Assembly (NCBI RefSeq): GCF_028641065.1 | Contig: NC_073381.1 | Location: 16,058,001-16,122,000 of the forward strand | From: Leucoraja erinacea | Lineage: Eukaryota | Length of the DNA stretch: 64,000 nucleotides | Direction: 5' to 3' | In this document: piece by piece, positions 1 through 64,000 of the stretch | How positions within the stretch are numbered: the stretch's first letter is position 1 | Layout of the letters: the number at the start of each line of letters is the position of its first letter | Program-made: the position numbers and the translations under genes | The notes under the pieces: generated by a model | Database searches by the model: none | Told to the model about the DNA's origin: nothing | What the model saw: the letters and a program-made list of their open reading frames with translations, nothing else

Positions 1-374
1 TTTCCTTCGCTCCATAGATGCTGCTGCACCCGCTGAGTTTCTCCAGCTTTTTTGTGTAACCTTCGATTCTCCAGCATCTAAACCAGTCTAATCCATAAAC
101 CTGTCTAATAGCTTCTTAAACATTGCGTGCCTGCCTCAACTACCTCCTCCAGCAGCTCGTTCCATACACCCACCACCCCTTGGATTCCTATAAAAAAAAC
201 TTTCCCCCTTCACCTTAAACCTATGTCATCTAGTTCTTGATTTCCCCTACTCTGGGCAAGACTATTGTGGTCTAGGGCTCATGCTCAGGCTGAGCAGTGC
301 ATCCTGACGCCCTGTCAATGCTGCTTTATCCAGAGCCATTTGTTTATGCAACATCTATAAACCACAAGCATAGA

Positions 375-535
375 CACAAAACTAGAGTAACTCAGCGGGA
401 CAGGCAGCATCTGTGGAGAGAAGGAAGAAGGGTCTCGACCCAAATGTCACACTTTCCTTCTCACCAGAGATGCTGCCTGTCCTGCCGAGTTGCTCCAGCT
501 TTTTTGTGTCGATCTTCGGTTTAAACCAGCAGTTC
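375..535. mobile_element. Penelope-like pLTR-derived short repeat, head-to-head inverted pair
   Basis: 375-424 is the reverse complement of ~455-510 (ctcagcgggacaggcagcatct / agatgctgcctgtcctgccgag); same sequence as the Penelope 3' end at 52065-52210. Confidence 0.75.
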
Positions 536-547
536 CATCACACACAC

Positions 548-722
548 ACCATATAACCATATAACCATATAACAATTACAGCACGGAAACAGCCCATCTC
601 GGCCCTACAAGTCCATGCCGAACAAATTTTTTTCCCCTTAGTCCCACCTGCCTGCACTCGTACCATAACCCTCCATTCCCTTCTCATCCATATGCCTATC
701 CAATTTATTTTTAAATGATACC
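548..722 (-). mobile_element. CR1/HER1-like LINE 3' tail
   Basis: (ccatataa)n tail and 3'UTR near-identical to longer CR1 copies at 7845 and 59228. Confidence 0.85.
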
Positions 723-769
723 AATTAAATGATACCACACACTTGTTTTATTTATTTGGTTATTTTATT

Positions 770-862
770 TATTATATATATATATCTATCTATATATCTA
801 TATAGATCTATATATATATATATATATAGATATAGATCTATATATATCTATATCTATATATA
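770..862. repeat. (TA)n/(TCTA)n microsatellite
   Basis: Directly visible. Confidence 0.95.
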
Positions 863-2088
863 ATCACAATCAAATGCATTTAATTAGCTCTGGGGTATTG
901 TCCAGAGGGAGTTACATTCCATCCGTAACGAAAATAAACAAAATTGCTGATGCTTGATATGAGAAATGGAGGATCTTCGACTTGAAATGTTAATACTGTT
1001 TCACCCTCTGCAGATGCTGTCTGTCCTGTGGAGTATTTCCAGTATGCTCTAATTTTATTTAAGATTTCAGACTGGTCAAAATTGATTTGTATGTTGGTAA
1101 ACTAAATAGGAGTTAGATTTTCTAGAGTTTAATCAAATCTTGAAAAATGGTAGCTGAAATCAACTGAGCAAAAGTAAAGTGATCTGCAAAAGGAGGTTTG
1201 TTACCTTTTTAAAAAAGCCACATAGTGGTGGGGAAACAGTGGGCCAGGCACCATCCCTGGAGTATGCGGATAGCAGACATTTTATGTCAAGGTCCTTCTT
1301 CAGACCTTCTTCCATGTTCTCCAGAGATGCTGCCTGACCTGCTGGGTTACTCCAGCACTCTGTGTCGTTCTGATTGTGAACCAGCATCTGGAGTTTCTCG
1401 TGCCTACAGATTGTCAATTTAATCCATTGAACAATTACAATACCAGTCACGTTCAGCCTATGCAGTGCATTCGGATCAAAAAATTATCTATCCACCCTGA
1501 TCCCACCTTCCAGACCTCTGGGTCACAATATTCAAGTCCACGTCCACATGGTATGGAGGTTTCCATCTCCACGTTGATGAGGCATATCCTTTGTAGCATG
1601 AGGATGGCCAGCAATGAGACTTCTTCCCACGAGCCTGCCTGGTGTGTTTCAGTTTCATGCTAGTCTTGAGTTCTTGAATAAGAGAGGAGACTGGTTAGGG
1701 GGTTGATGCTGTGACGTGTTCTTCCTCTGCAAGCAGTATTCACTTCCAGGCGATCTGTATGGATCTATTGCGAGTCAACTTTTCTAACCTCCTGTGGGAG
1801 ATACCTCCCCAGATGGCCTGTGTTCAGTCAGCAAATTTGAATGTGACAACTTGTTGCAAGTTCTCTTGACACTTCTTTGACATTGCTTCTGCGCAATTGC
1901 TTCAATTAGAGTAACTGATGAAAGTGTCTTTTACTGAGCTATGACCATCTCCAGCTTGATCTGATCAAATGTTCCCATTCAAACTAGTCGGGGGAGAGCG
2001 TGATGCCAGGACGTGTGAAGAGGTGGGAAGGAGTTGCTCTTGTTCTGGTGTTCGGGATATGATGATGATGTTTCTTTCTTTGATGTAG

Positions 2089-2217
2089 GCTCAGGGTTTC
2101 CAGAATGAGATTGACGATCTGCAGCGGTGGCTGGTGGAGATGGAACGGCAACTGTTGGCATCAAAACCTATCGGGGGCCTGCCGGAAACAGCCAGAGAAC
2201 AGCTCAACAACCATCTG
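2089..2217 (+). CDS. DST: DST exon, spectrin repeat ([15 protein letters not shown]...EQLNNHL)
   Basis: tag|GCT...CTG|gtatgt, 129 nt, phase 0/0. Confidence 0.93.
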
Positions 2218-5200
2218 GTATGTACCGTCAAAGTGGCATAGCTGGGAGAACTTTACTTGTGTCAAACACAATGAGAATGGAACTAAGTAGGGGTAACATG
2301 AGGGGGAACTTCTTTACTCATAGAGCTGTGTGGAATGAGCTTCCAGTGAAGGTGGTGGAGGCAGGTTCGTTTTATCATTTAAAAATTTAAAGGAATGGGA
2401 AGGGAATGGAGGGTTATTCGGCCAGGTATATGGGACTAAGTCGGCACGGACTACTCCAGAATTAGGCCATTCGGCCCATCAAGTCTACTCCGCCATTCGA
2501 ACATGGCTGATCTATCTCTCCCTCCAAACCCCATTGTCCTGCCTTCTCCCCATAACCTCTGACACCTGTTATAATCAAAAATCCATCTATCTCAGCCTTA
2601 AATATATCCATAGACTTTATAACCATATAATAATTACAGCACGGAAACAGGCCATCTCGGCCCTTCTAGTCCGTGCCGAACACGTATTCTCCCCATGTCC
2701 CATCTACCTGCACTCAGACCATAACCCTCCATTCCTTTCCTGTCCATATAACTATCCAATTTATTTTTAAATGATAAAATCGAACCTGCCTCCACCACCT
2801 TCACTGGAAGCTCATTCCACACAGGTACCACTCTCCGAGTAAAGATGTCCCCCCTCATGTTACCCCTAAACTTCTGTCCCTTAATTCTCAGCACCTCACA
2901 CTTATCAGCATTAAACTCTATCTGCCATCTTTCAGCCCACTCTTCCAAATGGTCTAAATCTCTCTGTAGACTTTGAAAATCTAATTCATTATCCACAACA
3001 CCACCTATCTTAGTATCATCTGCATACTTACTAATCTAATTTACCACACCATCATCCAGATCATTGATGTACATGACAAACAACAGTGGACCCAACACAG
3101 ATCCCTGAGGTACCCCACTAGTCACCGGCCTCCAACCTGACAAACAACCATCCACCATTACTCTCTGGCATCTTCCATTCAGCCACTGTTGAATCCATCT
3201 TGCTACTCCACCATTAATACCCAACAGCTGAACCTTCTTAACCAACCTTCCATGAGGAACCTTGTCAAAGGCCTTACTGAAGTCCATATAGACAACATCC
3301 ACTGCTTTACCCTCATCAATTTCCCGAGTAACCTCTTCAAAAAATTCAAGAAGATTAGTCAAACATGACCTTCCAGGCACAAATCCATGTTGACTGTTCC
3401 TAATCAGACCCTGTTTATCCAGATGCTTATATATATATTATCTCTAAGTATCCTTTCCATTAATTTGCCCACCACTGATGTCAAACTAACAGGTCTATAA
3501 TTGCTAGGTTTACTCTTAGAACCCTTTTTAAACAATGGAACAACATGCGCAGTACGCCAATCCTCTGGCACTATTCCCGTTTCTAATGACAATTGAAATA
3601 TTTCTGTCATAGCCCCTGCTATTTCTACACTAACTTCCCTCAATGTCCTAGGGAATATCCTGTCAGGTCCTGGAGACTTATCCACTTTTATATTTTTTCA
3701 AAAGTGTCAGTACTTCCTCTTTTTTGAATCTCATAGTTTCCATAGCTACTCTACTTAGTTCCCTTACCTCACATAATTCAATATCCTTCTCCTTGGTGAA
3801 TACCGAAGAAAATAAATTGTTCAACATCTCCCCCATCTCTTTTGGCTCTGCAGATAGCTGTCCACTCTGACTCTCTAATGGACCAATGTTATCCCTCATT
3901 ATCCTTTTGCTATTAATATAGCTGTAGAAACCCTTTGGATTTACTTTCACCTTACTTGCCAAAGCAACCTCATATCTTCTTTTAGCTTTTCTAATTTCTT
4001 TCTTAAGATTCTTTTTACATTCTTTATACTCCTCAAGCACCTCATTTTCTCCATGCTGCCTATAATTATTGTAGATCTCTCTCTTTTTCCGAACCACGTG
4101 TCCAATTTCCCTTGAAAAGCATGGCTCTTTCCAATTTTTACTATTTCCTTTCAACCGAACAGGGACATAAAGATTCTGTACTCTTAAAATTTCACCTTTA
4201 AATGTCCTCCATTTCTCTTCCACATCTTTCCCATAAAACAAAATGTCCCAATTCACTCCTTTTAAATCCTTTCGCATCTCCTCAAGGTTAGCCTTTCTCC
4301 AATCAAAAATCTCAACCCTAGGTCCAGTTCTTTATGACAACAAGATTCAGGTGATGAAGATGGTATTTCATTTAACAGAAGACATGATAGTAGGAGAAGA
4401 CTAGTCAGCCCCTCTGGCCCACACCACCCATTCAATGACGTTGTGGCTGATCCAATCTTCACCTAAGCACACGTTCTTTACCCTCTCTCAGTGTCCCCTG
4501 ATTCTCTTTTAATTGCAATGTCTGTCACACTTTGTTTAGAATACATTTGATGATTCCTTTTCCACAGATATGTGTCGTAGAGAATTCCAAAGGGTCACTA
4601 TCCTATGAGAGGAAAAGTTTATTTTCATTTCTCCCTCAAATAGTCGACCTCCTATTCTGAAGCTTAATGCCAGATACCCTCACCAGGGGAAACATTCTCT
4701 CAGCATCCAATCCATTAGTCCATTCAGAATCTTACATTTCAATTAAACCACCACTCGTCCTATAAAGCCCAATGACTTTAGGCCCTAGCTACGTCAACCC
4801 TTTTGTCCCAGGAAGTTGTGGCCAATTTGCTCATGATGATTGTTTATGTGAACCACGGCTGATGTTCAGCCATCTTACTGAGGCGTGATTAGTGACTCTC
4901 ATAGAGAGAATCCCAAGTCTGCTGCAATGGATACAGCTCTCTCTCCCGCAATCCAAGCTCCAGCAAAGCTTAGTGAAAAAGATTAAACTTTTTGTTAACA
5001 TTTCTTTTTCTTTTCTTTTTTTTTCGCTTCATGAGGTCATAAGTAATAGGAGCAGAATCAAGCCATTCGGCTCATCAAGCCTACTCTGCCATTCAATCAT
5101 GGACCATCTATCTCTCCCTCCCAACCCCATTCTCCTGCCATCTCCCCATAATCTCTTGACACGCGCGTGCTTCATCTCGGGCAAACTGGAGGCTTGCGGC

Positions 5201-8200
5201 CCATGGAATCATTTATTGGTTGTGTATTTGAGCCTTGCTCCAGACTGATGTAACAGTATAGAGTGAGTCCTGATCCATCAGTGGTAATGCTGTTGGAATG
5301 AGATGTTCCAGCAAAAGCAGTGGAAGAGATTCCGTGGCCAGAGACACAACCTGGAGCACTACCAGCGAGGCTCTCGCACAACCTCATTTACTTCTACAGA
5401 TTCATTGTTGTTTTCTGAGTTACCTTTGGCAGCGGGGCAAATTTTCTGTTAGTTTCAGACCTTCACAGCCACACCTATATTGAATCAAGACATTTCCATG
5501 CACTTTTTTGCCGTTCAGTTAGACTATGGGTCGAGCTAAGTATGGAAACACTTGCAGATTAACAAAGATGCCATTTATTTCCATCAGGAGCTTTGTGCAG
5601 CATTTAGAGCCAAAGAGGAGATCTACAAGAACTTGATAAATAAGGGACAGCAGAACCGTGACCAAGCTGGTGACAGCAACGTGGAGACGGGCATCAACAA
5701 CCTGAAAGAAAGATGGGAATCCGTCGACATAAAACTAACAGAACGAAAGGTGCCAAATTATGCATTTTATAATGTAAAACACTGACGGCAGAAGGCCCTT
5801 TAAATGTCTTTTAACACATTAGAATTATTTTAGCTTGCAATCTGAGCCTGTAATTCATGTTTAGCAACTAAATGAGACATTGATTATCATAAAGAAGGGC
5901 CATAATTCAGAGCGAACAATGAAACACTTACTTATACCAGCGCAAAATATATGTAAACATAGTGCTCTGTAAACACCAAAATAAACAAGATCAAAAATTC
6001 AGTCTATTAAAAAAAAAAGAACAAATCTTAATAGTGGTGATTGTGAGAATGTGGTTAAATAGTAATCTCACATGGGGACGACCAGCATGATGAGTGTGGG
6101 AAGTGGTCAAGTTCAAGTTCAAGTGAGTTTATTGTCATGTGTCCCAATCTGGACAATGAAATTCTTGCTTTGCTTCAGCGCACAGAACATAGTAGGCATA
6201 TTACTACAAAACAGATCAGTGTGTCCATATACCGTAATATAAATATATACACACATGAATAAAGAAACTGATAAAGTGCAAATAACAGATAATTGGTTAG
6301 TAATAATCAGACTTTTGTCCGAGCCAGGTTTAATAGCCTGATGGCTGTGGGGAAGTAGCTATTCCTGAACCTGGTTGTTGCAGTCTTCAGGCTCCTGTAC
6401 CTTCTACCTGAAGGGAGCAGTTTAACATTGATCTGGTAGAAAGAGCAGTCTAAGGACTGGTTGCTGATGTTTTGTGAATACAGAACATTGCATAGTGCAC
6501 CGCCTCACCTGACAGTCCAAGATGTTGACACTGCAAAGTGTTCTGCCCACCCACCACAGCTTTGAAGATATCACAAAGAAAGCACAAAATAACTTGTGTT
6601 TATAGCATGGCTTTCATAATTTCAGGATATCCAAAAGTGCTTCAGTGAAAATGGTGAAAGTGTAACTCCTGTTGTAATTTAGGGAAGGAATAGTGAGCAA
6701 TTCCACTGTTTTTTGGGGTGAAATAGTGAATCCCATAATAAAAGCAGGAAATTACAATCAGCAGGTCAGGCAGCATCTGTGGAAAGATAAAAAGTCACCA
6801 TTTCAGATCCAAGACCCGCTTGTCAAAACTGGTAAAGAGTAAAGCAAATTGTTTTTTCTAAAGGAGGAATGGGTAGAACAAAAGGAATATCTCTGATAGG
6901 GCGAGTCCAATGTGTTAATGGAGGCAATATTCAGTATTGAGGCACATCTGTTGTGTGTTGTAAATAGGAAGTTTGAGCAAGATGCCCAGCGGGCCAGACC
7001 ACTCAATTAGAATAAGCCAAAACGGAACAGAAATGCAGATATGCAGGAACAGCCCACTCTGAGCCGGGCAGAAAGAGAGGGTGAGTATCCTAAAGTTGGG
7101 CTTTCTAACTGATCCACATCTCATGTGCAGGTTAAATTGGAGGAGGCCCTCAACTTGGCCACTAAGTTCCACAACTCCCTGCAAGACTTCATCAACTGGT
7201 TGACTCAAGCAGAACAAACCTTGACGTTAGTTGCATCGCCAAGCCTCATTCTGGACACCATTTTATTTCAGATTGATGAACACAAGGTAAATGTAAACTC
7301 CGAGCGGGCACATGGAAAGTTCAAAATATATTTGAGCCTTGGCGTATTTCTCACTTTGGTTGATTGTGTTTTTGCTGCGTTGTCTGTAGGTTTTTGCCAA
7401 TGAAGTCAACTCGCACCGTGAGAAAATAATTGAACTGGACAAGACCGGCACCCATCTGAAGTACTTCAGTCAGAAGCAGGATGTTGTGCTCATTAAAAAC
7501 TTGTTGATCAGTGTTCAGGCTCGATGGGAAAAAATTGTGCAGCGGTCAGTTGATCGAGGAAGAGGGCTAGATGATGCCAGGAAGCGTGCGAAACAGGTAT
7601 GGTCGTGAGTCTGTAGAACATTATAGCGCAGAAGATTAATTTGTGATGTTAAATTTTGTATGTTTGTCTTTCGCAAATCAGTGGGAATGAAATCAGATCA
7701 TTTGTTGATTTGTGTTTCTATAAATTGTTCAGCAAGTTTAGGATTCAAATTAATATGACAGTGATCTTGTAATATAAAGTAATTGGCCCCTGTTTGTTTC
7801 TTTTATGGTGCTTTGGAGAAAAAACGTTATGCAAAGGTTCATTTAACCATTTAACCATATAACAATTACAGCACGGAAACAGGCCATCTCGGCCCTACAA
7901 GTCCGTGCCGAACAATTATTTTCCCTTAGTCCCACCTGCCTGCACTCATACCATAACCCTCCATTCCCTTCTCATCCATATGCCTATCCAATTTATTTTT
8001 AAATGATACCAACGAACCTGCCTCCACCACTTCCACTGGAAGATCATTCCACACCGCTACCACTCTCTAAGTAAAGAAGTTCCCCCTCATGTTACCTCTA
8101 AACTTCTGTCCCTTAATTCTGAAGTCATGTCCTCTTGTTTGAATCTTCCCTATTCTCAAAGGGAAAAGCTTGTCCACATCAACTCTGTCTATCCCTCTCA

Positions 8201-11200
8201 TCATTTTAACGACCTCTATCAAGTCCCCCCTTAACTTTCTGAACTCCAGAGAATAAAGACCTAACTTATTCAACCTTTCTCTGTAACTTAGTTGTTGAAA
8301 CCAAGGCAACATTCTAGTAAATCTCCTCTGTACTCTCTCTATTTTGTTGACATCCTTCCTATAATTGGGCGACCAAAATTGTACACCATACTCCAGATTT
8401 GGTCTCACCAATGCCTTGTACAATTTTAACATTACATCCCAGCTTCTATACTCAATGCTCTGATTTATAAAGGCTAGCATAAGCAAAAGCTTTCTTTACC
8501 ACCCTATCTATATGAGATCCCACCTTCAAGGAACTATGCACGGTTATTCCCAGATCCCTCTGTTCAACTGCATTCTTCAATTCCCTACCATTTACCATGT
8601 ACGTCCTATTTTGATTTGTCCTGCCAAGGTGTAGCACCTCACATTTATCAGCATTAAACTGCATCTGCCATCTTTCAGCCCATTCTTCCAAATGGCCTAA
8701 ATCACTCTGTAGACTTTGGAAATCCTCTTCATTATCCACAACACCCCCTCTCTTGGTGTCATCTGCATACTTACTAATCCAATTTACCACACCTTCATCC
8801 AGATCATTGATGTACATGACAAGCAACAAAGGACCCAACACAGATCCCTGAGGCACCCCACTAGTCACCTGCCTCCAACCCGACAAACAGCCATCTGCCA
8901 TTACCCTCTGGCGTCTCCCATTCAGCCACTGTTGAATCCATCTTGCTACTCCTGCATTTATACCCAACAGTTGAACCTTCTTAACCAATCTTCCATTTCT
9001 GCCCATTGGAAGGAATCAATGATGTTATTAAGCAACTATCAACAGCAACCTGGCCTCATGAGAACGTTATGAGGCCTCCTTATCTGGCCTTTCAGTTTGA
9101 CCCCTTGTATGGCCTGACCTTTATGTTTGAGCTTGTGTATGCGTGACCTTTCAACATGATACTGAGGCCTTATGGCGAGAAGAAAAAACAGCAAATTCAA
9201 AAGTGACTGAAATGATTTGTTTTCTCTTACAAAGCTGCCAATATCTCCTACACCTGGAATGCCACAAACATTTTAGTTTAGAGATACAGCGCCGAAACAG
9301 GCCCTTCGGCACACTGAGTCTGTGCCGACCAACACTCCCCACACACTGACGGCATCCGACACACATTAGGGACAATATACCTACGAACCTTTACGTCTTT
9401 GGAGTGTGGAGGAAACCGGAGATCCCAGAGAAAACCCATACAGGCCACGGGGAGAACGTTCAAACTCCGTACAGAAAAGCACCCGTAGACAGTATCAAAC
9501 ACAAGTCTCAGGCCCTGTAAAGCAGCAACTCTACCGCTGTGCCACCTTGTTTAAGAGAGTACTTTTTTTCATCTATTGGCTCATTTTTTGCAAAGCTGAA
9601 TTGATTCTAGGTTACCCAGTTTCTTTGCTTATCTTTCCTCTGTTTATTCCACAATTTTCATTAGCTAAGAAGGACAGTGATTTCCTAGTTCACGAAGGCC
9701 CCAGATTTTATCACTGGAAATGTCAGCTTGCACTCCAGCAGCATTACGGAGAATGGTTACCAATTCTCTGCCCATATTGTGAGATGCTTCACCTCAACAA
9801 ACTGTGGACGCACTTGCAGTCCTCTGGATAGGTCTAGAATTTAAATAGTCAAGTCAAGTCAAGTTTATTTGTCACATACACATACGAGATGTGCAGTGAA
9901 ATGAAAGTGGCAATGCTCGCGGACTTTTGTGCAAAAAGACAAACAACCAAACAAACTATAAACACAATCATAACACACATATTCTTTTACATAATGAATA
10001 ATGGAAGGAAAAATGTTCAGTAGAGTTAGTCCCTGGTCAGATAGGCGTTTACAGTCCGAATGGCCTCTGTGAAGAAACTCCTTCTCAACCTCTCCGTTCT
10101 CACCGCATGGCAACGGAGGCGTTTGCCGGACCGTAGCAGCTGGAACAGTCCGTTGCAGGGGTGGAAGGGGTCTCTCATGATACTGTTGGCTCTGGAGTTG
10201 CACCTCCTGTTGTATAGTTCCTGTAGGGGGGCAAGTGAAGTTCCCATAGTGCGTTCGGCCGAACACACTACTCTCTGCAGATAAAAGCAGTGCGTGTGAT
10301 TATGAAGCCTAAAATAATGTTCATGTTGCTGGCTACAAGATATTCTTTCAATATATATAAACCTTATCATGTCTATCAAACCTAATTGTTTTGAAACAAA
10401 AATTCCAAGACCATAACAGGCTTTTTAATATCTAATTTGTCTTTGAGATTCTGCCAACTTTCCTGCTAATTGCTTGTGGTGTAATGTTTTGCGAGCGACA
10501 GGGGTAAAATAGGGCATTAATTTGAAGACCTGGTTGTTAAAGCATTGAATGTTGGTGATTATTTTTATTTTATCATTCCATAATAGTTCCAAGAAGCCTG
10601 GAAGAAGTTGATGGAGTGGTTGGAAGAGTCAGAAAAAAACCTGGATTCCGACCTTGAAATTGCAAATGATCCAGACAAAGTGAAAATGCAACTTGCAAAC
10701 CACAAGGTGATGTAGATGTTGTGGATCCTGCCAATATATGCTGCTCTAGAGGAGGTATCTTTCCCGTCAATTTGACGGAGGAGGTACACAATTCAAAAAA
10801 TAGTTGGCGGGTTTTTGACAAGAGATCTGGCCAAAACCCCTAATCTTCCACCAATATCTACAGTGTGCTCAATATTTTAGTCTGTCGAATTTTAGTGTGC
10901 AAGTTATCTAGTGTGTTTCATTCATTACAACTGTATCTACTCTTCAAAAGTATTATATTGGTGAGTAGGTAATTGAGGATGGCCTGAGGTTGTGAAAGAT
11001 GACAAATAATTATGGTTCTTTTATTTATTTATTATTTTACTCTCTTTTTGCAAATTCACATGAAAAATGAAAAATAACCCAGGTTTGTCAAATACCTTTT
11101 ACATCTTAAGGATGTTGCCAACAACCAATCAACAATTTTGAAGCGTAGTAAAAAAAAGCATGTAAATCTGGCAGCCAAATCCAACAAAAGGCTTTAGTAA

Positions 11201-14200
11201 TATCGTTTTTTTTATTTTCTTTGGACAAATCTTTGGAATATGTTTTTATTTTGAAAAATTTTGCAGAGCAAAGTCCAAAGAAAGAAGGATGATTTGCTTT
11301 GGACCACGATGTCAGGGAATAGTTGGAGTTCAAGGCTGGTTTTGAAATGTTTTATTTATTTATTTTTATTTTTATTTATTAGAAGTACAGTAAATTACAG
11401 TAGTACAAGCCACATATATCTTATTACATTTGTTGTACCCCTTCATTTTTTAAGCTTGAAGGAAAGATAGAAATAAAGAAAGTAGAGAAAGTGAGAGAAA
11501 GTTGTGTTAGTGTAAAGAGTGAATTAAAAAAAAACCCATGAGTAAGGGAAAAGAGTTAAGAAATAGACCTTAGAAAAGAAAGAAAGAAAAAAACAAAAAA
11601 AACCAAAAGCTCTATTATGAAAAACGCGCAAAAGGGTTATACCAACTTCGTATTTTTCTTCCCCCCTTACCAGATCCTGACACCATTTATTTTTTGAAGT
11701 ACTGATGCACCTTATATTTGTATTCAGTCGATAAATGCAGACCACGTCTTTTGGAAGTGGTCTGATTTGCCTGCTAGGAGGAGTCTCATATCATATGTTT
11801 TGAAATGTAATGAAAACTTTTTGCCCTTTCCCTGCTTAAAAACACAGGAGTTCCAAAAAGCACTCGGAGCAAAACATTCTGTATGTGACACAGCAGTAAG
11901 GACGGGCCGCTCCTTGAAGGAGAAGACAACTTTAGTAGATGATCACCAGAAGCTCGATGACATGTTGAGTGAACTGAGGGACAAGTGGGACACAGTGTGC
12001 GGGAAGTCAGTGGAAAGGTAAAGAAAACCAACTCGGAAAGCATTCGGTCCAAAGCAGGTTGCCTTCTCTGATCTCAATTGTGACTCTAAATAATGTCTGA
12101 ATAAATTGCGCTGGCAATGAATGAAAATATCACTAAGTTGGTGAGTAGGGCGGCATTGAGGGAACTGATGAAATTAAGTACACCATTTACCACAGTGTGT
12201 AGGTTAGAACTAATGTATGAGCGATTTTAAACTCTTTTTTCAATGCAATTGTGTCCATTTGCTTGTTAAAGATCCCTTCTCATGAATGGTGGTTTTTTTC
12301 TCAAAAATCAATTAGAAAATCTGGGAAGTGTGACATTTCTGAGCAGTGAGAATGTCAAACAATTTCCAACTTCTAAAGTTGACAAATAGATAAATCTCCC
12401 CAAAGTAATAAATATGGTTAAAGTTGTCCAAATTCAGAGGTGAGCACAGGTCTGAACGTGAAATATTAGATTCAAAACAGAAAAGCCTCAGAGACTGCAG
12501 GTACATTCTTTGATCCTGACTCCATGCAGTCGCAGGAATGATAAAAGAGTCTGAAAACTTTCTTGATGATTTTTGGCAAGATTGTGATGTTTGTATTGCT
12601 GCTCCTTTTGTACATCCTCAGTTCACCCCACTGGCGTTTGACCACCTATCCCCATTGTCTTGTTTCACACACAAACTCATCACCTTATCTGTCTACAGCT
12701 GCTTTGGAAAAGACATTTTGCTGTGCAAATGCTTAATTGTGTAATGAAAAGTACACTATCAATTGTTTATGTTGGACATGGGTTATTTTGGGTGAGTTAT
12801 CACTAAATGGGGAGCACAGACTCAAAGTGATTAGTTGAAGGATGGAGGTACATTCTTTGTAGTCACCCAAAGGGTAGTAGATGTCTGGAGCTTACTGCTG
12901 GATAGCGTGGAAGAGACAGACATCTTCTTCATGTTTAAACAGAGTTTTTCATATACTTGAAGAGATGTGACCTGCAGGGCCATGGACCAAAGTGGTCATT
13001 GTGTTGGGTAGCTCTTTTGTGAATAGCACAAGCACAATGGGCTGAATGATCATCTGTATTGTATATTTTCTGTCCTTCTAAAAGAAGATTATAATTTTGT
13101 TTTATTTGAAGCCAAGATCTAGAATTAGCCGAAAGTGTCCTGTTATGACAAGGGTGGCACAGTAGTAGAGTTGCTGCCTTACAGTGCCAGAGATCCGGGT
13201 TCGATCCTGACTATGGGTGCCGTTTTATACAGAGTTTAACGTTCTCCCTGTGACCCCGGGTGCTCCAGTATCCTCCCACATTCCAAAGACATAGGTTAAT
13301 TGGCTGCTGTAAATTGTCCATAGTAGGTAGTGTAGAACTAGTGTTTAAGAAGGAACTGCAGATGCTGGAAAATCGAAGGTAGAACTAGTGTATGGGTGAT
13401 TGCTGGCCGGCATGGACGGTGGGCCGAAGGGCCAGTTTCCACGCAGTATCTCTAAACTAAACCGACTAAAGTATAGACCAATTACCTCACAATGTTATAT
13501 CCCAAATCTATATATATATTTTTTTTTAATGTTATATTTTTATTAGAAGCAGTGTGCAAAAGTACAAGCCACGGCATGTGACATAATTCATTTATTGTAC
13601 GTCTTCCATTTTAATTTGAACAAAAATGAAATAGAAAAAGAGAGATAGAGCAAGAAAGAAAGAAAGTGAAAGAGAGAGTGAATGTGTAAAAATAGAACCC
13701 CTAAACTACCAAATGAGTGTAGTCACAGAGTGAGTAAAAACTTAAAAAAAAAAAAAAAGACAAAAACGAAAAATAATTTAAAAAAAATAAAAAAATGTGT
13801 TGATATACCTGCTTCATTTCTGCTACAGAAGGTAGTTGAGGCCAGTTCATTGGCTATATTTAAGAGGGAGTTAGATGTGGCTCTTGTGGCTAAAGGGATC
13901 AGGGGGTATGGAGAGAAGGCAGGTACAGGATACTGAGTTGGATGATCAGCCATGATCATATTGAATGGCGGTGCAGGCTCGAAGGGCCGAATGGCCTACT
14001 CCTGCACCCATTTTCTGTGTTTCTATTTCTCACCACACCCATCACCCAGTCCGTAAATCGGTTTAATATATATAATTCGAATGCCAGTTTGTCAATTATT
14101 CTTGAAAAGGCTTATTTAGAAAGTAATCCTTTTGTGATCTGTATCTGGGATCAGTCTAATCACAAACCAATTCACTTTCTTTGCGGAGGTGTATTTCCAA

Positions 14201-17200
14201 CCTGACTCCATTAGGTTACCAAACTCGTGCAAAGACTTTTAGATTAAAACGTATCATTTTTCTCAGAAGCTTTACTTTTTTGTTATTTCCAGCTTTGGAC
14301 TCCGATTTCTTCTGTATCAACAGTACTATTTTTCCATTAGAGTTGCAATGATCAGTTGATAACATTGCTTTGTGTTATTATTGAATTGCTTTGCAAATCA
14401 CGTGGCCAACTTGCTTTCTTTGTTGATTCATTTCACTCTTTTTTGCTTGAAAGTGGACACCATGAAATGATTATAAGGCAGTGCTTTGTCATTTAAGTTT
14501 TTCAAAATTATTCTTGACAGTCAACTAATTAAAAGATCAGAGTAACGCTCTGAGCTCATCTTGGCTTCTGTTATAGATTTGTGGAATTTCTGTTTCTTGG
14601 AGGAGTTTTTTGTTTTGTTTAGCTCTGACAGCTTGGAGATTGTTGGGAACTTTGGTTAGTTGAGTCATGGGGTCATTCAGCACTAAATTAGACCCATCTA
14701 ATTCCATGTCAACCATCGGGCATCCATTTACACTAATCCTACACTCATTTATTGTATTCTCCCTGCACTCCCATCAACTCCCCCAGATTCTACCACTCAC
14801 CTACCTTTTAAGGCTGTATATAGTGGCAAATTGACCTATGAACTTGACTGTTACATTACTTTAGCCATAGAAACATAGAAAATAGGTGCAGGAGTAGGCC
14901 ATTCGGCCCTTCGAGCCTGCACCGCCATTCAATATGATCATGGCTGATCATCCAACTCGGTATCCTGTACCTGCCATCTCTCCATACCCCCTGATCCCTT
15001 TAGCCACAAGGGCCACATCTAACTCCCTCTTAAATATAGCCAATGAACTGGCCTCAACTACCTTCTGTGGCAGGGACTTGAGCTACAATGCGGAAACAGG
15101 CCCTTCAGCCCACCGAATCTGCGCCGACCAGCGATCACCCCAAACACTAATTCTATCGTACACACGAGGGACAATGAACAATTTTACCGAAGCCAATGAA
15201 CCTACAAACCTGTACGTCTTTGGAGTGTGGGTGGAAACCTGAGCACCCGGAGAAAACCCACTCGGTCACAGGTGGAATGTACAAACTCCATCCAGTCAGC
15301 ACCCATAGTCAGGATTGAACCCTGGTCTCTGGAGGTGTAAGGCAGCATCTCTACTGTGCCACTGTGCCGCCCTTTATGTCTCTGTGATTTCATGGTCCTG
15401 AGGAGAACGTGCAAGCACCACACCACCGGAGGCCAGAATCAAACTTTGGTAGCTGGAATTGTGAGGCAGTAGATCGGCCACTCGCACCACTTCACCACCA
15501 TGGTGCTCCTCCTCCTGCTGGGACTAGGTCTATGGAACTGGTGCTTTAGGTGCAAACCTGGAAGACATGACATTTCTGAGAGTTGTGGAGCACAACCAAT
15601 ATCCAGGAACAAAGGGGAAGGGGAGCCGTTCTCACAATATTCAATCAAAACATTGTAACTTAACACTTCCTATCTGCCCCCGAACAATCCTCATATTCCA
15701 GGCAAACTCTTGAGAGAGTGAAAGGAATTGCATTTTGCCCACTGAGTTTGGAAGCACGGAATCATGAGGGGAGTTGGGGATGAGACATCATCTTGACTTT
15801 GTGTGTGCATTCTCCAGTCCGGTTGGCCACCAGTCCTTCCAACAAAGGAATTGGAAACACGAGTGAGGAAATTTGTGAATGAACTTGAGATGTTTGTACT
15901 GTTTTGGGGATAATTTATGTGGTACTTTATAGATTGGGCTACAACAGATACAGTTATGGTTGCACTGCAGACACCATTTTTGTAGAATACGAGGAGTAGT
16001 TGGGTCAAATATGAAAATTAATATTGATTTTACATAATTGGCTAAGACATCTCCAGGCCTGACTTTGTGTTAGGATTGGTTTTATGGATAGTGGTCTCTG
16101 CATTGTATTAGGTCAAGTGGGTAGTTGCCTTTTAATACAAATTCATATTCACACAAAATGTGTAGGAAGGAACTGCAGACACTGGTTTGCACTGAAGATA
16201 GACACCAAAAACACCAGGACAGGCAGCATCTTCACACATGTGGTTGGAGCTTGAAAGCTGTCAAGAGTTCTAAAAGGCTATTTGAGACTGCTCAGTGTTG
16301 AGAGTGAAAGGTCAGACTGACGAGAATAACAATGGCTTTATCAGTCTGACCACTTCAGAATGGTAACGAATGGAGCTCTCTATGCAGCTTCTAATGGCTG
16401 TTCAGGATTACATCATGAATATCATGGTTAATCTTGAAGATGCAAATGGCATCGTTCATTCATTCATTCATTCAATTTGTAAAATGTAAAACAAAATCAG
16501 GGCATTCTCTTTGTTTAAGAACTGTAATAGATATTATTAATTGATAATACCACTTGAAACTTTCCGAAGGCATTGAAGGTAGCCAACGGACACGGAGGTA
16601 GCCAACAGGCAACGTTTTTTTATGGTTCATAGAAAACAAGCAAGGAATATCACAATAGTGCTTAACAGTAGGGGGGAGACACAAGAACCAAAGATGTTGG
16701 GAAGTTGAGCAAAGTGCTGGAGGAACTCAGCGGGTCACCAGCATCTGTGGAGGGAATGGACTGCTGACATTTTAGGTTTGGGTCTTCTTCGGACTGATGG
16801 AATGGTGGAAAAGAGAATGGGTGTGGGGCAAATCTTGGCAAGTGACAGGTCGACACAGGTAATGGCAGGGGTGATCTGCAGATTGGTGGAGATAGGGACA
16901 AAATCTAGAGGATTTTGCATGTTTGCAGGGACTGGTTAAAAAATGTCTGTATATACCCGTGCCGGTAGGGTTGAACTGAAAGAAGCCAAGACATCATGAA
17001 GGAAAATATTTACTACGCAACAAGTGTTTGGCATATATTGCCTCATATGGAGATGGGGTAATGATTTAATAATAAACTTTAAACAGATTAGGAAAAACAC
17101 TTAAAAAATAGAAAAATTGTGGTTTACGGAAAGAGACTAATTTATCATCATTTTTGTGGATGAATGCCTAACTTCTGTGCCATGCAACCCGAAGAATTTA

Positions 17201-20200
17201 TGAAATCTTGGTAACCTTTGTTTAATAACTTGTATCAAAAATGTACATGTGCTGTAAATTATCGACGCCAAAAGAATTGTACGGATCGAAAACAAACTGA
17301 GTAGATAAATTAAACACAGAATGTGGAAGCCCGCAGCATTCCCAGAATTTTTGTGATTTTATTGTTTGCAGTTGAATATTTCCCCATCATTGTTTCATTC
17401 GATCCTGAATGTACGAAGAATAATTAGCAACTTTCCAGAGTTGTGTGATGGGTGATGTGAGATTGGCTGCTGATTACATGGCTTGTCCTATTTTCCTTCC
17501 CAAGTATGGAGCAGCCAACTCGACATTTGCCCAGCTTAGCCTTGCCAAAGCTGATAGAAGTATGTAAAATTATGGCAGGTATAAAGAGCAAAGACAGTCA
17601 AAACCTTTCTCCCAGGTTGGCAATGTCAAAGGCCAGAGGGCAGAGCTTTAAGGTGAGAAGGGCAAAGGTTAAGGGAGAAGTGCAGGGCGGGTTTTTTTCA
17701 GTGGTGGATGCCTGGAACATGCTGCCGGGGTGGTGGTGTTGAATAGATTCGTTCAAGGAATTTAAGAGGCTTTTAGATGGCACATGGATAAGCAAAGAAT
17801 GGAGGGATGTGGATCACATGCAGGCAGATCAGATTAGTTTATCTTGACATCATGTTCGGCACAGACTTTGTGGGCTGAAGGGCCTGGTCTTGTGCACACT
17901 GATCTATGTTCTATGAGGCTGGAAGTTCTGCCTGACAACTGTTTGGTGCATTTCAGTTTGAGAGCAGGAAACTGCCAGCTGTCCCAACCAAGTGTGAGCT
18001 TCAGAAACGTGTGCCCTCAAGACCCCGTCTAGCCTTAATGTATGCTCTGCAACAAGGGCGTTATGATTGTCTTTATGAGGAAAAATTCCTACCGTCCAAG
18101 ATTGTGAGGGCAAGTTGTGCTTTTTCAACTTTTAGTGATGGCGGGCCAACCTCGTGTTGTAGCTTGAATAAAGTTCACTCGTGGCTGCAGTTGGCTGAAC
18201 TTGTGTCTAAGTTATTCTGTTTCCATTTCAGACAGAACAAGTTGGAGGAAGCACTGCTGTTTTCAGGCCAGTTTACGGACGCCTTGCAAGCCCTGATTGA
18301 TTGGCTGTACAAGATCGAGCCGATGCTTGCTGAAGACCAGCCAGTGCACGGAGACGTTGACCTGACCATGAACCTAATTGATGCTCACAAGGTATTGTCA
18401 TCTACATCCAGCAACATTGCCCATTGGATGGCACCCTCTCATTCCACCACATTCTAGACCCCACGCCTCACTGTGTCCACCATCTAAATTAATATATTAA
18501 TTAATATTACATAATAATAGAATAATTCATTAACAGATTTATATAATAATGAATATCGAACAGGACATTACAGAAACAGGCCCGCAATGTCTCTGCCAAG
18601 CATGATGCCAAGTTAAACTGATCTCCTCTGCCTATATGCGATCCACATTCCTCCATTCCCTGCATATCGTGTGCCTGTCCAAAAGCCTCTTCAATGGCAC
18701 TATCATATCTGTCTTCACCACCAATCCTGACAATTCGTTCCAGTAACCTGGGTAGAAAAACCCTACCCTGCACATCCTTAAACTTTTCCCCGCTCACAAA
18801 GCAGGGCGCTAGTCTGACATTGCCACCCTGGGACACAACCTTTCACGAATCGAGCAATATCTCTCCTGTGGTAGCCCCGCTTATTCGGCAACGTGCGGGG
18901 ATTTATAGGCCGTCTTTTTTCTGTTCTGCACGTTGACAAGCATTTGTCTTCTGCTCAGGTCTTCCAGAAGGAGCTGGGCAAACGGACAAGCGGTGTACAG
19001 GCCCTGAAACGCTCAGCCCGCGAGCTGGTTGATGCCAGCCGCGATGATTCATCCTGGGTCAGGGTGCAGATGCAGGAGCTCAGTACTCGCTGGGAGACTG
19101 TGTGTGCTCTCTCTGTCTCCAAACAAGTTAGACTGGAACAAGCCCTCAAACAGGTAAGAAGACCTCAGTGCCAAAGTGTAACGTTAGCATCCCGGTGCGG
19201 TAAAGTGGCCTTTGTCATACAGCACGGAAACAGGCCCTTCAGAGTCAGTCAGAGTCAGAGTCAATTTAATTGTCATTTGGACCCCTGGAGGTCCAAACGA
19301 AATGCCGTTTCTGCAGCCATACATTACATACAAATAGACCCCAGACACAACAATAATTACATTTAACATAAACATCCATCACATAGCTGTGATGGAAGGC
19401 CAAATAAACTTATCTCTCCACTGCACTCTCCCCCCCCCGATGACAGAGTCAAAGTCAAAGCCCCCGGCTGGCGATGGCGATTGTCCCGCGGCCATTAAAG
19501 CCACGCCGGGTGGTGCGAGGTCGCACACCGGGGTCTTGGTGTTAGAGCCCCCGGTGTGCGCTCGCAGAGTCCGCGGCCATTCCAGCCGCGCGGGGCAGTG
19601 GTGTCAGGCCCCGCTCCAGGAGCTCTTCAACCCCGCAACTCGGGCGGGAGAAGTCGCCGTTGCAGGAGCCCTGAGAAGCGGTCTCCTTCCAAGGAGCCGT
19701 GGGCTCCCGGCGCCGCCGTCCACAGACCTGTAGAGAGCCTCCGACTCTCCGGTAGCAGCAGCAGCAGCAGCAGCAGCAGCAAGCAGCAACAGCATCAGCA
19801 GCAGCAGCGCTCCTCCACCGCTCCGGACCCGGCCAGCTCCGCGACGGCAACGGTGAGTCGGCACCCGAGTCCCCGGTCTCTTCCTGTTGGAGGCCGCTCC
19901 TCGTTGCGGCCTCAACGACAATGGAAACCCGACGAGAAAAGGTCGGGTCTCCAGTGCAGGGAGAGATTCACAAAGTTTCCCCCCCCCCCACCTCCCACCC
20001 CACCCCCACCCCCCACACACACACACCCCGACATAAAATAACAAAAACTACATAAAAACACAGACAAAAATAATAAAAATGCGGACAGGCTGCAGAGGCC
20101 GCTGCTGGCCAGAGCCGCGCCGCCTACCGGTGTCCCGTGTCAACCAAGATGCCTCATCTACACTAGTCCTTCCTGTCCGTGTTTGACTCCTATCGCTCGA

Positions 20201-23200
20201 AACCTTTCCTATCCATATACGTGTCCACATGTTTTTTTAAATGTTATAGTACCTGCCTCATCTACCTCTTCTGGCAGCTCATTCCATATACCCAGCACCT
20301 CCTGTGTGAAAAATAGATGTTGTTTTTTCTCTCTCTCTCTCCCCCTCTCTTACAATTACAATTTCACACTTGCAGAAGAATCTGTCTGTCCTGCCCCTCA
20401 TTCAGATGGTCACTGACAGCCTGTCTGAAAATGAATGTCTTTAACCCCACCGGGAGCATCAGAGCTGAGCCTCATCTTGGTCTTTGTCAGTGGTCCTGCT
20501 GCCTACCACTAGACTGAGCAGATTCAGAACTTTTATAGCATAGACCGAGGCCACTTGGCCATCATACCCCTTGAAGGTACCGTCCAAACAGCTCTGCTCC
20601 CAATCCCTTCCTAAAAACATGCATGTATTTTACATTTCAGTTGTGTCTCTTTGCGTGGTTCCATTTCTGGCCCAGTAGAGAGGAGGAAAGTTGTACTGAA
20701 CTGCCCCAGCTGAAGATCGAGACACCCTCTTTTCCTCAGCCACACGGCTGGTTTTGCCCTGAGGGGCCATTTTAATCACTTGAGCCCTTGGATAACTTCT
20801 GCCCTCCAGTGAAAGAAGCTAATTTAGGTTAGTTTAGAGATACAGCATAGAAACAAGCCCTTCGAGCCCATGTGTCCACGACGACCAGTGATTCCCCTAA
20901 ATTTATCCTATGCACGACATAATCTTCGTGAGATTCATCGGGTTTTTTTTCATCTGTCTTTACTCAAAAAGTTAAAGTAACTTAAACTGGTGTGAAGGGC
21001 TGGCTGGCAGGTTGCAAGTGTTGTGACGAATGACTGTTGCATTTACAGGCTGAGGAATTCCACTCTGCTGTGCACGTGCTGCTCGAGTGGCTGGCTGAGG
21101 CTGAACAGACACTTCGTTTCCATGGCGTTCTTCCAGATGACAACGATGCTCTCCAGGCGCTCATCAATCAACACAAGGTTGGAAAGAAGCTGGGAGACAA
21201 AAGTTTAAAATGGGGCTTGTGGAATGTACCAGCGTAGAGATACGTTTTGCAGCAAAAGGGTTTCTAGCCAACACTGAGCCCACATCAACCACTGAAACCA
21301 GTGGCATTGTGGTTACCTTACTGTAATGATAACCTTGGACTAATGCTCAATTTAGATTTGGCCGTAACAAATGGAGAATCGATTAAATGAGTTTGAACTA
21401 CAAAGTTAGGTTTAGTAATAGTGAAGGTGCACCTCCAAAATGGTTGTAAAATCCATCTATGTAGGAAAATCCATCTGGTCCATAAAGGAAGGGAAGAAAA
21501 TCTGCTACCTGATCTGGCCTACAAGTGACTTCAGACCCAGTGCAAAATGCTTCATGTGCAGCCAACTTGCCAAGTAATGTTACTGAGCAAATTGAGAATG
21601 GGCAATCAGTGCTGAACCTGCTGGCAATACACGGATGGGGGTAACATTTCTAGTAACTCAATGATAGCAAGGTCTTTAGGATGTGTTTAATGGGTGCTGA
21701 AGAACTAATGAGGAGATATGCCTCAAATTGCATCAGCAACTGCACAGTGGTGATGATAACCACTGTTTTTCACACAGAGAGTGGTGAATCTCTGAAACTC
21801 TCTGCCACAGAGGGTAGTTGAGGCCAGTTCATTGGCTATATTTAAGAGGGAGTTAGATGTGGCCCTTGTGGCTAAGGGGATCAGGGGGTATGGAGAGAAT
21901 GCAGGTACGGAATACCGAGTTGGATGATCAGCCATGATCATATTGAATGGCGGTGCAGGCTCGAAGGGAAGAATGGCCTACTCCTGCACCTAATTTCTAT
22001 GTTTCTATGTTTCTATAACATTGGCACAGCATTGTGGATGTCTGTGGCCATTTCTTTCTTTAGCAAGAACAGGTACATCAATAATTTCCAGCGATGGTTA
22101 GACTGTTATTAGAAGTGGATTATATTTCCGTCTTTATCTTGGTATTGGTTTATTAATGTTACTTGTCCTGGCAAGTAGTACAGCTGGCAATTGAACCAGC
22201 ATACCAACAACTAGAGAGCAATCCTGAGCTACTATCTAACTCATTGGGGACCCTCGGACTATCTTTGACCGGACTTCACTGGACTATCTTACATTTTATT
22301 CACATTATTCCCTTTATCGTGTAGCTGTATACTGGATGGCTCGATTGTAGTCATGTATTGCCTTTCCGCTGACTGGTTATCACGCAGCAAAAGCTTTTCA
22401 CTGTACCTCAGTACACCTGACGATAAACTAAACTCAGCAATACAGTGAAAATCTTTGATCTTACCATACATGAGTGCCGTACAATCATACCATACAAGAG
22501 GACAATAGTTGGTGCAACAGTGAAAATAAGCAGAGTGTGGACACATGGTGTTACAGAGAAACAGTATACCTGCTTTCAAGATTTGTATCTTCTGCCCAAC
22601 GGGAAAGGCAAGACGAGGGAATGATCAGGGTGAAAATGGTTCTTGAAAATATATGCTGCTTTCCCCAGGCAGTGTGACATGGAGATGGAGGTGAGGGGGG
22701 GAGACTGGTTTGTGAGATGGACTGGGCTGTGTCCACAACTGTCTGCAGTTTTTGTAGTCTTGGGCAGAGCAGTTGCCATACCAAAGTGTGATGCACTTGA
22801 TAGGATGCTTTCTATGCATCATCTGCAGAAATTGATCAGAGTCATTGGGAGAATGCCACATTCCCTTAGTCTTCCAAGGAGATAGAAGTGTTGGTGTGTG
22901 TTCTTGTGTTTTAGAAACCTATGTGTCTTGGCCTTGCAGGATTGACTGCTTTGATCTTTTATTTCTTGAAGGAGTTTGTGAAGAAGCTGGAAGAGAAGAT
23001 GACCGAGCTGAATTCAGCTGTGGCTATGGGGGAGTCCATCTTGTCCATTTGCCACCCGGACTCCATCACAACCATCAAGCATTGGATCACAATCATCCAA
23101 GCCCGATTCGAAGAGGTAACTCTCCTGAAGTCGTGACTGCATTCTTCTCAACTTACTGCTGCAGTCTGGCTGAGAAGAAACTGTTTGCACCCCGGTGTGG

Positions 23201-26200
23201 AATATATCAACGCCATTTAGTCATTTTAAGTCGATTTATTTAGAACTGTTGTATGTTATCTTAGAATAAAGGGGAGGTCATTTAAGACTGAGGTGAGAAA
23301 AAACTTTTTCACCCAGAGAATTATGAATTTATGGAATTCCCTGCCACAGAGGGCAGTAGAGGCCAAGTCACTGGATGGATTTAACGGAGAGTTAGATAGA
23401 GCTCTAGGGGCTAGTGAAGTCAAGGGATATGGGGAGAAGGCAGGTACGGGTTATTAATAGGGGATGATCAGCCATGATCACAATGAATGGCGGTGCAGGC
23501 TCGAAGGGCTGAATGGCCACCTCCTGCACCTATTTTCTATGTTTCTATGTTATAAAACACAATTGCTCTGCACACATTCGGCATTGGTCTCAACAATGCC
23601 AGTGACAGGGATCATGAATTGTGGCCACCTCTCTGTAAATAGCAGTCCCTTCACCTCCTGGAACAGCAGACGGTGCGCACAATGGATAGTTTTATCCGCC
23701 AGTCATCCCATCCTAATTTCTGCTGCGATTTAATGGGCTATGGTATTTATATATCTATATCCAGGTTTTTGAGGAGAAGGCAGAAGAATGGCATTGAGAG
23801 GGAAAAGTAGATCAGTGGCGGACCAGACTAGATGGGCAGAATGGCCTAATTTTGCTTCTATATCTTATGAGCTTACAAACACTTGAGAGAATTCTCCATC
23901 CCATTGGCAACTCCCAACACCACTCCCAACGTTCTGATAACTGCAGCATCACCACTGTTGATAACTCAACTATGGGGAGAGGAGGTTGATCGCAATCAAT
24001 GCATGGATGATCACCTTGCAATAAAGCTGTGATGAGTCTTTCCTCAAAGCTCTTGCCACGTAGTTTTATTTCTTCGCTCCATCCCATCGGCAGTGTGTAC
24101 TGTTGACAAGCCTGCGCTCCCACATCAATCAATGGCGCTCTTCAACATCACGAGTCAGACATGAGGAAAGGTGTCGTAGCTTGTCCAAACACTCATTTTC
24201 GTGCCCGACAAGCAGAAGCTCGCTGTGTGGTAAATGCTGATGAGGAAGAAGACCTTTCTTCTGCTTCTTCCGAGTGGTTGATGCTGTGTCTGGCAATACT
24301 TCTAGAGAGCAAGAGCAAAGCCAGATGATCTATAGATACAGGAGTATGGGCATGTGTAATGGAGTACAGTCAGGGCTGTTATGGTCTTTACAGATGTGCA
24401 TCAAACTCTAGAATCTTTTGTGATGTTTTTTTTAAATGTCAAATATCAGGTAACTGCATGGTCCAAGCAGCATCAACTGCGACTGGAAGCAGCTCTCGCT
24501 GAGGTTATCACCAATCAGGAGTTGATGGAGAGCCTTTTGGGTTGGTTACAGTGGGCGGAGACGATACTCACGCAGAGAGACCAAGAGTTGCTCCCACAGG
24601 AGATTGAAGAAGTCAAGACACTTATTGCTGAGCACCAGGTAATCAATACAATACAATACAATTTATTTGTTGTCATTTGAACCTCATTGAGGTTCAAACA
24701 AAATTTGGTTTCTGCAGTCATACACACAAGAAAAAGAACCAAGACACAACACAATTTACACAAACATCCATCACAGTGAATCTCCTCCTCGCTGTGATGG
24801 AAGGCAAAGTCTTATCTCTCCCCTGCACTCCTCATTCTCCTCCCGATGTCAGAGTCAAAGCCCCCGGCGGGCGATGGTAAATAAGTCCCGCGGCCATTAA
24901 GGCCGATGCAAGGCCCTGCTCCGGGTCTTGGTGTTGGAGCCCCCGGCGGGCGTTAGCAAGTCCCACGGCCGTTAAAGCCGCGCCGGGCGATGATGTAAGG
25001 CCCCGCTCCAGGTACTTTTCAACCCCGCAACTCGGGTGGGAGAGGTCGCCGTTGTGGAAGCCCCGAAAAGCGGTCACCCAGCAGGGACCCACAGGCTCCC
25101 AGTGTCACCGTCCACCAGACCAGCGGTTGGAGCCTCCGAATCTCTGGGATCGGGCCGCAGCAGCGCGCTACCACAGCTCCTCCCACTCCAAACTCGGATG
25201 GTGGGTAAGGCCGCAGGCTCCGCGACTGGAGCTCCCTGGTCGTTCCGGTTGGAGGCCCCTCCACGGTGCTAGGCCCCAATGACAATGGAGACCCGACAAA
25301 GAAAAAAGGGTTAGGTCCCCCATACAGGGAAAAGATTTAAAAGTTTCCCCACCACCACCCCCCCCCCCCCCCACACACTTACTCAGTTAAAAACACTATA
25401 ACTACATTCAAACAAGACAAAAAATTTAAAAAGACAGACGGACTGCAGAGGCTGCTGCGACGTGAGTCGCGCCGCCCACCCATACCACATGTAGGAAGAA
25501 ACTGCAGACGCTGCTTACACCAAAGATAGACACAAAATGCTGGAGCAACTCAGCGGGTCAAGCAGCATCTCTGGAGAAAATGGATAGGTGACGCTTCAGG
25601 TCGAGGTTCTTCTTCAGACTCTTCAGAGTTACTCCAGCTTTTTGTGTCTACCAAATAGCCACAACCTTAAACCAGCACAGTTAACACTAACTATGAGCAT
25701 GTGATGGGTTTGGATTGTCCAAGTTAATGTAGTGGCAGACATGATGTAACGTTCTTAATTTAATATGTCGGGAATTGCCTTATAATCTCTGTTTAATGGA
25801 ACTGGGATGTGCATGTCAGAAAGGTCACCATTGTCTAGTTCGCAACATGATAGTAATTGATAGTAATTATGATATTATCTCCTCTGGACTAGACAGGTGA
25901 GCCTTTTGATCATATTTCAAGGCAATAGTAATGTCCACCTGGAGAAAGCGATGGTTGATAGCAACTTCTGTGTCTTCAGAAGGGCTGGCAATAATTAGCA
26001 TTGTCACTTACATGAATGAGCTGTGGAGATCCAGTGACTGGGTGTAACATCATCCCCACAAAAGAGAAGAGAAGGGTACGAGGAGGCAACAAAGGTTCTC
26101 TTGCAAATGTTAGCACCACATTTTCTCCAATGAGATGTTTCTAATTTCAGACGTTTATGGAGGAGATGACCAGGAAACAGCCCGACGTGGATAAGGTCAC

Positions 26201-28109
26201 AAAGACATACAAGAGGAAAGCTGCAGAGCCAGCGCAGATCTCATCCCACATTCCTAGCACAGAGAAGGGAAGGTCAAGTGAGTATTATTCAATCTTCATC
26301 CAAATTGCATTATGCATTGCTGGGTTTGTTCATTTTTGATGATTTTCATCTTGGGGATGGTAGGAAGTGAACAAAGTGCTGGGCCCAGTTTTAGTTTAAA
26401 TGGTTCAAAGGTTTCTTTATTATCCAAGTACAGATGATGTATGTATTTGCAAATATACATGTCTCTGAGTGGAACAGCAACATCCCTCAAGGAGCAGATA
26501 GGTAGATTTGATGCAGGCAATATTTGTCACAGAAAATTACAGGGCGGCACGGTGGCGTAGCGGTAGAGTTGTTGCCTTACAGCACCAGAAACCCGGGTTC
26601 GATCCTGACTACGGGTACTGTCGGTGTGGAGTTTGTACATTCTCCCCGTGACCATGTGGGTTTTCTCCAGGTGCTCCGGTTTCCTCCCGCATTATAAGAC
26701 GTGCAGGTTTGTAGGTTACAAAGGTCATAAGTGATAGGAGCATAATTAGGCCACTCGGCCCATCAAGTCCCCTCCGCCATTCACTCATGGGTGATCTATC
26801 TCTCCCTCCTAACCCCATTCTCCCCATAATCCCTGACACCCGTACTAATCAAGAATTAGGATGGGTTAATTGGCTTTTGTAAATTATCAATTCTCCTTAG
26901 CATGTTGGATAATGTTAGTGTACAGGATAATCGCGAGTCAGCCAATGGGCCTGTTACCACCCTATATCTCTAAAGTCTAAAAGGTCCATTTCAGCCTGAG
27001 TACATTTTAAAATATGTGCCAATTACTCTGAAACAACCCCATTGGCTGTAAACATTATTTATTAGTTGATGGGAACCTCATTTCTGCTCAAAATATTGTG
27101 AGGCTCCACATTCTCATTGGCTGAGGAGATCCTCAACGACATCCTCAGTTTTCTGACATTGGCTGCAACATTCACATAGAAAACAATGACTAAAGCAGGA
27201 ATTTGCTTGTGTGGCTGAATGTGATGGTGCAGTTGGTTGCAGGTATTTGAGGCAGTTTGCTTGTGGCTTCTCCACTGTGTCAAACCGTGTAGTTATGCAC
27301 TCAATGTATCTTTTTGGAAAGCAGACAAAATTGAATTAAATCTCGCTGCAGCTGTTTGACAGAAAGAGTGACAGTGACTTTCCACATGGCCTGGGGAAGA
27401 CAAAGGGGATGGACGATTATAGACCACGTGGGGCCGGATGGGATTAGTTTAAATTGGGCATCGTGACCAGCACATGTATTGTGGGCCGAAGGGCCTGTTC
27501 CTATGCTGTACTGTTCCATGTACTGGGAAAGTTGCCATGATGGGTCGTCAAGTTGTTAGTCATAGAGTCATACGGTTATACAACTTTGAAACAGGCCTTT
27601 GGCCCACCGTGTCTATGCCAACCGAGTTGGAGTTTGGGCTAGTCCCATTTAGCCCGTAGCCCTCTGCATACATCCTCTACATATATCTGACCAAATGTCT
27701 TTTTTAAAGTCATCATTATACCTGCTGTTATAGCTTCCTCTTGCTGCTCATTCCAGGTACGGACTACCTGGTGAGTTTCCAGTGGAAGTGGTGGAGGCAG
27801 GTTTGATTTTATCATTTAAAAATAAATTGGATAGGTATATGGACGGGAAAGGAATGGAGGGTTATGGTCTGAGTGCAGGTAGATGGGACTAGGGGAGAAT
27901 GAGTGTTTGGCACGGACTAGAAGGGCCGAGATGGCCTGTTTTTGTGCTGTAATTGTTATATGGTTATATGGTTACCTTCTGAGTAAAAAAACTGTGCCTG
28001 AAGTCCCTCTTAAATCCTTCCCCACTCATCATATGTTTATGTTTATGGATTTATGGCTGGTTTTCCATTAAACATGACATTTTGTATTAAATATATTCAC
28101 CATATATAT

Positions 28110-28140
<31 letters not shown>

Positions 28141-31100
28141 ATATTGCAGCTTAATGCAGTGTGAATTGCACCCAACAAGTTGTTTACAGTGAGAAGAGGT
28201 TGTATAATGTGGGTCCCATTGGGAATGGCAGTGGCATGCCAGTGAATTCATCCTGCCGTTAAATAATCCTGTGGCTTCTCTCGTAGGGAAAAGGCTGCCA
28301 ACGCGGGCTCTCTATTCGCCAGCAACGCAGACTATTGAAACTAAAAATCCACGTGCTAACCTGCTTGTTAGCAAGTGGCAGCAGGTGTGGCTGTTGGCTC
28401 TGGACAGGCGGCGGAAGCTCAACGATGCGCTGGACAGGCTGGAGGAGGTGAGCATTTCAGCAGCATTGCTTCTCATACATTGATGTGCTTTTAAACCAGC
28501 GTCCTCTCAAATGAAACTACTATTTAATATTACGTGGATATACCAATGCAGTTCTATTTTTGGAACAACTCTTTTCAATTTGCAAATTTATTAAGTGATG
28601 GTAAACTGTTTTTTTCAGAATGTGCTTGTTGTTAAAATGTTGCAGGTCTCAAAGGGAGTTCAAGATTTCACCAAATAAGTTTTATGACTTTATTTACAAA
28701 GTATGGTTAGTGAGATTAATCTTGTTTCAAACCAAAGAAAGGCTGGAGGGGAGTTTCTAGATATTTTTTCCTGATGCAGTTTCATTGTCCTTTTGTTTTC
28801 AAAGAACATTGTATAAATCTTATGCCGCACATTTTGTTGGACGGTATGCAGTGTTTTCCATTTAACATTACATTTTGTATGAAATATATTCAGCATAGAT
28901 GGAGACAATGATAACTTACCACTGAATGCTTTTATTTTCCCTTGATTTATGTACACAGATCACTCAGTCAAAAAAGATCAAAGCTGGTAAATAACTAAGA
29001 TTTAACATGCAGAACAAATATCTGCTCTAATCATGCCAGGGAAATATTTTGATATTTCTAAAATGAACGATTAAAATACCATGTTGAGTGTGTTTACATT
29101 ATTTGGCAAGCCAGACATTTTCAACATAATAGTAATATATTATAAATACAGATACCTTTGTACTGTGGATATTTATGGAGGGTTTTTTTAAACCAAATTC
29201 CAACTGGTTCAGTTGGAATTTGCAATGTGCTTCTGATAATATCTCTCGACAGTAGTTATTTTTTCAAGCTTGTCTAGGTTGTTTGAAGCCATGTTTTCTT
29301 GTGCAAAGGAAAGGAGCTAATTTTCCAACCTATCCATTTAAATAGGGATTTTTCTTCAAATTGTAGCCGAGCTTTATAGATTTATTTATTGAAATCATAT
29401 TCTATGTCGCTCTTCCAGGGAGATGCTAACTGCATTTCGTTGTCTCTGTACTGTACACTGACAATGACAATTAAAGTTGAATCTGAATCTGAGCTGAATC
29501 TGAGTTTTTTTACCATGTGCAAGTTGAGGAACGTTGATGACTTTGCTTCCTTTGCAGCTGAGAGAATTTGCCAATTTTGATTTTGACGTTTGGCGGAAGA
29601 GATACATGCGATGGATGAACCACAAGAAGTCCAGAGTAATGGACTTTTTCAGACGCATCGATAAAGATCAAGATGGGAAAATCACAAGACAAGAATTTAT
29701 CGATGGAATTCTGTCTTCAAGTGAGTCTGGAAAGCCTCTTGCAATTGAATGGAATACTCTATTGTCACATGTGACAACTTACTTAATAACCTGGCATGTA
29801 GGGCAGCAATGAAAGTCCTCCACTCCTGTCTGTTCTGGGCTAGCTTCTGGACCCTACCTCAGGTCAGGTCCCACTTTTCCTTTTCCCTTCCGGTGTCCAG
29901 TGCAGGGCTATTCTTGGGATTCTGTCTGGTATTCAACCTAGCATCTGTTGATAGCCCTGGAAGTTCATCACGCCCAGTAGTGTTGATTCCTTCAGTTGCT
30001 GTTTCCGTAACATATTTGTTTTACGAGACAGGGTTGTTAGCCCTGTGCTCAACCTCCAACCTGGAGGACCAGTGGATCGCTCTTCGTCTCACCTCTACCC
30101 TTCGACCTGTCCAGCATGGGAGACCCTGACAGGAGACGATTCTCCCGCTAACATAGCTCTAGGGGTCACTGAGACGCACAAGCTCCCCGACCACGAGAAG
30201 GTTGCAATCCAACGGGGAGACGGTATGCAAATAGTCACCCATAAAGGGCACTTACAAAGTCACAAAATAACTCTGCCCTTGGTCCCCCTTAGTTCCTTCT
30301 CCCCCCCCTCCCCCTCCCCCTCCCTCCACTCATGGTGGTCCCTCCACGCTGGGTCCTCCATTGTCCATTGCTCATCCCCCTCCCTCTCACGGCAGTCCCC
30401 CCCACGCCCGGTTCTCCTTAGTTCCTTCCCTCGGCAGTGACGTCCTCACTCCCACGTGGTCCGTCCTCGTCCATCGACCACCTCACCAACCTCTCCACTC
30501 GCTGCCGGATCCTCTCCGGACGCCGACCCAGGCCCCAGCCGCAGACTGCATCGACTCGCGACGGGTGGGCTCCGACCTCAGCCGAATGTCTGCTGCAAGG
30601 AAGCCTCTTAATGTTACTCAAACGTGATAAAATTCTACTCCTATACAACGAGTTGAATTTTTATAATACCCTTAACTCCACTTTGAACAGTGAAAAAGGG
30701 TCATTTTCTTTGCATGTTCAGTGCCAGCTTTTGAAACGAGCAATTCCATTTTAATGCCCTTCCAAGTTTACCGATTTTCAACTCCCCATCCACCAAAATC
30801 CTGTAAAGAAATTCCAATTCCACACTTGCGTCAGTCCATTAGCCGTGATTCGCTGTGCCATTTTTCCTATTTTACCATTACTAAATCTCCTCATAACTTT
30901 GAACTTAAGCAACATAAATGGAAAATGAACATTTCCCTGCTGAAGGTTAACGTCTTTTCTTTCCATGGATGTTACCAAGCCCACTGAATGTTTCTAATGT
31001 TTCGCTAAAGCCTGTTACTGAATTTCTAGATTAACAATATATAGTAAAGGTAAGACATAGGACTAAAATTCAATTGTTTATTTTATGTGGATAAGTACAT

Positions 31101-34100
31101 CAGAAGTTCAAGTTCAAGTGAGTTTATTGTCATGTGTCCCTGTATAGAACAATGAAATTCTTGCTTTGTTTCAGCACACAGAACATAGTAGGCATTTACT
31201 ACACAACAGATCATATACCATGATATAAATATATACACACATGAATAAATAAACAATCTTCCAGTGACAGGGGTCTTGTCTAACTTCTGTCCAATATAGA
31301 ATAAAATGCTGAATTGAGCAGTAGTGTTCATGAAACAACCTGATTATTGTTTAAAAACCCTTCTGGTTCACATATATCCCAGAGGGAAAGAAATCTGCTG
31401 TCAAGCCTAAATGTGATTCCAGGTCCATGGAATGAACTTCTGCTTAGCTGCCTCTTGTATGACCTCAGCTCAAGGGCAATTGGGGATGCGAAATGTCTGC
31501 TGACGTTGCCAGCTATGCCCATGAATAAAGCATGATTCTACTGATCTTCCGAATGATCTTGTTGCCAACATCCACTAAGGGAAATTTGATACCGAGACCT
31601 GATTACACTGCAGCTGACATCGTCCACATGCCACTTTCATATTCTAACGCACTGTACACCACGGCATGGTGGCGTAGCGGTAGAGTTGTTGCCTTTCAGC
31701 ACCAGGGACCTGGGTTCGATCCTGACTATGGGTGCATGTCTGTACGGAGTTTGTACTCTCCCCGTGACTGTGGGTTTTCCCTGGATGCTCCAGTTTCCTC
31801 CCACACTCTAAAGATGTACAGGTTTGTAGGTTAATTGGCTTTGGTAAAATTTGTAACATTGTTTCTAATGTGGAGGATAGTGTGCAGTGTACAGGGGATC
31901 ACTAGTCGGTGCGGACTCGGTGGGCCAAAGGGCCTGTTTCCATGCTATATCACTAAACTAAACTACAAATCATTACTCATGATGGACTTTCAATTACAAA
32001 TTTGAGTGAATTTCCCAGCGGTATTATTTCATCCCCTTAGTCCCCAACACATTAAAGTTATTTTTATTTCTGTTCTGCCACTTGGCTAAGATGTGGCAGA
32101 TTGGCTCAGCACGAACTGAGATTTGAATTAATGACTCTCCAAAACACAAAATAATACCACGCCCTGACTTACTCGGTGTCTTGACTTCCAGTATGTCATT
32201 TACGATAAGATGTTAATAATTAAGCAATCCATATCCATAGAGTTTATGTTGAGGTATTTCGTTTTCTGCATCAGTTTAACAGAAGAGAAAGTTAATGGAA
32301 AATAATGAACCAAAGGGGAATGTGTTTATTCTTCTTCTGCAGAGTTTCCGACCAGCCGGTTGGAAATGAGTGCGGTGGCAGATATATTTGACAGAGACGG
32401 AGATGGCTACATCGACTATTATGAATTTGTGGCAGCACTTCACCCAAACAAGGATGCGTACAAACCACTTACCGATGCAGACAAAATAGAGGATGAGGTA
32501 TACACCCATTGTTTACAGATTTAAACTTTATTTCGTGGTATGATTTGACGATGGACACAGGAACATTTTGGTCAGCTGTTTAATTGTAACAGTCAATTCT
32601 TTTCTGACTTTTAAAGGCTTTTACATTTTTAATTTCTAACCAACGATCAAGTTTTTCTTTCCGCTCGTTGCCTCGCTGCGTGACCTTCATAAAGTACTAA
32701 AATGCTTTCCAACTCAACTTGCAATGATCACCCTGCGTTGTATTTTGTTGTAGGTGACACGGCAAGTCGCAAAATGTAAATGTGCGAAGCGGTTTCAGGT
32801 GGAGCAGATTGGGGAGAACAAATACAGGGTGAGTGTTGCGGTCTTTACCACATTAGAGGGCAAGCCATTACCAGCCTGCAGATGCTGGAATCTTGAGCAA
32901 AATGCAGGTGCCCCCCTATACCTGCTGCCTGACCCACTGAGTTCCTCCAGCAGTTTGTCTTTTACCCATTTTCATCCTGACTTTTTAAATTGTAATGTTT
33001 GGAGAAAAGAATAGCTTCATCTAAAAATAACTTCATTTAAAACCTACGAGTGCGAAGGAGGTTTCTTATCACTAAAACAATATTATTCATATCATGTGTT
33101 CTATACTGAACTTGCCTTTGGAATGCAAAGGTTGCAGAAAGAAATGACTAAATATTTACTTTGTGGACTGATAGCAGTAAGCAATTATAGCTTTAATTTG
33201 GGAATAATCTGAAAACAGAATCCAGCTAAGTGCCAAGTGATCCAATTTTTACACAGCATTTCAAGAAATAGAGTTGCAACTTAAAAAAGATAGAACACTG
33301 CTGATTTCCTGAGTAGTTATCCCATTAAAAATGGTATGTAGTTTGGGTTCTAATTAATTTAACTTCTTAAACGATAGTTTGGCTGTTGGATTTTGAAGAA
33401 TTACAGGCCACAGTGGTGTATTGGGCAGGAGCTGGTCTAAGGGGGTAAAGTGGAACAGAGTGCTCGACACTCATCAATCCAGTCCCTGAAATGACCTAAA
33501 TCTTTAGACACGGAGGGGCCAGAGAATTCTGTCTCTGAGAAATGTTCCTTAATCTTCTCAATTGAATTTTTCCCATGTCATACTGAATAATTATTCACAG
33601 CAAATCAAAAAAAGCTGGACAAGAATAATTAAACTTGGGAAAAACTGTTGAAGCAAGGTCAAGGTTTTTCAAAGTAAATGGAATTTAAGAGTTATTTTTC
33701 ACTCCCATTCTTGTGCAATGAGAATACTGTGCTGTTGCCACAACATCATGCATCAGTAGATGTGGCTAACTGATCCATGGTTTCCATGCTGAGTTTTTGA
33801 AAAAGCCATCCAATTAGTCCTATTTCCATGCTCTTTCCCCTTAACCCTGTATCTTATCGGCTTCTCAAATATAAATCGTGCCCTTTCAGCCAGAACTTTG
33901 CAGATTACAAGAATGCACTAAATAAAACAAATGCTCGTCAGTTCCCTCCATTCTTTCATTACACATTTTAAATGTGTATATGAACAACATAGCAACTTAT
34001 TAAATGAAAATAAAGAACACATCACTATTGATAAGGGCTTGAGGAAAACCAAGTTTCCTTCTAACTAAATTGCTTTATTCTTCATCAGACTTCTACCTTT

Positions 34101-34825
34101 GTTTGTTAACATGATGTCCTTGATAATTTTGTCAATTTCCCTGAGAATTATCCTCTCCCTCTCCCCTCTGCAATGCTTTCAGAATGAGGATTAGTTTGCC
34201 ACTTTTCATTCCCAAATCAGAATCAGAATCACACTTTATTCGCCAAGTATATTTTGCAACATACGAGGAATTTCATTGGCCAGGTCCGTCATACAATTAA
34301 AAGCAACAGATCACTCAAAACACATTTTAACATGAACATCCACCACAGTGACTCCTACACATTCCTCACTGTGATGGAAGGCAAAATAAAGTTCAAGCCC
34401 TTACTTAGTTCTTCCTCGGTCATGGGCCTCGAGCCCCCATTGACGGGGATGATCTTAACTCCCGTAGCCGGCGGTGTTCGGGCGCTCCGCGTCGAGGCGT
34501 TCTGCTCCTGCATCGGGGGAATGTCAGCTCCCCCGTGCCGGACAATCGAACCTCGTGTCGGGGCTAGTAGAACCTCCTGCGGCGTTGGAGCTCCCGACTC
34601 AGCCTCACCCGAGACTGCGAGCCCTTGGTGGTCACAGTGGGAGCGATCCCAGGCAAGGGATCCGCTCCGATGTTAAGTCCACGCCCCGCGGTGGGGCTGA
34701 CAACAGTCCGAGGAGGCCTCCAGCTCCAGCGATGTTAGGCTGCAGAGCCCGGAGAATGTGATCCGAAAATTGATCACATCTCCGGGAAGGTAAGAACCTG
34801 AAAAAAAAGTTTCCCCCTTCCCCCC

Positions 34826-34864
<39 letters not shown>

Positions 34865-37800
34865 CCCCCACATAAAGCAAACCGAAGAACATTAAAACAA
34901 ACTTTTAATGCATTTAAAAATAAATTGGATAGTTATATGGATGGGAAGGGAATGGAGGGTTATGGTCTGAGCGCAGGTATATGGGACTAGGGGAGATTAT
35001 GTGTTCGGCACGGACTAGAAGGGTCGAGATGGCCTGTTTCCGTGCTGTAATTGTTATATGGTTATATGCAAAAAATGAAGTACAATTTACCTTTTGCATG
35101 TTGGTGCAGTAGTTAGTGCAGCTACCTTACAGCTACAGGTATCCAGGTCTGACCCATATATGTGAAAAAACATAGGTTGCAGAGGTACAGGGGAATGGGA
35201 TTGATGAGATGGCTTTGCTAAGAGCTGGCATGGACCTGATGGGCTGAATCACCACCTTCTGTCTGGTAATTAATAAGTAACCACTTGAGTGCAGAGAATG
35301 CTTGGAAGTGCACTATGTAATTCACAAATAGAGAGAACATTTTGGAAAAGGTTGGTCAGGCAGCATCTGTGGAGAAACAAATGGGTAAGTTGCTGGAACT
35401 TGGTGCCAGACGGAAGCCGTCATGCACATCACTGCTGTAGCACATCACCGGCTATAGCCTAGACTCTTGCACTACTCCGATGTCTGCTTGATGGTAAATA
35501 CTGTTCTGCTCACAGATTGTGAAGCTTCAGATGGTGTACAGCCCAGAAGAAGCCAAGTCACAAAATATCTGACAAAAGCATCAACGCCAGAAAGGCACAA
35601 ACCAACCCCTGCCAGCTGACATTCACCTGCAACATCACTTATTTTTAAAGTGTTAATTGTTTCTTTCATAATGTAGATTTTGAATTTTCAGGGACATTTG
35701 CATGCTCTTTCCCCAGAAAATTCAAAAGCTAGGAATAATTTACATGTTAAAAATAACTGACGTTGAAGAAGAATGTTTAAAATAGCAATCATTAATTTTA
35801 AATGAACTGGAAAAGAAACAAATATTTTCACATAATCACCAGCTGTGAAGGTTAATAAACTTCTGGTATCTTTTTTTATAATGTTTTGTTTGGCATGTTA
35901 ATGAAGAGTTCATTTTTTCACACAGAGAGTGGTGAATCTCTGGAACTCTCTGCCACAGAGAGTTGAGGCCAGTTCATTGGCTATATTTAAGAGGGAGTTA
36001 GATGTGGCCCTTGTGGCTAAGGGGATCAGGGGGTATGGAGAGAAGGCAGGTACGGGATACTGAGTTGGATGATCACCCATGATCATATTGAATGGCGGTG
36101 CGGGCTCGAAAGGCTGAATGGCCTACTCCTGCACCTAATTTCTATGTTTCTATGTTTCTATAGCTTAATAGAAATTTACTTTATAAATGTACCAATGCCA
36201 TTTGTAAAACCCACCAACCTAGGTAGGACTTGGCTGTTCTTTTCCTTCCTTACTAGTGTACTGAGAATAGTTTCCATATGTGGTGAATAAGCAAAACTGT
36301 GGCAACTGTCCGCCATAGACAATAGGTGCAGGAGTAGGCCATTCGGCCCTTCGAACCAGCACCGCCATTCAATGTGATCATAGCTGATCATCCTCAGTCA
36401 GTACCCCGTTTCTGCCTTCTCCCCTGACTCCGCTATTTTTAAGAGCCCTATCTAGCTCTCTCTTGAAAGCATCCAGAGAACCTGCCTCCACCGCCCTCTG
36501 AGGCAGAGAATTCCACCGATACACCACTCTCTGTGAGAAAAAGTGTTTCCTCGTCTCCGGTCCAAATGGCTTACTCCTTATACTTAAACTGTGACCCCTG
36601 GTTCTGGACTCCCCCAACATCGGGAACATGTTTCCTGCCTCTAGCATGTCCAAGCCCTTAACAATCTTATATGTTTCAATGAAATTACCTTTCATCCTTC
36701 TAAGCTCCAGAGTGTACAAGCCCAGCTGCTCCATTCTCTCAGCATATGACAGTCCCGCCATCCCAGGAATTAAACTTGTAAACCTACGCTGCACTCCCTC
36801 AATAGCAAGAATGTCCTTCCTCAAATTAGGGGACCAAAACTGCACACAATTGCCGTCCTTCATTGACTGAAAGAGCTTTCTGGTTGAGGCTGCTTTAGTT
36901 TCCAATATTTACTTTTATCAGGCTTATTGTTAAACCATCACTAGATCGGAGGAATCGGTGGAGAAATTTTTGGTGGATCTTCTCTTTCTATTAACAATCC
37001 CACAGTAATGATGTCATTCAAAGATATCAAACTAAGTTTAATATTGTTTTATGGTAGAGGATTGTCACTTGGATCCATGTAGAAAGCAATCCTATGAAGT
37101 TTACTTTCCATAAGATAGACAGTGAAAAGGTAAATTGATACATTCAAAATTTCCTTTAGAAATTCCTTTATACTCCTTTATAATTTACTGTATTTCCCGG
37201 CAATGAAGACGCACCTGCGTCAAAGATGGACCCCCAGTTGCTAAATTTTGAAAAAAGGCTGGCGGGTCATAGAATTTCTCACGCTCACGAAAATAAAAAA
37301 TAAAAATGAAGAAAGTTACAATTCAATTTGCCCAAGGCTTCCAGATCTTCTCCATTCTGAATGACTGAATGGGTGGAGGGTGAGGGCAGGTGGGGAGATG
37401 GTGGGGAAAAACGGGAGCACACCGGGACAAGTTGAATCAGTTGTGATCTTATTGAATGACAATACTAGTTCAAGGGACCAATTGAGGTTACTCGCGCTGA
37501 CACAGGAGTAAGCTCCACCGCCCACTGTCCTGTTATCCATCTCCCGCTGACCCGCTCCACTCTATGATCTTTGCTCTTGAGTTGGTCCCCTCACCGTCCG
37601 GTCTCCGAGCCAGGTCAAAAATAGGGATAACCAGAATTTCAAAACTAATACCAACTGCTTTTGTGCGCGTCTGTTGACAAGACAGCAGCATTCTTATTCT
37701 CTCTGTTATTCTCACTTGCCCGACAAGCATCACGCACCTCCAAAGCATGTCCCCATGCAAATTTACATTGAAAGACACGGACAGGGCAGTGAATGCCATG

Positions 37801-38956
37801 CAGGGTCACCCAGCGCAGCAAGTGAGGCAGTGTCCTGCTCCCGGTGGCAGTCGGATTTTAAGGATTTGCTGGAAGTGGCTGACATGAGCGAGGCCGGCGA
37901 GCAGCAGGAGAGAGGCGTTCAGACTGAGAGCACTGTCAGAGGTGAGCGGGACGGCAGAAGGCGCTGAGGTGGCGGCCGGTTCCGCTGTCCGGTCCCGGCG
38001 GCCGCTCACAGCCTCCCGAGCTACTTCCCTCGCTGGCCACAATGCGGATGTTCCGCACCCGGAGCACCGCGGCAGCGGTGAGTGAATGAGTTGCTGGCAT
38101 GATCCCCGACCCCCTCCTTCTCAACGCTCCCGCCCTCCCCGCAAGTTTACCACTGGCAGCCCAGGCCGTGCTGACCCAGGCCAGACTCCCCACACGCTGT
38201 GAAAGGAACTATCTGCCCCCCAACGGCGCTGCCCTTTTACAGCCGCATCCCATCTGCTGCCAGCAATGAGCGATAGACTTGGCTATCCTTCAGTACAGCA
38301 AGATCGTTCCTGATGTTGCTGTACTGAAGGATAGCCCAGTCTATCTATCTTGGCTAACAACCTAACCTTTGGCCTCCAAGACGCAGGTACATTTACGTGC
38401 CTTATTTTTGCGTAAAAAATAGCATCTTCATGACCGGGAAATATGGTATTTAATTCCATTGTTAAAATGTACTAGCCTATATAGTACTTAGTAGCATAAG
38501 GGAATAAGTGCTCAATGTCTAGCCTACACAGATTCAACCACAAACAAGGCAAGGGTTGGTTTTGGCATTCCCTGGGCCAGGAAGAGCAGGGAAAATTAAC
38601 CATCTAGCAGCTATTTCACTGACATGTGGTGTGAACCGACATGTACGTGAATGTTCAGTGGGGTCAGTCAGGGTCATCCCTGATGCTCTGTGTCTTCGAG
38701 TTTCCTTTCAAAGGTGTAGCCATGTTTCACTGATACAGAACAGATCTTGTTTGGAGCAGTGCAACCTTGTCAGTCTTATGCAACGATATGATGATACTTG
38801 ATAATGTATTGTCAATTGCACCCAAGTACAGTGACATTTTTTGTTTTTGCATATAAAGCACACAAAAGAGTAGCCACAAAGGCACCGACTAAGTTACATA
38901 AAGTACTCATCCGTACTTTATTTTCCCCTCCTCCAAGCCGGGTCCCCCTTAGTTCT

Positions 38957-39003
<47 letters not shown>

Positions 39004-42000
39004 TCTCCTCGCAAGCATAAATAGGAAAACAAAAACTTTTCCTTTGTTGTGACATAGGGAATCCAACATGCTTCTTAGTAGGTACACAAAAATGCTGGAG
39101 AAACTCAGCGGGTGCAGCAGCATCTATGGAGCGAAGGAAATAGGCAACGTTTCGGGCCAAAACCCTTCTTCAGACTAATGGGGGGTGGCGAGGAGAATGC
39201 TTCTTTGTAGATTCTTTCTGACTAGACTTAACCCCTGGAGTAGTAATCAATTCCACCAGCTTTGCAAGTGAAGCTACAACTGTTTACAAACACTGTTATA
39301 TATTAAAACTAAAGTTGCTGTGACTAATTTTCTTTTTCTTCATGTTCCCTTCCATGACTTAGTTCTTCTTGGGAAATCAGGTACAGAACAACATAAATGT
39401 CTGATGTATTTTACCTGTTGTGTTGTGTGCTGTGGGACAGTAACTGCTGCTTTGTGGCGTTCAGCCTCTAAACCAATTGGGGACAGCGGCTTTTCCAACC
39501 TGTTGCCCAGCAGTTTACGTTTTTCAATGTTGGGTGTTTCCACTGTCATTATGCTATGGGTTTGTGCTGCTCATTTATCATTTAATCATTCGCCTCTTCA
39601 AATCGGCTGCTTTAAAGCGAGGTGGGGGTGGAGACATAGAGCTTGCAACTGCAAAAATAAATGCTTGATGCAAAGCCAATCATTACAGTCTGCAAGAGAA
39701 AATCACGAGCAAGATTGTTTGTTAACACCCACAAGTATAAAGTGCTGTTTACATTTCTCGTGTTTTCCTCCCTTGTAGTTTGGCGACTCCCAGCAGTTGC
39801 GGTTAGTCCGCATCCTACGCAGTACAGTGATGGTTCGTGTTGGCGGAGGGTGGATGGCCTTGGATGAGTTTTTGGTGAAAAATGACCCCTGCAGAGGTAG
39901 GTTTTGGTTGGTTCGACCAGCCACCTGCTTGGGCAGCACAAGCTCGCCCTTGTGGTCTAATGTAGAGCCTCTTCATAAGAAGGCACATTCATGTCTGTAC
40001 AAAATGATGATGGATTATTTCTCGATAGAGGTACAAGCAGGCAGCAGTGCATTGAAATGATTGGCATCAATGAGTTGGAGCGATGTATAGTGTCGGCAAC
40101 TCCCGACAGGATGTATCCCTGCAGATTTCAACTCGTGGTCCACTCGTCTCACTCCCAAAGCTTAACCATTGATTACCCAGTGTGTTACATTGTCATGGAA
40201 CAACACATTCTCTAGCTGAAGCAAACAGATTCCTGCTTCCCCCATTGAATGATACATGGCTCTCGGGCAAATTGACAGTTTTCCTATCTCGTTCGTTTTT
40301 CAAATTTAAACAATCAAAGAAAAAAAAGGGTGCAGTGTGGCGTCAGCCTAAACACGGGCCACTCATGCTCGAACCCTCGTCAGGAGATACGAGGGCGGGC
40401 GCGTGACGTCATGGGCTAGGGGGAGTGTAAGGGGAAGGCTAGGGCTAGGGGGAATCTGAATCTGAGTGTCCTGGTACTTAAGGTTATCTCACCTTGAGGA
40501 GTCAACCTGTAGCTGAGCCCGAGAGAACAACCTCGCTCAGCTACAGCAACAACGTAATATAGTTAGCGCACCAACCTAACGTGCCACCACTGAATAAACG
40601 ACTCCTTGAACCGGCCTGACGTCTCCCCTTTATTCACCACGTTTGGTGCCGCTACAGCAGCATATTACTTTTTAGGCCTTGCAGTCTTGTTCTTCCAGCA
40701 ATTCTGTGGAGATTCTGCAATTCGGTCTCATTTTCAAGAGACGATGTGTGAAAATAAATCATAGTCAACAAAGGATCTTTCATGGGGATTGTATCTGTGT
40801 GAAATGCATTAAGGTATTAGCGGATCCTACCGTTGCGATTTAACAACCGATCAACATCGTAAATCTAAGCTCTGGTACGCAGAATGTCCACCTGCATAAA
40901 ATTGAGAATTAATTACCGTAGTTATAAGCAGATATAAAGCAATAATACTCATGTTGTTTTATTAGCAAAAATTAGAGCTTTGATCGGACATATGACATGA
41001 GTAAGTAAGTAAGTTTATTGGCCAAGTCTTCACATACAATGAATTTGCCTTGGTGCTCCGCCCACAAGTAACAACATGACAATGAGCGTGAAATATTTAT
41101 AGTTTAGATGTTTTGAGAAATTCATATTAGTTCTTCAAATGATTTATCTGTTTTATCTGCTCTGTGCTTGGTCCTATTTCCTACTAAAAGTTTCTCCTCT
41201 TTTTCTATTAATGTGTTGCAATCCCTTTATCATTTCTTCCAGTTCATCATCATGGAAGTAAAATGTTGCATTCGGAATCAAACTCTTCAATTACCAGTCA
41301 GTCTCCTATAGGTTGGCAAACCTCCTGTCTCTTTTCCTTCACCATTGTGCTTTCCTACTCTGTATGGCTTAACCCTCCTCGTGGCTTCCAGCAGGCTTTG
41401 TGCTTTTTTAATTAAAAAAAAGAGAACTGTAATCCAGTGCGCTTTGTTTCTTTTAACCAACTACAAAATGATCACCCACTTTGAAATGCATGTGAAGTTG
41501 CTTATATGACTTTTTTCTTTTACCCGCAGTAATACTCACTGCAAGTAAGTGGTCACCTTGTCTGATATTGTAGCATCCTCCCAAGTGGAATGTATACATC
41601 TGTTCTGCCTGAAAGTGGTGTGCTGTTTTAAGCTTCTGCACAAATATTTTTGGAATGGGGGTTTGCTTTAGTGGGTCCCTGGCCTTCTTTTAAACTGGCT
41701 GCATGAGGTTAATAGACTCCGAACTCTTGCGTAGTTTTTAACATGAAACTGAACTGAAACCTTTAGTACTATCAACATTTTTTTTTTTTTTTTTATCCCC
41801 TTCCATTTAAGTTTTGAAAATTTGCTGGGCTAATTCATCTCGTGTTGCATACGTACACCAGCCTAATTGTTGAGTTGCTGGTATGGATAGGCTTTCAATT
41901 CAGATTTCAGTATTATTCCATCATCTGCTGACTATTTTTTTTAACCGTCCTGTTCATTAACCCCCCCCCCACGACCCCCTTCATACTTTCTCTTGCCATT

Positions 42001-45000
42001 GCAAGTATGCCTTCTGCTTGTGAAGTTGTGGATGATTTACAGCTGATTTTTTTTTTTTTTTTTTTTTCTTCTTCATTCCTTTCTTTCAGCCAAGGGCAGA
42101 ACAAACGTCGAGTTGCGTGAGAAGTTCATTCTTCCCGAAGGCATGAGTCAATCCATGGCTGCCTTCCGGACACGAGGGCGAAGGTCACGGCCGTCATCAA
42201 GGGCAGCTTCACCCAACAGATCAGCATCCAGTGCCAGCCAAAGTGTTTCAGTCCCACCAGTTGTTACAAGTACTCCTCCTAAGGTAGTGTTGAGCGGCAC
42301 AGTTCAATCCTCAGTGTTTCCTGCGATTGATAATGTTACCAATGTAGCTTAGAATGGCGCTGCTCTAACCCAGCAACCAGCTCATTGCTATTGTTCCTAT
42401 TCAGCAGCCTAATGATAGTGCAGTGCCTATCTCCCTAATGTATTGATAATTCATTGCATTTGTATAATACTGTCTTAGCCACTTTAATATTTATTTCAGG
42501 TTTGTTGCTTCAGTTTTTGTGTGAGGTTGGTTATGGAGTATTGACAAAGTGTTTAAGAAGGAACTGCAGACGGTGGAAAATCAAAGGTACACAAAGATGC
42601 TGGAGAAACTCAGCGGGTGCAGCAGCATCTATGGAGCGAAGGAAATAGGCAACGTTTCGGCACGAAACGTTGCCTATTTCCTTCGCTCCATAGATGCTGC
42701 TGCACCCGCTGAGTTTCTCTAGCATCTTTGTGTACCATGGAGTATTGACAAGTGTGCATTTAATATAACACATCACGGGAAGATTAACGCATGCCAGACA
42801 TAGATTGCTTACTAACTTGTAAGGGATTCACATTGTCTTGATCATTGCATTTTTAATTTTACTTTGACCTTATTACACTTCCTTTTCCATGGCATTGTTA
42901 TTTCCTGGTCATATTACTTTATTGTTTCAATTTCCATTCATTTTCAATGTATCCTTGTTTCATACAGACACCCCAACATTTAATCCGCAATTATGATAAA
43001 CCATGGTTGACAAACAGCAAAACATCAAGTGCTTATAAATCACCAGAGTCCCCAGAAGGTCGGGTCCCATCTCCAGAGGTATAGTACGGTGAAGTACTCC
43101 CAGCTTAAGAGACGAGTGTTGGTAGTGGTCAACATATCAAAAGTGCATTTCGTTTATAGACTGGTTAGCTGTCTTGGATAGGTCTTTATTAAAAAGTTTA
43201 TTGTTCAGAAAATTCTCCCAGGGGAAAATTTACCTTCTCCCAAGGAAGAATTTTGGGCTGCTTTTCAGGATTCCGAATGCATTTGTCCCTGTTGTACACA
43301 ATAAATTGAAATTGGAAAATTGAATCACATTTGGAAGTAGTGAATACTAAATACTCTCCTGAATCATTCACAAATTTCTTGTTTCATCTTTTAGAATAAA
43401 AGGGATAAAATTGGTGATCAGAGGCACTTGTACTTTAGTGACAAATCACTGAGATGCCACAATCTTCTATTTTTAGAGATTTGTTGTTGGGAATGTTTTA
43501 AATTGCCCAATTCATTGATCAAAGTTACCAAATAGTTCACTTTATGAACACTTCTTTCGTGCAGTAGGGTGTTTGTTTATTTAACTACTTCAATCTGTAA
43601 ATGAAATTGACTTTTATTACCTATCAGTAATTTGCACAACTCATTGTCTAATAATAGGAGCTGTCAGCATTCCAAAGTCCAAGATCCAGAATATTTAACA
43701 CTGAATCCTGAAAAAGAGCCACTTAATATTTATCTGTAACACTAGAGAGGCTTCCCCCCCCCCCCTCCCAAATCCCTCCAACCCACACTTAATATATCCT
43801 GACCTCTAGAAGCTAACATTCATTTATCTTTCCAGACTATCTCTCTTTTCTAAGATTTTCAGTCTTGCAAAACTAACTCCTCTGTTCATGTCATCCTGTT
43901 TCACTGCACAGATGGAAGGAATCTTGTGACTGTGTTGTTCTTTCCTTTTTTTTTCCATATCTTAAAATCTTCTTCTCCTGTCACCTTGTGCATGATTGAG
44001 TAGTTTCTGTGCATGTAATTCCACGCTGGGTCATGGTACCAGGTTGGTTTCTGAGATCACAGGTTTTGATTATTTTTCTTCTTGGAACTTCTTCTAAAGA
44101 AAAAACTTTATTCTGCTTTGAATACGTGGGGTAAGGATGTAGATTTCTTTAAGTGTTTTTGTAATGCTATGCCACAGTTTTAGAGCCAGCGAAGAAATTG
44201 GCATTAATCCGTTTTGCATTGCGTTAAGCCATATTTTAAAAAAAGGTTGCATTTACTTTGTATCATTGAAGGCATCAAGTGTTTTACAGCCACTGGTTGA
44301 AGTGCTGTTGTCAAGTAGGATACTTGGAGCTAGATTGTAATTATGGCTTCAGAAATATGATGTTGGATCATTGAAGATCAATCGTGATCAAGTAAACCAT
44401 TAACAATTACAGCACTGAAACAGTTGAAAGTGCTGTTGTCAAGTAGCCTGCATACTAACCCTGGAGCTAGATTGTTAATTATGGCTTCAGAAAGCTATTC
44501 CATGCTACCATCTGGATGATCAATCGTGCATCGTTAATATTGAATTGAATGGCTGTGCTAGCTCAAAGGGCCGAATGGCCTACTCCTCCACCTATTTGCT
44601 ATGTTGATTCAGCCTGATTATCTGTTCCTATTACTCTGCAGTATAAATATTGGCAAAGCCACTGTTGATAACACCCTTCCTTTGAAATCATGGCTGCGAA
44701 CTATTTTTCACTTCTCTCTGATGGAACCAAGTCCTGACATAATGTCTTGTGAGAAGGCTTCCAACTCTGACAGGCAACACTTCCTCAGCACTATTGTAAT
44801 CACCCAGATCTTTGCCCAAGTGTGTACAGTGGGACCTGAACCAGCAATCATTTTCCCCAGTGGGGGAGAGTGAGCTTTTTCTAATCTTAACCAAAGTCAC
44901 CACCATAGATCAAGGAAACACCACATGATTCACCTGTACAGTGCATTCAGAAAGAATTCAGACCCCTTCACTTTTTCCACATTTAGCTTATTCTAAAATG

Positions 45001-48000
45001 GATTAAATTCTTTTTTTTTATCATCAATCCACACACAAGTTTTTTGCAAAGCAATTAAAAAGAAATAATTGAAATATCACATTTACATAAGTATTCAGAC
45101 CCTTTACTCAGTACTTTGGTAAGGCACCTTTAGCATCGATTACAGCCTCAAGTCTTCTTGGGCATGACGCTACAAGCTTGGCACACCTGTATTTGGGTCA
45201 TTTCTCCTATTCGTCTCTGCTGATCTTCTCAAGCTCTGTCAGATTTGATGGGGGAGCGTCTATGCACAATTATTTTCAGGTCCCTCCAGAGATGTTTGAT
45301 CAGGTTCAAGTCTGTCTCTGGCTGGGCCAATCAAGGACATTCACAGCCAATTAAACTACAAACCTTTGGAATGTGGGAGCAAACCGGAGCACGTGGCGAA
45401 AACCCAGGCGGTCCCAGGATGAACATACAAACTCCGTACAGACAACACCCGCAGTCAGGATTGAACCCGGGTCTCTGGCGCTGTAAGGCAGCAACTTTAC
45501 CACTACGCCACTGTGCCAGGGGGTCGGGTTCTGACCACCTTGGCTGTATGTTACAGTCCCAGCAACCGATGGCTTTGCTCAGGTACACCCATGGAGTGTG
45601 CTGAAGGATTCTGTGAAACTGACTGAAAATAATAATTCTTTTAGAATGACAGTGATGGAATTTGAGCTTACTAAAACGTGGGGCACCTCTGCCAATTTAG
45701 ATTGCTCCTATAGAGGTTGGGCAAGAAGGAGCTGGGTCTGATGTGCCTTTGTCATGTCCAAACCAAGTGCCCTGGCTGACTTGGCCATGAAATCTTCACA
45801 CGAGTTTAGCACAAATCTGTCACAATTGTGTGGATTGACAGTTAACACAGTTAACGAATAACTACATTATCAAGGTCAGGAGTAACGTATCTGCGAGACA
45901 TAGGTTAGCATATTACCTTCATTAAAATAGCAGTAGCAAACCTGAGGAGTTTCATGTTGCCATTATCTTATAATTGCTGCTTAACTGAATTCAGTTCCCC
46001 TTCTAGATGTGATCTTTAATATCAGCCTCTGGATTAGCTTTTCAGTAACTTCGCTCCTACGCTCCCAATCCTGAAAACGTACAAAACGTTAAGGGCAACA
46101 TAATAATTGAAGCAAAGACGCGTATTAATTTGAAACATAATGAAGGTTGTAATTTGTTGCACGCAACAAAAGCTTTTCACCGGACCTGGTACACGTGACA
46201 ATAAACTAAACTAATCTCCGAATCTGAAACAAAACATGTGAAATGTGCAGAGATAGTTGCACAAAGGGAACGCAAAATTGTTTCTTGCATGTACAGTAAG
46301 CTGTGAATGTGTGTGACAGTGTCGGGGTGCTTGTGCTCACACCGAGATGTCTATTGAGCTCATATTGCCATTGTGAACTATGGTGGATGCGTTCCCATGT
46401 CGGTTAAGCCGTGTTGGTTTTATGTTTCTCAATACATGTGGTTAGCTAACATCTATTAATCATTTTTTTTTTGGTAGAATTTAAGCCTCTATCTCATTTA
46501 TTTCGTGTGGGAGAGTGTTACACATTTCCACTATCATTTATGTAAAGTAGTATTTCCTGGTCTCACTCTGTTTTGAAGAGAATGCTCCCTTGTTCCCATC
46601 AGCAGATAAAAAAAGATTTTTATCAAATACTGCAAGAAGCAAGAAACAAACAAACAGCAAAGAGCGTGAGAATATACAATGAGCTTCATCTGTGGTGCAG
46701 GATCTCTGATTTCCATCCTCCTCAGACACACTCATATTACAGTTGTAGAAGTACGCAGCTATGTTCTCCTGGAGTAGCTTCGTATGGGTGTCGTTAAATT
46801 ATTGATTGTTAATTATCCAGCTGTAAATGTTAATCCTTTGATACTGTGCAGCTGAGAGATGCTCTGAAAAACCTTGAAGCTGGGAATAGGATGGCTTTGT
46901 AGAATGATCAACATTTGAAGAAGTCCTGTCTAGATTTTATCTACCTATCACCAGTAATTAAATATTAACCCAGTTCTCTATGTAATAATCTAGGTAACTC
47001 CCATCCAGGGAAGCAAGTTGCGGCCACCCGGATATCTCTCTGGGAAGAGTTTCCATTCTGGAGATGACAGCAATGTAACATCAACTCCTCCTTCTAGGGG
47101 GAGGTCTCGAGTACCAGGTCAGTGTTCTATGGTGACTGTAATCTCGCTGCTTTCCGTACTTTAAGACCCTGAAGCTTGATCAAGGTTTGTATCAAGGAAA
47201 TAGGATAGATTTTTTTTTTTTTAAGTCTCCCAGGCTTCCTACAGCTGACGGCCATTGTAAAATATACGTGGTTCAGAACAGGATGGTGTCCAGCTAAAAT
47301 AAAAACTCAGTGTTGGAAGTACTAAAGAAGTCGGGCAACATTTGTGAGAGAGAAACAGACTTTTCAGTGATGACCTATCACTACAATGGGTTGCGAGCAA
47401 ATTCAGAAGCCGGAAAGATTGGGAGGTGCGGAAGGAACACAAGGGAAGAGAGATGAGTGAGATTAAATGGTAAAGGAGATAACTGATCGCAGTGAGATAT
47501 GGGCCTGCCCATTGCCCAGTATTGAATCACTGGCCGACTGCAGTGCATGCATGGCAGCCCGTTACATGCGTCCTGCACCTGCGCAGCAAAGTTTGGCCAT
47601 TCACTTGGCCCCCTGCACTCTCCGTAGGGACATTTAGTAAGTGACTGAGCCTAGGAAGTGGACACACTCTCTGCCTGGCAGCTCCCACCACTGCAGCCCT
47701 GTTCATAGAAACATAGAAAATAGGTGCAGGAGTAGGCCCTTCGAGCCTGCACCGCCATTCAATATGATCATGGCTGATCATCCAACTCAGTATCCTGTAC
47801 CTGCCTTCTCTCCATACCCCCTGATCCCTTTAGCCACAAGGGCCACATCTAACTCCCTCTTAAATATAGCCAATGAACTGGCCTCGACTACGTTCTGTGG
47901 CAGAGAGTTGCAGAGATTCACCAATCTCTGTGTGAAAAATGTTTTTCTCATCTCGATCCTAAAAGATTTCCCCCTTATCCTTAAACTGTGACCCCCCAAC

Positions 48001-50494
48001 TTGTTCTGTACTTCCCCAACATCGGGAACAATCTTCTAAATTCTAGCGAGTACAAACCGAGTCTTCAAAGTTCCTTTGAAGCTTCATTTAATTGGCTTTT
48101 TTTTTTTTAAATCTCCACATTTCTGTTTCTATCTAATTATTAAGTTCTTATTTTTATTTGATTTCAATTTAAATTGTTTGCCTTGTCATCGATTGTTTGC
48201 CGATGATCTCTGAGCATCACAGAAATGTAGAGAAAATTGAGTGTTGGATTTGAGAACTAGAGGTCATTGGGAAATAAATGAAGTCAATGCAAACAATTTA
48301 TATGTAAAATCAAATAAGAATAATAACTTAATCATTTGCTGGATACAGAAATGTGGAGAACATATTTAGTTTTGGAATTGAGCATCAGAGATCATTGGGA
48401 AGAACTGCATCGGCCTTCTGGATGCTTGGAACCTCTGGACGGCTGTGATGTGGTTGCCAGATGTGTTCCATCAGGCTTTGCACAACCCCTACTCTATTGG
48501 GGTCCATGTTAGGGGCTGACACAAAGTATGGGTCTGGTCTAATATTGTGAAACAAAAGTGATCGGTAATTGGACAGGCAGTTATATAAATGGGCATAGCA
48601 GAATCACAGTGAACAGCTGTTGTTTGAAATAAATTAGAATGGTAGCTATGAGCTACTATTGATGAATTGTGAGTCTGGGAGATGTCATTGTAAATTTTCA
48701 TCAAGCTCTTGTTGAACTTTCTAAGGAGGCAAGGGACAAAGAAATCACACTGGGAGTGAAAGGTGACCAGAGCAAGGAGGAGCAATGGGACCCCTAATGG
48801 GAAGCGTGGGTAGGGATGGGAATGATAAATGGGATCGAATATGTTCAGGGGCCCTGATATCACTCATAGAGGGGAGCCATTGTTCAGTAAAAATAAACAT
48901 AATATGGGGAAAAATGGAACAGAATCCTTAACCAGAACATGGTCAAGATGTCTGTGGGATTTATTTATTTTCTAGAGAGTTAAAGGTTCAAGAGTTCTAG
49001 AGAGTTAAAGAGTAAAAGAACTGGGGCGTTAAAATATGGGCCTTAGAAAGTGAGCAAAGGACTGCGATGCAAAGCTACTAAAAGTTTGAACATTAGCAGG
49101 AGACAGTATAGGTATAATCATTTATGTGTTGGAAAGGGGACTATAGAAGAGCACCTAAACAGTTCTTGAATAAAGGAGGTCTGAAGAATGGTCCTGATAC
49201 GAAACATCACACATCCTTTTCCCCCAGAGATGCTGTGTGACCCGCTGAGTCACTTCAGCAATTTGTGTCTATCTTGAATAAATAATGTTCACATAGCCAG
49301 GATGCCCCTTCACCTGTGCAAAACCTGCAGAGAGGTGTTCAGTGTAAGGGCAAGTTTGAAATGGATGAGGATTGATTAGACCATGATTTAATTTCGTTTT
49401 AAATGGAGGGGTCTGTTCTGGTGGAGAATGGAACTGATAGGGTTTTGGAAGTCCTCAGTGAAAAGCAGACTCTGAGGAACAGGGATTTGGAACTGCTGTA
49501 TGGGGGATGGGGGGGGGGGGGGGTGGGGGAGGGGGTGGGGGGGGGGAGTGGTGAAGGGGGGGGGGGGGGGGGGGGTTACTCTCCTGAGCTGTTGCCTGAA
49601 ACTAGGTATGTTTAACTATATCTCTTGCGTCACTGAATATAAAAAATAACTAAAAAAACAAATAAATAAAACCTTAAAGATAAATAAATAAATAGATGGA
49701 TACGTGAGTAAATAAATAGACAGATAAATAGATAAATGAATCAATCAATAAATGGATGGATAAATAAATAGATGGGCAGATAAATAAATAAATAAATAAA
49801 TAGATAAATAAATAGATGGATAAGTGAGTGAGTGAATTATGCAATTGTGTTTATGTAGTTGTCCTTAGTCATTTGATTGTACGATACGATATGATAGAAT
49901 AGAACTTTGTTTATCCCAGGAGGGAAATTGATCTGCCAACGATCATTAAACACAAGATACCTGAAACATGAAATTAAAGTGACGAATGGAAAGGATTGGG
50001 GATGTCAGGGGTGGGGGGGGAGAGGAGAGTCAGTCTACCCCACGACAGAAGGGGGAGAAGTTATACAGTTTGATAGCCACCTGGAAGAAGGATCTCCTGT
50101 GGCATCCTGTACAGCATCTTGGTGAAACCAGCTTGTGGGATGTGAGATGTAATCTGCATTTCATGTCGTAAACAATGGTTTAACTCATTTAACCTACGAT
50201 CTATGTGTATTCAATCCAGCCTTAGAGTCAAGAAAAGTCCCAAGCCGTCCCACAAGCCGCGCGGGAAGCAAGACTGGCAGCAGAGCAAGCAGTCGCCGGG
50301 GGAGTGATGCTTCCGATTTTGACATTTCAGATATCCAGTCTGTGTGCTCGGATGTTTCGGAGGCAGTGCCTGAAACTAGCAGATCAGGGTCACGAGCAGG
50401 ATCTCGGCCATCTTCAGCGAAAGCATCGAAAATCCCGACACCATCAAGGAGGTCTCCAGCAACTAGCAAACTGAGTGCAACCTCCAAAAGATAG
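2089..50494 (+). CDS. DST: Dystonin (BPAG1, spectraplakin), 3' part of a multi-exon gene; 5' part lies upstream of the window
   Basis: Spliced translation gives spectrin repeats, EF-hands ([26 protein letters not shown]), GAR domain ([27 protein letters not shown]) and GSR tail. Residues such as [38 protein letters not shown] and the ..SKR* end match DST as I recall it rather than MACF1. All exon phases are consistent. Confidence 0.95.
2620..4325 (-). mobile_element. CR1-clade LINE, 5'-truncated, frameshifted ORF2 (RT)
   Basis: ORFs with [48 protein letters not shown] region; internal deletion near 2890; microsatellite tail. Confidence 0.93.
5588..5749 (+). CDS. DST: DST exon ([11 protein letters not shown]...KLTERK)
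   Basis: cag|GAG...AAG|gtgcca, 162 nt. Confidence 0.92.
6108..6420 (-). mobile_element. Rex1/Babar-like LINE 3' fragment
   Basis: (caagtt)n tail, tttattgtca...aatgaaattctt terminal motif, reverse-strand [15 protein letters not shown]-type C-terminus. Confidence 0.75.
7131..7286 (+). CDS. DST: DST exon ([10 protein letters not shown]...FQIDEHK)
   Basis: cag|GTT...AAG|gtaaat, 156 nt. Confidence 0.95.
7390..7596 (+). CDS. DST: DST exon ([11 protein letters not shown]...ARKRAKQ)
   Basis: tag|GTT...CAG|gtatgg, 207 nt, after a 103-nt intron. Confidence 0.95.
7845..8995 (-). mobile_element. CR1-clade LINE 3' part (RT C-terminus and 3'UTR)
   Basis: [38 protein letters not shown] motifs; (ccatataa)n tail. 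Confidence 0.93.
9275..9548 (-). mobile_element. HE1-like tRNA-derived SINE
   Basis: tRNA-like head ggtggcacagcggtagagttgctgc, central V-like domain, LINE-like tail gggcctgtttc...ctaaactaaa. Confidence 0.85.
9847..10280 (-). mobile_element. Rex1/Babar-like LINE 3' end
   Basis: QRVV..AER..G...[18 protein letters not shown]...[13 protein letters not shown] peptide; (agtca)n tail. Confidence 0.85.
10587..10706 (+). CDS. DST: DST exon ([16 protein letters not shown]...QLANHK)
   Basis: tag|TTC...AAG|gtgatg, 120 nt. Confidence 0.95.
11345..11792 (-). mobile_element. L1/Tx1-like LINE 3' end
   Basis: A-rich tail (tttatt on +); reverse-strand [22 protein letters not shown] resembles an L1 ORF2 C-terminus; related tail at 13520-13800. 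Confidence 0.55.
11848..12017 (+). CDS. DST: DST exon ([10 protein letters not shown]...GKSVER)
   Basis: cag|GAG...AG|gtaaag, 170 nt, ends phase 2. Confidence 0.95.
13152..13462 (+). mobile_element. HE1-like SINE with a small pLTR-derived insertion (13345-13378)
   Basis: A-box ggtggcacagtagtag, B-box ggttcgatcc, tail gggccgaagggcc...ctaaactaaa; insertion flanked by gtagaactagtgt duplication. Confidence 0.85.
13825..14028 (+). mobile_element. CR1 3' tail, (ttctatgt)n subfamily; near-identical copies at 14866-15073(-), 21766-22016(+), 23262-23550(+), 35913-36160(+), 47704-48062(-), 60798-61034(+)
   Basis: gaggccagttcattggctatatttaagagggagttagatg...ctactcctgcacc repeated almost verbatim. Confidence 0.88.
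15085..15370 (-). mobile_element. HE1-like SINE
   Basis: Reverse complement of the same head, V-domain and tail. Confidence 0.82.
18232..18391 (+). CDS. DST: DST exon ([14 protein letters not shown]...LIDAHK)
   Basis: cag|A CAG...AAG|gtattg, 160 nt. Confidence 0.95.
18959..19153 (+). CDS. DST: DST exon ([10 protein letters not shown]...LEQALKQ)
   Basis: cag|GTC...CAG|gtaaga, 195 nt. Confidence 0.95.
19241..20128 (-). mobile_element. GC-rich non-autonomous element with Rex1-type 3' end (copy 1), nested in a HER1-like tail
   Basis: (agagtc)n tail; shares hairpins and sub-repeats with 24644-25480 and 34215-34905; internal (CAG)n at 19755-19808. Confidence 0.75.
21049..21177 (+). CDS. DST: DST exon (AEEFHSAVH...LINQHK)
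   Basis: cag|GCT...AAG|gttgga, 129 nt. Confidence 0.95.
22575..22890 (-). mobile_element. Degenerate Rex1-like LINE 3' ORF fragment
   Basis: [22 protein letters not shown]...HCLGKA..I...FHP.HSL type peptide. Confidence 0.7.
22972..23115 (+). CDS. DST: DST exon (EFVKKLEEK...QARFEE)
   Basis: aag|GAG...GAG|gtaact, 144 nt. Confidence 0.94.
23880..24390 (-). mobile_element. Degenerate RTE-clade LINE fragment
   Basis: Resembles an RTE RT segment on the reverse strand; no intact ORF. Confidence 0.4.
24450..24638 (+). CDS. DST: DST exon (VTAWSKQHQ...LIAEHQ)
   Basis: cag|GTA...CAG|gtaatc, 189 nt. Confidence 0.94.
24644..25480 (-). mobile_element. GC-rich non-autonomous Rex1-tailed element (copy 2)
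   Basis: (caata)n tail begins at +6 of the exon 24450-24638 donor; same internal blocks as copy 1. Confidence 0.75.
26151..26277 (+). CDS. DST: DST exon ([15 protein letters not shown]...EKGRS)
   Basis: cag|ACG...TCA A|gtgagt, 127 nt, ends phase 1. Confidence 0.94.
26543..26980 (+). mobile_element. HE1-like SINE interrupted by a short LINE tail (26718-26855)
   Basis: ggcggcacggtggcgtagcggtagag A-box, ggttcgatcc B-box. Confidence 0.85.
28091..28140. repeat. (GT)n microsatellite
   Basis: Directly visible from 28111, preceded by TA-rich sequence. Confidence 0.9.
28287..28447 (+). CDS. DST: DST exon (RKRLPT...ETKNPR...LDRLEE)
   Basis: tag|GG...GAG|gtgagc, 161 nt. Confidence 0.94.
29558..29720 (+). 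CDS. DST: DST exon, EF-hand 1 (LREFANFDF...[20 protein letters not shown])
   Basis: cag|CTG...TCA A|gtgagt, 163 nt. Confidence 0.96.
29776..30220 (-). mobile_element. Bipartite RTE-derived non-autonomous element (5'UTR fused to 3' end)
   Basis: Reverse strand begins with an RTE-type 5'UTR (ccttctcgtggtcggggagcttgtgcgtctcagtgacccctagagctatg) and ends with [21 protein letters not shown] plus (taag)n tail. Confidence 0.7.
31660..31965 (+). mobile_element. HE1-like SINE, near full length
   Basis: A/B boxes, V-domain, ctaaactaaacta tail. Confidence 0.88.
32343..32497 (+). CDS. DST: DST exon, EF-hand 2 (KFPTSRLEM...[13 protein letters not shown]...KIEDE)
   Basis: cag|AG...GAG|gtatac, 155 nt. Confidence 0.96.
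32754..32828 (+). CDS. DST: DST exon, GAR domain N-part ([25 protein letters not shown])
   Basis: tag|GTG...AGG|gtgagt, 75 nt. Confidence 0.96.
34215..34905 (-). mobile_element. GC-rich non-autonomous Rex1-tailed element (copy 3), 5' end cut by a CR1 tail at 34910-35067
   Basis: (aatcag)n tail, ccaccacagtga...cactgtgatgg hairpin, poly-C segment as in copies 1 and 2. Confidence 0.65.
36315..36850 (-). mobile_element. CR1 LINE 3' end
   Basis: [24 protein letters not shown]...FFSQRVV..WNSLPQ ORF and 3'UTR. Confidence 0.9.
37188..38446. mobile_element. Non-autonomous Tc1/mariner-superfamily (pogo/Tc2-like) DNA transposon
   Basis: TA|CTGTATTTCCCGGCAATGAAGACGC ... GCATCTTCATGACCGGGAAATATGG|TA imperfect TIRs with TA TSD. 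Confidence 0.75.
39080..39190 (-). mobile_element. Penelope pLTR-derived repeat with intact minimal hammerhead core (39143-39176)
   Basis: Reverse strand AGT CTGAAGA A GGGTT TT GGCCC GAAAC GTT GCC. Confidence 0.75.
39363..39380 (+). CDS. DST: DST 18-nt microexon FFLGNQ within the GAR domain
   Basis: ACTAAT at 39323, pyrimidine tract, tag|TTC TTC TTG GGA AAT CAG|gtacag; matches the FFLGNQ insert of vertebrate DST/MACF1. Confidence 0.9.
39779..39896 (+). CDS. DST: DST exon, GAR domain C-part ([11 protein letters not shown]...KNDPCR)
   Basis: tag|TTT...AGA G|gtaggt, 118 nt. Confidence 0.96.
40336..40656 (+). mobile_element. Solo LTR (Gypsy-like), 321 bp
   Basis: TGTGGCG...CGCTACA termini, 4-bp TSD GCAG (40332-35 and 40657-60), AATAAA at 40593, TGACGTCA at 40404. 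Confidence 0.8.
41243..41311 (+). CDS. DST: DST cassette exon ([23 protein letters not shown])
   Basis: cag|TT...ATA G|gttggc, 69 nt, phase 1/1; resembles the mammalian DST insert [17 protein letters not shown]. Confidence 0.88.
   Translation, partial: FIIMEVKCCIRNQTLQLPVSLL
42090..42283 (+). CDS. DST: DST exon ([13 protein letters not shown]...TSTPPK)
   Basis: cag|CC...AAG|gtagtg, 194 nt. Confidence 0.95.
42548..42736. mobile_element. Penelope pLTR-derived hairpin insertion with 15-bp TSD
   Basis: TSD atggagtattgacaa at 42533-47 and 42737-51; 74-bp inverted arms. Confidence 0.85.
42968..43078 (+). CDS. DST: DST cassette exon ([18 protein letters not shown]...VPSPE)
   Basis: cag|ACA...GAG|gtatag, 111 nt, phase 0/0; [12 protein letters not shown] motif recalled from DST long isoforms. 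Confidence 0.88.
44939..45346 (-). mobile_element. Tc1-like (IR/DR type) transposon end with transposase C-terminus
   Basis: TA|CAGTGCATTCAGAAAG..TTCAGACCCC TIR, inner DR aagtattcagaccc at ~45089; reverse-strand VNVLDWPSQ...[20 protein letters not shown]...[19 protein letters not shown]. Confidence 0.88.
45346..45517 (-). mobile_element. HE1-like SINE 5' part
   Basis: tRNA-like head and V-domain on reverse strand. Confidence 0.82.
46994..47117 (+). CDS. DST: DST penultimate exon ([23 protein letters not shown]...RVP)
   Basis: tag|GTA...CCA G|gtcagt, 124 nt. Confidence 0.93.
49660..49830. repeat. (TAAA)/(TAGA) compound tetranucleotide repeat; poly-G tract upstream at 49502-49575
   Basis: Directly visible. 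Confidence 0.9.
50220..50494 (+). CDS. DST: DST last coding exon: GSR repeats, SKIP EB1-binding motif, stop
   Basis: cag|CC TTA GAG TCA AGA AAA...[23 protein letters not shown]...ASKIPTP...TSKR TAG; alternative in-frame acceptor at 50226. Confidence 0.94.
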
Positions 50495-51570
50495 TGTGAT
50501 CTCAGCGACGACCTCCAAAGTAATACCATGATGCAGACCGTGGGATGTAAAATAATCTGTAGAATCTGTTGTGAAATATTGCAAGAAGTGGACTTTTGAT
50601 GCTGCAGAATGGCCTTATTTGTGCGTTTGTCTTGTAAGGTATATTATTTTATGTGAATAAATTTTCTGTTCCTTTTTTTTCCTTGATGCCATATCCTCTG
50701 GAGGGAAAATTAAAAGAGCTTTTAAGAAAGATGTAAGTTAAACTAATATTTTTACATGTAATGTAGAATTGGGTAACTATTGCTGAAAGCGGTTTCTGAA
50801 TGTACGACTGTAAAAACAAAGCCCCAGGAACACGTCTTGTCAGTTAGCAGGCAGGTTTGCCAACAACTCTGATTACCTCATGTACAATTCTAATGAGGCA
50901 ATGCTGAATATTATGAAATAACTTTATTTGCTCGGCGCTGATATTTTCTGAATTAAATACAAAGCAAATGTCTGTGTCCCAGGTAAAAAGGGATGTAAAA
51001 TGCCTATCAGCATTACCTTCATGTAGCAAATCGAATTTACTCTCAACTGTTCAGTTAACACATTCATGTCGGCTGTGAAGAAGACACTTTAAACCCCCCC
51101 CCCTCCCCGCAACATTTTTGTGCCATTTTATTTTGCTGAAATCAAACTGCCATTATTAAAACTCTCCTGCCCTCCCACAAGAAGTAATTTGTACTACTAA
51201 TAATTAATATATTAAGTATGAAGTGTTAATGTCAATGTGAAATTTTCTTTTGCTTGAGTGGAAGACAATTGTACCATTGATCCCATTTTGTATTAAAGCA
51301 AAGTTGCTTGCAATGAGTCTAAAACTGAATCATCCATGTTTGTTCCTTTAATGGTAATAGTTCACAATCTTCTATTTTAATGGTAATATTCACAATCGTT
51401 TTTAAAAATTAAAGCAAATGGCAATTTGCTGATGCCGGTAAAATGAGTAGGAATTCCCACTGGTGCTGAAATTCTTTTCTAAATATAAACGTTTTGTTTG
51501 AGCTTCACTTTATCAATGTCAAGATTGTAGATTTGCGTCTCAGAATTAAGGTGCAATAACACATTCTACA
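50495..51570 (+). other. DST: DST 3'UTR (approximate end)
   Basis: AT-rich, TE-free stretch after the stop; AATAAA at 50656-50661, ATTAAA at 50952, 51292 and ~51408; true cleavage site not determinable. Confidence 0.6.
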
Positions 51571-52064
51571 TTTTACACCATCTTTCCATCCGAGAAACCC
51601 ATGGGGAGAAGACTGGGCATTGAGCCTGAGGGAGATATTAAAAGAGAAAAAAGGTTTGGCCAAACATTGATATTTGAGGATCTTAAAGGAGGTCCATAAG
51701 ATCCAGGACGGTTACCCAAATGTGAGACCAAGCAACTGAAAGCACGATAGTAATGCGTGGGGTAAAAGAAAGGTGCAGGAATCAAGAATGAAGACTTTGA
51801 GAAGAACTGGACAATGGTTATTTGTTTGTGATTTGGACATGGCTGACTATTTGTTCCTATCCTCAAGAAGATGGAGATGAGCCCCTTCCCTGAACTGTTG
51901 AAGTACATGTGTATACATATTTATATATTTCCAAAGATAGATACAACAAGCTCTGGAGTAACTCAGCAGGTCAGACAGCACCTCTGGTGAAAACCAATAG
52001 GTGACATTTCGGGTCGAGACCATTTTTCAGACTGCGAGTCGGGGCAAAGATCAATGAGAGATAG

Positions 52065-52890
52065 ATGTTTAAGAAAGAACTGCAGATGCTGGAAAAATCG
52101 AAGGTAGAATGTAGATTGGTTTATGCATGCAATGTCAAAAAGCTGGAGAGGCAGCATCTATGGAGCGAAAGAATGGGTGACGTTCGGGTCGAGACCCTTC
52201 TTCAGACTGATGTGGGGGGGGGGGGGGGGGGGGAAGAAGAAAGGAAGAAGTGGAGACAGTAGGCTGTGGGAGAGCTGGGGAGGGGGAGGAGGGAGAAAGC
52301 AGGGACTACCTGAAATTGGAGGTCAATGTTCATACTGCTGGGGTGTAAACTACCCAAGCGAAATATGAAGTGTTGCTTCTCCAATTTGCGGTGGGACTCA
52401 CTCTGGCCATGGAGGAGGCCCAGGACAGAAAGGTCGGATTCGGAATGGGAGGGGAAGTTGAAGTGCTGAGCCACCGGGAGATCGGGTTGGTTATTGCGAA
52501 CTGTGCGGAGGTGTTGGGTGAACCGATCGCCAAGCCTGCACTTAGTTTCACCGATGTAGAGCAGTTGACACCTAGAACAGCGGATGCAATAGATGAGGTT
52601 GGAGCAGGTGCAGGTGAACCTCTGCCTCACCCGGAAAGACTGCTTAGCTCCTTGGATGGAGTCAAGGGAGGGAGGTAATGCGACAAGTGTAGCATTTCCT
52701 GCGGTTGCAAGGGAAAGTAGCAGGGGATGGGGTGGTTTGGGTGGGAAAGGACGAATTGACGGAGGGAGTGGTCTGCGGAAAGCCGGAAGGGGAGATGGGA
52801 AGATGTGGCCAATGGTGGGATCCCGTTGGAGGCACCTCATCCTGGGTGCAGATGTAACGTGGACTGAGGAATTGGGAGTAGGGGATAGAG
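52065..52890 (-). mobile_element. Penelope-like element: GIY-YIG endonuclease region plus pLTR with hammerhead core
   Basis: FTCTCSNLIYCIRCSRCQLLYIGETKCRLGDRF..HL...LPVAQHFN...HRKLEKQHFIFRLGSL; hammerhead-like motif at 52176-52209. Confidence 0.9.
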
Positions 52891-53963
52891 GACGGAGGTG
52901 TTCCAAACCAGGGCATCGTGGATGTCCTCATTCTTTAGGGAATGGGGGTTCCAGTCTTCTACTATAGATGAGGCTCTCACCAGGGTCTCCTCTACATCCC
53001 GTAGCTCCGCCGGGACCCGTTAATCTTTACTCTTTGTTTCCTGTCTGCCAACCAATTTTCTATCCATGTCAGCACTCTACTCCCAATACCATGTGCCCTA
53101 ATTTTTCCCACTAATCTCCTATGTGGGACTTTACCAAATGCTTTCTGAAAGTCCAGGTACACTACATCCACTGGCTCTCCCTTGTCCATTTTCCTAGTTA
53201 CATCCTCAAAAATTTCCCGAAGATTAGTCAACCATGATTTCCCCTTTGTAAATCAATACTGACTCAAACCGATCCTGTTACTGCTATCCAAATGTGCCGC
53301 TATTTCATCTTTTATGATTCACTCCAGCATCTTCCCCACCACCGATGTCAGGCAAACTGGTCTATAATTCCCTGTTTTCTCTCTCCCGCCTTTCTTAAAA
53401 AGTGGGATAACATTAGCTACCCTCCAATCCACAGGAACTGATCCTGAATCTATAGAACATTGGAAAATTAACACCAATGTGTCTACAATTTCTAGAGCCA
53501 CTTCCTTAAGTACCCTGGGATGCAGACCACCAGGCCCTGGGGATTTATCAGCCTTCATTTCCTGCCTAATGTGGATTTCCTTCAGTTCCTCTGTCACCCC
53601 AGATCCCCTGGTCACTAGAACATCATGCAGATTGTTTGTGTCCTCCTTAGTGAAGACAGATGCAAAGTACCTGCTCAACCCATCTGCCATTTCCATGTTC
53701 CCCATAATAAATTCATCTTTTTCAGTCTTCAAGGGTCCAACTTTGGTCTTAACTATTTTTTTCCTCTTCACATACCTAAAGAAGCTTTTACTATCCTTCT
53801 TTATATTCTTGGCTAGCTTACCTTCATACTTCATCTTTTCTCCCTATATTGCCTTTTTAGAAGGTTCGGCCCGAAACGTTGCCTTTTTCCTTCGCTCCAT
53901 AGATGCTGCTACACCCGCTGAGTTTCTCCAGCTTTTTAGTGTACCTTTGCCTTTTTAGTTATT

Positions 53964-55555
53964 TAGGTGGCCGATTGGGAAAGGGGGAGATGCAGCGAGA
54001 CCTAGGTTTCATGGTACACCAGTCATTGAAGGTAGGCATGCAGGTGCAGCAGGCAGTAAAGAAAGCGAATGGTATGTTAGCTTTCATTGCAAAAGGATTT
54101 GAGTATAAGAGCAGGGAGGTTCTACTGCAGTTGTACAGGGTCTTGGTGAGACCACACCTGGAGTATTGCGTACAGTTTTGGTCTCCAAATCTGAGGAAGG
54201 ACATTATTGCCATAGAGGGAGTGCAGAGACGGTTCACCAGACTGATTCCTGGGATGTCAGGACTGTCTTATGAAGAAAGACTGGATAGACTTGGTTTATA
54301 CTCTCTAGAATTTAGAAGATTTAGAGGGGATCTTATAGAAACTTACAAAATTCTTAAGGGGTTGGACAGGCTAGATGCAGGAAGATTGTTCCCGATGTTA
54401 GGGAAGTCCAGGACAAGGGGTCACAGCTTAAGGATAAGGGGGAAATCCTTTAAAACCGAGATGAGAAGAACTTTTTTCACACAGAGAGTGGTGAATCTCT
54501 GGAACTCTCTGCCACAGAGGGTAGTTGAGGCCAGTTCATTGGCTATATTTAAGAGGGAGTTAGATGTGGCCCTTGTGGCTAAGGGGATCAGGGGGTATGG
54601 TGTGCAGTCATAGGTGAAGAGGGAGTAGAGGAGGGGGCTCAGCACACAGCCCTGTGGAACGCCGGTGTTCAGGGTGAGGGTTGAAGAGGTGTGCTTGTCT
54701 AACCTCACAGACTGGGGTCTGTTGGTTAGAAAGTCCAGTATCCAGTTGCAGAGGGAGGGGTCGATGCCCAGGTTACCGAGTTTGGTGATCAGTTTTGATG
54801 GTATAATGGTGTTGAATGCTGAGCTGTAATCGATGAACAGCATTCTTACGTAAGTGTCTCTGTTGTCGAGGTGGGAGAGGGCGGAGTGAAGTGCCGTTGA
54901 GATGGCATCCTCCGTACTCCTGTTCTAGCGGTAGGCAAACTGATAGGGATCCAGTGTGGGGGGTAGGCAGCTTTTGAGGTGTGCCAGGACCAGCCTCTCA
55001 AAGCACTTGGTGATGATGGGGGTAAGTGCAACTGGGCGGAAGTCGTTGAGGCTTGCCGCAGTGGAGTGTTTTGGCACTGGCACGATGGAGGTGGTTTTGA
55101 GGCAAGTGGGGACAACTGCTTGGGCAAGTGACAGGTTGAAGATGTCAGTCCAGACGTCTGTCAGCTGCGCAGCACAGGCCCTGAGCACGTGCCCGGGGAT
55201 GCCGTCAGGGCCAGCAGCCTTACGTGCATTAGTCCTACTCAGTGCCACGTACACGTCGTAGGGGGTGAGTGTGAGGGGTTGGTGATCGGCAGGTAGCACA
55301 GCCTTGATGGCTGTCTCTAGATTGTCCCTGTCGAAGCGGCCATAGAAGTGATTAAGCTCCTCAAGGAAGGAGGCGTCACTGGATGTGGGGGTGATGTTGG
55401 AGGGTCTGTAGTCCGTGATGGCCTGGATGCCTTGCCACATGCGTCGGGGGTCGGAGTTGTTGTTGAAGTGTTGTTGAAGCCATGATCATATTGAATGGCC
55501 GTGCAGGCTCGAAGGGCCGAATGGCCTACTCCTGCACCTAATTTCTATGTTTCTG
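53964..55555 (+). mobile_element. CR1 3' end interrupted by a Rex1 fragment
   Basis: 236-aa ORF (LYRVLVRPHLEYCVQFWSP...); 3'UTR resumes at ~55478. Confidence 0.88.
54601..55475 (-). mobile_element. Rex1/Babar LINE reverse transcriptase fragment
   Basis: [72 protein letters not shown]. Confidence 0.92.
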
Positions 55556-56010
55556 TTTCTGTTGCTCTTTAAACATTACCCAATCCTCTTGCTTCCAGCT
55601 CATCTTTGCTATGTTGTACTTCTTCTCTTTTATTTTTATAATGTCCCTGACTTCCCTTGTCAGCCACGATCGCCCCTTACTCCCCTTGGAATCTCTTCTC
55701 CTGTTTGGAATGAACTGATGCTGCATCTTCTGTATTATTCCCAGAAATACCTGCCATTGTTGTTTCACTGTCATCCCTGCTAGGATATCTATCCAGTCAA
55801 CTTTAGCCTGCTCCTCCTTCATGGCTTCATAGTCCACTTTGTTCTACTGTCAATGTTCATACCACTGGGGGTAAACTGCCCAAGCAAAATCTGAGGTGCT
55901 GCTCCTCCAATTTGCAGTGGGACTCACTCTGGCCATGGAGGAGGCCCAGGACAGAAAGGTCGGATTTGGAATGGGAGGGAGAGTTGAAGTGCTGAGCCAC
56001 CGGGAGATCG

Positions 56011-56972
56011 GTGCTGGGACCGCAGCTATTTACAATATATATTAATGATTTAGTTGAAGGGATTCAAAGTAACATTAGCAAATTTGCAGATGACACAAAG
56101 CTGGGTGGCAGTGTGAACTGTGAGGAGGATGGTATGAGAATTCAGGGTGACTTGGACAGTTTGGGTGAGTGGGCAGATGCATGGCAGATGCAGTTTAATG
56201 TGGATAAATGTGAGGTTATCCACTTTGGCTGCAAAAACAGGAAGGCAGATTATTATTTAAATGGTGTCAAGTTGGGAAAAGGGGAAGTACAATGGGATCT
56301 GGGGGTCCTTGTTCATCAGTCAATGAAAGAAAGCGAATGGCATATTGGCCTTTATAACAATAAGAGTTGAGCATAGGAGCAAAGAGGTCCTTCTGCAGTT
56401 GTACTTGGCTCTAGTGAGACCACACCTGTAGTATTGTGTGCAGTTTTGGTCTCTAAATTTGAGAAAGGACACCCTTGCTATGGAGGGAGTTCAGCGTAGG
56501 TTTACAAGGTTAATTCCTGGGATGGTGGGAATTATGTTGATAGAATGGAGCGGCTGGGCTTGTATACTCCGGAATTGAGAAGGATGAGAGGGAATCTTAT
56601 TGAAACAAATAAGATTATTAAGGGTTTGGACATGCCAGAAGCAGGAACATGTTCCCGATGTTGGGGGAGTACAGAACCAGGGGCCGCAATTTAAGAATAA
56701 GGGGTAAGGCATTTAGAACGGAGATGTGGAAACACTTTTTTACACAGAGAGTTGTGAGTCTGTGGAATTCTCTGCCTCAGAGGGCAGTGGAGGCCGGTTC
56801 TCTGGATACTTTCAAGAGATAGCTTTATAGGGCTCTTAAAGATAGCAGAGTCAGGGGATATGGGGAGAAGGCAGGAACGGGGTACTGATTGTGGATGATC
56901 AACCATGATGACATTGAATGGCGGTGCTGGCTCGAAGGGCCGAATGGTCTACTCCTGCACCTATTGTCTATT
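56011..56972 (+). mobile_element. CR1 3' half, degenerate
   Basis: VLGPQLFTIYIND, SKFADDTKLGG; (tctattg)n tail. Confidence 0.88.
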
Positions 56973-57190
56973 GACTTCTCTAATTTCAGGTAGTTCTTGC
57001 TCTCTCCCTCCTTCCTCTCCCCTTCCCAGCTCTCCCACAGCCTACCGTCTCCGCATCTTCCTTTCTCCTTCCCGCCTCCCCACCCCCACCCCCACATCAG
57101 TCTGAAGAAGTGTCTCGACCTGAAACATCACCCATTCCTTCACTCCATAGATGCTGCCTCACCCGCTGAGTTACTCCAGCTTTTTGTTAC
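56970..57190 (+). mobile_element. Penelope-like 3' end/pLTR with degenerate hammerhead core
   Basis: Reverse complement of 52140-52325; cagtctgaagaagtgtctcgacctgaaacatcaccc. Confidence 0.82.
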
Positions 57191-59013
57191 CATTGAGAGA
57201 TATAGATGGTGATAGAGAGAGATATATTGAACAAATGAATGAAAGATATGCAAAAAAAGTTACGACTATAAAGGGAATAGGCCATTGTTAGCTGTGGGTT
57301 AGGTGAAAATGAATTACAGACAATGAGACTCAACAGGACCTATTATTAGTTGATATTAGTTGATATTAGTAACGACGTGGGTAGAGGAGGGAGAAAGAAG
57401 GGTTGCAAGAGTTTTTTGAAGCTGGGTTGTAAGCTGCCCATATTTCCCATAGTTTGTATGATCAACAGGCCCCAGGCTCTTCTGCCCCAGTCTGACTAGG
57501 TAGTGGTCACCGATTTGGAAAGTGAATAAGTACAGTGGAATCTGTAAATTTAGAGATGCAGTTCTGAAACGAGCCCTTCGACCCACCGAATCCGCGCCGA
57601 CCAGCGATCCCCGTACACTAGCATTATCCTACACACAATAGGGACAATTTACAATCGTACCAACCCAATTAACCTACAAATCTGTAAGATTTTGGAGTGT
57701 GGGAAGAAATTGGAGGTAAATATAACACTGGATAGGCACATGGATATGCAGGGAACAGTTGGTCATGGCATCATGTTCAGCACAGACATTGCGGGCTGAA
57801 GGGCCTGTCCCTGTACTATACCGTTCTACTGGAAATGTCTGTTTCAAACATGTCCTATCTCTACCAAATGTTCAACATTCCTATCAAGTCTGTTTGTAAC
57901 TTTCTCTCACTTCATAAAACCAATCCTAATTTTCGCATTGAATGTATGAACATATGCCATACTTCCCAAACTATTTTAATAGAGTGATTATCAGACAACA
58001 CTTGACACTGAGCCACATAAGATTTTAGGACAGATGTGGTTGGAAAAGTGATAGGTTTCAATGAACCTCTTTGTAGGATAGAGGGATTATTGCATATTAA
58101 CTTAAAGTGCATCACTATGGAGCAGAGATTAAAACAGGCTTGCAAAAGGCATAACAATTGGAAAAGTGTAGTGATATCATGAGGCCGATCTGTAGATGGA
58201 TGAAAAAACAAAGATCTGTAGAGGGATGAAAAAACAAATCACGGAAAGTTTGAAATTGCCAGAATCAAAATTAATATATTTCAGGAATCCTGCGGGACCA
58301 TATCATGTTGTTTCCAGTATTATGGCTTAATATCCTTCATATATCGTGGGGTTCAAAACCTGTGGCCTTATTGTCATTTAATGGAAAATCAAGATTAAAC
58401 CTTAATGATTCTTGCAATAAAATCCAGCAAGCTGTGGATTTTAGTGGACATCCACCTGAAATGCAGTTTTAATGTCTTGTGAGAAAAACTCTCATTCATG
58501 CCATGCAACACATGATTCATGCAAATTTGCACTGGCCTATGCTTACAAAGGATGTCCACACACTTAAATTGTCTGAAGCAACTTCTTTCAACTAAAGTCC
58601 AGATATAAAAGATAAGATATGAAACCTTTCTTTGGAATTGGAAGAAGAAATTTATTTTATAAATTGACATAGGGCCTCAACCTGAAATGTAGACAATCGC
58701 TCCAGCAGAATTTCATTGCCCAAATTCCAGCATCCGCAGCCCCTTGTGTTTCTGTGACAATAATTCTTTGGTGCCCTACATTTCAACAGTCAGCATCTTT
58801 CTACATTCATAAAACATTGGCCAACAGCACAATCTCACAGGACAAAAACAATGTAGTCCTGCTGTCATCAACATGTAACAAGCACGTTCTTGTATATGCC
58901 TAACAATAAACCTTGGTTTTTCTCAATAAATCAGTTGTGTAAATGAAAGGCAGCAACCTACAGTATCTCACATTTCATTTGTTTCAAAACATTCATATAC
59001 AGACCATACACTG

Positions 59014-59862
59014 TTTAGTTTAGTTTATTGTCACGTGTACCGAGGTGCAGTGAAAAGCTTTTGTTGCGTGCTAACCAGTCAGTGGAAAGACAAGACATGA
59101 TTACAATTGAGCCATCCACAGTGTACAGATACATAATAAAGGCTATAACATGTGTAACATTTAGTGCAAGATAAAGCCAGTAAAGTCTGATCATAGATAG
59201 TCTGAGGGTCTCCAATGAGGTAGATAGTAACCATATAACCATATAACAATTACAGCACGGAAACAGGCCATCTCGGCCCTACAAGTTCGTGCCGAACAAC
59301 TTTTTTCCCTTAGTCCCACCTGCCTGCACTCATACCATAACCCTCCATTCCCTTCTCATCCATATGCCTATCCAATTTATTTTTAAATAATACCAATGAA
59401 CCTGCCTCCACCACTTCCACTGGAAGCTCATTCCACACCGCCACCACTCTCTGAGTAAAGAAGTTCCCCCTCATGTTACCCCTAAACTTCTGTCCCTTAA
59501 TTCTGAAGTCATGTCCTCTTGTTTGAATCTTCCCTATTCTCAATGGGAATAGCTTGTCCACATCAACTCTGTCTATCCCTCTCATCATTTTAAAGACCTC
59601 TATCAAGTCCCCCCTTAACCTTCTGCGCTCCAGAGAATAAAGACCTAACTTATTCAACCTATCTCTGTAACTTAGTTGTCGAATCCCAGGCAACATTCAG
59701 GTTCAGGATTCCTCTCTAGTTGTGGTGGGATGGTTCAGTTGCCTGATATCAGCTGGGAGGAAACTGTCCCTGAATCTGGAAGTGTGTGTGTTCACACTGC
59801 TACACCTTTTGCCGGATGGGAGAGGAGAGAGGAGGGAGTGGCCAGGGTGTGGCTTGTCTTTG
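59014..59862 (-). mobile_element. Rex1-like 3' end split by a CR1 3' end (59228-59697)
   Basis: HPGHSLLSPLPSGKR...TSRFRDSF peptide; CR1 ORF 59310-59696 with (ccatataa)n tail. Confidence 0.82.
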
Positions 59863-61804
59863 AGTGTACAGAGTGGTACACATCGCCCCACATCTGGAAC
59901 ACTCACACTTTACACATTCTCAAACAGATAGAATAGATGTTGTGACTGGCCCCTCCCTCAGATGCCACTCTGATCCCTATCACCAGCTGACCAGGAGAGG
60001 CCAGTCCCCAGCATCAGTCCTGGCTCCAATTAGTTGACATTGCATGATTGAACACCTGAACCTCGTCAGCCTAATCCCAGGCATCCCAGCCAGAGGGAGA
60101 GAGCTGCCTGCTTGTTAGCTGTGTTCCCCTTGAACCACTGGGACAAGCCTCAGACCATTAGTGCCACTGTGTGGTCAAGGCTGAGCTGCTGGAAAGAAGT
60201 CTTAGATGGCCTGTGACTCTACTGAGGCCACGACTGAGATGTTAGTTGCTCCTCCTGCCCACAGACAATGAGGGACTGCACCCGCACACAGAGGCAAAGA
60301 CTGAGCTGCCAGGATAAGCCAAAGACCACCAGTGGTGCTTCTTCAAGCCCCAAAGCTGAGCCGCGAGGATAAGCCTGAGATTGCCACAACTCCTCCTCTC
60401 AGAACAGCACTGAATGGCAGGGGCAAGCCTGAGATCACCAGATGATGAGGGATAGCGCCCCCATGTGGTTCTGGACATTCTTGTTACTGAAAAGAAAACA
60501 TATCACGTGAGTTCACCCTAGTGTGAGTATTGGTGTGGTGACTGCTGAACCTGGCTGCAACCCTGATGCCACAGAGTCCACTGAAAGTTGTTCATGTTAG
60601 CCATAACCCCTAGTGAGCTTTGTTGCACGCTTGTCATCTTATGCCATTTTAGAATCAAGTTTTCAATCTCTAATTATAGCAGATTTTTACTGTGTGGGAC
60701 ATTTTAATAAGCTGGTTTCAAATGTTACGACCCATATTCTGGTCAGAATCCCATTACACATTAAGGCATGAGAAACTCAGCGGGTGTGGCAGCATCTCAC
60801 ACAGAGAGTGGTGAATCTCTGGAATTCTCTGCCACAGAAAGTAGTTGAGGCCAGTTCATTGCTATATTTAAGAGGGAGTTAGATGTGGCCCTTGTTGCTA
60901 AAGGGATCAGGGGGTATGGCGAGAAGGCAGGTACAGGATACTGAGTTGGATGATCAGCCATGATCATATTGAATGGGGGTGCAGGCTCGAAGGGCCGAAT
61001 GGCCTACTCCTGCACTTATTTTCTATGTTTCTATCTATGGAGCGAAGGAAATAGGCAACGTTTCGGGTCAAAACCCTTCTTCAGACTTTCGATTTTCCAG
61101 CATCTGCAGTTCCTTCTAAATACCTTAAGGCATTGTTGCACCAGGTGTAAGATTGTAGAAACTAGGAACTGCATATGCTGGTTCAATTGTGGTTTTACTG
61201 GACACAAAGTGCTGGAGCAATTCAGTGGGTCAGCATCTCTGGAGAACATGGACAGGTGATATTTTGGGTTGGGACTCTTCTTCAGATTGTTCTTTCCAGC
61301 CAACCCAGACTTCCTAAAGTGGCAGCAAGCACCAGGCTTGGGAGATACTGCTAGTCAGCTCAATATCCTTCTAAGTGAGGGTGAACTTTTAACACCCCAA
61401 AATAGCTGACTAAAGCACAACTGTTCTCTTATAGAATTTGGCAAACCTCTCCGACAGACATAAACGGCATCTAGTAATTAACTAAACCAGTCAACAGCCA
61501 GCTAGACACTGCTGCATTGGCAGTATAGGTTGGAAGCACTAAGACCATACTGCTTTGCATGTATAGTTGATCCAGTAGCTACATCATGTCTTTGGCTTGT
61601 CCTCCAAATAATTGCATGAAATTGGCAGTGATAGATTCATCACAAGATAGCACATGGGCTGTCAAGCAGAAGACCAGTATTTTTCCTCAAGCTTAGAAAG
61701 AATTGTTGTAGGGATAATCAACTCTCTCCTTATCAACCCGTCTCTAGACTGACACTGCTGGAGGTTGGGAGAGGATCTCAGCTCATTCACTGTTTGCAGA
61801 GCAT

Positions 61805-62095
61805 CTTTAGACTTTAGAGATACAGCGTGGAAACAGGCCATTTGGCCCACTGAGTCTGTGCCGACCCATGATCACCCCGTACACTAACACTATCCTACAC
61901 ACTCGGGACAATTTACAATTTTACCGAAGCCAATTAACCTGCAAATCTGTACTACTGTGGATGTGGGGGGAAATCGGAGCACCGAGAAATCCCATGTGGT
62001 CACAGTTAGAATGTGGAAACTCCGTGCAGACAGCACCATTAGTCGGGATCAAACCTGAGTCTCCGGCACTGTCAGGCAGCAATTCTACCACTGTA
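61805..62095 (-). mobile_element. HE1-like SINE; partial copy also at 57548-57715
   Basis: Same head, V-domain and tail. Confidence 0.82.
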
Positions 62096-62738
62096 TTGGC
62101 ACACTCCACAACACCTATTGCCTAGACCCCAGAAAATGGTCAGGTGTTGAGAAATTCTAGCAGGGAGAAGAGTTGAAGAGTTAAGGAGAAGGGTGAAGGA
62201 AAGACAACTATAGGTTGGCAATATATTCTTGATTCCCCCTCTTGGCTTATTCCCAAACTTGGACAATAGTGTCAAGTCCCTAGCTGGCGGGGGAGGGTCC
62301 TGTACATTGTGCAGGTGTACATTGGGAAATAGGCAGGGTCCTGTACATAGTGCTGATGTACTATTGGGAATTGACATGCTGTAGAAAGTATGTATTTGTC
62401 ATGGTTACAGATAGGAAGGTTCTTCCAACTGCTCTTGTAAAGTGGCTCCAAATATCATTTGCAGGCTGCCGCCAGGGAGGACTCCCAGTTTGTTTCTATA
62501 AAGAGAAGCCTCGTTGATTTGCAAAGTAAGCATCTACAGTAAGCTGCTTCTGGACCTGCGCCTGCCAGCGGACTGCTGGGATGACATTTAATTTTAATAA
62601 TAGATATTTACTGGTTCTAACCTCTTCAGTCAACCTAAATATAAACTTGCCAGATTGTTAGAAAAAATGTGCCTTTTATTATATAGTCTATTGACAGTAA
62701 CAAGTCTCCACCATATTAGACAACTAGTTGTCATCTTA

Positions 62739-63173
62739 AGCCCCGTCCCACTTAGGAAACCTAAACGGAAACCTCTGGAGACTTTGCGCCCCATCCAAGG
62801 TTTCCGTGCGGTTCCCGGAAGTCTCCCTAATGGTCGAAAGTGGTTTCCGCTTCTTCTATTTTTTCGCCGATTATTTCAAGACCTTCCACCACCTGCAACC
62901 TCCGGCAACCACCTGCAACCTCCGGCAACCACCTTCAACTAGCATCGCAACCGACTTCGACTAAAAAATTACCGATTTTTAAAATGGCAACCTAATTTTA
63001 GTCGCGGCCGGTTTTGAATTTTTTGAAATAATCGCCGGAACATAGAAGAAGCGGAAAACACGTTCGACCATTAGGGAGACTGACAAAAACCTCCGGGAAC
63101 TGCACGGAAACCTTGAGTGGGGCGCAAAGTCTACAGAGGTTTCCATTCAGGTTTCCTAAGTGGGACAGGGGCA
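62739..63173. mobile_element. Harbinger/PIF-type MITE, ~435 bp, long TIRs
   Basis: TTA|AGCCCCGTCCCACTTAGGAAACC ... GGTTTCCTAAGTGGGACAGGGGCA|TTA; arms inverted over ~130 bp; central accacctgcaacctccggca tandem. Confidence 0.85.
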
Positions 63174-63184
63174 TTAGTCACTTG

Positions 63185-63700
63185 AAATTGAAGATGACTT
63201 GCTCCCACTCCAGTTTTGTGTGCCCTGAGGTAACTAATGAGGCCAATGTGGGAACCACAGGCTCTTCTACACAGAGCAGTTGGCGCTTGACTTCATGCAT
63301 GAGATCATGCACTTTTCTGACCCAAGCAGGCCCTCTGCATGCTCCCGATGCTTGGACTTGAGATCCTCAAAACCATCACAAATGCTCCTTCTCCACATTG
63401 AGCGGTCTTGTGCCAGGGATGCCCAGGAATCAGAGTGAGCTTTGCATTCTTTCAAGGAGGTTTTGAGCTTTGGCTTTTTTCCTTTATCCGTCTGGCTATC
63501 TCTTTCAGTGACAGAGCTAGGGGCAGCATGTCAGCTGTCGGGCGTACAAAAGATGTGGCTGAACGTAACCAGTCTCAATGCTGTGGAGATTAGCCTGGGA
63601 GAGGATGTGTACCGCATGCCTCTGGAAGTTCAACATTTTCGGTAGTTTAACTTGGAGGTGTTTCAAGATGACATTATCTTGGGCATTCATAGAATTGAGT
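63185..63700 (-). mobile_element. Degenerate RTE-clade LINE 3' end
   Basis: LKECKAHSDSWASLAQDRSMWRRSI..G peptide typical of RTE C-termini. Confidence 0.7.
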
Positions 63701-64000
63701 GGAGAAAGAAACAAACCAAAGCTGAGTGTGGGATTGATAGTGGGGATGGGGGATGTGGGAGGTATGATTTGGATGGAATGACAGATTTGCAATGATTTAA
63801 TAATAGTTTAATTTCATTTGTAAAGCTATTGATATTTAATTTACTTTCTGAATAAAAAGGCCCACACTTGTGTTGAGTCCCCTGGACTGAAGAATTTTGG
63901 AAATGACAGATTTTTTTGGTCTTGATTTAGTTAAATTTTAGTTTAATAGGTTGTGTTATGTGTGGGGGGGGGGGGTGGGGATGAAACATGTTTTTTTGTC

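What the first reader, a model, noticed from the sequence alone, without database searches (positions are those of the whole stretch)
39143..39176. High-copy short repeat carrying a minimal hammerhead ribozyme (Penelope pLTR-derived, retrozyme-like)
Seen: about 20 copies of a ~100-190 bp repeat (e.g. 1-80, 375-535, 1270-1400, 16690-16800, 25490-25650, 39080-39190, 42548-42736, 49177-49275, 51935-52035, 53861-53946, 57095-57190, 61035-61120, 61165-61290). It matches the end of the GIY-YIG Penelope fragment at 52065-52890. The best copies read GT-CTGAAGA-A-[GGGTY/RCCC stem II]-GAAAC-GTH (39143-39176 -, 61054-61087 -; 52176-52209 - lacks one A of GAAA). Stem II varies while keeping pairing (GGGTT/GGCCC, GGGTT/GACCC, GGGTC/GACCC), and helix III is reduced to the palindrome AC/GT. 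Known: Penelope-like elements carry minimal type I hammerheads in their pLTRs that cleave as dimers. Inference: the ribozyme-bearing end is propagating as its own tiny unit here, with 12-15 bp TSDs at 13332/13379, 42533/42737 and 53849/53947.
Basis: partly seen in the sequence, partly recalled or inferred. Interest (0 to 1): 0.7.

Follow-up and report, generated by a model that had tools for sequence, protein, structure and literature searches.

The report
Penelope leader run-off copies with hammerhead
The repeat is the ribozyme-bearing end piece of a known kind of jumping gene (a Penelope-like retrotransposon); most short copies start just before the ribozyme, not at its cut site, so they are likely by-products copied from the front end of the element's uncut RNA rather than a self-spreading ribozyme element.

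Summary
Real, and a known kind. The motif at 39143-39176(-) is a minimal type I hammerhead in the pseudo-LTR of a Neptune-type Penelope-like element (RT + GIY-YIG ORF, ATG 163 nt downstream, 36-nt 'tail'). There are 377 pieces in 1.064 Mb; 32 look intact, and the catalytic core decays like its flanks. The short unit is discrete, but its 5' end is not the cut site. Of 96 young copies, 54 start at -13..+7 of the core, 0 at the predicted cut (+28) and 20 form a truncation ladder into the ORF. Best reading (0.62): run-off cDNA from the 5' end of uncut element RNA, primed at two internal sites; 34 of 35 inverted pairs use one site per arm. A further observation: 23 of 30 leader-containing copies are mini-tandems consistent with a template jump into ATG+34..+127. 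Some carry two hammerhead segments 200-310 bp apart (retrozyme-like embryos), but the two junctions tested have not amplified. The scan has noted this family many times elsewhere in this genome, including the strong-stop reading.

The parts
39082..39196 (-). Focal insertion, 115 bp: pLTR end from -23 to about +92 of the hammerhead core, no tail; passes the 5' wall by ~15 nt, so probably a 3'-pLTR truncation
39146..39173 (-). Minimal type I hammerhead core: CUGAAGA, extra A, 4-bp stem II (39154-39165), GAAAC, GUU; helix III reduced to the ACGU palindrome; predicted cut 39146/39145
39197..39210 (-). Target-site duplication, left copy (14 bp, 1 mismatch)
39068..39081 (-). Target-site duplication, right copy
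61033..61087 (-). Second intact-looking hammerhead copy, starting at -3; 3' part missing, abutting another repeat; head-to-head with a tail-only arm at 61085-61120(+)
52065..52870 (-). 5'-truncated Penelope-like element: end of ORF, 3' UTR, hammerhead lacking one A of GAAA (C3 at 52205), tail
52322..52642 (-). GIY-YIG endonuclease coding stretch (Pfam PF01541, E 1.9e-4, 22.1 bits, just under the 22.6 cut-off)
13345..13378 (-). Tail-only insertion (34 bp, no ribozyme) between 13-bp TSDs at 13332 and 13379
42548..42736 (.). Head-to-head inverted pair joined inside the GTTTCG/CGAAAC palindrome; one arm with tail, one without; no CUGANGA; 15-bp TSD at 42533/42737
53861..53946 (+). Short copy starting inside the core (no CUGA); 12-bp TSD at 53849/53947
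49175..49271 (+). Older short copy starting at the wall; stem II decayed; 11-bp TSD at 49164/49272
56973..57191 (+). Copy reaching ~130 nt upstream of the core into the 3' UTR; stem II and helix III broken
55849..56011 (-). Isolated fragment of the endonuclease-coding end of the same element

Best explanation
The repeat is the hammerhead-bearing pseudo-LTR of a Neptune-type Penelope-like retrotransposon, and most short copies are likely run-off (strong-stop-like) cDNAs made from the 5' leader of the element's uncut RNA. Shown: the segment lies both after the RT-GIY-YIG ORF and 163 nt before its ATG; copies end at two fixed 3' sites (about +93 and +130); about three quarters of the copies that reach the core stop at -13..+7; none starts at the cut site. 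Inferred: the element's protein nicks both DNA strands and primes reverse transcription at the two internal sites, one per strand in inverted pairs. It then runs off the RNA's 5' end, probably a start site at the initiator-like TCAGT. Long copies come from the downstream pLTR or from tandem or circular RNA. Occasionally the enzyme jumps back to ATG+34..+127 and makes mini-tandems. The dispersed ribozymes are passengers decaying neutrally. The ribozyme would matter only in the full element, likely as a dimer or with protein help.
For: Upstream pLTR + tail + ATG in long copies. 838-aa ORF with RVT_1 and GIY-YIG hits and a CX4CxxC linker. 5' wall: 54 of the 74 young copies that reach +7 stop at -13..+7, 20 pass, and none ends at -14..-75 (binomial p about 4e-53 against an assumed 1/400 per nt hazard). 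TSDs confirm the ends in 25 of 38 solos (null 5 of 746). The same wall appears in older subfamilies, several lacking the adjacent C-run, in 7 of the 8 leader-containing copies that reach +2, and in RNA reads of organism E (loose ends at -7, -5, -3, -2). Genome-wide, 23,131 matches start at -3 against 4,280 at -11. Opposite use of the two 3' sites in 34 of 35 inverted pairs. Two internal initiation sites, the tail and an uncut RNA substrate were shown in vitro for another PLE (PMC11167929). Catalytic G12 in a CpG is kept at 0.65, like the non-catalytic CpG (0.68/0.70).
Against: No transcription start was mapped. The RNA run showed no pile-up of molecule starts, equal depth on both strands over the repeat, and comes from a related organism with most reads 90-95% alike. 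The wall is 15-20 nt wide, not a single base. No excess untemplated G (cap signature) was seen before the wall. About a third of leader-containing copies that reach the wall still pass it (5 of about 14 over; the two sets may share loci), so a strong stop on tandem or circular RNA fits too. The GUU/GUC variant differs between classes (inverted 16 T:2 C; long 4 T:7 C), so some lineages may yield mainly short copies. In D. virilis the start site lies upstream of an intron that ends at helix I (PMC2377424, PMC4209133), not at the ribozyme edge.
Confidence: 0.62

Rival explanations
1. The wall is a reverse-transcriptase stop on long (3'-pLTR, tandem or circular) RNA, caused by the C-rich tract, the TCAG-T-CTGA palindrome, helix I or a bound protein. 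The short copies are then extreme 5' truncations with a hotspot.
For: The young family has an oligo-C run right upstream of -7. Six of 63 head-to-head pairs join symmetrically at the TCAGTCTGA palindrome. Pass rates are similar for 3'-anchored and leader-containing copies. High 5' truncation is general in PLEs (PMC8557442 passages).
Against: The wall is in the same register in subfamilies with other upstream sequence. RTs usually stall before a structure, not after copying it (own knowledge). Four mini-tandem junctions that re-enter at the wall or inside the core have A-rich untemplated linkers, as expected after running off a template end (L253, L265, L272, L251).
Confidence: 0.22
2. Short copies are a SINE-like non-autonomous family: tail-bearing short masters carry an internal promoter, are transcribed from -5, and are remobilised by the PLE protein.
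For: Discrete length and TSDs. Short copies far outnumber leader-containing ones (12,991 against 176 matches to patterns of equal length). Variant skew between classes. pLTRs hold internal promoters and act in cis (PMC2377424, PMC3846280 passages).
Against: Each variant scored also occurs in long copies. No shared host flank. Tails appear in 13 of 38 short and 6 of 20 long copies alike, and a +133 end needs RNA beyond the tail. In the anole element the RNA needed about 55 nt beyond the initiation sites (PMC11167929), which short copies lack.
Confidence: 0.12
3. One reading: a retrozyme-like unit whose ends are set by ribozyme cleavage and circularisation.
For: Intact-looking hammerheads exist (32 of 377). 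Rare mini-tandems with two hammerhead segments exist. Animal retrozymes derive from pLTRs (bioRxiv 10.64898/2026.07.22.740005).
Against: 0 of 96 starts at +26..+30. Copies span the cut site and stop upstream of the core. Most are not tandem. The core is not selectively conserved. Two tested mini-tandem junctions occur at 1 and 3 places genome-wide.
Confidence: 0.04

Closest known systems
Minimal type I hammerheads in pLTRs of metazoan PLEs (Xena, Poseidon, Neptune; Cervera and de la Pena 2014, PMC4209133, text parts 1-2 of 4 read)
   Same: CUGANGA/GAAA core, extra base between A9 and stem II, G10.1-C11.1 pair, palindromic helix III remnant, weak helix I, location in the pLTR, mostly single dispersed motifs tied to truncated PLEs.
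   Different: Stem II is only 4 bp here (7-8 bp in the Schistosoma families). Extrapolated copy number is far higher (about 780,000 pieces, about 66,000 intact-looking) than the 4,000-9,000 motifs reported for coelacanth and Xenopus, counted by another method.
EN+ Penelope-like elements, Neptune clade (Craig et al. 2021, PMC8557442, passages; Arkhipova et al. 2013, PMC3846280, passages)
   Same: RT followed by GIY-YIG with a CX2-5CxxC linker, partial tandems, inverted 5' pLTR, optional 30-40 bp tail, TSDs, palindromes at inverted junctions.
   Different: A sharp 5' wall at the ribozyme edge and a jump window at ATG+34..+127 were not in the passages I saw.
PAc (Poseidon, green anole) in vitro mechanism (Frangieh et al. 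2024, PMC11167929, parts 1-2 of 4 read)
   Same: Two internal initiation sites bounding the tail, both strands extended, uncut RNA as the main template.
   Different: Here the ATG lies downstream of the tail rather than inside stem II; different clade; genomic evidence only.
Non-LTR retrozymes (Cervera and de la Pena 2020, PMC7229834, passages; Li et al. 2026 bioRxiv, parts 1-3 of 5)
   Same: pLTR-derived with a type I hammerhead; the rare mini-tandems here have retrozyme-sized units (about 160-520 bp).
   Different: The bulk of copies are solo or inverted, not tandem; ends are not at the cut site; no circular RNA shown; the mini-tandems tested are not amplified.

Membership tests
Minimal type I hammerhead | CUGANGA and GAAA core with NUH site | tested here: met
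   Focal copy and 61033-61087; invariant in six cluster majorities.
Minimal type I hammerhead | Stem II with G10.1-C11.1 and an extra base after A9 | tested here: met
   4 bp, 87.5% of cells paired in 10 rows; forms with P=0.76 in the focal copy but 0.04 in a young copy with a competing hairpin.
Minimal type I hammerhead | Compensatory covariation | tested here: inconclusive
   Only one-sided changes; score not above shuffles; one genome only.
Minimal type I hammerhead | Palindromic helix III remnant | tested here: met
   ACGU in 4 of 4 copies folded.
Minimal type I hammerhead | Self-cleavage as a dimer or with protein | not testable with these tools
   Needs an in vitro assay.
EN+ PLE (Neptune) | Single ORF, RT then GIY-YIG | tested here: met
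   L119, 838 aa open, RVT_1 E 5e-6 and GIY-YIG E 9e-4, both just under the Pfam cut-offs; L134 RVT_1 above cut-off.
EN+ PLE (Neptune) | CX2-5CxxC linker before the endonuclease | tested here: met
   CNRKKCNTC in L119. The motif is shared with Nematis; no RT tree against references was built.
EN+ PLE (Neptune) | pLTR at both ends, inverted 5' copy, optional tail | tested here: met
Non-LTR retrozyme | Tandem repeats with a hammerhead in each unit | tested here: not met
   17 same-strand neighbours among 377 pieces, mostly partial; none of 23 mini-tandems kept two strictly intact cores.
Non-LTR retrozyme | Unit defined by cleavage | tested here: not met
   0 of 96 starts at the cut site.
Non-LTR retrozyme | Abundant linear and circular monomer RNA | not testable with these tools
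   Only a poly(A) run of a related organism had raw reads.
SINE-like non-autonomous family | Short copies descend from short masters | tested here: inconclusive
   Variants are shared with long copies but skewed; no genome-wide tree.

The most novel reading that the evidence does not exclude
This genome records the Penelope replication cycle at nucleotide scale. The element starts transcription at the ribozyme's edge, primes both strands at two internal sites, runs off as strong-stop DNA, and re-primes 34-127 nt into its ORF. That jump builds ready-made 200-400 bp tandems with two hammerheads, a promoter and the protein-binding leader: a direct birth route for animal retrozymes.
Probability: 0.35. 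Interest if true: 0.65.

Novelty: new member of a known kind. Interest (0 to 1): 0.4.

Why it matters
The ribozyme in a Penelope pLTR is textbook. What the copies add is a large natural experiment on an open question: how PLEs copy themselves and rebuild their end repeats. It yields testable coordinates for the RNA start (-8..-2), the two priming sites (about +93 and +130) and a re-priming window (ATG+34..+127). It also gives candidate first-generation retrozymes (L255, L272, L253). The dispersed ribozymes are unlikely to affect the host: the focal copy is antisense in an intron of a spectraplakin-type gene.

Tried and rejected
Rfam scan: no hammerhead hit; the miRNA hits come from the inverted pair at 42.6 kb. 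Folding z-scores were null (-0.15 to 1.10), uninformative for a motif this small. A permissive all-against-all extension blurred the wall and mixed in inverted arms; it was replaced by reference- and TSD-based ends. 3' splice acceptor at CAG (-4..-2) as the cause of the wall: rejected, because many copies keep -3..-8 and upstream flanks are unique target DNA. A second cut at AUC (-6..-4): rejected by eye, helix I would not pair. Cap-derived extra G: not seen. RNA: no RNA holder listed; the one raw poly(A) run showed no start or end pile-ups, which is no evidence on small or circular RNAs. Four paper searches found no description of the wall or the jump window. Most subscription papers, Repbase, Dfam and all supplements were not seen, so this does not show absence from print. 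A shark and ray genome preprint had no mention of Penelope.

Full report
Observation. I number positions from C3 of CUGA (0 = 39173); the predicted cut falls between +27 and +28. A profile built from 249 copies finds 24 pieces in the window and 377 in 1.064 Mb (the window, 200 kb beside it and 80 stretches of 10 kb on 24 contigs), with none in the reversed control. Scaled to the 2.19 Gb assembly this is roughly 780,000 pieces, an extrapolation. Only 70 of 377 keep the core and 32 also keep stem II and helix III; in the window, 2 of 24. The three TSDs named are exact but flank a tail-only insert, an inverted pair of half-ribozymes and a copy lacking CUGA. The focal copy is a 115-bp insert with a 14-bp TSD. 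It lies antisense in the intron between two GAS2-coding exons of a plus-strand spectraplakin-type gene.

Parent element. The ten best genomic matches extend upstream by about 23, 43, 60, 290, 340, 370, 450, 630 and twice over 1,200 nt, into GIY-YIG and RT coding sequence. L119 has an 838-aa open frame with RVT_1 and GIY-YIG hits and a CX4CxxC linker, which points to Neptune (PMC8557442, passages; no tree built). In copies with the ORF's 5' end, the same segment lies upstream, with the ATG 163 nt after C3. Copies end at about +93 or about 36 nt later, the PLE tail. The repeat is therefore the pLTR. The label 'cartilaginous fish / skate' comes from earlier AI notes, not from my calls.

Ribozyme. 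The anatomy fits the minimal hammerhead of PMC4209133 (parts 1-2 read): extra A after A9, 4-bp stem II with a tetraloop, ACGU palindrome for helix III, and 2+2 bp of helix I. The core is invariant in six cluster majorities, while stem II and helix I change on one side only. That fits selection in active lineages but does not exceed shuffles. Among 177 spanning copies, non-CpG core positions are 0.91 identical, against a median of 0.88 and a top-eleven mean of 0.92 in the flank. G12, in a CpG, is at 0.65, like the non-catalytic CpG at 0.68/0.70. Dispersed copies decay neutrally. Cleavage was not tested; dimer cleavage of such motifs (Lunse et al. 2017) is recalled, not seen.

Is there a discrete unit? 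A 34-mer at the young subfamily's 3' end has 12,991 exact matches. I fetched the places of 97 of the first 100 listed and scored 96 copies. Two pairs look like segmental duplicates, both arms were counted in four inverted pairs, and copies starting after +59 are excluded by design. Twenty start at -76 to -1302, none at -75 to -14, 54 at -13 to +7, 13 at +10/+11 (inversions inside the GTTTCG/CGAAAC palindrome) and 9 at +16 to +58. None starts at +26 to +30. Of 38 solo short copies, 37 start at -8 to +7, and 25 have a TSD at that junction (null 5 of 746). The wall recurs in 101 non-inverted copies of the random sample, where base conservation fades from -1 to -6 and is at background by -7, including subfamilies with other upstream sequence. 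Genome-wide, 23,131 places match -3..+28 and 4,280 match -11..+20 (the patterns differ in stringency). Poly(A) reads of a related organism show the same edge, equally on both strands, with no pile-up of molecule ends. The unit is thus discrete, but bounded by the ribozyme's 5' edge, not its cut.

Mechanism. In vitro, the anole PLE protein extends both nicked strands, initiates at two internal sites that bound the tail, needs RNA downstream of them and mainly uses uncut RNA (PMC11167929, parts 1-2 read). Here 34 of 35 scorable young inverted pairs have the tail on exactly one arm, as expected if each strand primes at a different site (inferred). Priming in the upstream pLTR of an RNA that starts near -8..-2 would give run-off products of about 100 or 135 nt. 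TCAGTC at -5..0 matches initiator consensus (recalled), and pLTRs hold internal promoters (PMC2377424 and PMC3846280, passages). Of 30 copies that contain the tail-to-leader junction, 8 reach +2 and 7 of those stop at -9..+2. Against this reading: no start site is mapped, the wall is broad, no cap G was seen, and some leader copies pass the wall, so a stall on long or circular RNA remains possible (0.22). I wrote the run-off idea in note 44, before the look-up; earlier finding e1-9854223 reads other copies the same way, which is not independent support.

Mini-tandems. The tail-to-leader junction has 176 matches. Of the first 30, 23 read [pLTR part, tail, ORF start] and then jump back to the 3' UTR or the ribozyme and run to a second pLTR end. 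The jump leaves the ORF at ATG+34 to +127 in 22 cases and at +391 in one. Eleven of the 23 have a TSD around the whole structure (null 3 of 600), so they are single insertions. All 23 junctions differ. Five have both segments starting at or near the wall (L247, L253, L255, L265, L272; units 206-308 bp), three of these with A-rich linkers. None keeps two strictly intact cores. Two junctions tested occur at 1 and 3 places. They resemble newborn non-LTR retrozymes (PMC7229834, passages; Li et al. 2026, parts 1-3, which proposes local tandem amplification of a pLTR) but have not spread.

Verdict. A new member of a known kind. The retrozyme reading fails its defining tests (tandem units, cleavage-set ends). 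The copies are informative footprints of PLE replication, already noted repeatedly by this scan; the jump window is the part I did not find in four paper searches. Repbase, Dfam, supplements and most subscription papers were not seen. Interest 0.4.

Noticed in passing
window 18875-40057 (+): Exons of a spectraplakin-type gene (spectrin repeat, two EF hands, split GAS2 domain); the focal copy is antisense in the intron between the GAS2 exons.
   Followed up: partly
L247-L276: 23 of 30 leader-containing copies are mini-tandems with a jump from ATG+34..+127 (one at +391) back to the 3' UTR or ribozyme; some have A-rich linkers.
   Followed up: yes
L006:1511-1553 and young copies: In the young subfamily a GUUUCG/CGAAAC hairpin competes with stem II (P 0.46 against 0.04); 13 of 38 inverted short copies switch strand inside it.
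   Followed up: partly
L066:5016-5196: Three head-to-tail copies of a 42-bp piece covering the ribozyme core up to just past the cut site; possibly a local duplication.
   Followed up: no
L134:140-6528: A long copy with a 2.1-kb inverted arm, a 1052-codon open stretch and an inverted pLTR; both arms end early in the endonuclease region.
   Followed up: no
window 3681-4331, 8455-9015, 36381-36908, 53322-55485, 55996-56367: Several fragments that look like other LINE ORF2 sequences (one RVT_1 hit); the 53861-53946 copy sits inside one.
   Followed up: no
L008:300-1000 (minus strand view): An open frame resembling a class A G-protein-coupled receptor lies about 200 bp from a Penelope fragment (family judged by eye).
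   Followed up: no

What the first reader, a model, noticed from the sequence alone, without database searches (positions are those of the whole stretch)
43912..43928. Candidate unannotated DST exon giving MEGIL-stop by two routes (tail-less isoform or poison exon)
Seen: in a TE-free intron stretch there is a strong acceptor (ACTAAC at 43872, pyrimidine tract, TGCACAG ending at 43911), followed in the correct phase 0 by ATG GAA GGA ATC TTG TGA. If a 14-nt microexon is spliced at TT|gtgact onto the next exon (46994, GTAACT), it reads TT+G TAA, again MEGIL*. A stronger donor GG|gtaagg lies at 44130/44131, and two TGCATG (RBFOX) motifs lie at 43989 and 44010. Known: UGC next to the 3' splice site and downstream UGCAUG typify neural/muscle microexons, and the GSR and SxIP tail mediates microtubule bundling and EB1 tip tracking. 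Inference: a regulated switch that removes the tail or triggers NMD, since the stop is >55 nt upstream of the last junction.
Basis: partly seen in the sequence, partly recalled or inferred. Interest (0 to 1): 0.7.

Follow-up and report, generated by a model that had tools for sequence, protein, structure and literature searches.

The report
Possible truncating exon in skate dystonin
An intron near the end of a skate's dystonin gene holds a splice-acceptor-like site followed by five codons and a stop, which is possibly a rarely used exon that would cut off the protein's microtubule-binding tail or send the RNA to decay, but no RNA read spliced to it was seen.

Summary
The emphasis is overstated. 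The acceptor is middling (22nd percentile of 46 real DST acceptors; 592 of 9165 intronic AGs score as high). The 14-nt donor scores below all 46 real donors. The 'two routes' match largely follows from donor consensus plus a next exon starting GTAA (51 of 603 decoys share it). Against use: the only DST junction listed in 4 RNA runs skips the site (8 reads); 85 of 85 cartilaginous-fish DST proteins keep the full tail; mouse and zebrafish microexon tables list nothing there; MACF1 lacks it. For use: one bulk RNA run has about 13 reads over 43874-44290, the deepest unique intronic patch, running past the 44130 donor. A bird-like DST locus has a look-alike branch point, tract and AG followed by exactly 14 nt and GTAAGA (local-alignment tail about 0.5%, not significant globally). 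Junction power was low (about 1 read expected). Verdict: unproven minor truncating or poison exon (0.42); chance pseudo-exon 0.35; QKI/RBFOX enhancer of exon beta 0.2.

The parts
42090..42283 (+). DST exon after the GAR domain (KGRTN..TPPK), upstream donor in phase 0
   Evidence: spliced match to DST protein P0303
42968..43078 (+). 111-nt alternative exon, equivalent of exon beta of mouse Dst/Macf1
   Evidence: present in 75 of 85 cartilaginous-fish proteins; PMC4171495 section 5
43872..43877 (+). ACTAAC: branch-point consensus and also the QKI core motif
   Evidence: 6 of 592 decoy acceptors have it; QKI motif per PMC12064062 passages
43878..43911 (+). pyrimidine tract and AG of the candidate acceptor; two exact blocks of 9 and 8 nt shared with the bird-like locus L030:11895-11917
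43912..43929 (+). five codons MEGIL and TGA in phase 0; 43912-43925 is the proposed 14-nt microexon with a very weak donor
43989..44015 (+). two TGCATG (RBFOX) motifs 21 nt apart; the second overlaps a donor-like site at 44014/44015
44012..44136 (+). donor-like sites after 44014 (6.3 bits), 44042 (7.0), 44062 (5.7) and 44130 (5.9); every one would keep the stop inside the exon
43874..44290 (.). patch of RNA-seq coverage, depth 3.9/6.4/4.2 (about 13 reads) in run X24; strand unknown
46994..47117 (+). next exon (VTPIQ..), starts GTAACT, weak acceptor (11th percentile)
   Evidence: junction 43078>46994 in 8 reads
50220..50494 (+). last coding exon with GSR repeats and the SKIP (SxIP) motif

Best explanation
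The site is possibly a real but rarely used alternative 3' splice site in the DST intron after exon beta, whose use would add MEGIL and a stop. Shown: the motifs, the phase, the stop, and a small patch of RNA over and beyond it. Inferred: the spliceosome takes the ACTAAC branch point and the AG at 43911 in a minority of transcripts, perhaps helped by RBFOX on the two downstream UGCAUG. The exon then most likely runs past the weak 14-nt donor, either to a donor at 44014-44130 or unspliced to about 44300-44400. If it is spliced on to 46994, the stop is more than 55 nt before the last junction and the RNA is predicted to go to NMD, a down-tuning poison exon. A stable protein without the GSR/SxIP tail would need its own polyadenylation site, and only variant hexamers lie there (AAGAAA 44097 and 44192, AGTAAA 44391). 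Of the 0.42, about 0.28 is the longer exon and 0.14 the 14-nt route.
For: Canonical ACTAAC at branch distance, 6 of 592 decoys; the only decoy with 2 TGCATG within 150 nt, 1 of 592. X24 depth 3.9/6.4/4.2 over 43874-44290, against 0-0.6 in the two bins upstream, 0 in five other unique bins and 0.3-2.9 in the other unique intronic bins; the patch begins in the bin holding the acceptor. The bird-like locus L030 has, 1.16 kb below exon beta, CTAAT, tract and AG (11919), then 14 nt and GTAAGA. It is the only one of 49 acceptor-like bird AGs with a GTRAG within 30 nt. Local alignment of the 50 nt upstream: 3-4 of 602 skate decoys and 0 of 46 bird decoys reach the score, which lies between the controls alpha/beta (27-42) and constitutive exons (11-21). 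Exact-block chain for the pre-specified window: 0-4 of 1719 tiles and 0 of 590 AG-anchored tiles at k=7-8.
Against: The only DST joint listed is the skipping one, 43078>46994 (8 reads, 6 starts); none at 43912, 43925 or 44130 reached 3 reads. X1 contigs cover the next exon but not the patch. 85 of 85 cartilaginous-fish DST proteins end in SKR, including 12 of 12 Rhinoraja isoforms; 0 of 353 proteins end in MEGxx. Mouse (289 samples) and zebrafish brain (23 samples) microexon tables list only the 18-nt GAR microexon in this part of Dst. Skate MACF1 has no counterpart. The bird similarity fails Smith-Waterman against shuffles (24-340 of 500, best hit elsewhere), global alignment (124 of 602) and k=6 chains (179 of 1719). 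Its parameters were chosen after I saw the match, its third block (ATGGAAGG) lies 50 nt outside the bird 14-mer, and the peptides differ. No frameshifted isoform was among 8 hits to the bird alternative frame. One or more fragments cross upstream of the AG (depth 0.6).
Confidence: 0.42

Rival explanations
1. Chance pseudo-exon: an ordinary intronic AG with a branch-like hexamer; the RNA patch is unspliced pre-mRNA, possibly captured through A-rich stretches.
For: Acceptor-like AGs occur at 4 per kb, about two dozen scoring higher in this intron alone. Early stops (141 of 603) and the two-route property (51 of 603) are common. Two neighbouring AGs at 43836 and 43863 score higher, and 43836 also gives 5 codons and a stop. 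Other intronic bins also carry 1-3x coverage; A runs lie at 44100 and 44238. No junction, protein or catalogue support.
Against: The conjunction of exact ACTAAC, the single RBFOX pair, the deepest unique intronic RNA patch and the best skate-bird block chain of the whole intron (4 of 104 control chunks as high) at one pre-specified spot.
Confidence: 0.35
2. Not an exon but a distal intronic splicing enhancer: QKI (ACUAAC) and RBFOX (2x UGCAUG) bound 0.8-0.9 kb below exon beta would promote beta inclusion.
For: QKI and RBFOX2 promote inclusion from downstream introns through ACUAA(C) and (U)GCAUG (PMC12064062 passages). Beta is alternative (75 of 85 proteins). TGCATG occurs 3, 3 and 2 times in the post-beta intron of skate DST, skate MACF1 and the 1.3 kb of bird intron held, against 0.4-0.5 per kb background.
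Against: The enrichment is about two-fold on small counts. The bird motifs are not at the look-alike site. No strong RNA bridge to the beta donor was found; the best arm pair nearby is 18 nt (43256-43273/43703-43720), of the size chance gives. It does not explain the RNA patch.
Confidence: 0.2
3. Independent transcript: the ATG starts a separate unit, or the patch is an antisense or non-coding RNA.
For: The library looks unstranded, so the strand of the patch is unknown.
Against: The ORF is five codons; Rfam gives only a chance-level hit (17.8 bits against a gathering score of 100, E 0.86).
Confidence: 0.03

Closest known systems
C-tail cassette exons alpha and beta of mouse Dst/Macf1 (Poliakova et al. 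2014, PMC4171495; abstract, passages, sections 5 and 6 read)
   Same: [quoted passage not shown]
   Different: Alpha and beta keep the frame, are in both paralogues, and all four variants still bundle microtubules and bind EB1/EB3. The candidate carries a stop, is absent from skate MACF1 and has no transcript support.
Poison (NMD-coupled) cassette exons (class recalled; no paper on DST found)
   Same: In-frame stop more than 55 nt before the last junction under any of the donors; intronic location; regulatory motifs beside it.
   Different: Typical ones show strong conservation and junction reads on NMD block; here conservation is borderline and no junction was seen.
RBFOX/QKI-regulated striated-muscle microexons such as the 33-nt Snap23 exon (PMC12064062, passages read) and SRRM4-type neural microexons (recalled)
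   Same: Weak donor, downstream UGCAUG motifs, UGC near the AG.
   Different: Those are mostly frame-preserving. This one would be 14 nt, its donor scores like a random GT, and it is not in mouse or zebrafish catalogues (PMC7821500 supplements).
18-nt FFLGNQ GAR microexon (window 39363-39380) and 15-nt VILTA microexon (41530-41544) of the same gene
   Same: Microexons of DST's 3' end, used here as internal positive controls.
   Different: Both keep the frame and appear in protein models; VILTA scores 10.8/9.4 for acceptor/donor against 5.6/-1.5 for the candidate.

Membership tests
Poison / NMD-coupled exon | In-frame stop more than 50-55 nt upstream of the last exon junction | tested here: met
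   120 nt (14-nt route) and 325 nt (219-nt route)
Poison / NMD-coupled exon | Junction reads show inclusion | tested here: inconclusive
   None listed at 3 or more reads in 4 runs; about 1 expected (8 skipping reads times a depth ratio near 5/36); a junction from 42283 lay outside the laid stretch
Poison / NMD-coupled exon | Inclusion rises on NMD inhibition | not testable with these tools
   No such data could be laid
Poison / NMD-coupled exon | Cross-species conservation of the exon and flanks | tested here: inconclusive
   One bird-like locus: local tail about 0.5%, global not significant; none in skate MACF1; no shark or ray DNA available
Neural/muscle microexon (3-27/30 nt) | Usable donor 30 nt or less after the acceptor | tested here: not met
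   CTT|GTGACT scores -1.5 bits, below 46 of 46 real donors and below the weak alpha donor (1.6); PWM is rough, 46 sites
Neural/muscle microexon (3-27/30 nt) | UGC near the 3' splice site and downstream UGCAUG | tested here: met
   TGC at -7; TGCATG at +78 and +99; TGC alone does not discriminate (20 of 46 real, 175 of 592 decoys)
Neural/muscle microexon (3-27/30 nt) | Frame-preserving length | tested here: not met
   14 nt
Neural/muscle microexon (3-27/30 nt) | Present in vertebrate microexon catalogues | tested here: not met
   PMC7821500 supplementary tables for mouse and zebrafish list only the 18-nt GAR microexon in this part of Dst
Alternative last exon giving a tail-less DST | Own polyadenylation signal and 3' end | tested here: inconclusive
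   No AATAAA or ATTAAA between 43929 and 45002; variants at 44097, 44192, 44391; no pile of read ends listed for X24
Alternative last exon giving a tail-less DST | Protein models ending at the new exon | tested here: not met
   0 of 85 cartilaginous-fish DST proteins; the search favoured full-tail forms and listed the best 120 of 3397

The most novel reading that the evidence does not exclude
An ancient 14-nt frame-shifting microexon of DST, kept from skate to bird in length and position but not in peptide, switches off the GSR/SxIP tail. In cartilaginous fish it would stop at once because the next exon starts GTAA. In the bird it would shift the frame into a 123-residue tail with no GSR repeats or SKIP motif that ends in the last exon and so would escape NMD (assuming L030 and L029 are parts of one gene). 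That would give a spectraplakin that binds microtubules through GAR but cannot bundle them or track EB1.
Probability: 0.13. Interest if true: 0.62.

Novelty: new member of a known kind. Interest (0 to 1): 0.3.

Why it matters
All described C-tail variants of DST and MACF1 keep the bundling and EB1-binding tail (PMC4171495). A natural exon that removes the tail or sends the RNA to decay would be a new control point for dystonin dose or for plus-end tracking in neurons and muscle, the tissues hit in dystonin disease (recalled). As it stands it is a cheap RT-PCR target, not a finding. If it is chance, nothing follows.

Tried and rejected
Run search: no RNA holder listed on record as RNA; no evidence either way. 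Of 24 runs listed I laid 4, on 43040-47200 only, so a junction from 42283 could only have shown as a loose end, and 576 loose ends were not displayed. The tool also drops reads resembling human DNA, which may thin the junction reads. X21 (related species; next-exon depth about 2) and X3 (no coverage of the next exon) are uninformative. Protein searches: (84 hits of 250 candidates; 18 of 21, all genomic read-through ORFs or a beta fragment; best 120 of 3397), cluster look-ups: no MEGxx end. HMMER with the bird alternative frame: 8 hits, 6 genomic read-through ORFs, 1 normal transcript read in the wrong frame, 1 unrelated. The Atlas gave no answer. DST loci in genome contigs and viral contigs: none; metagenome contigs gave 3, of which only L030 covers the relevant intron, and only its first 1.3 kb; the middle of the bird intron is missing. 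Paralogue test with MACF1: nothing at the site. Rfam: chance-level hit only. Paper searches: dystonin+microexon 2 papers (PMC11285346 passages concern Dst-b, not this site); dystonin+NMD+poison exon 0; macf1+microexon+dst 1 unrelated; macf1+rbfox2+exon+ugcaug 0; two searches gave nothing on this site (listings only, apart from PMC12064062). In PMC7821500 one supplementary table was too large to read and one store did not answer, and the tables are filtered high-confidence lists, so a rare or NMD-degraded exon could be missed. Rejected: 'strong acceptor'; 'two routes' as independent evidence; the leading ATG as meaningful (11 of 603 decoys, irrelevant for an internal exon).

Full report
Context. 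The window is the 3' end of dystonin (DST) in a skate; the closest named protein among five tested is the Leucoraja erinacea model P0303 (1116 of 1164 aligned residues). A spliced comparison with P0303 fixes the last exons at 42090-42283, 42968-43078, 46994-47117 and 50220 onward. The 111-nt exon corresponds to exon beta of Poliakova et al. 2014 (PMC4171495; abstract, passages and sections 5-6 read). That paper describes two in-frame cassette exons between GAR and the GSR repeats, and all four variants still bundle microtubules and bind EB1/EB3. The candidate lies 834 nt below beta.

Observation. Every motif is present at the stated place (the stop ends at 43929). The stretch is single copy. 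I scored it with weight matrices built from 46 real DST introns of this genome, a rough model. The acceptor gets 5.6 bits: 22nd percentile of real acceptors, and 592 of 9165 intronic AGs are as good. The 14-nt donor gets -1.5, lower than all 46 real donors and typical of a random GT. The 44130 donor gets 5.9, and two nearer ones (44014, 44042) score higher. The gene's own VILTA microexon scores 10.8 and 9.4. The 'same peptide by two routes' is mostly built in: 25 of 46 real donors read as a stop at +2..+4, and the next exon begins GTAA, so any phase-2 exon followed by such a GT gives the same ending both ways; 51 of 603 decoys do so within 30 nt. What is uncommon is the exact ACTAAC at branch distance (6 of 592) together with the only close TGCATG pair in 264 kb (about one pair expected).

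RNA. Four runs were laid on 43040-47200. The only DST junction listed is beta to 46994, skipping the site (8 reads, 6 starts, run X24, about 5 in 100 of the run read). No junction at 43912, 43925 or 44130 reached the listing threshold of 3 reads. X24 does show depth 3.9, 6.4 and 4.2 over 43874-44290 (about 13 reads), against 0 and 0.6 in the two bins before, 0 in five other unique bins and 0.3-2.9 elsewhere in the intron; the next exon is at about 36. At that ratio about one junction read is expected, so the blank decides nothing. The patch is far longer than 14 nt and continues past 44130, which fits an unspliced or terminal extension, or plain pre-mRNA, better than either proposed cassette. 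The library appears unstranded. X1 contigs hold the next exon but not the patch; X21 and X3 are too thin to tell.

Proteins and catalogues. None of 353 fetched DST/MACF1 proteins ends in MEGxx; 85 of 85 cartilaginous-fish proteins with a GAR domain end in SKR, including 12 of 12 isoforms listed for the skate Rhinoraja. Two limits apply: the search ranked full-tail forms first (best 120 of 3397), and NMD targets are usually not given protein records (recalled). In the MicroExonator tables (PMC7821500; passages and searched rows of supplements seen) mouse (289 samples) and zebrafish brain (23) list only the 18-nt GAR microexon in this part of Dst. Skate MACF1 shares alpha and beta but nothing at this site.

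Bird-like locus. A metagenome-collection record pair (L030, L029) encodes a DST whose tail resembles the bird proteins fetched. 1.16 kb below beta it reads CTAAT, a tract, AG, 14 nt, GTAAGA, the only one of 49 acceptor-like AGs in 7.4 kb of bird intron with a GTRAG within 30 nt. It shares exact 9- and 8-nt blocks with the skate tract, and an 8-nt block matching the skate exon start lies 50 nt further on. For the pre-specified 80 nt, 0-4 of 1719 tiles reach it at k=7-8 but 179 at k=6. AG-anchored local alignment is reached by 3-4 of 602 skate decoys, between alternative-exon controls and constitutive ones, while global alignment is unremarkable (124 of 602) and plain Smith-Waterman finds better hits elsewhere. 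I chose these tests after seeing the match, and the peptides are unrelated. This is a lead, not proof. If the bird 14-mer were spliced, the frame would run 123 residues to a stop in the last exon; an HMMER search with that frame found no such isoform among 8 hits.

Mechanism and odds. Most likely (0.42) a minor truncating exon: branch point and AG used in a few transcripts, possibly RBFOX-assisted, ending at a downstream donor (NMD predicted; stop 120-325 nt before the last junction) or running on unspliced. A stable tail-less protein needs a polyadenylation site that is only weakly indicated. Chance pseudo-exon with pre-mRNA reads: 0.35. QKI/RBFOX enhancer for beta without an exon: 0.2 (motif logic from PMC12064062 passages; TGCATG 3, 3 and 2 in the three post-beta introns). 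Only motifs, phase, stop and coverage are shown; use, regulation and outcome are inferred.

Novelty. If real it is a new poison or truncating exon, a known kind, in a region already known to be alternatively spliced. Interest 0.3; the skate-to-bird frame-shifting microexon reading has probability about 0.13 and would merit about 0.6.

Noticed in passing
window 41530-41544: 15-nt microexon encoding VILTA with strong sites (10.8/9.4 bits); the insert is in 18 of 85 cartilaginous-fish DST proteins.
   Followed up: partly
window 39363-39380: 18-nt FFLGNQ microexon inside the GAR region; the mouse Dst equivalent is classed 'Muscular' in PMC7821500's table.
   Followed up: partly
window 41243-41322; L030:9160-9239; G000:C26 near 17288921: Exon alpha ends at a weak donor (1.6 bits) whose first 11 intronic bases are identical in skate and bird and which reads IGWQ in skate MACF1 too; three teleost models (P0284, P0286, P0293) extend alpha through it by 15 residues.
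   Followed up: no
window 43079-43500: Read-through of the beta donor stops after one codon in skate and two in the bird, and X24 covers this stretch at about 2x. Two mammal-like MACF1 proteins end shortly after beta (P0173, spliced upstream; P0043). Retention after beta may be a simpler route to a tail-less spectraplakin.
   Followed up: no
window 46992-46999; MACF1 locus G000:C26 near 17299270: The exon after beta starts with a donor-like GT(A/G)ACT directly after its AG in both skate paralogues (an AG|GT site); cartilaginous fish have V here, most bony vertebrates G, S or T. Its acceptor is weak (11th percentile).
   Followed up: no
window 43812-43863: Two more acceptor-like AGs (first bases 43836 and 43863, both 7.7 bits) just upstream, the first with its own CTAAC; 43836 would give TISLF and a stop.
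   Followed up: partly
window 44300-44530: Local duplication with 128-142 nt spacing next to a high-copy repeat.
   Followed up: no
L029, L030, L028: Vertebrate (bird-like and fish-like) genomic DNA sits in the metagenome contig collection.
   Followed up: no
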